IMG/VR virus record: IMGVR_UViG_3300026187_001902
Span: 1 to 33,276 of that record
DNA length: 33,276 bases
Strand: one strand, 5' to 3'
Origin: a virus
Taxonomy: Duplodnaviria > Caudoviricetes
Within the stretch, counting starts at the first letter, position 1. Every line of letters begins with the position of its first letter. The notes beneath the pieces were generated by a model that was not told where the DNA came from, ran no database searches, and saw only the letters and a program-made list of their open reading frames with translations. Shown here in pieces: positions 1-33,276 of the stretch. The position numbers and the translations under genes are program-made.

Positions 1-4
1 AGAA

Positions 5-642
5 TTATTTTTTATCACTCTGAGTTGCGTGTTTAACACCCATAATAGTACCAATAATACTGAATGAATTGGTTAATAAGATACCAAATAGATTTGACCA
101 GGTTGATTCTATGATTTTAGAATCATGTCCTTGTAGTAAAACGAACACATATAATGCCGTTGTGATTACACCAACACCCATAATAACCCATAGAGCAACT
201 CTTACAATATTACCCATCAATTCAGTTTGTGTTTTCTTTTGTAGTAGTGAAAGGTCGGTTTCAGCAAGTTCTTGTGCTTGTTCTGCTTTAATTCTTAAAC
301 GCTCGGATTCTTCCTTCGCATTCACCGCTTCTTCTTTAGATTTAGTAGCAAGTTCAGCTGATGCTATTGCTTCGTTAAGGGCTTTTTCTAATTGCTTATT
401 AACTCTAACGTTTTCTTTAGCAGCTGCTTCTAAATCTTTATTTTGTTTCTGAACTTGTTTAGTTACCTGCAATCTTTTTCTGCGAGATTCTACATCTCTA
501 TTTTTACAGGTCTTTAAATATTCTATAAATTCAGTATCATTACTTTCAGCTTTTAAAACTTTTAAGATATTACCTTCTAAGTATATCTTTTTTTCTTTAG
601 CTAATTTTAGTAACTCATCTCTACATATCTTCTTGCATCCAT
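5..642 (-). CDS. Coiled-coil protein with two C-terminal TM helices; apparent 1-nt frameshift just after the start (true start likely ATG at 642, ~212 aa)
   Basis: The frame of ORF 5..472 stays open upstream of TTG 472 (KKICRDELLKLAKEKKIYLEGNILKVLKAES...RRKRLQVTKQ) with no in-frame start. An ATG at 642, 3 nt after the upstream stop, is 1 nt out of frame (ATG GAT GCA AG AAG ATA). E/K/A-rich helical segment, then hydrophobic segments VALWVIMGVGVITTALYVFVLL and LFGILLTNSFSIIGTIMGV. Confidence 0.7.
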
Positions 643-645
643 AAC

Positions 646-1143
646 TTACTTTTCATTCATTAACTCTTTCAATTTGATTTGTTCTAATCTCATATTGAAA
701 TTTTCTTTTTGAAGTTTTTCAATCTTCTCTTCCAATTCCTCTCTGTACATCTTAGTGATATCTTGCTGCTCTATATCACTTTTCTTTGATTCAATTTTTC
801 GGGTGATTCTTCTGATATTACTTAATGCACTAATTGCTATTACAACCCACCCCCAATTCATAGGAGTCCAATTAACATCTGCTGTAAAGTGTATAAGAAC
901 AAATAGTATTGCCATACCACCATACAAATACCCAAACACTCTTCTTCGTTCTAAACTACTATAAACCACCGAGTGTAGTGTACCATAACCAATTAACACA
1001 CTAATAACTCCAATATACCATAGATTTGGAAAGAACTCTGCTTCTAATACAACAGGTGCAAATATAAACCATATCAATCCCTGCAGAACCTCAGTTGGTT
1101 CTGAATCATGATATGTTAATATATGTCCTAATTTCTTTATCAT
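646..1143 (-). CDS. Multi-pass membrane protein (~4 TM) with C-terminal coiled coil
   Basis: Several hydrophobic stretches followed by a charged tail (YREELEEKIEKLQKENFNMRLEQIKLKEL). Starts 1 nt after the receiver gene stop. Confidence 0.8.
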   Translation of the reverse strand: MIKKLGHILTYHDSEPTEVLQGLIWFIFAPVVLEAEFFPNLWYIGVISVLIGYGTLHSVVYSSLERRRVFGYLYGGMAILFVLIHFTADVNWTPMNWGWVVIAISALSNIRRITRKIESKKSDIEQQDITKMYREELEEKIEKLQKENFNMRLEQIKLKELMNEK

Positions 1144-1144
1144 T

Positions 1145-1591
1145 TTATTTGTACACTTTAAATGGGTTTGTTTTGTTCACATACCCATCATAATCTTCTC
1201 TGAATTCTTCTAATCTTGGTTCGATATCATCTGATTTTACTAACCAGAATTGAGCACCAGCTGCTTTGGCTTTCTCAATCTCTTGATTATCATCTGATGA
1301 TGATATAATACCAATAACACATCCGTTACCATAATCAGTATTAATTTTACGAATAAGTTCAATACCATCAAATGATGAACCAATGATGTTCAAATCAACG
1401 AATACACATTCGGGCCTTTCATGATTTATATCATCTGGAAACCATTCTTTGAATTTTCTATCCGCCTCATCTGATGAGTTAAGTGCCTCTAATGAAAGAG
1501 TTATATCTAAGATACTACAAGCATCTTCAAATACCAAGTGGAATAAATCCTCATCATCCACTAATAAAATTGAGTTAATCATATTGCTCAT
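1145..1591 (-). CDS. Single-domain response regulator (CheY-like receiver, no output domain)
   Basis: Acidic pocket ILLVDDED, phospho-acceptor region VFVDLNI followed by DGIELI, beta4 IISSS, conserved Lys in WLVKS. 148 aa. ATGA overlap with the kinase stop. Confidence 0.92.
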   Translation of the reverse strand: MSNMINSILLVDDEDLFHLVFEDACSILDITLSLEALNSSDEADRKFKEWFPDDINHERPECVFVDLNIIGSSFDGIELIRKINTDYGNGCVIGIISSSDDNQEIEKAKAAGAQFWLVKSDDIEPRLEEFREDYDGYVNKTNPFKVYK

Positions 1592-2838
1592 TTTAATTTT
1601 ATCCTTAATTTTGTTCCAGGGTTACTTTTTTCTGCTGTTATTTTAAAACCATGTTCTTTTAGGATTGCAATACAAATATTTAATCCTAAACCAGAACCAC
1701 TTTCTTTTTGCTCCTTCTTTCTTATGTATGGTTTTGATAAGTTCTCAAACTCTGTTTGAGTCATACCTCTACCATTATCTTGTACACATAATGTGTTATC
1801 ATCTTCCATAAATATCATAACAGTTTTCGTACCACTATCATTATACTTCAATCCGTTACGAATTAAATTATCAATGGCTGTACAAAACAATGGTTCGTTT
1901 ACATCCATTGTGATTAAATCATCAATTACTACCTGCTTTGTGTATGATGTTGATGATAAATAATTTTTAAGAATTTCTTTTAAATCAACTTCTTTGGTAT
2001 CCAACTGAACATTTTCTTTAACTAAGTTTGTAAACTCTTTTACACCAGCATAAACCTTCTGAGTATGTTTTAATCCCTCATCTAACATTTTGAGTGGTGC
2101 TTCAATTCTTAACTCTTTGATTGTTTCATCATTTAATCTTCTTCTAAGAGATGATAACCCTCTTGGCATATAAGTATTGATACCACTATGCATATCGTGT
2201 CTAAGAATCTTAGCGGCGTGTTCTAAGTATGAGTTCTTTTGGTTAACTATTTCTTCAGCATCATGTTGTGCAGTAATATCAGTTGCTATTTTAAGTATTG
2301 TATCGTACTCACCCTTTGAGTTTTTGATTGGTGTATAGTTACCATATAACCATCTCTTTGAACCATCCTTAGCAACTCTCTCAAACTCACCAGTTATACT
2401 CTTTCCACTTCGTAGGGTTTCCCAAAATTCTAAGTATTCTTTACTTTTAGCGTATTCGGGAGTAACCATTGCAGAATGTGGTTTTTTAATCATATCACCC
2501 TCTGTACACCCGACAAGTTTACAAAAGTTATCATTTGCTTTAATGATGTACCCATCCATTGTTAGTGTAACAACAAGATTCGACCTACTGATACCACCCA
2601 ACTGCGCGTTTACTTTTTCTTCCCTAATCTTTATATTGCTGATAAACTCACTTACCACTTTAAAGAATGGTGGCATGAAGAATACAACACAACCCCAACC
2701 AAATTTAGCAAGAAATAAGGTTGGTTCACATAATCCAAATACAATGCATGTTTGAACGGCAAAGAATGTTAACATAATCATTCCAGCAACGCCTAATGAT
2801 ATTTTGGCGTTTAACGATATACCATCCAATGCTTTCAC
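1588..2838 (-). CDS. Membrane-anchored PAS/PAC sensor histidine kinase
   Basis: Two N-terminal TM segments. PAS/PAC: DGYIIKANDNFC...FWETLRSGKSITGEFERVAKDGSKRWLYGNYTPI...ATDIT. H-box KILRHDMHS, N-box DNLIRNGLKYN, G1 QDNGRGM, G2 GSGLGL. GTG start abutting the upstream stop. Confidence 0.93.
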   Translation of the reverse strand: MKALDGISLNAKISLGVAGMIMLTFFAVQTCIVFGLCEPTLFLAKFGWGCVVFFMPPFFKVVSEFISNIKIREEKVNAQLGGISRSNLVVTLTMDGYIIKANDNFCKLVGCTEGDMIKKPHSAMVTPEYAKSKEYLEFWETLRSGKSITGEFERVAKDGSKRWLYGNYTPIKNSKGEYDTILKIATDITAQHDAEEIVNQKNSYLEHAAKILRHDMHSGINTYMPRGLSSLRRRLNDETIKELRIEAPLKMLDEGLKHTQKVYAGVKEFTNLVKENVQLDTKEVDLKEILKNYLSSTSYTKQVVIDDLITMDVNEPLFCTAIDNLIRNGLKYNDSGTKTVMIFMEDDNTLCVQDNGRGMTQTEFENLSKPYIRKKEQKESGSGLGLNICIAILKEHGFKITAEKSNPGTKLRIKLK

Positions 2839-3039
2839 TTATAAATCTGCTTTTTTGAATCCACATTTAGCGAAGAACCATTTTGATGGACAGAACCCAG
2901 TCCAAACACCAACGTTCAACATAAATGTTACAAAGATTACTACTCCCCAAGATTCTAAAAAATAACCTGATAAGAGTACGATTGACATTAAAAGATACAC
3001 CATACGTGTATCAGTAATACTATTTAGAAGTTCCTTCAT
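2839..3039 (-). CDS. DUF2892/YgaP-like small inner-membrane protein
   Basis: 66 aa with two hydrophobic helices and a GVWTGFCP motif, matching the G-x-x-G-[FW]-C-P pattern of YgaP-like TM domains. Confidence 0.7.
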   Translation of the reverse strand: MKELLNSITDTRMVYLLMSIVLLSGYFLESWGVVIFVTFMLNVGVWTGFCPSKWFFAKCGFKKADL

Positions 3040-3463
3040 TTCTAGCTCCTTTATGTTTATCTATTCTATCTAAAATTTCATTAAGTAATTCATTTTTAAT
3101 GAAACCTGCCATAGATGCATTTTTAAGAGCCGAAATCAATTGGAATACTAAGAATGGTGCTAATATGGTTTCAGATAACCAACCAGTTCCTTTAAATCCT
3201 AATTCAATTGATAGTATGACTGTGAGAATCAATTCCCACGCAAAAATGTTTTTCAAAACTCTGAGTGCTTTATATGTTTTAAAACCCTCTCTTTTAATTC
3301 CTGCGATGATTCCAAAGAACCCATCTAATAACATTACACATATAATGGCGAGGTATTGTTCAGTATTATTTGCGGTTAAATCCATAAAATAACTTCCCAT
3401 AAAACCACAAAGTGCGGATACCCCCATTATAAATTGGGTTACTTTCGATTGTATCATTTCCAT
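3020..3463 (-). CDS. Phage holin (Phage_holin_4_1-like)
   Basis: Multiple TM segments and the family-like pattern LLDGFFGIIAGIK...FKTYKA...QLISALKNA. Lies downstream of an endolysin. Start moved from 3478 to ATG 3463 because a small ORF ends at 3468. Confidence 0.75.
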   Translation of the reverse strand: MEMIQSKVTQFIMGVSALCGFMGSYFMDLTANNTEQYLAIICVMLLDGFFGIIAGIKREGFKTYKALRVLKNIFAWELILTVILSIELGFKGTGWLSETILAPFLVFQLISALKNASMAGFIKNELLNEILDRIDKHKGARNEGTSK

Positions 3464-3467
3464 CTTA

Positions 3468-3584
3468 TTACATTCCATAATTAAAAGTTTGGATTAAAGC
3501 AACCTTCAACCTAATCAGTATTCTCTTTCTCCAAGATAATGATTTAAACTCTTTTGTATTAAAAATATCTTCTAATTCTTTCAT
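3468..3584 (-). CDS. Unannotated 38-aa peptide with cationic/hydrophobic C-terminal half (MKELEDIFNTKEFKSLSWRKRILIRLKVALIQTFNYGM)
   Basis: Translated by hand. ATG overlaps the amidase stop (TAATG) and the ORF fills the amidase-holin gap. Confidence 0.7.
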   Translation of the reverse strand: MKELEDIFNTKEFKSLSWRKRILIRLKVALIQTFNYGM

Positions 3585-4465
3585 TATAACCCTAATAACA
3601 TATCGATGAGTTCTGGTTGTGGGAACATATCAACTTTATCTTTACGAGTATTTGTATGTGTCCACATTCCTTTTACTCTACCATAGTATGCATCTTCATT
3701 CCACTCAAATCCATCTGCACCTTTTTTCTTAATCTCTTCTACCAATCCTTTACGAACATCGATATTATCTCTTTCAGCAATCCAAAGTATCCACTTTCTA
3801 AGTGCTTCGATTTGTGCATCTGAATAACGATGCCATACTTTGTGTCCTCTAAATTCTTTTGGAAGTACTACCAGTTCTGAATCTGCGACGGTAGTTCCCG
3901 CATATGTTTTTCCGTTTACAACATAACCAAAATTACACACTTCAATTGCTACTGAATGGGTATGCATATGTTGTGAACCATTCTTTCCTAAGTGCCATCC
4001 GTAACCACCTTCTGGAAATGCTTGTACCATTTCACCATCATATTTGGTATCGTTACCTTTTACTGATTGACCACCTAATACGAATTCAGTTGCAACTGCA
4101 CCTCTTGAATCTCTACCCCATTGGTCTATACAATTATATGGATTGTGCCATCCGGCAGTATGGTGTAGGAAAACGTACTCTTTATTTGTTGGACCTGATT
4201 TGTACTCACCAGGTGGAAGGAAGTGTCTATTTACGATTAATCCGTTTTCCGTTGTGTAAACCTTTTCCGAATTATCAGTAGTAGCAAGACCCATAGCATC
4301 CCAAGTGGCAGGGCCCACAATACCATCAGCGGCCAATCCATTTTTAGATTGCCACTCTTTAACTGCTTTTTCAGTACCTTTACCGAAGATGCCATCTGCG
4401 CCAATTTCAAGAAACTCCTGTAATTCTTTTACTTCAGTTCCACGCGAACCAACTCTTAATAACAT
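3584..4465 (-). CDS. Endolysin: PG_binding_1 domain plus N-acetylmuramoyl-L-alanine amidase (Amidase_2)
   Basis: N-terminal LRVGSRGTEVKELQ...ADGIFGKGT...ADGIVGPATW. Catalytic-domain motifs FLHHTAG, AIEVCNFG, YSDAQIEAL, WTHTNTRKDKVD. Confidence 0.9.
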   Translation of the reverse strand: MLLRVGSRGTEVKELQEFLEIGADGIFGKGTEKAVKEWQSKNGLAADGIVGPATWDAMGLATTDNSEKVYTTENGLIVNRHFLPPGEYKSGPTNKEYVFLHHTAGWHNPYNCIDQWGRDSRGAVATEFVLGGQSVKGNDTKYDGEMVQAFPEGGYGWHLGKNGSQHMHTHSVAIEVCNFGYVVNGKTYAGTTVADSELVVLPKEFRGHKVWHRYSDAQIEALRKWILWIAERDNIDVRKGLVEEIKKKGADGFEWNEDAYYGRVKGMWTHTNTRKDKVDMFPQPELIDMLLGL

Positions 4466-4482
4466 ATTTTAACTCCATTTCG

Positions 4483-4788
4483 TTACTTACGTTTTCCTTG
4501 ACAATGTGCTCTCTGAGAAAACCCTTTTGGATTATTACAATCTATACTTCTTTTGTATTTATCCGACCATTCCTCATCGATTTTTTTAATTAATGCTTCC
4601 AACTCCATCTCAACTTTGTTTGGTAATCCCTTATGTTTGGTTGATGCGTATTTTTTTAAATCTGATTTTGTCATTCCTTTAGCTGTATCTCTAATATCTT
4701 TAGATACATCTGAAGGTTTAACATCACCTTTTTTAAGTGCATATGCCAACCCCATATATTTTTGTTGAGCTTTAGATTTAGCGGGCAT
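4483..4788 (-). CDS. Small basic protein, DUF3008-like N-terminus plus Cys/His C-terminal motif
   Basis: MPAKSKAQQK...LAYALKKG...LKKYASTKHKGLP resembles DUF3008. Tail WSDKYKRSIDCNNPKGFSQRAHC. Confidence 0.7.
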   Translation of the reverse strand: MPAKSKAQQKYMGLAYALKKGDVKPSDVSKDIRDTAKGMTKSDLKKYASTKHKGLPNKVEMELEALIKKIDEEWSDKYKRSIDCNNPKGFSQRAHCQGKRK

Positions 4789-4812
4789 TAGTTACTCCGT
4801 AAGTTCTTTGGA

Positions 4813-4820
4813 TATAAATA
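4813..4820 (-). promoter_or_regulatory. TATTTATA candidate late-promoter element
   Basis: Intergenic, upstream of the DUF3008-like/lysis operon. Same 8-mer at 23508-23515 and TATTTAT at 5354-5360. Confidence 0.4.
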
Positions 4821-4824
4821 TGTA

Positions 4825-5001
4825 TTAATTTAGTTTAACATACGAAATTGGTACAATCCATTCCCTATCGAATGGGTCTGTAACCTTAACTTCTTGCTTT
4901 TCTTCGTTTACTGATATAACTATCACCCTCTCCCCTTCGGGTAGACACCCATTGTGGTTGGTGAAAGTCTCTATCATTTTCGTTTTCTTTAAATTTACCA
5001 T
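4825..5001 (-). CDS. Unannotated 58-aa beta-rich protein, possibly SH3-like (MVNLKKTKMIETFTNHNGCLPEGERVIVISVNEEKQEVKVTDPFDREWIVPISYVKLN)
   Basis: Translated by hand. Pattern GERVIVI..VKVTD..WIVP..V. Explains otherwise empty 4825-4885 and overlaps ORF 4886..5104. Confidence 0.6.
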   Translation of the reverse strand: MVNLKKTKMIETFTNHNGCLPEGERVIVISVNEEKQEVKVTDPFDREWIVPISYVKLN

Positions 5002-5104
5002 TTTTTCTTTTTTTGTTTTGAATTAGTTCCATTGAATCATCATATAACTCATCCAATTCATCATAATTTTTCCAATCAATGTGATTAAGTCTAACTTTTG
5101 ACAT
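4886..5104 (-). CDS. Hypothetical protein
   Basis: ATG overlaps the upstream stop. Acidic N-half then basic; the C-terminal half overlaps the 58-aa ORF. Confidence 0.55.
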   Translation of the reverse strand: MSKVRLNHIDWKNYDELDELYDDSMELIQNKKRKNGKFKENENDRDFHQPQWVSTRRGEGDSYISKRRKARS

Positions 5105-5346
5105 TAGTCCATCCTTTTAATTACTAATTTGCTGATTTGTTTTAGAAATTCTTCGGGTGTATAATCTTTACCCTTTTCATCTTTAATGATAATGTGTTCT
5201 AAGGTATCTGGATATTTGTGAACCATTCGTTCGAATATTTCAAAACCATGCTCCGCCCAAAACGTTTTGAAAGAGCTTTCACCTAAGATGTTAGTGGAAT
5301 AATCTTCATTCCCATCATCATCTGGAAGTAGAATGTAGTATCTCAT
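5104..5346 (-). CDS. Hypothetical phage protein
   Basis: 80-aa ORF on the coding strand, coupled to the next gene. Confidence 0.75.
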   Translation of the reverse strand: MRYYILLPDDDGNEDYSTNILGESSFKTFWAEHGFEIFERMVHKYPDTLEHIIIKDEKGKDYTPEEFLKQISKLVIKRMD

Positions 5347-5362
5347 ATTACCAATAAATACA

Positions 5363-6559
5363 TCAATTTAGATGAATCAATGAATTTTCGTAAGTTTTTA
5401 CCTTATTAACATTCACTCTAAATATATCTAATTCAAACTCACCAACCTCAATTTCAGAGTTCTCAAATATCATAGATAACTCAGTTATTGTATTATATGA
5501 ATATTGGGTTAATTTATTTGCATCAAAACTAATTTCAATATCAGAATCTACATCTACATTGATTCTTTTAGTTAAATCAAACTGAGTATTTGGTTGTTCT
5601 AACTCAATATATTCTTTGATTTTATCAGAATCCAAATCTATCACAATTCTACTACACCATGGCTCTAGCATATTCAATAACTTCTCATTTCCATTTTCAA
5701 TGTTAAACTGAATATCATACTTTGGTGGTACGATTGGTTTCATATAAGCATCATGTTTTACGAAGTGTCCCCACTTTCTGATAAAGTTACGAGTCGAACG
5801 AATGTTTTGCGCTAACCACTCATCTGATTCTTTTCCAACTTCGGTAATTGTTGGGTTGTATCGTGACCCCCTACAAGTTAAATGGAATACGGCACCTTCC
5901 CACGTCTGAATGAATTTGTACCCATTTAAAAGGAATCGGTTAAAGATATCAGAATCTTCTTTTGATTGTGGTGCGTATAATGGGTCATGCCCACCAATTG
6001 ATTGAAAATCTTCTTTGAATAAGAACCAGGGTGCAAAGATACCTTCAGTAGTTTTTCCTTTTGATTGTGGTAAATATTCATTTTTGAAATAATCTAAGAA
6101 CCAATTTTCATCAAAATCTTCAGGTTCGGTTGGCGCATTTTTAATAAGTGCTTTCTCAGGTCCTGGTGGGTGTAAATCTGGTTCAATTCGAGTGAGTGAT
6201 ACCACACTCAATGGTTTGATATGTTCCAATACAGATTCCAATGCACCAGGACAAAGGTACATATCAGCATGATAGATTCCTACAATCTTTGTTGGTGCTA
6301 CTTCATTAATCAATCTATCATATAAGATTGTATGACCTAATCTTGTCGGACCTTCGTTTCTGATTGCATGGAATTTTTTATCCTTCTCCATCATCTTTTG
6401 ACACCATTCCCATGTCCCATCATTTGAGAAATCATCTGCTACACAAATATGTGGTTTTGGTCCTGCGTTCTTTCTGATTGAATCATAAGACCACTTTAAA
6501 TACTTCAAGTTATTTCTTGAAGGTTGAATAAACGATATATCTTTTTTACTTAAACTCAT
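5363..6559 (-). CDS. Glycosyltransferase family 2 (GT-A) with C-terminal extension
   Basis: ISFIQPSRNN, VADDFSNDGT, YHADMY (DxD-like), IGGHD...KEDSDIFNR. Confidence 0.88.
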   Translation of the reverse strand: MSLSKKDISFIQPSRNNLKYLKWSYDSIRKNAGPKPHICVADDFSNDGTWEWCQKMMEKDKKFHAIRNEGPTRLGHTILYDRLINEVAPTKIVGIYHADMYLCPGALESVLEHIKPLSVVSLTRIEPDLHPPGPEKALIKNAPTEPEDFDENWFLDYFKNEYLPQSKGKTTEGIFAPWFLFKEDFQSIGGHDPLYAPQSKEDSDIFNRFLLNGYKFIQTWEGAVFHLTCRGSRYNPTITEVGKESDEWLAQNIRSTRNFIRKWGHFVKHDAYMKPIVPPKYDIQFNIENGNEKLLNMLEPWCSRIVIDLDSDKIKEYIELEQPNTQFDLTKRINVDVDSDIEISFDANKLTQYSYNTITELSMIFENSEIEVGEFELDIFRVNVNKVKTYENSLIHLN

Positions 6560-6583
6560 TATAAAACTTTTCTATTTTAACTA

Positions 6584-6615
6584 CTAATATACGAATAATA
6601 TTTAAATTATCCAAA
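6584..6615 (-). promoter_or_regulatory. Bacteroidota sigma70-type promoter (-33 TTTG / -7 TATATTAG)
   Basis: Minus strand TTTG-N20-TATATTAG upstream of the GT2 gene. Confidence 0.7.
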
Positions 6616-6616
6616 T

Positions 6617-7378
6617 TTATGTTGTATCTCCAAAAAACTTATACCTCACTAACGGCATATCAGAACGTTCTACTAAATCGTGATTGAACGCAAACTTTAA
6701 TCTTAATGGTAATATTTTCATAAGAACTAATTGATGATACATTAATCTGTGATTTGATATACCTTTATTACCCATTAGGTCTGGATTATCAATACTGTAT
6801 TGTTGTATGTTTTCATATATATCCACAAACCTATCCATATCATCTGAATTACCGAAACACCAAATATCTTGTAAAGAGCGATTGTATGCACCATGTGGCC
6901 ATCCCATTTGTGCACCATTAAATTGCTGTCTCCAATTTGGTACATAAAAATAATTTGTATCAAACTTTGAAAAATCAACATCAGTTTGCCATGCAATATC
7001 TTGTCGAGATAGTGCTACAAAATCATATTTGAAATTGTTTTCAATCTCATACGCTTTCTTTAATCTCATTACCTCTCTACAAGAGTACCATCTACTATAA
7101 TGGTTCTGAACTCTACGAGTATCTGTTAGTGGTGGTTCTATTTTAAACGTTTTGGTTTGTTCAAACTTACTACCCTTTGGTTTGTATAAAGATACTATCT
7201 CTTCTTTCAAATCCACATCCCAAGAGTGTATAAAGATATCTATATCATTTACATCTAATATGTGTTTTTTAACATGATTAAACGCAATATCCAAAACATC
7301 AGATGAACTTTTTTCAGTATCACCTGATTTTCCTTTTACACTACCCAATAATCCATAAAAACACAATGCTACTTTCAT
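6617..7378 (-). CDS. Putative glycosyltransferase-like hypothetical protein
   Basis: MKVALCFYG...DIFIHSWD...SRWYS...YDFVALSRQDI...QDIWCFG, a pattern common in phage and giant-virus glycan loci. Activity is inferred. Confidence 0.55.
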   Translation of the reverse strand: MKVALCFYGLLGSVKGKSGDTEKSSSDVLDIAFNHVKKHILDVNDIDIFIHSWDVDLKEEIVSLYKPKGSKFEQTKTFKIEPPLTDTRRVQNHYSRWYSCREVMRLKKAYEIENNFKYDFVALSRQDIAWQTDVDFSKFDTNYFYVPNWRQQFNGAQMGWPHGAYNRSLQDIWCFGNSDDMDRFVDIYENIQQYSIDNPDLMGNKGISNHRLMYHQLVLMKILPLRLKFAFNHDLVERSDMPLVRYKFFGDTT

Positions 7379-7746
7379 AATTCTAAATCTTTAATACCTA
7401 CATTTCTATCGATATTAATTGCAACTGCGTAATCTTCAGTACCATATGGTTTTCTATCATTAATCAGATATCGTTTACCACCACCAATACCCATAATCAA
7501 TTGGTCATATATGATACCGGCTTTACTTAGCTGCAATTCTGTAACTGAACGTAAACTTTCTTTCCTACCAGTTGTTAGTATTATATTGTATCCCATCTTA
7601 TCCCACTCCAATAATTTTTCTAAAGTACCATCAAGCAACTCTAAGGTATGAGTTGGTTTTTGAGAATCGGTTGGTTTACTATGCTTTACCAACGTTCCAT
7701 CAATATCACAAAAAATAGTAAGGGGTCGTTTATCTGTATAACTCAT
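7375..7746 (-). CDS. Small HAD-superfamily phosphatase (capsule-biosynthesis phosphatase-like)
   Basis: Motif I IFCDIDGTL, motif II LTTGR, YDQLIMG, LIND. Confidence 0.85.
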   Translation of the reverse strand: MSYTDKRPLTIFCDIDGTLVKHSKPTDSQKPTHTLELLDGTLEKLLEWDKMGYNIILTTGRKESLRSVTELQLSKAGIIYDQLIMGIGGGKRYLINDRKPYGTEDYAVAINIDRNVGIKDLEL

Positions 7747-8677
7747 ATAACTTTTTCTTTACATTTTGTTTTATAACATCATCAATATCTGGTTTAATAG
7801 ATATAAAATCTGGATGTGATAAAACGTAATGTCCACAAATCTTAATCAAATCTTCTTTTTGGTTGATAGGGTCAAATGAATCATCTACCCACTTTACCCA
7901 TCTTTTTGAATCATAGCATATTTTCCAAAACTTATCGATATCAATATTTGATTCAATATACGAAATTGTTTCAATTAAACCAAATTCTGGTGCGATATTT
8001 ATGGAATCTAATCCTAATGACATTTTTTCTTTAATTAATTCAACGGGGATGTAATCACCATTGTGTTCTTTTGATATCAATCCCCATTTTGATGCAACAT
8101 CTACCATCTCAGTTAATCTTTCAGAATCATACTCACCCGTATTTACATTTCCTTTTAAAGATGTTCCACTTTGGATTACCAAATGTGTTATTTTTTTGAA
8201 TATCTGAAATGGTAATCTTTTGTTTACATCATTAACAAAGTCATCTAACTCATCTGCATCAAACTCTCTAATGGCCTGTTCAGTTCCAATCTCATACTGA
8301 ATATTAGGATTTAACTCATAACAGAACTCAATCATTTTTACAGTCCAATCTAACCCATCATCATATTTTGGATATTTTTTCCACGGGTCTATATGAATGT
8401 AATCTAAATACTTGCAATCTTCTTTAAGTGATTCAAACCCATCATCATCAGTATATCCCTGGCCAGGACCTGAGTGGTCTCTTTTAATTGGGAGTCTACC
8501 ATTTACATATTCTGCGAATTGTTTTGTAGTCCAATTGTTGACGTATCCACCATTCCACTCTACTTGCCTACGGGATGGTATAAATCCAATCACATTATCA
8601 GTTTCTTCTGAAAACTCTAATATGGTATCTACAACATTTTTTGTCATCGGGCCTACGAAATATTTTATTTTACTCAT
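7730..8677 (-). CDS. GatZ/KbaZ-like TIM-barrel (ketose-phosphate C4-epimerase / class II aldolase-accessory family)
   Basis: SRRQVE..GGY, RDHSGP, IHIDP, YEIGTE, KEHNGDY, INIAPEFG parallel the GatZ/KbaZ motifs. Confidence 0.7.
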   Translation of the reverse strand: MSKIKYFVGPMTKNVVDTILEFSEETDNVIGFIPSRRQVEWNGGYVNNWTTKQFAEYVNGRLPIKRDHSGPGQGYTDDDGFESLKEDCKYLDYIHIDPWKKYPKYDDGLDWTVKMIEFCYELNPNIQYEIGTEQAIREFDADELDDFVNDVNKRLPFQIFKKITHLVIQSGTSLKGNVNTGEYDSERLTEMVDVASKWGLISKEHNGDYIPVELIKEKMSLGLDSINIAPEFGLIETISYIESNIDIDKFWKICYDSKRWVKWVDDSFDPINQKEDLIKICGHYVLSHPDFISIKPDIDDVIKQNVKKKLYELYR

Positions 8678-8681
8678 AATA

Positions 8682-9464
8682 TTACTTATCTAAATATTTT
8701 CGTTTGGGCCTTAGGTCTGAAGGAAATGGTTGTTCATTTAACTGATTAATATCTACATCTAATAGATTAATATTGTTTTTAGATTTTTTAATTTCACTAT
8801 TGTACCAATCCATTTCCATTTGCTCTATTTTTCCTGGAGATGATAACGAACCACATATCTGATTGATTGGTATTTGTAGTTTCGGAAAAGGTCTTTTCAT
8901 TAAAAAACTAATACCCATCATTCTATTTTGATACCCACCTGGTAAATCAAAAATATCATATGTACCATCATAATATTTTGTTCTCAAATCGTAAACAAAC
9001 TCACGACAGCCATCAATTCGTTGAGTATCGTGAAATACAACTATACCAATATCACTAAGTAATGGATAAACCGCTTGTAAATCAGCCAAACACCCCCTAT
9101 ATGAATGACACGCATCAATAAACGCAATATCAATTTTACCACCAACAGTTTCTTTCACAACATCTTTAAATTCTTTAGAAAATGAATCTACCTTAGTTAA
9201 GGTATAATTATCGTAACCAGCCTCTGTAAGTAATTTGTGTACACCACTTTCTGAACCTCTAGATTGATATTGTTTTAATAACCCATGTGTTTCCCAAATA
9301 TCAAATCCATAAACGTGTCCACCAGTTTCTTTTGCCGATTCACATAGACTAATTGTGGTTTCACCTTTATTAACTCCTATCTCTACAAATGTTTTGGCTT
9401 GGTTTAGGTATCCTAATTCTGCAATAATACCTGCGTAATCGTTTAATGTATGTTTTCGTATCAT
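8682..9464 (-). CDS. Class I SAM-dependent methyltransferase (Methyltransf_24-like)
   Basis: FVEIGVNKGET, YGFDIW, IAFIDACHSY, GIVVFHD. Confidence 0.88.
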   Translation of the reverse strand: MIRKHTLNDYAGIIAELGYLNQAKTFVEIGVNKGETTISLCESAKETGGHVYGFDIWETHGLLKQYQSRGSESGVHKLLTEAGYDNYTLTKVDSFSKEFKDVVKETVGGKIDIAFIDACHSYRGCLADLQAVYPLLSDIGIVVFHDTQRIDGCREFVYDLRTKYYDGTYDIFDLPGGYQNRMMGISFLMKRPFPKLQIPINQICGSLSSPGKIEQMEMDWYNSEIKKSKNNINLLDVDINQLNEQPFPSDLRPKRKYLDK

Positions 9465-11005
9465 AATTGTAATTCTTTTGTTAATATATATTTTCCGTAA
9501 TTAAATAAAAACTTATTAAATGGATATTCGTGTAAAGGTGCCATATTAATCCATATTAGACCAGTTAGTGTTTTTACCTTTTTTAAATCGTATCCTTCAT
9601 CTTTTATAAAGTTATGTAATATATTGGTACATTCTACTAATTTTGAATTACATAGTATATAGCAATTACTTACATCTGAACTAAAGTACCCATTAGAAAC
9701 TATTTCGTGATTTACTACTAAATTGTGATTTAACTTAGCCAAATCATAGTAGATATCACCAACTTCCAAATCACCACCAAAATCTTGTCTCCAATCTATT
9801 AATGTATACCCATTATTAGTTTCTATAATATTATCAAGAATAAAATCCCCATGAAACTGAGATGGTATCCCATCGCTTAACCATTCCTTATCTAAGGATT
9901 CTACAATATCAAATATCGGTGGAACTTCAACCCCATTGATAATTTGTACAGTATCAGGTTTACCATCTAAATACTGATTAATTCGTTTCGTAGTTTTATT
10001 GATGTAAAACTCCCAACATAAATTATTAAAATCAACATCACCTGTTGATTTAATTGAAGGCATCCATAACTCACTATGAGCCCAATCTAAAAATTCAGAA
10101 AATGTTTTTGTATTTACTGATTTTGAAAATAGATTACCATCTGCCTTTTTGTATTTGTAAAAGTTTTCTGTGCTACCCAAAATAGTAGGAACTAATCCAT
10201 TTAATAATTCAGCCCTTTTTACTCTATTTTGGTTAACTTTAGTATCTGAGAAAAACTTTACCACAAAATCTTCAAAGAAGAAAATAGATTCATTCTCTTT
10301 ATCTAACACATCAATTGTTTGGCCAAAGTGATTTCTCGCATTATTAAGTTCATTCGTATTTCCAATATCTAACCAAAGTTTTGCTTCATAAAATTTGAAC
10401 TCAGTATTGTGGTTTAACATTTTGTTGATTACGTGTACATCTGATAACCCATAATGATTATCTAATTTTTCTAAACATTCCCAAAATAGATTATAATCGT
10501 TAATACCACATACACCAACATATGGATAATCAAAGTTGATTTCACCTTTCTCATTGATAGTATCTACATACCCATTACTTATCTTTAAGGTTCTGTATTG
10601 AGATGTTTCCTTTTTGTATGCACCAACACACCAATTCGAATTTGTATTGGGTATTTCTAAATTTGGAAGTATCGTATCACTTGCATGAAATATGAATGGA
10701 CATTGTAGTTCTGATTTAGCAGCCAGTATTGAATATCCCAAACTACTACCATCTCCCTCATACTTATCTACATTCACAAATGTAAAATTCCTATCATTAT
10801 AAGTCAGTTCTAAAAACTGTCTTACATAATCACCATAGTAACCTAATGTAATTACAAACTTAGTTTCTATTGGATAACTTTCTATTATATGAGAAATCGC
10901 AGGAATATCACCCACCCTAACTAAACATTTATTTGTATAGTTGGTGAGTTTACCCAACCTACTACCAATACCACTTGTTGTTATCAGTACCTTATACTCT
11001 ACCAT
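9461..11005 (-). CDS. Bifunctional sugar-phosphate nucleotidyltransferase plus APH/choline-kinase-like phosphotransferase
   Basis: N-terminal LITTSGIGSRLG..TNKCLV and WLDIGN. C-terminal FHGDFILDNII, LIDWR, GDIYYDLAKL. Confidence 0.85.
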   Translation of the reverse strand: MVEYKVLITTSGIGSRLGKLTNYTNKCLVRVGDIPAISHIIESYPIETKFVITLGYYGDYVRQFLELTYNDRNFTFVNVDKYEGDGSSLGYSILAAKSELQCPFIFHASDTILPNLEIPNTNSNWCVGAYKKETSQYRTLKISNGYVDTINEKGEINFDYPYVGVCGINDYNLFWECLEKLDNHYGLSDVHVINKMLNHNTEFKFYEAKLWLDIGNTNELNNARNHFGQTIDVLDKENESIFFFEDFVVKFFSDTKVNQNRVKRAELLNGLVPTILGSTENFYKYKKADGNLFSKSVNTKTFSEFLDWAHSELWMPSIKSTGDVDFNNLCWEFYINKTTKRINQYLDGKPDTVQIINGVEVPPIFDIVESLDKEWLSDGIPSQFHGDFILDNIIETNNGYTLIDWRQDFGGDLEVGDIYYDLAKLNHNLVVNHEIVSNGYFSSDVSNCYILCNSKLVECTNILHNFIKDEGYDLKKVKTLTGLIWINMAPLHEYPFNKFLFNYGKYILTKELQL

Positions 11006-11336
11006 AGTTATCCTCTAATCTAACAATATCATCTTCACCAAAGTAAGAACCTAACTGAACTTCAATAAATACTAAATCAGTATCACCTGTATTTTTCATT
11101 TGATGTTTTGCTTCAACTGGAATTTGTAATACATCTCCTGCAGTTACATTGTGTAGTTCATCATTAAGTTTTAACTCACCACTACCCTCTACTAAAATCC
11201 AAACTTCAGACCTTTTAAAGTGGTATTGATAACTTGGCGCCTGACCAGGTTTGATTACAATTCTTTTGACCTTACACTTATCATTATCTAAGAGGTTTTC
11301 AAAATCACCCCACGGTCTTTCTTCTTTATAATTCAT
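10992..11336 (-). CDS. Stand-alone cupin, type II mannose-6-phosphate isomerase domain
   Basis: ERPWG, KRIVIKPG, QYHFKRSEVW, FIEVQLGSYFGEDDIVRLEDNYGR. Confidence 0.9.
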   Translation of the reverse strand: MNYKEERPWGDFENLLDNDKCKVKRIVIKPGQAPSYQYHFKRSEVWILVEGSGELKLNDELHNVTAGDVLQIPVEAKHQMKNTGDTDLVFIEVQLGSYFGEDDIVRLEDNYGRV

Positions 11337-12258
11337 CGGTTACTATTTCTTTTATATGTTTCAAAAACGATTCTTCTGTATACAAGTTCTTATAGTTTTC
11401 TTTTGCTGAAAGTGAACATTCTTTGTAGAATCCTTCATCGTTTGCCAATTTGGTTGCAAGTTTTCGTGCACCTTCAATATCACCATCAGATACACTCAAT
11501 AATGGATGTAAGTATTTTTGGGTGTTTATCGTATCATATGATATGCATGGAATTCCTAAGTATGCACAATTTAGATTAAAAGTTCCTGCTGCTGCAGTTC
11601 CTAATTGTACCCCATATTTGTGTTTAGATAATTCATATATCCACTCTATCCACGTCATCCATGGTAAGTGATTTATATCTAATAACCTCTCATCTGGTTT
11701 CATTCTACCAGTAGTTATTGCACTTATATTATCATCTAATATTTTACCAATTAAATAAGAATCAAATCCTCTATATGCGGATACCCAATTGCCACCAACT
11801 GCAACACCTTTACGTTCTCCATCATACTCTTTTACATAATCAGTTATCATTAAAGATGGTAATAACTCACATCTAACATCTGTAATTCCTTTGTAGTATC
11901 TTAAATCCATATCATTATGACAGAAGATTATATCCATACTTTGTAGTACTGAATGATACCACAACTGAGCCTGAATAGAACCATCCTGCCAATACCAATA
12001 TGTACTTTCCTGCATAGTAGATATCTTCTTACATAATCTACGCATATGTTCTACAAGTGGAAAGTTAAATAGATGTTCTTTATTTTTAGGTATGATTAAA
12101 ATCCCCAAATCAAACTCACCATCAAATGAATCTATTTTTGTAACTGGAATGTGAGTGGCATCCAATGCACAAACCCACGCCATATCGGTTCTCATATTAG
12201 GGTTGTTTCGTGGCACTTTACCAACGTATCCTGCTTCACTAAAAAATGCTACTCTCAT
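11326..12258 (-). CDS. Putative GT-B glycosyltransferase
   Basis: MRVAFFSE N-terminus, C-terminal AAGTFNLNCAYLGIPCISY, and context in the glycan island. Confidence 0.65.
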   Translation of the reverse strand: MRVAFFSEAGYVGKVPRNNPNMRTDMAWVCALDATHIPVTKIDSFDGEFDLGILIIPKNKEHLFNFPLVEHMRRLCKKISTMQESTYWYWQDGSIQAQLWYHSVLQSMDIIFCHNDMDLRYYKGITDVRCELLPSLMITDYVKEYDGERKGVAVGGNWVSAYRGFDSYLIGKILDDNISAITTGRMKPDERLLDINHLPWMTWIEWIYELSKHKYGVQLGTAAAGTFNLNCAYLGIPCISYDTINTQKYLHPLLSVSDGDIEGARKLATKLANDEGFYKECSLSAKENYKNLYTEESFLKHIKEIVTDEL

Positions 12259-12890
12259 TTTAAAAATAATTGTTTTAGGTTAAATTGTTCTACTAACGGA
12301 ATCCCTTTTTTGGAACTCTGAAAATGTGTATGGAATCCTCTAATAACCTCTTCATCAAAATATGGTCGATGTAATTGAGATTTAAATTGTTTTAACATAT
12401 TCAACTTTGTATCATATTGATTACCGATATCAACGAATACGTTTGGAATCCAATCACCCAAAGTGCTTGGTGAACAATACTCAATTAAGGATATTGATTT
12501 AATCCTACTCAACGGCCATCCAAAGGAAGATACAATCTTATGTTCAAAATGACTATCATTTTCAGATGGTGTAATGATTGCATCATAATCGGTTAGATTA
12601 GTGAAGTGTTTTTCAATGTATCCAATCCACTCATCAGTTCCTAAATCTTTTAGAAACCGATGTGGTGTAAAAAACAAAGTATGGTTCTTTGAGTTTGATA
12701 CTTCCCAACTTAATTTTACTTCATTAAGTCGATTAGCGTCAGTAGTTGAATCACAATCACCACCTTGTGTTAAACATAACACATCAAAATGGGTATCTTT
12801 GTACTTAATTATTGTACCACCCAAACTATACTCTACATCATCAGGATGTGGTGCCAAACATAATACTCTATCAAATTCTAAAAACTTCAT
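12255..12890 (-). CDS. PIG-L/LmbE-family de-N-acetylase
   Basis: LAPHPDDVE..GGTI, DSHFEH, PNVFVDI, FKSQ. Confidence 0.9.
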   Translation of the reverse strand: MKFLEFDRVLCLAPHPDDVEYSLGGTIIKYKDTHFDVLCLTQGGDCDSTTDANRLNEVKLSWEVSNSKNHTLFFTPHRFLKDLGTDEWIGYIEKHFTNLTDYDAIITPSENDSHFEHKIVSSFGWPLSRIKSISLIEYCSPSTLGDWIPNVFVDIGNQYDTKLNMLKQFKSQLHRPYFDEEVIRGFHTHFQSSKKGIPLVEQFNLKQLFLK

Positions 12891-13696
12891 ATTGATTTAA
12901 ACTCATTCTTTGTAAATATTTTAATCCCTCTTCTTCTCAAATAATCTCTCAAATCTTCTGATAAATTATTTGAATATCCAATAATTGTTTTATCAATGAT
13001 ATTATATGTTGTCAATCCATCTGATTGTTTCAATGTAATATCATATGTAGAACTATCATATGAAACATCAAAAGAATAATCACCCTTCCATGCAATCAAA
13101 GTTTCCCAATCAGATAATATATCGTTTACTAATTCTGATTTTCTCTCATCACTAACATTTTGTGGATAATAGTTTTCTTTGATAACCTTACATGGACTAC
13201 CTGCAGCCAAACTACCTTCAGGAATACTTCTGTTTAATGTTGAACCAATACCAATTACGGTATTAGAACCAATAGTAACATTTGGTAAAACAATACATCG
13301 TGCAGGTAACCAAACATTATTACCAATTGTTACTGGCCCAAAATCTGCAGGAAATCCTTTGGTGATATCCAACCACGCACCATGTGTCCATATCATCACC
13401 TCACCACCAATTCCTACATTATCCCCAATAGTTACTGTATCCGATGGATTGATTATAGTTCTCTCAAAGATACCTACATTTTTACCAATCTTAACTTTGG
13501 AATTTGGGCCATAACACCCACCTCTACCAACTTCTACACCTTCACACATATAGAGGCCTTCTTCAGCCTCAAATGATGTACAAGTGATTTTACATCCATT
13601 TTTAATTACTGAGTTTGCTCCTAATACAAACGTATCACACTCAATAATCACATTGTCCCCAATTTTAGCAGTTGGGTGTACTTCGTATTTTTTCAT
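12887..13696 (-). CDS. Hexapeptide-repeat (left-handed beta-helix) acyltransferase
   Basis: VHPTAKIGDNV, VTIGDNVGIG..IWTH, PVTIGNNVWL, AAGSPCKVI. Start moved to ATG 13696 (MKKYEV), 1 nt after the upstream stop. Confidence 0.88.
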   Translation of the reverse strand: MKKYEVHPTAKIGDNVIIECDTFVLGANSVIKNGCKITCTSFEAEEGLYMCEGVEVGRGGCYGPNSKVKIGKNVGIFERTIINPSDTVTIGDNVGIGGEVMIWTHGAWLDITKGFPADFGPVTIGNNVWLPARCIVLPNVTIGSNTVIGIGSTLNRSIPEGSLAAGSPCKVIKENYYPQNVSDERKSELVNDILSDWETLIAWKGDYSFDVSYDSSTYDITLKQSDGLTTYNIIDKTIIGYSNNLSEDLRDYLRRRGIKIFTKNEFKSI

Positions 13697-13697
13697 A

Positions 13698-14462
13698 TTA
13701 ATCATAAAGTTCTTTATATGTTCGTTCCATCCAATAAGATACATCTCTTGAATTATTTGGTATTGCGTTGAAATGGTATATCCATCCCGCATCTAAAAAT
13801 CTTAATTCATCATTAAACCATGAGTGATTTGGAATGTGTAATAGATTCTTTCTAAATAAATCTTGTAGGTTGTAACACTCACTCATATAAGTTACATCAA
13901 TCTTATGTAGTTTTGTAAGATAGTTAATAATTGTTTGGTCAGTACCTGCTTTGATTCTATCATTCCACATATTGATAGTTTCGATATTATCCCAATAATA
14001 TTTCTGAACCTCTTTGTAAAATGGTATATGTGATTTATTTGTGATTTGAAACCCACCATTGAAATATTCCCAAGTATTCAATTTGGGTTGTTCCTTAAAT
14101 AATGCGTTTCCCCAATTCTTAATACTTCTGGTAGTCCATTCATAACATCCATTATTTAGAACCACCCCAAACTTACCATTTGTTTCATTAAAAAAGTTAG
14201 GTGTATTTGGGTGAATAATAGTATCTGCATCTACAATTAAAACCTGGTCATAATCAATACCATTATGTTCTAATATATCATGTACCCAATATCTCTGAAG
14301 GGTTATCTTAAAATGAGATACATCGGTAATTGGTTCAGTCCATTCGATGAACTCAACACCATTCATATCACACCATTTCTTCCAACTCTTTACTGAGTAG
14401 TGATATGGTGTACTACGACCATTTCCTAAATCAACATTTGGTATAAATACTACGTTTTTCAT
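13698..14462 (-). CDS. GT-A glycosyltransferase (GT8/GT34-like)
   Basis: LIVDADTII, YFNGGF, TDQTIINY, IYHFN. Start moved to ATG 14462 (ATGA overlap with the upstream stop). Confidence 0.8.
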   Translation of the reverse strand: MKNVVFIPNVDLGNGRSTPYHYSVKSWKKWCDMNGVEFIEWTEPITDVSHFKITLQRYWVHDILEHNGIDYDQVLIVDADTIIHPNTPNFFNETNGKFGVVLNNGCYEWTTRSIKNWGNALFKEQPKLNTWEYFNGGFQITNKSHIPFYKEVQKYYWDNIETINMWNDRIKAGTDQTIINYLTKLHKIDVTYMSECYNLQDLFRKNLLHIPNHSWFNDELRFLDAGWIYHFNAIPNNSRDVSYWMERTYKELYD

Positions 14463-15286
14463 AACTCGTTTATATAATCTTCTATGTTTGTGGTTGCAAC
14501 CCACCCCAACACATCAAACGCAGTATCATCGGTGTTTAGGGTTTCTCTCGCCTCACCTGGTTTTTCATCTTTATATATAGGAGTAATACCAAACATATCT
14601 GCAATTTCGTTCACAGAATGGTTGTTACCTCTACCAAGTTCAAACTCATGCCCATATTCTTTCTGATACATTATCATCGTTAATGCACTTACAATATCAT
14701 CAACGTGAGTAAAATCTCTTCTTTGCTCACCATCACCATAAATCTCACATTGAATACCATTTTCAATATTATGAATCCATCTACCAATCAATGTAGTATA
14801 TCCCCCTTCAGTTAGTTGGTGTGGTCCATATACATTATAGAATCTTGTGATAGTTGCATTTAATCCAAAATGTTTCTGATACAATGTAATAATATCCTCT
14901 CCCAAATCTTTTGAGAATGTATATGGATTTTTGAATCTACCACTATGTTTAGATGATGACCCAGCATAAATCAATGGAACATTTCTCTCTACACAAAATT
15001 TAACAATTTCATACGTTCCATTAAAATTTGTAGTAATGTAATCATCTGGTCGTTCAAATGATGGTTGGATTCTTGCAACTGCAGCCATATGAAAAACCAC
15101 ATCTACTTCAAATGGCCAATCAAACTTACGAATATCACCTTCGATGTATACACATCCCTCCTGATGGTTTGATTTTAAACCAGTGCTGTAATTATCAATT
15201 GATATAACATTATGACCATCTTCTAACAATTGTTTAATAAGATTTGTTCCTACGAACCCTGCACCACCTGTAACTAATACTTTCAT
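14459..15286 (-). CDS. NAD-dependent nucleotide-sugar epimerase/dehydratase (extended SDR)
   Basis: VTGGAGFVG, YAGSSS, YTFSK (YxxxK), RFYNVYGP, GDGEQRRDFTHV. Confidence 0.92.
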   Translation of the reverse strand: MKVLVTGGAGFVGTNLIKQLLEDGHNVISIDNYSTGLKSNHQEGCVYIEGDIRKFDWPFEVDVVFHMAAVARIQPSFERPDDYITTNFNGTYEIVKFCVERNVPLIYAGSSSKHSGRFKNPYTFSKDLGEDIITLYQKHFGLNATITRFYNVYGPHQLTEGGYTTLIGRWIHNIENGIQCEIYGDGEQRRDFTHVDDIVSALTMIMYQKEYGHEFELGRGNNHSVNEIADMFGITPIYKDEKPGEARETLNTDDTAFDVLGWVATTNIEDYINEL

Positions 15287-16689
15287 ATATTATCTATCAT
15301 TTCTAAAAGATTAGATGGTTTTAGTTCTGCATTGTGCTTTTTCATATCATCTAATCTATTCAAATCGTAAACACTTTCTAAATCAATCAAACCTAATTGA
15401 TTAAAATAATCATCATAAATAACATTTATTGGAACTAAATCATAAAAAACCTTACCTCTTTGTTTTGAGTTTCTTAAAACAGTTCTAACTAAATCATTTG
15501 GGATATCATTTGGGTGTCTGCCTGATAAAGTTATATACCCAATAATATCACCATTATCATTTTCCACCAAATGAGTCAGAGATGGTGCTAATCCATTTAA
15601 GAATCCACTACTTAGTGCATCTCTGAAGTTTTGTAATCTACAATACTCAGGATGAAATACCTTTACAAAATAACCATCTCCTTTATAAACCTCTCTACCC
15701 ATATTTACACCATCAACAACTCTATTGTATTTATCCTTTATAGTTGTTAAATGTTCAAAGTCCAAATCTTCTACTCTTACTCGCTCTGAAAATTCAGGCA
15801 ATCCCCATTTATAAAATTCAAAGTTAAATGGGTATCCTTTATGAGATTCTCTTTTGAAAAACTCTCTTATACCATTCCAATCATGCATATCACGATGTAT
15901 ATCTGATATGTGTTTACGTGCAAAGTAGAATCGGGGTTCTAAGAACTTATAACCATTGATATCAACACAATAGTTCTCTAATATATCATCATCACCTTCA
16001 GCACCAAAATAATCAAATTTAGGGTAATCTTTTGGGAACACCTCAACTGATGATGGGAAACTGATGTTTTGACTGCGAAGATTTGAAGATATGATTATAT
16101 CCAAATCATCATTTTTACGAATACCCATAGCACTTAAAATACCACTCTGGCATATACAATACTCAGAACGAGGAATACCCAAATTATCCATCTCAGATAC
16201 AATGTTTAGATTTTCAATTGGTTTAGTAGTTCTGATTTTCATATCATTCTTCCAAGGAATATCGTATATCTTATCAGTTTTCATATAAAATGGGAAATAC
16301 TTCTCACCTCTAATTAATCTACCAATCATCGCAAACCCACGATGGTAACTATGTTTCATAAATCCATTATCAAATTCAACTGGGTTACTTTGTAAGTACT
16401 CTTCAATTTCATCATCACTCATCGGCTTTAATGAATTATAGTATTCTTCCGTCATATTATCCCAACCTAAATCGTGGTGATTTGCAACATCATGTCTAAA
16501 CCCAGCAATCATACAATTGTAATATTGCCATGTCTCAGGAGTTAAATTTGGTTTTGGTGCTGATTTCCAATACTCTACAAAATCTCTTACTGTTTTCAAA
16601 TCACCATTTGGGTTTAGAACTTGTTTACTCGGGCCACCATTGGCGACCTCCATATTTAAGAAATAATCTAAACTAATTGGTGAATACAT
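15283..16689 (-). CDS. Multidomain hypothetical protein (unknown N-domain, nucleotidyltransferase-like, kinase-like)
   Basis: Middle QSGILSAMGIRKNDDLDII resembles a pol-beta-type NTase signature. C-terminal FVKVF, FYDLVPINVI, LIDLES resemble the protein-kinase-like fold. Confidence 0.55.
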   Translation of the reverse strand: MYSPISLDYFLNMEVANGGPSKQVLNPNGDLKTVRDFVEYWKSAPKPNLTPETWQYYNCMIAGFRHDVANHHDLGWDNMTEEYYNSLKPMSDDEIEEYLQSNPVEFDNGFMKHSYHRGFAMIGRLIRGEKYFPFYMKTDKIYDIPWKNDMKIRTTKPIENLNIVSEMDNLGIPRSEYCICQSGILSAMGIRKNDDLDIIISSNLRSQNISFPSSVEVFPKDYPKFDYFGAEGDDDILENYCVDINGYKFLEPRFYFARKHISDIHRDMHDWNGIREFFKRESHKGYPFNFEFYKWGLPEFSERVRVEDLDFEHLTTIKDKYNRVVDGVNMGREVYKGDGYFVKVFHPEYCRLQNFRDALSSGFLNGLAPSLTHLVENDNGDIIGYITLSGRHPNDIPNDLVRTVLRNSKQRGKVFYDLVPINVIYDDYFNQLGLIDLESVYDLNRLDDMKKHNAELKPSNLLEMIDNI

Positions 16690-16694
16690 AGTAA

Positions 16695-16726
16695 CAAATA
16701 TACAAAATTAATTTTACAATTCCAAA
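16695..16726 (-). promoter_or_regulatory. Bacteroidota sigma70-type promoter (TTTG-N20-TATATTTG)
   Basis: Exact -33/-7 consensus filling the intergenic gap. ATG follows 5 nt after the -7 box. Confidence 0.8.
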
Positions 16727-17776
16727 TTAAACATTTTCAAAGTAAGTATCCATATTTTGGGGGTCAAATATTTCATCAACCCAAAAGACACACACTAATT
16801 CAGTATCACCAACATTGGTAATATTATGAGTGTACAATACTGGCATATCTACAACAACATTATCATCACCAGATACTTCATATGATTCAATATTATCTGT
16901 ACCCACCTTTCTCATATCAATTCGTGCATTACCAGATAATACACAAAATCTTTCTACTTTACCAAAGTGAAAGTGATTACCACGAGTTATACCTGGCTTA
17001 GTTGTTGAGAAAAACACTTGAGATTCAGTTCCTAATGTTTTAACCAATTCAACCAAATAACCTCTATCATCAGTATGTCTTACATTTTGGTGTTTTGGCG
17101 ATGTAAACTCTCTATATACATTGAATAAGTTTCTACTAAAATCGGTATCTAATTTAGGAATTACTCCAGCTGAATATTGTTTATGAAATGTTGATATTAA
17201 TTCATACACCTCATCTACTCTGATTTTTGTTATGGGGAACTCATCAATTTGATTATCCATTACCTTAATAGCATCATAAACGTAACATAATTCTACTTCG
17301 TTTTGGTTATAGTTTACTTTGATATCATTTACAACATTATAACAAAATGTGTTAATAAACGAGTTGTAGTTAGGCTTACCAAACACTCCAAATAAATTAG
17401 GTAATTTATAATTTTCAAACGTAGTACCTACATAATCACAATAGTGGTTTAATATCTTAGATGCCTCTCTCTTAGATTGACCATAAAGAGTATTGTTTCC
17501 CTCTTGAGTAGATGATGTAAATTTTATATCAATTTTGATACCCTCTTCATCAAGTGAGTTTATTAAATCTCTTGCGAGTGATACATTACCATTGTATACA
17601 TCATCACCTCTATTTACACCAGCACAATGAATCAATAAATCACAATCTTTTAGTAGAGTTATATTATTAACATAATCTCTACCCAAAGAAATGACTTCAT
17701 ATTCTTTAACCCATTTATAGTACTGAGTTAAGTGATACCCCAAAAACCCACCTTCACCTGTTATAGCTATTTTCAT
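16727..17776 (-). CDS. fnlB: FnlB/CapF/WbjC-type UDP-2-acetamido-2,6-dideoxy-hexulose 3-epimerase/4-reductase (SDR plus cupin)
   Basis: ITGEGGFLG, HCAGVNR, SSTQ..NTLYGQSK, LPNLFG..KPNYNSFINTFC. Cupin DDRG..ELVK, KPGITRGNHFH..KVERFCV, YTHNITNVG. Confidence 0.85.
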   Translation of the reverse strand: MKIAITGEGGFLGYHLTQYYKWVKEYEVISLGRDYVNNITLLKDCDLLIHCAGVNRGDDVYNGNVSLARDLINSLDEEGIKIDIKFTSSTQEGNNTLYGQSKREASKILNHYCDYVGTTFENYKLPNLFGVFGKPNYNSFINTFCYNVVNDIKVNYNQNEVELCYVYDAIKVMDNQIDEFPITKIRVDEVYELISTFHKQYSAGVIPKLDTDFSRNLFNVYREFTSPKHQNVRHTDDRGYLVELVKTLGTESQVFFSTTKPGITRGNHFHFGKVERFCVLSGNARIDMRKVGTDNIESYEVSGDDNVVVDMPVLYTHNITNVGDTELVCVFWVDEIFDPQNMDTYFENV

Positions 17777-18702
17777 TTTTTAAAGTAATTATATGATTCT
17801 AATATATCTGATAATTCTTCTTTAGAAACACAAACTTGGTCGCTGGTGAACTCTTTGTTAACACCACCCTCACTTAATTTCTTATAATGCATATAAAATA
17901 CATCAGTTTCCGATTCATATGTAGTACGAGGTGCTTCTTCATTGGATATCATCATTTCATGTAACTTTTCAGAAATACGTGGTACTCCCATTTTGTATTT
18001 TAATCCGAACTTTTCAGAATATATTTCAAACAAATCTTTTACTAAAAATGAGTTGAGGTTTGGTATTACATTGTAACCATCACACCCTAAAGCATACTCA
18101 ATTAAATTAATTGCTTCTTCAATATCAATCATAAACCGGGTCATTTTATCTGAGTAAAGTGTTAGTTCATAATCATTCTCAATAGCATCCCAAATTAAAG
18201 GTATTACACTTCCAGTTGAATTAAGTACGTTACCATAGATTGCTGATGATAATCTGACTAATGAATTATCGGAATTAACTATAAAACTCTCACCTGCTAC
18301 AAACTTCATTGCACCATATAGGGTAGTTGCAGCACGAGATTTATCACTTGATATAAAACACGCCGCTTCAAACTCATTCTCTTCAGCAACCCTTCTAGAA
18401 TTTAATGCACCGTCGACAATAATCCTTGCAGATTCTTCTACATTCTGGTCGACTGCTCCAATCTGTTTTAAGGATGCAGCAAATATTCCAATGTTACACC
18501 CCTTAGATGCACGTTTCATAAGGTCATAGTTTCGAATATCACCTACAACACATTTTATTTTTGGAAATTGCTTTTTCAAATAATAGTGTTTTGATTCATC
18601 TCTTGAATAAACCACAATTTCATTGTGTTCATAATAACGTTTTACAATGTTACGTCCTAAAAACCCGGCACCACCAGTTATGAATATTTTATTACCTCTC
18701 AT
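17773..18702 (-). CDS. fnlA: UDP-GlcNAc 4,6-dehydratase/5-epimerase (FnlA/CapE/PseB family)
   Basis: ITGGAGFLG, YSRDESK, GDIRN, AASLKQI, SSDKS...YGAMK, YGNVLNSTGSVIP, MTRF, EKLHE. Adjacent to the FnlB homolog. Confidence 0.75.
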   Translation of the reverse strand: MRGNKIFITGGAGFLGRNIVKRYYEHNEIVVYSRDESKHYYLKKQFPKIKCVVGDIRNYDLMKRASKGCNIGIFAASLKQIGAVDQNVEESARIIVDGALNSRRVAEENEFEAACFISSDKSRAATTLYGAMKFVAGESFIVNSDNSLVRLSSAIYGNVLNSTGSVIPLIWDAIENDYELTLYSDKMTRFMIDIEEAINLIEYALGCDGYNVIPNLNSFLVKDLFEIYSEKFGLKYKMGVPRISEKLHEMMISNEEAPRTTYESETDVFYMHYKKLSEGGVNKEFTSDQVCVSKEELSDILESYNYFKK

Positions 18703-18704
18703 AT

Positions 18705-19628
18705 TTACATATAATTTATTAAATCTACAAAGTTGCCCGTTTTAAACGGGTCTTTTCTTGGCTTACCATCTAAATTAACACCATGTATCTTACCATACGT
18801 TTTATGACTTAGTGCGTATGTTGGTGAGTATTTAGCACCCCATAAAGTCATACCACTTTCATTACCAACATTTACATCTGCATTAGTTTTTAGATACATT
18901 TGCTGTCTAATGTTAAGATTCATATCTTTAACTGATGTATAATTTTTAACAAAATTCAAGTTGGTATCTTCAATAGGAGTTTCACCATAGTAAAACCAAT
19001 GAATATCACCATACTCCTTTACCTTATCTACTAAAGGTTGAGTATCTGCTGTACTACCATATGTGGATGATACACTAATATACCCATAATTTTTTAAATT
19101 TTCAATTAATTTTTTACCAAATTCTTCTTCTTCTTTTGAAAAGTAAATATCTGGTGTTGTATCTGATAATTCCGTATCATCAAACTGCCAAAACTTCATC
19201 ATTTGTGTTGTTAGCGGAATCTTTGAATTTTCAGAATCAAATATCCTATAATGGTCGTGGAAAACCTCACCATCTACATAATCTACAAACTCATCTACAT
19301 ATGGGTTGTTTTTAAAAATATCTTCAGTAACTTTAGTAGCATCATATAAACCATACCCCCAATTCTGCATCATATCACCAAATATATCTTTTAACATTTT
19401 AGAAGATGGTACATATACTTTACAATTTGGATATTTTGATTTTAGTATTCTTGGTATGCCTGATATGATACACCAATCTCCAATACCATGACAGGTTCTC
19501 ATAACTAAGAACTCACCTGCTTCTAAGTATTCATCGGGTATATACATTGGATTTGTTTTATCAAACCCAACTAAATCTACTTCACCTGCGCTACTTAATT
19601 TGTTACTATTAATTCTAAAAAAATGCAT
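18705..19628 (-). CDS. GT9-like (heptosyltransferase-fold) glycosyltransferase
   Basis: HGIGDW...LKSKYPNCKVYV, NNPYVDE, PDIYFS, VGNESG. Confidence 0.7.
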   Translation of the reverse strand: MHFFRINSNKLSSAGEVDLVGFDKTNPMYIPDEYLEAGEFLVMRTCHGIGDWCIISGIPRILKSKYPNCKVYVPSSKMLKDIFGDMMQNWGYGLYDATKVTEDIFKNNPYVDEFVDYVDGEVFHDHYRIFDSENSKIPLTTQMMKFWQFDDTELSDTTPDIYFSKEEEEFGKKLIENLKNYGYISVSSTYGSTADTQPLVDKVKEYGDIHWFYYGETPIEDTNLNFVKNYTSVKDMNLNIRQQMYLKTNADVNVGNESGMTLWGAKYSPTYALSHKTYGKIHGVNLDGKPRKDPFKTGNFVDLINYM

Positions 19629-19631
19629 AGT

Positions 19632-20252
19632 TTACAAAGTATCGTAATACTCGTTTTGTTTTTCTTGTCTTTCGATTGTTTTTGGATGATGTAGTGCTAA
19701 CTCTTCTTGAAGTGGTAAATGTGATATGGTTTTGAATCCATCTAATTGTTCGTGCACTTTATTAATCCATTTGATATTATCTGAGTTTTTATACAATCTC
19801 CATTGCATATCAGGCCAGTTTACCCAACCATCTGAATTTACGTTCCAACCCCACTTTTGAATATGCTCATCAGTAAGTCCTGCGACTGTATTCACTCTTG
19901 GAACTAAGATTACATCCACATCATTCAATTCTAATATACCATGTATATTTTCCATCAACCCAATATCGGGTAGCTCATCTGCATCAATCTGAAAAATGTA
20001 ATCACCGCTACACAATGAATTTAGTTTATTTTTCATATTACCAAAATGACCATCGAATTCATTTGGATGCCATTGGAACTCTGCGTTTACAGAATGACTT
20101 CTTAGATAATCTTCTACTGCTTTACTACCATTTTTTGAATCAAACATTATTACAATCTCATCATTAGATTGTTTGTATTTTAATAAAAATGATACTAATC
20201 TTTGAATTTCTACGTGTTCATTACAAACTGGAATTGCGTAACTAATTTTCAT
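19632..20252 (-). CDS. Glycosyltransferase family 2
   Basis: ISYAIPVCNE, IFQIDADE, WPDMQWRL, WINKVHE. Confidence 0.88.
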   Translation of the reverse strand: MKISYAIPVCNEHVEIQRLVSFLLKYKQSNDEIVIMFDSKNGSKAVEDYLRSHSVNAEFQWHPNEFDGHFGNMKNKLNSLCSGDYIFQIDADELPDIGLMENIHGILELNDVDVILVPRVNTVAGLTDEHIQKWGWNVNSDGWVNWPDMQWRLYKNSDNIKWINKVHEQLDGFKTISHLPLQEELALHHPKTIERQEKQNEYYDTL

Positions 20253-20253
20253 T

Positions 20254-20769
20254 TTACTTTACTTTGTTTTGTTCTTGTTGTTCTCGTATTCTGGCCTCTT
20301 CTTCTAATTGCTTTCTACGTTCATCTGCAGATGGAATCTTATCAAATTTACCCCAATCATAGTTTACTGCCTGAACTGATTTAATATCCAATAGATTGAA
20401 TGTACGATACGCAGCCTTCAGTTGTTTTTCGGTTTTAATCTCTGATGTATAAAACACCTTAGATGCTTCATTGATTTGAATTTTAGCCAAATCTAATCGT
20501 TTAACCTTTGAAGATTTTGACATCACCTCATTATAGATTTCTGCTATTTCTAATAATTTACCAGGAGATACTGCATCTAAGGATAACCCATGTAACTTAC
20601 CTTCAGTTGTATTAGGCCATTTTGGTTGTAGTACAAATACGAGATACAACTTTGTACCTGTATCTTTTTTGTACTTAATCTTAACTACCATACCCCTCTC
20701 CATCTTAGATTTACTAATCGGAGTGGGGTCTGATGTTTTTCTTAGATGTGTATTGTAGTATCCTGGCAT
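20254..20769 (-). CDS. Basic hypothetical phage protein
   Basis: 171 aa, K-rich, tightly packed against both neighbours. Only a faint resemblance to T4 gp2-like proteins. Confidence 0.7.
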   Translation of the reverse strand: MPGYYNTHLRKTSDPTPISKSKMERGMVVKIKYKKDTGTKLYLVFVLQPKWPNTTEGKLHGLSLDAVSPGKLLEIAEIYNEVMSKSSKVKRLDLAKIQINEASKVFYTSEIKTEKQLKAAYRTFNLLDIKSVQAVNYDWGKFDKIPSADERRKQLEEEARIREQQEQNKVK

Positions 20770-22109
20770 TACTTAACCTTTTTTAATTTAGGTAATTTAA
20801 CCTCAGGTTTCTCTTCTTTATTAACCTTCTTTAACTTTGGTAGTTTTAAACCAACCTGTTGTGGTTGTTCTTTGATATCCATCGTACTCTCATCAAACAA
20901 TACACCAATACGTTCTATCATTTTATCAAATGAGAAGTTATCTTTACTATACTTACGATGTTTACGAGATTTCTCTAAATACTTTTTATAGTTATCTACC
21001 ATATCTCTCATAATAGAACCACCTTGATTGTAATCTGCAGTAAACCACTCACCCTCTTTTACTAAGAATTTATCTGCTGCTGATTTGTGAACCTTTTCCA
21101 ACTTACCATTAATAACTGAAACGTATTCTGGATTAATGAAATCCATATGTCCACTCCACCCACTAACAATCATTGGTTTACCACTAATAGTTGCTTCCAA
21201 TAAAGGTCTACCAAAACCTTCACCTCTTGTAAATGATACATGGGCTTTAACCTTTGGATGATTGTACAATGCATTCATCTCCCAATCACTTAAATCTGAA
21301 TGTAGTAAGTAAATATTAGGTAACATTTTACCACCCACACTATCTTTTATTTGTTCGATGATTTTTCTCAACTTAACTCTATCTACTAATGATGTAGAAC
21401 CTGCTGATGTTTTAAGAATTAGGGCTGGTTGTTTTTTCTTATTTTTAAATGCTTGTAAAAATGTCCAAATTAAACCACTCACATTCTTTCTATCTTGTTG
21501 AAAATCTCCCTTTAACCAATGTCCCACAAATAAGAACGCAAAATCTTCGTTTATATTTCTTAGTGCGTTATTAATACGTTCTTCAGATGGTGCTTTCTCA
21601 TTATATACTTCTAAATCAATACCCTCAAATAGAACCTCAACTGGTACATTACATTTCAGTTGGCCAATCAATTGATTTGTTTTTTCATCTTTCTTATCAT
21701 ACACAGAACTCATAATTACCTGTTTTGTAAACTCAGATGATACCAATACCTTATTCATACGATTGATACCTTCTAAACATTCAGGTGGCATGATTGTAGT
21801 TTCAACTCCTGCAGTTATACCAATACTGTACTTACCAACCGGCTGAAACTCATTAGGTACTGTGATTTGAATCCACACATCTGGTTGAGTTTCCATTTTC
21901 TCAGTAATGATTCTACTTAACAAATCATCATCTTCATCTTCTTTGAGAGCATCCATAGCAGTTTGTCCCCATCTCTGAGAAAGGATTCGGATATCCCATT
22001 CAGGTTTTGATTCAATCAAACCTCTTACAAAATCCCTACTTCGTGCACCATATCCACTTCGAGTTGAGATAGGACAACTCACTACACATAATTTTTTTAT
22101 ATCTTCCAT
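20769..22109 (-). CDS. GT4 (GT-B) glycosyltransferase
   Basis: RSGYG, FLFVGHW..DRKNV, RGEGFGRPLLEA..GKP..SGWSGHMDF. Confidence 0.88.
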   Translation of the reverse strand: MEDIKKLCVVSCPISTRSGYGARSRDFVRGLIESKPEWDIRILSQRWGQTAMDALKEDEDDDLLSRIITEKMETQPDVWIQITVPNEFQPVGKYSIGITAGVETTIMPPECLEGINRMNKVLVSSEFTKQVIMSSVYDKKDEKTNQLIGQLKCNVPVEVLFEGIDLEVYNEKAPSEERINNALRNINEDFAFLFVGHWLKGDFQQDRKNVSGLIWTFLQAFKNKKKQPALILKTSAGSTSLVDRVKLRKIIEQIKDSVGGKMLPNIYLLHSDLSDWEMNALYNHPKVKAHVSFTRGEGFGRPLLEATISGKPMIVSGWSGHMDFINPEYVSVINGKLEKVHKSAADKFLVKEGEWFTADYNQGGSIMRDMVDNYKKYLEKSRKHRKYSKDNFSFDKMIERIGVLFDESTMDIKEQPQQVGLKLPKLKKVNKEEKPEVKLPKLKKVK

Positions 22110-23485
22110 AATACTACTTCATTTTTTGGTTGCCATTTATCAAACACACCATCCATTGAATCAATGAATCGTTGCCCCATATGTCTTGCACTCATTCCAC
22201 TTTCTACTGAATTCACCCATTCAGAACCTTCCAAACCACATTCAGTTCTACGTTCAGATGGTGTATCGTACCACTGTCTTAGTGCCTTAGCAGCATCTTC
22301 ATAAGAACATCTATCATCAAAAATGTATGGAGTTACAGGTGAACCTTGTAGTGAACGATTAGATGGCCAGATTGGGTTTACCCAACTACCCCAACTAAGA
22401 TTCTCAGGTAACTTTTTACGATTGTGAAGTGAACCTAACTCAACATATTGGTCTGCTGTAATATACTTACCATCGATAGTAAAGTTACATTGGTCTTGCA
22501 ACCCACCTGTTACATTCACTACGATTGGTGTACCTGCTTTTACTGATTCACAAGTCGCCAATCCAAATCCTTCGTTTGATGCCATATTGATTGTAACATC
22601 TGCAAGATTATATAGAACATTCAAATCTTCAGTTGAGAACTGAGAGTTTGTGAATTGTACATCATAATCAGGACAAACGTTCTTAACCACTTCAGGTAAA
22701 TCAGTACCATTTGGGTCTACTTGCTGAGTATGGAATAGAAGAACTACATCTTTTGCCTGCTCTTTAGTTAGTGTATCACAAAACTCTTTGTATGCCAATA
22801 CCACATCACCTGGATTCTTTCTACGAATGTTTCGGTTGTTATAAAGAACCACAAACTTCTTATCACCAATATTTAATTTGGATTTCATATCAACCACTTT
22901 CTGATACTCATTTGAATCAGATGGAATTGGTTTAAACTTTTCAGATACACCATGTGGTACATATTGAATCTGCCAATCTTCCATTGGCATTCCAAATTTA
23001 TCCATCACTCTCTTATTGATACCATAGGTTTGTTTAGAAATACCCATTAATAAATCACAACTTCCATAGAATGGTGCGTTCCATTGTGGGTCTGGTAAAT
23101 CATCCCAAATGTTATAATAGAATATGGGGATGTGTCTACGGATTTCATCTTCCATAGCGTATAACCAATCCCAAAAACGAGGGTCGGTGAAGTGTAGAAT
23201 CGCATCTGGATTCTCAGTAGTTATTAATTGTCTAATTAAGTCCTGATTACCATACCCACTCATTGGAATGATACGAACATTTGCGTTATCAATACCCGCC
23301 TCTTCATTTACTGAATCTGATACATCGAAGAATTTACCCTCATCTGGATGTTTAACTGCTGCACCTACCTGAATCCAATCGTATTTATGTGAGGTATGTA
23401 GTACAATCTCCTTTGACATGGTTGCAATACCACTATGCAACCTTAAATCATCGGATAATAATAGAATCTTTTTCTTTTTACTCAT
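22097..23485 (-). CDS. GT4 (GT-B) glycosyltransferase
   Basis: KILLLSDD..SGIA, VPHGV, NRNIRRK, SNEGFGLATCES..GTPIV...GGLQDQ. Confidence 0.88.
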   Translation of the reverse strand: MSKKKKILLLSDDLRLHSGIATMSKEIVLHTSHKYDWIQVGAAVKHPDEGKFFDVSDSVNEEAGIDNANVRIIPMSGYGNQDLIRQLITTENPDAILHFTDPRFWDWLYAMEDEIRRHIPIFYYNIWDDLPDPQWNAPFYGSCDLLMGISKQTYGINKRVMDKFGMPMEDWQIQYVPHGVSEKFKPIPSDSNEYQKVVDMKSKLNIGDKKFVVLYNNRNIRRKNPGDVVLAYKEFCDTLTKEQAKDVVLLFHTQQVDPNGTDLPEVVKNVCPDYDVQFTNSQFSTEDLNVLYNLADVTINMASNEGFGLATCESVKAGTPIVVNVTGGLQDQCNFTIDGKYITADQYVELGSLHNRKKLPENLSWGSWVNPIWPSNRSLQGSPVTPYIFDDRCSYEDAAKALRQWYDTPSERRTECGLEGSEWVNSVESGMSARHMGQRFIDSMDGVFDKWQPKNEVVLWKI

Positions 23486-23507
23486 TTCGTAACCTTAATT
23501 ATTTTAA

Positions 23508-23515
23508 TATAAATA
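23508..23515 (-). promoter_or_regulatory. TATTTATA candidate late-promoter element
   Basis: Intergenic, 22 nt upstream of the GT4 ATG. Identical to the element at 4813-4820. Confidence 0.4.
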
Positions 23516-23530
23516 TTGAAGTATATTTAA

Positions 23531-23926
23531 TCAACTCAAATATACAACTTTTTTTCCAAATCTCAAAAGTAATTTTTCAAAATATTTTTGTTCTGATGGT
23601 TTGATTCCACCAAAGTAGATAATCTTATCGGAATGCTTTACAATACAATCATATTGGTGTAACCTTTGTGTTGGGTGAAATGGTTTATCATAATACTCAT
23701 CACTCATTCCACTATATAAATTTCTACCAGTATGTGCTGGATTGTACTCCGTATATCTAAAACCAAACTCTAAAGCATATTTTCTAACCCACTTCTCACA
23801 TCCATCTTTGTTACCTCTCGTTATGATATTAACATCAGTACCTAACTTTTGTTTGATGTTGAATAGAAAATCCCTAATAGTTCTAACACTATCATATTTA
23901 GGTGAACCTATAATTGCTATGTTCAT
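23531..23926 (-). CDS. YspA/SLOG-superfamily-like protein
   Basis: MNIAIIGS..Y...IITRGNKDGCEKWVRKYA...IVKHSDKIIYFG resembles the SLOG GSR / GGAxGAD motifs in degenerate form. Start moved to ATG 23926. Confidence 0.6.
   Translation of the reverse strand: MNIAIIGSPKYDSVRTIRDFLFNIKQKLGTDVNIITRGNKDGCEKWVRKYALEFGFRYTEYNPAHTGRNLYSGMSDEYYDKPFHPTQRLHQYDCIVKHSDKIIYFGGIKPSEQKYFEKLLLRFGKKVVYLS
23537..23567 (-). promoter_or_regulatory. Bacteroidota sigma70-type promoter (TTTG-N19-TATATTTG) inside the 3' end of the SLOG gene
   Basis: Consensus match upstream of the first gene of the glycan island. Confidence 0.55.
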
Positions 23927-23981
23927 ATCATCATCATTTCCATTTGATATTCTTTTATATGATACGCGAGTTTTGTTTGAA

Positions 23982-24557
23982 CTACTTTTGAAATTTCTCA
24001 CGTAATTTTTCATTCGCTATAACCCTTTTTAATGATTGTATATAATTTGGTGCTTCTGCATAACTTCTGGATAGGTACTGAAAATACTCTTCTTCAGTTT
24101 TAAGGCCACCCAAATACCTACATTGGTAAAATGCATAATCATACACCGATTCTCTCCAATTCTCATAGTATGCGTGGTTATGTTGAGTTCCCTTTGCGGT
24201 ATGAACTCTTACATACGCCTCTTTCATTCCAAATAGATTGTGGTTCTCTATAAAGATTCTACTAGTCCAATGACCCGTTTCTACAATTGATTGTGCTAAC
24301 ACAATATGTGGAAACTTTACATTTAGTTCCTTTAACATACCAATTAAAGTATCCTCACTAAATGCTCGTTCATTTTGATTTATAACAATCAATCGTTCTT
24401 CTGGTGTAATGGTTTCTAAAACCACCTGCCTATCTGAATTATGTGTTAGTAGGAAAGTACCTAAAACTAAAAAGGTTGTATATCCCAACAACCCAATAAT
24501 GAACTTTCGGTTGATGTTTTTAAACTCCAACCCCTTTTTACAATAAAAGTACAACAT
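23982..24557 (-). CDS. Membrane-anchored GH73 glucosaminidase/muramidase-like peptidoglycan hydrolase
   Basis: N-terminal TM FIIGLLGYTTFLVLGTFLL. Motifs LAQSIVETG, HNLFGMK, YENWRESVYDY, YAEAPNY. Start moved to ATG 24557 to avoid overlap with the nuclease. Confidence 0.82.
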   Translation of the reverse strand: MLYFYCKKGLEFKNINRKFIIGLLGYTTFLVLGTFLLTHNSDRQVVLETITPEERLIVINQNERAFSEDTLIGMLKELNVKFPHIVLAQSIVETGHWTSRIFIENHNLFGMKEAYVRVHTAKGTQHNHAYYENWRESVYDYAFYQCRYLGGLKTEEEYFQYLSRSYAEAPNYIQSLKRVIANEKLREKFQK

Positions 24558-24567
24558 ATATCTAAAT

Positions 24568-25515
24568 TTAAACTTTGTGTCTATTCTCTTTAGGACATTT
24601 ATCAAAATCATTTTTGAAAGGACAGTATTTACAATTCTTATTGTTCTTACCCGCCATTGCTGGAAACTCAGATTCGGTTCTGTAACTACCATCTTCATTA
24701 AATGCGTTTCTGATAAAATCCTCAAAACTTTTAGTTATCTTATTTAATGTAGGTTTACCATTTGCAGGTACAAATTCTTGTACTCTCTTCTGAGCAAACA
24801 TCATACCTTCCATTAACTTACGTTTTACAATAAAGTACTTAACATCAATCCTATCTAATGGATATCCGTATTGTTCAGATAAGAACTTTTTATACAATAC
24901 CAACTGAGCGGTTTTTGTTTTATCAGCTTTCTGATATTTGTTCCACCCATTTGTTGATGTTTTGATATCCCAAATAACCAATTTGTTTTGATATGTATCC
25001 TCAAATACTAAATCTAAGAACCCCATCATATTAACATTGTGAGATTCTAATGCTTTAGCGTAGATTGGTAACTCAATTGCAACTAAGTTTAGCTGACGGG
25101 TATTGAAGTAATCAATTCTATTCTTTGTAATATAATTAAGAATTTCAATTCCATCTTCTAAGAACTCTTCCATTTGAGATGGTGAACTGAATTCCACTCC
25201 AGTTTGTTCACGCATCTTCTTATACTCTTCAATCATACTTTCATATAATAACTTACCCAAATCCATCTCAGTTGCTTCTTTAGGTGAATTATTATATAGT
25301 ACATCTAACCAACTCTGAAGAGTTTCATGCATTGCAGTTCCGAACACCAAATGTATAGATGGGTCGAATGTACGATTACCATCCATATAATTCAACTTCC
25401 ATTGGTGTGGGCAGTTTGCATACATTGTGTATTGAGAGTAAGATACCTTAGAATCACCAGGTTGTGGTTCTCTTACACCAAATGTGAATATATTGTTTAT
25501 CTTACTATCTTTCAT
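24568..25515 (-). CDS. PD-(D/E)XK nuclease (AddB/Cas4-like, predicted Fe-S)
   Basis: SYSQ...CPHQW, FGTAMHE, E...GFLDLV...WDIKTS, QLVLY, C-terminal CKYCPF...C. Confidence 0.88.
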   Translation of the reverse strand: MKDSKINNIFTFGVREPQPGDSKVSYSQYTMYANCPHQWKLNYMDGNRTFDPSIHLVFGTAMHETLQSWLDVLYNNSPKEATEMDLGKLLYESMIEEYKKMREQTGVEFSSPSQMEEFLEDGIEILNYITKNRIDYFNTRQLNLVAIELPIYAKALESHNVNMMGFLDLVFEDTYQNKLVIWDIKTSTNGWNKYQKADKTKTAQLVLYKKFLSEQYGYPLDRIDVKYFIVKRKLMEGMMFAQKRVQEFVPANGKPTLNKITKSFEDFIRNAFNEDGSYRTESEFPAMAGKNNKNCKYCPFKNDFDKCPKENRHKV

Positions 25516-25519
25516 ATTA

Positions 25520-25551
25520 CAAATATACGAATTTTATTTGGATAATCCAAA
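25520..25551 (-). promoter_or_regulatory. Bacteroidota sigma70-type promoter (TTTG-N20-TATATTTG)
   Basis: Exact consensus. Nuclease ATG follows 4 nt after the -7 box. Confidence 0.8.
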
Positions 25552-25563
25552 TTATTTATATTA

Positions 25564-25785
25564 TTATTCATATGATGGGTACATATCTTCCCACCCATCT
25601 ACGGCATTATTATTATAATACCTAGCCTCTTTAGGTTCTACATACTCATCCGGCCAAATAGAATATTGTTCATCTGGAAACATTTCCTCTAAACTACTTA
25701 ACAACTCATTAGCTTCCTCTAATGAAAGTTGAGTTGTATGTTCTTCAGGGTAATTTGTTTCGTTCATTACTTTGTATAATTGCAT
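25564..25785 (-). CDS. Small acidic hypothetical protein
   Basis: 73 aa, E-rich, with its own predicted promoter. Confidence 0.75.
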   Translation of the reverse strand: MQLYKVMNETNYPEEHTTQLSLEEANELLSSLEEMFPDEQYSIWPDEYVEPKEARYYNNNAVDGWEDMYPSYE

Positions 25786-25808
25786 AATTCTCAGTTTTTA
25801 TTACAAAG

Positions 25809-25840
25809 TAAATATACAAAAAAAGCCTGGTATTACCAAG
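25809..25840 (-). promoter_or_regulatory. Promoter variant (CTTG-N20-TATATTTA)
   Basis: Same spacing as the consensus sites. The same box variants occur at 32756-32787. Confidence 0.6.
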
Positions 25841-25845
25841 CTTTT
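25818..25845 (-). terminator. Rho-independent terminator overlapping the promoter
   Basis: Minus strand AAAAGCTTGG-TAATA-CCAGGC-TTTTTTT: a stem with one G-U pair followed by a U7 tract. Confidence 0.65.
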
Positions 25846-25860
25846 AATGTTAAGAAATCG

Positions 25861-25938
25861 TTAATATTTCAAAGGATGTACTGCACGGCTTGTAGTGATT
25901 ATCCCCACTACTAAGGATAGTAATAAATTTCTAATCAT
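25861..25938 (-). CDS. Unannotated 25-aa signal-peptide-like ORF (MIRNLLLSLVVGIITTSRAVHPLKY); possible relic
   Basis: Translated by hand. ATGA overlap with the Nmad1 stop; ends just before the terminator. Confidence 0.4.
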   Translation of the reverse strand: MIRNLLLSLVVGIITTSRAVHPLKY

Positions 25939-26342
25939 TTTCCCCACTTTCCGTTCTGAACGATTTGGGCAATGATACCATATACTGAGAGGTCAGCGTA
26001 AGTATCTTGTATTGATTCACCAACTTCATCTGGCTGCCCTAATACTACCAATTGCTTCAATCTTTGAATTTTATCATTCATTCTGAACCAAAGACCTGTA
26101 AGTGAAATCTTAATCTCATCTTTAGTTTTTAAATCAGTACCAACTGAGATATTATCTGGTCCATAGTTTCGTTGTTTCTTACAAAAGGTTTCATATTGTT
26201 CCCACATAATCCTTTTGTACTCTTCCATCATTTCAGGATAATTTTGTTCACAAAAATCAACTGCGGATTGTTCTTTGTTAGTACTCATTGTACGTTCACC
26301 TCTATGAACTACTTTTGTTTTAGTTTCTCTTATATTATCCAT
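25935..26342 (-). CDS. Nucleotide modification-associated domain 1 (Nmad1/DUF1599) protein
   Basis: FCKKQRNYG..NI, RMNDKIQRL, ESIQDTYADLSVYGII. Confidence 0.8.
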   Translation of the reverse strand: MDNIRETKTKVVHRGERTMSTNKEQSAVDFCEQNYPEMMEEYKRIMWEQYETFCKKQRNYGPDNISVGTDLKTKDEIKISLTGLWFRMNDKIQRLKQLVVLGQPDEVGESIQDTYADLSVYGIIAQIVQNGKWGK

Positions 26343-26607
26343 TTAATTGTTGTTTGGTATCTTTTTTAGGTTCGGTTACTTCTGATGGCTGTTGTTGTGG
26401 TTGTTGTGTAAAGTATCTTTCCAACGTAATCAACCTATCATCCGCATCTACTAACATTCTTAATGCTTCTTCTGCATTCTCATAAAAATCACCAGTTGAA
26501 TGGTCACCAATACCAACTGCTTTACCTTCTAATAACTCCAATGTAAGGAGTGCCTTTGCTTTATCAGCGATTGCTGATGTTCTTAGCATATCTAATAATC
26601 TACTCAT
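26335..26607 (-). CDS. Hypothetical phage protein
   Basis: Helical protein with AVGIGDHS and LVDADDRL; overlaps both neighbours. Confidence 0.8.
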   Translation of the reverse strand: MSRLLDMLRTSAIADKAKALLTLELLEGKAVGIGDHSTGDFYENAEEALRMLVDADDRLITLERYFTQQPQQQPSEVTEPKKDTKQQLNG

Positions 26608-27056
26608 TTTAATAACTTTTTTGCTTCTTTTTCTGTTAAACCATACTTCTTTAAAATATTAATTACCTCATCCTTTGGAAGTAAATCTAAATAATCACTA
26701 ACTTCTCTCTGAGATACACCATACCACTTTGATAAGTACTCTAAGAGTTCTTTGTTATACTTTCCTTCTTTCTTACCTTTAATGTATTTATCAAATGTTT
26801 TCTGCTTTGGTAAGAAATCTAAATACAACTTATAAACTTCTTTGGGTGATAATAACCCAATAGTATATTTCTGAAGAATATTAACGATTGGTAGTAAATC
26901 CAAGTTCATACTCAACCACCTATTGATGATAAAAGGAGTAAAGGATTTCTTATCCATCTCAGATAGAGATTCCCAAGATTCCTTCTTCTCCTTTATACCA
27001 CTCAGATGTTGGAATATTGTTTTTGCTTTTACCGATGTATCACTCTTCTTAGCCAT
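26604..27056 (-). CDS. Clamp-loader small subunit (T4 gp62-like)
   Basis: FTPFIINRWLSM, YLDFLPKQK..KYIK, LSKWYGVSQREV..YL; lies downstream of the clamp-loader ATPase. Confidence 0.75.
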   Translation of the reverse strand: MAKKSDTSVKAKTIFQHLSGIKEKKESWESLSEMDKKSFTPFIINRWLSMNLDLLPIVNILQKYTIGLLSPKEVYKLYLDFLPKQKTFDKYIKGKKEGKYNKELLEYLSKWYGVSQREVSDYLDLLPKDEVINILKKYGLTEKEAKKLLK

Positions 27057-27316
27057 TAAGGTAACAACTCTTTAGGTAAGAATTTCTCTGATACATTTCC
27101 ACATTCTGCACATCTAACAACAGGAATCGGTAACATTGATTTCTGTCCGTTTGGTGATTGAACTGCTGGAACTTCTTTAAACATTGTAACCTCTTCGAAG
27201 AAGATACCTTCACAATTTTCACAACTTACGGTATCCAACTTAGTTGGGTCGATGTTCAATTGTGGTGCCTGTTGTTGTGGATTCATACCAACAACTTTTC
27301 CTTTTCCTTTTGCCAT
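27056..27316 (-). CDS. Small zinc-ribbon protein
   Basis: Two CxxC pairs: CENC and CAEC. Confidence 0.8.
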   Translation of the reverse strand: MAKGKGKVVGMNPQQQAPQLNIDPTKLDTVSCENCEGIFFEEVTMFKEVPAVQSPNGQKSMLPIPVVRCAECGNVSEKFLPKELLP

Positions 27317-27319
27317 AAC

Positions 27320-28249
27320 TTATCCTTTTATATCAATTAAAATTTGTAACATCATTGCCATCACATTGATTTCTTTATCAACTACTGATGCGTCTTGGTA
27401 TTGTGCCTCTGCAATCTTTAAGATAATATTACCAGCTTTACCACTTGCGTATTCATCAACATTATCATATAGGAATCGATAGAATGGTGTAAAATCTTTT
27501 ACCTTCGAATCTGCTATAATCTGTCTAACATTTCTGAATGTATCTTTAAGGTTATCATTAGATTTCAGTACGGTTAGAACTTCATCCATATAATTTGCCT
27601 GAATAGTAGATGCTTTATCAATCTCCAAAACACCACCAATAACCTGTCTTTGAGCTGCGTTTAGAACTCTACGAATATCAGGATATCCACTATTAACCAA
27701 TACTGCCAAATCCGGCATTTCATACTGAACACCCTCACCATCTAAGATATCTTTTAATCTCATAGCCACTTCTTTCTTAGATGGTGGTGTAATCCCAAAT
27801 GTTTGACATCTACTCTGAATCGGGTCGATGATTTTCTCTACATAGTTACAGGTCAAAATAAACCTTGTAGTTTTAGAGAATGTTTCCATTAGGTTACGGA
27901 GTGCTGCTTGTGCGTTTGGTGTAAGATAATCTGATTCATCTAAGATAATAACCTTCCATTTACGGAAACCCATTGAAGATGCAAACCCTCTAATCTTATC
28001 CCTAACAGTATCAACATTGTTTTCATCTGATGCGTTTATATACATCACATCACAATCAATCTGATTTGTAATGATTTTAGCCAATGTGGTTTTACCAGTA
28101 CCAGCTTGTCCATATAGAAGTAAGTGAGGTACATCCTCATTCTCTATATAGATTCTTACTTTTTGTAAGATATGTTCATTACCAACATACCCTTCCAATG
28201 TATCGGGTCTATATTTCTCAACCCATAAACTATTTTCGTTATTATTCAT
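27320..28249 (-). CDS. Clamp-loader AAA+ ATPase (RFC small subunit / T4 gp44-like)
   Basis: LWVEKYRP, Walker A GQAGTGKTT, NASD, Walker B ILDESD, AQAALR, SRC. Confidence 0.95.
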   Translation of the reverse strand: MNNNENSLWVEKYRPDTLEGYVGNEHILQKVRIYIENEDVPHLLLYGQAGTGKTTLAKIITNQIDCDVMYINASDENNVDTVRDKIRGFASSMGFRKWKVIILDESDYLTPNAQAALRNLMETFSKTTRFILTCNYVEKIIDPIQSRCQTFGITPPSKKEVAMRLKDILDGEGVQYEMPDLAVLVNSGYPDIRRVLNAAQRQVIGGVLEIDKASTIQANYMDEVLTVLKSNDNLKDTFRNVRQIIADSKVKDFTPFYRFLYDNVDEYASGKAGNIILKIAEAQYQDASVVDKEINVMAMMLQILIDIKG

Positions 28250-29466
28250 TATCTACCAACTTCTTTTAAGTACGTTTCTTTCATTTTATCCCAACTCATA
28301 CCAATCGCATCGATATAGAACAAATTCTCAGGTTTAATTCTACCTTCAGAATGTAGTTTGGTGTATCGATTGATTGCTTTCTTCTTCCACCACTTACTAA
28401 TGTAATCTACACCATCTACGAACTTTTGTTTCATCTTCAATTCATCTTCTCCGATTTCATCTCTTAGAAACTCAGGCCCGTTCTCATACATCATAGCAAG
28501 ATATACACCCCTCTTAAAACCATGATGGTATGTGGATTGTTTGATACCACATTCTTTGAAAATCTGCCCCAATATCTTTTGTTTGATACCACTTACAGGC
28601 CCACTAGCACCTTCACCAGTTCCCATATTCTGCCCGTTTCGGATTCGTTCGTTAGTGATAGCTTCTTGATACCACTCTGAACGATTTTCTTTTAACCATT
28701 GGTGCCACGGGTCGTAGAACTTATCATCAGGTTTGATAGAAATCTTTCCTGCTGATTCACCCAGTGTTTTGAAATGAGGTATTCCATTGTATTGAGAGTG
28801 GATTCCATATAAAGATGTAGTACCAACTGCTATAAGAGTTTGTCCATACTTCTCTTTCCAAAACTCTCTTACCTCAGGCACCGTAGTCATCATAGCAATT
28901 AACTTACCACCTAAAAAGTTATATCCTAATGGTTGGGTACATACAATTGTTGATGCGATTGTAGTATGATTGAGTTTTCCTTTTTTGAACTTATCATCCT
29001 TAGTCCACCCAATGTAGTTATCTCTAACTGCCATTGATGTAACATCTGATGCCAATGATATTTGACCTAAGAGTTTACCACTCTTTCTATCTTTTACATT
29101 GATTTTAACATTACGACCAGGATTAGCAACAAAGGACATTGTATGAATCATTTTTCGGATATGAGTCCACTTACCAGCCTCTTTGGTATCCTCTAATATT
29201 TCAACATAAGGTTCTAACTCTTCAATCTCTTTGATAGTTTGTTCCAAATTATTAATATCAGTAGGAGCCCATTGGATATCGTACATAGATGCAATCTGAG
29301 ATTTATCTCTAATCATAGATGGTTCTTGTAATTCTACCCACTTCTTATATAAAGTCTGCTCTTCAACACTCATAGAAGAAAGATAATCCATATTTTCGAT
29401 TAACAATCTTTTTTGTGTTTCGAATTCAAACTCCGGCTTTGCTGGCTCTGTATCCCAAAAATTCAT
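28249..29466 (-). CDS. DUF4338 / Druantia DruA-like protein
   Basis: PGRN, LGQISLASD...RDNYIGW, QPLGYNFLGGKLIA, TTSLYG..SQYN, LGESAG. Confidence 0.7.
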   Translation of the reverse strand: MNFWDTEPAKPEFEFETQKRLLIENMDYLSSMSVEEQTLYKKWVELQEPSMIRDKSQIASMYDIQWAPTDINNLEQTIKEIEELEPYVEILEDTKEAGKWTHIRKMIHTMSFVANPGRNVKINVKDRKSGKLLGQISLASDVTSMAVRDNYIGWTKDDKFKKGKLNHTTIASTIVCTQPLGYNFLGGKLIAMMTTVPEVREFWKEKYGQTLIAVGTTSLYGIHSQYNGIPHFKTLGESAGKISIKPDDKFYDPWHQWLKENRSEWYQEAITNERIRNGQNMGTGEGASGPVSGIKQKILGQIFKECGIKQSTYHHGFKRGVYLAMMYENGPEFLRDEIGEDELKMKQKFVDGVDYISKWWKKKAINRYTKLHSEGRIKPENLFYIDAIGMSWDKMKETYLKEVGR

Positions 29467-29475
29467 ATAATATTC

Positions 29476-30171
29476 TTATTTAATCTCTACGAGATAGTAG
29501 TTACTTTTTAATGAATCGTTTTCAAAAGAAATATGTGATAACCCCTGAGATGAGATTTTTAATGTTGCTGATTTAGAACCTCTGTTTGCGTTCAAAATCT
29601 CTTTCAAATACTTAGCTGAGAATGAGATTGGTTGGATATCACCATCACACTTACAATCTACTGAAATAGAGATTCTGTTTGTGTTGATTGTTGAGTACCC
29701 TAATACAACTTCACCCTTACCACCAATACAACTAAATGTAAATGTATCAGATTCACTAAGTGCTCCTTTAGATTTGATGAACTTAGATGTAAAATCATCA
29801 TTCAATGTGATTTCTGCATTAAATGGTGGCATCTGCTTCAAATCAGGAACAACTGGGATAACTGAAAGGTCAGCCAGCATATAGTTTACTGATGTACCTT
29901 TATCTGAAAACTTAATATAAGATTCAGTTGATTCAACATCAACAGTTGATTCTAAAACACCTAATAGTGCTTTCAGTTGTGATGTGGTATAAATACCAAA
30001 TTCACCATTTGGAAACTCACCTTCTTCTGAGGTTACATCTCCTAACAAAGTCTTATCATCTGAGATAAAACTTACTTTCATTTGAGAATCAGTTGATTCA
30101 ATCTTTACCGATTCTACTTCACCACCGAGATTGTATCGATTGATGAAACTCTCAATACTACTTTTCTTCAT
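29476..30171 (-). CDS. DNA sliding clamp (T4 gp45/PCNA-like)
   Basis: 231 aa, beta-rich. FGIYTTSQLKALL, LADLSVI, ISSQGLSHISF..SNYYLV. Lies between the polymerase and the clamp loader. Confidence 0.85.
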   Translation of the reverse strand: MKKSSIESFINRYNLGGEVESVKIESTDSQMKVSFISDDKTLLGDVTSEEGEFPNGEFGIYTTSQLKALLGVLESTVDVESTESYIKFSDKGTSVNYMLADLSVIPVVPDLKQMPPFNAEITLNDDFTSKFIKSKGALSESDTFTFSCIGGKGEVVLGYSTINTNRISISVDCKCDGDIQPISFSAKYLKEILNANRGSKSATLKISSQGLSHISFENDSLKSNYYLVEIK

Positions 30172-30202
30172 ACTTTTAAATTATTATTGTTTACTTATGA
30201 TA

Positions 30203-30234
30203 CAAATATACAAAAACTTTTTGAATTATCCAAA
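30203..30234 (-). promoter_or_regulatory. Bacteroidota sigma70-type promoter (TTTG-N20-TATATTTG)
   Basis: Exact consensus in the polymerase-clamp intergenic gap. Confidence 0.8.
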
Positions 30235-32751
30235 TTAAAATCCAAAAAACTTTGATGCTGCTGCCATATTAGGATTTGGTTTATCCCAATCCATTGCTTT
30301 GTAGAAATCATCTAACTTATTTTCTAACTCTTTTTTCCAAATCAAATCATAATCGATGTGTTGTTCTACCAAATCTAATATTTCTTTTGGGTCATTATAC
30401 CCAGTCAATCCAACGGATTGTAATCCTAATGGATTATTTTTTAAATACACCCACTTAATCTTATCACCATCTTTCATTGGTTCATATTTGTAAGGTGCAT
30501 TATAATACTTTAGTAATTGGTTATATGTAAGTGCTGCCTTAACGTGAGCGGGTGTTCCCTTCATAAACTCACCAATCGCCTGATTCTTAAACTGATACTT
30601 ACTCATATCCTTAACTGCTGAGTTCTTAGCGATATCAATGAAGTTTGTTGTTTTCATCTCATCCTTCTTTCTAAGAATGTAATCATCAATCTTACCCTTA
30701 TCCTCATCTTTAAGAATATCCATCAATACAGTACTCATCACTTCTTTGAAGTAAGTTGGGAATGATGAACGTTTAACATCCAATCCTTTGACATCTAACT
30801 TATCACAATCAACAGTATTATCATTGATAATCCATTGAGCGTATCTTTTCTTTGATACCCAAAACCCACCCTTAGCAATCGTTTCCTGCTTAATATCAAA
30901 TCGGTGATTACTCACATTGAACAACTTTTTAGACATTACATCATATACAGTGTTAATATGTTGTTCAACTTCTTGTGCTACTGATAGAATTGCAGGAATC
31001 ATTTGTTCATCTGAGGTTACATCAATCTCAGGATTACGAGCTTTTACCAATGGTGCTGCCTGATAGAATACAGAATCGGTATCAGTATACACATTGTAAT
31101 CTGCTTCTTCACCAATGTTCTTTATGTAATATTGGTTAGCAATCATCTCAGTTGTTTTAATTACAGTCTGACCTGTAAGAGTAACTGCTTCTGCGTTATC
31201 AACATCATAGAATCTAAATGCTGGTAACCCTAATACACCATATAGTGAGTTCAACATAATCTTTTGAACTAATTGGCGCTGAGAATAGAATTTGTATAGT
31301 TTATCATTTCCGGCTTTACCATACTTTTTCATCTCATTTTTATACTCCACTCTCTTATCGAACCATACGTTAAGAATCTCAGGAATTACACCAACTTTCT
31401 CTTGTGTATATAATACACCATTTGATGCAACTGATAAATTCATCTTTTCAATAAAGTCCATAAATTTATCTTTATCCATAGGTGGGTATTCTTTACCCTT
31501 ATCATCTACAATACCATAACTATCAATTGTAGATTTCATATGAGATTCAGCACTATAACCCTTTACCTTACCAATCTTAGTTTCAGGTGAGATGTTGATG
31601 GTCATAATGATAGATGGGTATAGTGATGTTAAATCCAAATCATATACCCATTTGTAAAGACCAGGTTTTGGTTCTTTAACATAAGCGCCTGTAAACTTTT
31701 CTTCTCCATCCGAACCATCTTCGTTCTTATTTCTTCGTAAAGGTCTATCAGGCGCAACCCTTCCACTTCTTCGTAGGAATGTAAGAATCGCACCTTCTAA
31801 CCACTTTGATGAGAATAGGAAATCTTCATAGAATACGTGTCCAGCGTGGCATATTGCCCTAGCTAAATCAATAAACTGAAGTTTCTTATCCATATCAACA
31901 ACCAACTCAACATCCACTAAGTTATACTCAATGAACTTCTCTAAATCATCTCTGAACAATTGGTCTAAGTTTCCATCGTATTCTATCTTACCTCTACCCA
32001 ATTCCAACTGAGCGATTGTATCCAATCGATAATTTGGATATTCAGTATATGTAAAGTTTTTAAATAATGCAATGTAATCTAATGCTGATACACCAGCTAT
32101 GATATAACGTTGTCTGTATTTATTCCAATGAACTTTTTTGATTGGTGATAATCTATTTGCCGTTGATGTACCAAACAATCTCTTTAATCGGTTGTAAAGA
32201 TAGGTAACATCAAAGAAATCGATATTCCACCCCGTAATGATAGTTGGTGAAATCTCTTCCCAACTATTTACAAATGCCATCAACATATCCTCTTCAGAAC
32301 GGAATGAACGAACCTTTGCTCCTTTGATAGTTTTGTTTATCTCTTCACCATCATTTACAACATATACAAAGTAATCATTTGTTGCTGAATCGTGGAATGC
32401 AACTGATGTCATTGCATTCTTTGCTTCGTTGGTATCTGGCAGACCTGAATTCATTTCTACCTCAATATCAAAGGTCATTACAACATGCCCATCTGATACT
32501 TCATCTGAATCACCATACTCATCAATTAAGAAACGAGTAATCTCATTCACATCTGATTCATAAAGTTTTAGATTATCTTCTTTCTTCCAAAAGTTGATTT
32601 TCTTTAACCTCTCACCATATATTGATTCATAAGAACCATTACCATCTTTTACATAAGCATAGTTTCTATACTTCTTTGTAAAGTAACCTTTCTTATCATC
32701 CCAACAATGAACGATTCCACCTTCTTTTTCCCAATATACATTTTGATACAT
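30235..32751 (-). CDS. polB: Family B DNA polymerase (T4 gp43-like)
   Basis: Exonuclease motifs FDIEV, GWNIDFFD, YNLVDV. Polymerase motifs DLTSLYPS, KIMLNSLYG, YTDTDS, KKRY, KGL. Confidence 0.97.
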   Translation of the reverse strand: MYQNVYWEKEGGIVHCWDDKKGYFTKKYRNYAYVKDGNGSYESIYGERLKKINFWKKEDNLKLYESDVNEITRFLIDEYGDSDEVSDGHVVMTFDIEVEMNSGLPDTNEAKNAMTSVAFHDSATNDYFVYVVNDGEEINKTIKGAKVRSFRSEEDMLMAFVNSWEEISPTIITGWNIDFFDVTYLYNRLKRLFGTSTANRLSPIKKVHWNKYRQRYIIAGVSALDYIALFKNFTYTEYPNYRLDTIAQLELGRGKIEYDGNLDQLFRDDLEKFIEYNLVDVELVVDMDKKLQFIDLARAICHAGHVFYEDFLFSSKWLEGAILTFLRRSGRVAPDRPLRRNKNEDGSDGEEKFTGAYVKEPKPGLYKWVYDLDLTSLYPSIIMTINISPETKIGKVKGYSAESHMKSTIDSYGIVDDKGKEYPPMDKDKFMDFIEKMNLSVASNGVLYTQEKVGVIPEILNVWFDKRVEYKNEMKKYGKAGNDKLYKFYSQRQLVQKIMLNSLYGVLGLPAFRFYDVDNAEAVTLTGQTVIKTTEMIANQYYIKNIGEEADYNVYTDTDSVFYQAAPLVKARNPEIDVTSDEQMIPAILSVAQEVEQHINTVYDVMSKKLFNVSNHRFDIKQETIAKGGFWVSKKRYAQWIINDNTVDCDKLDVKGLDVKRSSFPTYFKEVMSTVLMDILKDEDKGKIDDYILRKKDEMKTTNFIDIAKNSAVKDMSKYQFKNQAIGEFMKGTPAHVKAALTYNQLLKYYNAPYKYEPMKDGDKIKWVYLKNNPLGLQSVGLTGYNDPKEILDLVEQHIDYDLIWKKELENKLDDFYKAMDWDKPNPNMAAASKFFGF

Positions 32752-32754
32752 ATG

Positions 32755-33276
32755 TTAAATATACAACTTTTTATGTAGTTCTCCAAGCATTTTACTCTCA
32801 TTTTTTGAAAGTTCTCTTGCTCTCTCTACTGATTTTATTTCTTCTTCTATTCTGAATGAATCATCATCTAATATTTTATCCAAATACTCAAAGAACTCCT
32901 TCTTATATTTGAAGAACATTCCATTTGGGTCTATTTCGTGGTAACAATCAGATTCTTGCCAAATCATAGGAGTTCCGTTCATCATACAATCAGTACCACT
33001 AACACTCCAACCATAATTGGTTTGCCTCATCTGAACACCTACTTTACATCTTTGTAATCTTTGGTAGTATTCATGCTTTGGTACTTTGTGATTATCAATC
33101 CAACCATATGGTGGTTTTCCACTTAATTGTGGAATCCATACTTTAAAATCATCCCTACGTTCTCTATACTCAGCCATCAACTCAATAAACTTAGGATACC
33201 CTTTGTATGCTGCTGCTCGATGGTTGAATACTATGATGTTCTCTTTATCTGATTTTGGTTCTGATATAATTTTGGA
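32755..33276 (-). CDS. GT-B glycosyltransferase, C-terminal part (5' end beyond the window)
   Basis: The frame is open to the window edge (SKIISEPKSDKENIIVFNHRAAAYKGYPKF...). Donor-binding-like YGWSVSGTDCMMNGTP. Confidence 0.7.
   Translation of the reverse strand, partial: SKIISEPKSDKENIIVFNHRAAAYKGYPKFIELMAEYRERRDDFKVWIPQLSGKPPYGWIDNHKVPKHEYYQRLQRCKVGVQMRQTNYGWSVSGTDCMMNGTPMIWQESDCYHEIDPNGMFFKYKKEFFEYLDKILDDDSFRIEEEIKSVERARELSKNESKMLGELHKKLYI
32756..32787 (-). promoter_or_regulatory. Promoter variant (CTTG-N20-TATATTTA) inside the 3' end of the GT gene
   Basis: 20-bp spacer. Polymerase ATG follows 4 nt after the -7 box. Confidence 0.6.

Follow-up and report, generated by a model that had tools for sequence, protein, structure and literature searches.

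Bacteriophage T4 controls its lysis through the holin T and the antiholins RI and RIII, and superinfection sensed in the periplasm leads to lysis inhibition (PMC11413866; PMC8385771). Phage ICP1 employs TeaA and ArrA for a superinfection-triggered lysis inhibition (PMC7182436). These inhibitions in T4 and ICP1 are the cases of signal-controlled lysis found in print. The staphylococcal LytSR system, associated with LrgAB/CidAB, contains a kinase that reads membrane or metabolic state and is tied to holin/antiholin-like proteins and murein hydrolases (PMC4830213; PMC5717393), and holin-like proteins under two-component control are reported to have proved pyruvate transporters (PMC5717393). Signalling-type genes are also present in phage genomes. 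Examples include the agr cassette of phage phiCDHM1, described as having AgrB, AgrC and AgrD with AgrA missing (PMC7790227), and the cRec domains of jumbo phages, which are reported never to occur with a kinase (PMC7824862; PMC9503650).

The focus here is a module of a histidine kinase, a stand-alone receiver and a coiled-coil/two-transmembrane (2-TM) hairpin protein. It was found in the window, the whole 33,276-nucleotide stretch of DNA analysed. This 33-kb fragment derives from an uncultured aquatic phage that is large and T4-like and whose host probably belongs to the Bacteroidota. Our search of the open-access literature found no description of such a system. As in T4 and ICP1, control of lysis time by the module would be signal-dependent, post-translational and at the membrane, but those systems as described contain no phosphorelay and respond to superinfection, whereas the sensors of the module are cytoplasmic PAS/GAF or membrane domains. 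Searches of Pfam, PHROGs, NCBIfam and PDB sequences, which report library matches only, gave no homologues of holin T, RI/RIII or TeaA/ArrA for the module proteins. The module resembles LytSR-LrgAB in linking a kinase to holin-like proteins and murein hydrolases. LytSR, in contrast, is described as cellular, acts transcriptionally via the DNA-binding regulator LytTR and has another kinase family and other effectors; in place of a 5TM LytS sensor and a LytTR regulator, the module has a TM-PAS kinase and a receiver-only protein. Unlike phiCDHM1 and the cRec phages as reported, the module phage encodes kinase, receiver and putative effector all by itself. Novelty lies in the viral setting, the family of the putative effector and the link to lysis; the chemistry of the phosphorelay is of an ordinary kind.

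How soon a phage lyses its host determines burst size and how fast viruses turn over microbial carbon. A complete phosphorelay carried by viruses together with a membrane effector, present in hundreds of IMG/VR contigs, would make it testable whether lytic phages read host physiology to decide on the moment of lysis, which is an old question. If they do, the timing of lysis would depend on active sensing of host redox, energy or light.

Organization of the Window Cassette

The gene list and order proposed by the first-pass annotation hold, with all genes on the minus strand (Table 1). A DUF3008 gene lies within the annotated range and was absent from that list. The genes are tightly packed, as had been noted. 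From the amidase onward, successive genes overlap by 1, 11 and 20 nt, then abut with a gap of 0, overlap by 4 nt and are finally separated by 1 and 3 nt. Internal promoters and terminators had not been seen, and window scans for both stayed at chance (sigma70, 21 vs 25.7; terminators, 3 vs 1.9). The motif TATTTATA is found in 65 intergenic regions vs 7.2 in shuffled and 10 in reversed sequence, and it also lies 5' of the tail-region genes f11 and f14 (4/4 each). This candidate late-promoter motif lies no more than 2.5 kb from the module in 25/71 loci vs 16/71 on the antisense strand, which ties it only weakly to the module. Module sequences were found in salt-marsh RNA libraries. RNA contigs, which carry no strand, level or single-transcript information, reach every module gene and bridge several junctions.

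Table 1. Features of the module cassette and the region just upstream of it
Feature	Position	Strand	Remarks
Candidate phage late promoter for the entire operon, ATATTTATA motif (weak)	4813..4821	-	just 5' of the DUF3008 gene
DUF3008 protein of 101 aa, encoded at the start of the run	4483..4788	-	E 2e-13; not conserved with the module
Endolysin, PG_binding_1 + Amidase_2, accessory	3584..4465	-	near the module in 19/90 loci; relatives swap in other endolysin classes
Conserved 38-aa peptide, accessory	3468..3584	-	26/90 loci; median dN/dS 0.36
Holin-like protein (Phage_holin_4_1), accessory	3020..3478	-	phrog_199; holin family in 27/90 loci
66-aa YgaP-like (DUF2892) TM protein with conserved CP motif, accessory	2839..3039	-	31/90 loci; dN/dS 0.13
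Core histidine kinase, N-terminal TM region + MmoS/Aer-like PAS + HATPase	1588..2838	-	HATPase_c E 1e-15
Core stand-alone receiver	1145..1591	-	PF00072 above cut-off; dN/dS 0.07
4-TM + coiled-coil protein, accessory	646..1143	-	16/97 loci, confined to part of the clade
Core coiled-coil/2-TM hairpin protein, ~212 aa in relatives, putative output	5..642	-	conserved with kinase and receiver

The genes for the amidase, the holin, the 38-aa peptide, the YgaP-like protein and the 4-TM protein are accessory. The holin call in the window is weak (Pfam Phage_holin_4_1, 24.4 bits vs a cut-off of 22.2; NCBIfam TIGR01593, 25.2 vs 40.2). The 38-aa ORF is a real gene. The 66-aa TM protein itself has no Pfam match, and its homologue in locus L111 matches YgaP-like_TM/DUF2892 (PF11127) at 24.9 vs a cut-off of 25.3; it is possibly a sensory helper. 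The 4-TM protein has nothing above cut-off in Pfam, PHROGs, NCBIfam or PADLOC and no ESM Atlas match of at least 0.9.

A Conserved Triad of Kinase, Receiver and Hairpin

The conserved unit is formed by the kinase, the receiver and the hairpin, which occur together in 84 of the 89 non-redundant loci that have 2.5 kb or more of upstream sequence (82 from the automated count, plus L137 and L138, whose receivers were missed by the ORF picker). The eight-gene module first proposed thus shrinks to these three genes, the others being only occasional (Table 1). Because only these three are conserved together, the hairpin is the candidate output. The output had earlier been sought in two membrane proteins or the holin; the hairpin stands, and the 4-TM protein and the holin drop out as accessory.

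The phospho-accepting His and the HATPase N, G1 and G2 boxes are present in the kinase, in which H214, N324/N328, D354-G356-G358 and G383-G385 are invariant across 55 sequences. Across 57 receiver sequences (73-99% identity), D12, D13, D66, S97/S98 and K119 are invariant. The module shares with CheY-like single-domain receiver systems a Class I-type kinase (H, N, G1 and G2 boxes) and the receiver residues DD, D, S and K. It differs from them in its location in lytic-type phages and in its fixed partner, an undescribed membrane protein. Intact receivers are 142-154 aa long with a single Pfam domain and no output domain, as the first-pass annotation had read them. Because there is no DNA-binding domain, the output must be protein contact. 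The PAS domain of the kinase is nearest to 3EWK and Aer, and relatives have GAF, TPR, tandem PAS or TM-only inputs. The closest solved kinase cores are QseC, CpxA and HK853, and the closest solved receiver is 3ILH. The two-component proteins form their own tight sequence family, for which no NCBIfam model reaches its cut-off, and the module has no match in INPHARED.

The Hairpin Protein

The window copy of the hairpin gene (ATG at 642) carries a 1-nt frameshift close to codon 4, near position 632, which had been overlooked at first. An extra base is present there in all seven runs with contigs over position 632 (4 DNA, 3 RNA), and the gene is intact in the close relatives L001, L007 and L086; the frameshift is therefore likely to be an artefact of assembly or else a rare variant. 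Along one face of the second TM helix runs a conserved S/N/T/G stripe, which ends in GxxxG (p 0.02). Mean charge is -17 for the acidic receiver vs +4 for the basic N-region of the hairpin, a difference that is suggestive only. A complex prediction of the receiver with hairpin residues 1-80 scored 0.31 vs a mark of 0.32 and counts neither for nor against contact. The hairpin matches no holin or antiholin described so far, either by family or by fold, nor any library searched, including PDB and NCBIfam. Foldseek searches with models of the full protein and its N-domain returned only its own uncharacterised viral family, and the ESM Atlas only hypothetical viral clusters. PDB sequence searches with hairpin, 4-TM, f5 and DUF5675 alignments gave nothing useful, and PADLOC models of anti-phage 2TM effectors matched 0 of 8 module-related proteins.

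Linkage to Lysis Genes

The sequence lying within 1 kb of the module totals 192 kb and contains 46 endolysin genes, vs 7 in the 514 kb found at 2-8 kb, a density of 24 vs ~1.4 per 100 kb (binomial p 4e-9 after 80% clustering, a statistic that ignores kinship). Family representatives were labelled from Pfam/PHROG scans and their members placed by BLAST, and endolysins that escape recognition are missed at every distance. The neighbourhood counts exclude L168, where the motif match lies outside a hairpin gene, and the 40 short loci L218-L257. Lysis-side neighbours belong to several unrelated classes (Amidase_2, M15, GH19, GH24, CHAP, glucosaminidase, phrog_3000/33083 and DUF5675), and in a quick tree the endolysin-class neighbours are scattered across both main branches. 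Among 57 well-flanked loci, with 2 kb available on both sides, a recognised endolysin lies within 2 kb in only 22, rising to 28 with DUF5675 and to 31 with Pfam holin families. A lenient count that includes unvalidated small TM and spanin-like genes reaches 43/57. The lysis link first proposed therefore stands as a strong enrichment in many independent combinations, but it does not extend to the remaining 14 loci, where nothing lysis-like lies within 2 kb even leniently. A further candidate, the TM + GAF-like family f288 as a T4-T-like holin, was unsupported by searches, and the final holin count is 31/57, not 32. Since 23 of 28 endolysin-linked loci hold another holin candidate, the hairpin is not required as a holin.

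Lysis cassettes may be mere late-transcribed insertion sites, which counts against a role in lysis. The relay might control the hairpin for a non-lysis membrane function, such as superinfection exclusion, ion or metabolite flux or late host energetics, with the lysis cassette as a convenient late operon. We consider this unlikely, though it is the strongest competitor. It would account for the 14 loci above, whose neighbours are tail, DnaK, adenylate cyclase or PrkA/SpoVR genes, and module contexts also include tail/baseplate regions; the polar TM stripe suits any channel, and LrgAB-like "antiholins" are reported to have turned out to be transporters (PMC5717393). Against it, the endolysin enrichment is limited to the first kilobase and is not late-region-wide, and the fusions described below tell the same way.

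PAS-Hairpin Fusions

In 13 IMG/VR contigs of four lineages, a PAS domain is joined straight onto the hairpin and replaces exactly its small N-terminal domain. An endolysin directly follows the fusion gene in 13/13, drawn from three unrelated classes, and in 12/13 a small TM gene of holin size lies alongside. No kinase or receiver was found within ~4 kb in any of the 13. Because these one-component forms lack both relay proteins nearby and always have an endolysin next, their sequences point to the hairpin as the relay output with a part in lysis. More PAS-, PAS-PAS- and GAF-hairpin proteins are found among 110 representatives, and no hairpin fusion longer than 371 aa was found, which is weak evidence. 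Singleton fusions to SOUL, GT2, TsaD and Rpb1 are likely assembly chimeras, so the lone GAF-hairpin protein too is only putative.

Phage interference with host two-component systems is reportedly known (PIT4), and the closest solved receiver (E 5.5e-5) is a cellular response regulator. The kinase and receiver could target host proteins, by cross-phosphorylation or as a phosphate sink, with the hairpin as a linked passenger. This is improbable: the hairpin gene follows the receiver in 60/60 groups, kinase and receiver are missing nearby where PAS takes the place of the hairpin N-domain, and identity between the receiver and plasmid-borne receivers does not exceed 34%. That the genes are cellular cargo, captured recently, decaying and useless to the phage, a possibility the first-pass annotation had raised against its own reading, is very improbable and already largely refuted, since the window frameshift, a premature stop in L006 and a fragmented L139 are outweighed by phage-type kinase and receiver genes with intact catalytic motifs, purifying selection on the core (dN/dS 0.07-0.23), ~634 viral relatives of the kinase, an essentially viral hairpin family (4/185,579 prokaryotic genomes), absence of the receiver from 35/35 family relatives in the two cases tested and absence of the window frameshift from all seven covering runs.

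Proposed Mechanism

On balance, we lean towards a phage relay in which a signal of host state reaches the hairpin by way of the phosphorylated receiver; the hairpin would then either trigger or hold back lysis by holin and endolysin. The kinase may use its flavin-type PAS to sense redox or energy state inside the infected cell and, as in its family, would transfer phosphate from His214 to Asp66. The receiver would then dock on the small basic N-terminal domain of the hairpin, whose long coiled coil may relay the signal to the two TM helices. Oligomerisation of the polar-striped second helix could produce an ion leak or contact with the holin. Lysis might be advanced or delayed, as either sign of effect would fit. 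More tentatively, and at somewhat short of an even chance, the module may be a modular lysis-decision circuit of large aquatic phages, in which interchangeable sensors (flavin-type PAS, GAF, TPR or membrane domains and, now and then, a microbial rhodopsin encoded within the operon) act by phosphorelay or direct fusion on a new signal-gated hairpin family that sets burst time. The PAS-hairpin one-component form provides a two-gene test system.

A conserved three-gene core

The tight spacing and order of the lysis and signalling genes proposed in the first-pass annotation were both reproduced, and its reading that the run has no internal promoter or terminator agrees with promoter and terminator scans at chance level. 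The holin call is weak (Pfam cut-off passed, NCBIfam cut-off missed), and the DUF2892 label comes from a homologue only. The gene for the hairpin, a coiled-coil protein with two transmembrane (TM) helices, has its start at 642 and carries a frameshift near 632 in the window assembly. The in-frame form is present in all seven runs covering this base and close relatives are intact; therefore, structure modelling was done on a relative, L001. The module genes (kinase, stand-alone receiver and hairpin) are all covered by contigs from four salt-marsh metatranscriptomes, which documents only that RNA libraries contain them. At 4821-4813 there is a candidate late motif, whose tie to the module is weak across loci.

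Kinase relatives were confirmed in 634 of 636 matched IMG/VR stretches, and 3,839 of 3,849 candidates in the protein collection proved to be receiver relatives. The first 135 loci form 60 non-redundant groups, and the hairpin gene follows the receiver gene in all of them (60/60). A second sample was picked by hairpin motif (80 of 120 loci, those with flanks, were used), and pooling gave 104 non-redundant hairpin loci. Among the 89 loci that extend 2.5 kb upstream, 84 have both kinase and receiver; one of the other five has the receiver only and four have neither (three PAS fusions, in which PAS replaces the hairpin's N-terminal domain, and one shortened form). The proposed cassette is thus kept as kinase-receiver-hairpin, and its other genes are accessory: 4-TM protein (16/97 loci), YgaP-like protein (31/90), 38-aa peptide (26/90), Phage_holin_4_1-like holin (27/90) and amidase (19/90). 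Catalytic residues of kinase and receiver do not vary among aligned sequences. Median dN/dS values are 0.07 (receiver), 0.23 (kinase), 0.21 (hairpin) and 0.13-0.36 (accessory genes). Judged from sequence, the module is a real, conserved, virus-specific signalling unit with an undescribed putative membrane effector.

In one branch, most of 20 groups encode family f5, a conserved soluble protein of 176-183 aa matching no known family, directly 3' of the hairpin gene; it is possibly a fourth component. An unrelated long gene (541-580 aa) interrupts the triad at loci L066 and L162.

The hairpin as candidate output

PAS fusions occur on 13 contigs from four lineages. Neither a kinase nor a receiver lies within ~4 kb of any of them, all 13 have an M15, GH19 or GH24 endolysin directly 3', and in 12 a small holin-sized TM gene adjoins. 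PAS-PAS and GAF versions also appear among representatives; singletons among these may be chimeric. The strongest argument for the hairpin as the relay's effector, and for its N-domain as the receiver docking site, is that the same membrane module comes in one- and two-component versions. The AlphaFold model (pLDDT 83) consists of a small helical N-domain, a single long helix that continues into TM1, and TM2. TM2 bears a conserved, one-faced polar stripe with GxxxG at its end, a pattern that an oligomer or pore surface would show. No sequence or structure library searched knows the family. A holin candidate other than the hairpin exists at 23 of the 28 loci linked to an endolysin, which makes a role as trigger or brake more probable for the hairpin than that of sole holin. 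Depolarisation makes holins fire early, and a gated leak through the hairpin could set lysis time in this way.

Association with lysis genes

Within 1 kb of the module, 192 kb of sequence contains 46 endolysin genes; the 169 kb at 1-2 kb contains 7, and the 514 kb at 2-8 kb another 7. Proteins of 110-450 aa were scanned in the same way, via family representatives, whether close to the module or distant from it. The endolysins fall into unrelated classes (Amidase_2, M15, GH19, GH24, CHAP, glucosaminidase and phrog_3000/33083, plus DUF5675) and are dispersed across the tree of 89 loci. A preprint describes DUF5675 as a C82-like candidate lysin (bioRxiv 10.64898/2026.04.11.717860). An endolysin lies within 2 kb at 22 of 57 well-flanked loci (16/30 in the motif sample alone), rising to 31/57 when DUF5675 and Pfam holins are counted. 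The expected synteny with lysis genes is therefore seen as enrichment within 1 kb, and the link is not obligatory: 14/57 well-flanked loci have nothing lysis-like within 2 kb. These 14 loci favour the main rival, a non-lytic membrane function as output, which we consider less likely. The module is best explained as a control on lysis timing, a reading towards which we lean modestly.

Sensor inputs

The kinase core is constant and its input varies: a TM region alone, one or two PAS, GAF-PAS or TPR. Two kinases stand in tandem at 5/90 loci. The nearest matches of the window kinase's PAS domain are 3EWK and Aer, both FAD redox sensors. At 3/97 loci (a further search added none) a short microbial rhodopsin gene (192-193 aa) sits in the operon; its product keeps the helix-G lysine, its nearest solved structure is the viral rhodopsin OLPVRII, and it suggests a possible light input. 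Other signalling-type genes near the module (L153, L154, L177, L208, L217, L015) encode adenylate/guanylate cyclase, metallophosphoesterase, YceI and a stand-alone PAS protein.

Viral distribution and known systems

Recent cellular cargo, which would have counted against the first-pass proposal, is very unlikely, as the distribution is viral. Of 185,579 prokaryotic genomes, 4 contain the hairpin motifs; these are MAGs from different phyla, and two of the four contigs carry a tail-collar gene or a type II topoisomerase pair. In both MAG cases tested the receiver is missing from the family relatives (35/35, incomplete genomes). No INPHARED phage record has the receiver or hairpin, the kinase has only distant, partial matches in INPHARED, and receivers from plasmids share no more than 34% identity with the module receiver.

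T4 and ICP1 lysis inhibition is signal-controlled without a phosphorelay (PMC11413866, PMC8385771, PMC7182436), LytSR-LrgAB is cellular and transcriptional (PMC4830213, PMC5717393), phiCDHM1 carries a kinase whose regulator is absent (PMC7790227), and jumbo-phage cRec domains are never paired with kinases (PMC7824862, PMC9503650). Such a system goes unmentioned in the available portion of a 2026 phage communication review (PMC13389391) and in the main text of a huge-phage survey searched by term (PMC7162821). Searches of an open-access library, some directed at phage-borne kinases, yielded no description; annotation tables in supplements and subscription papers may list the genes.

Source phage and probable host

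The window, an entire contig of 33,276 bp that encodes a family B polymerase, a sliding clamp and clamp loaders and has a sugar-modification island, is a piece of a large T4-like phage. The same module occurs on contigs of up to 483 kb, and runs containing the stretch come with the labels estuary, salt marsh, freshwater and soil. The host is likely a member of Bacteroidota, because just 7 of 44 gene starts are preceded by a Shine-Dalgarno-like motif and elements resembling the consensus TAnnTTTG lie 5' of the polymerase, clamp and other genes.

Features of the window and of related loci
Feature	Contig	Position	Strand	Remark
DruA (Druantia, DUF4338) homologue	window	28249-29466	minus	between sliding clamp and clamp loader, replication module
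18-kb island: glycosyltransferases, nucleotide-sugar epimerases, methyl/acetyltransferase-like, de-N-acetylase genes	window	5363-23485	minus	
Second peptidoglycan hydrolase (glucosaminidase)	window	23982-24725	minus	distant from lysis cassette
Rhodopsin gene	L025	10200-10781		between 4-TM and hairpin genes
Rhodopsin gene	L026	10195-10776		between 4-TM and hairpin genes
Rhodopsin gene	L017	7547-8125		between 4-TM and hairpin genes
f5 gene	L023	10783-11313		
Long gene interrupting triad	L066	9245-10870		
Triad and adjoining cluster	L138	6431-13794		PrkA-like/DUF444/SpoVR cluster

On L138, a phage-like contig of a Bdellovibrionota MAG, the triad has a soluble PAS kinase, a context hinting at hosts beyond Bacteroidota.
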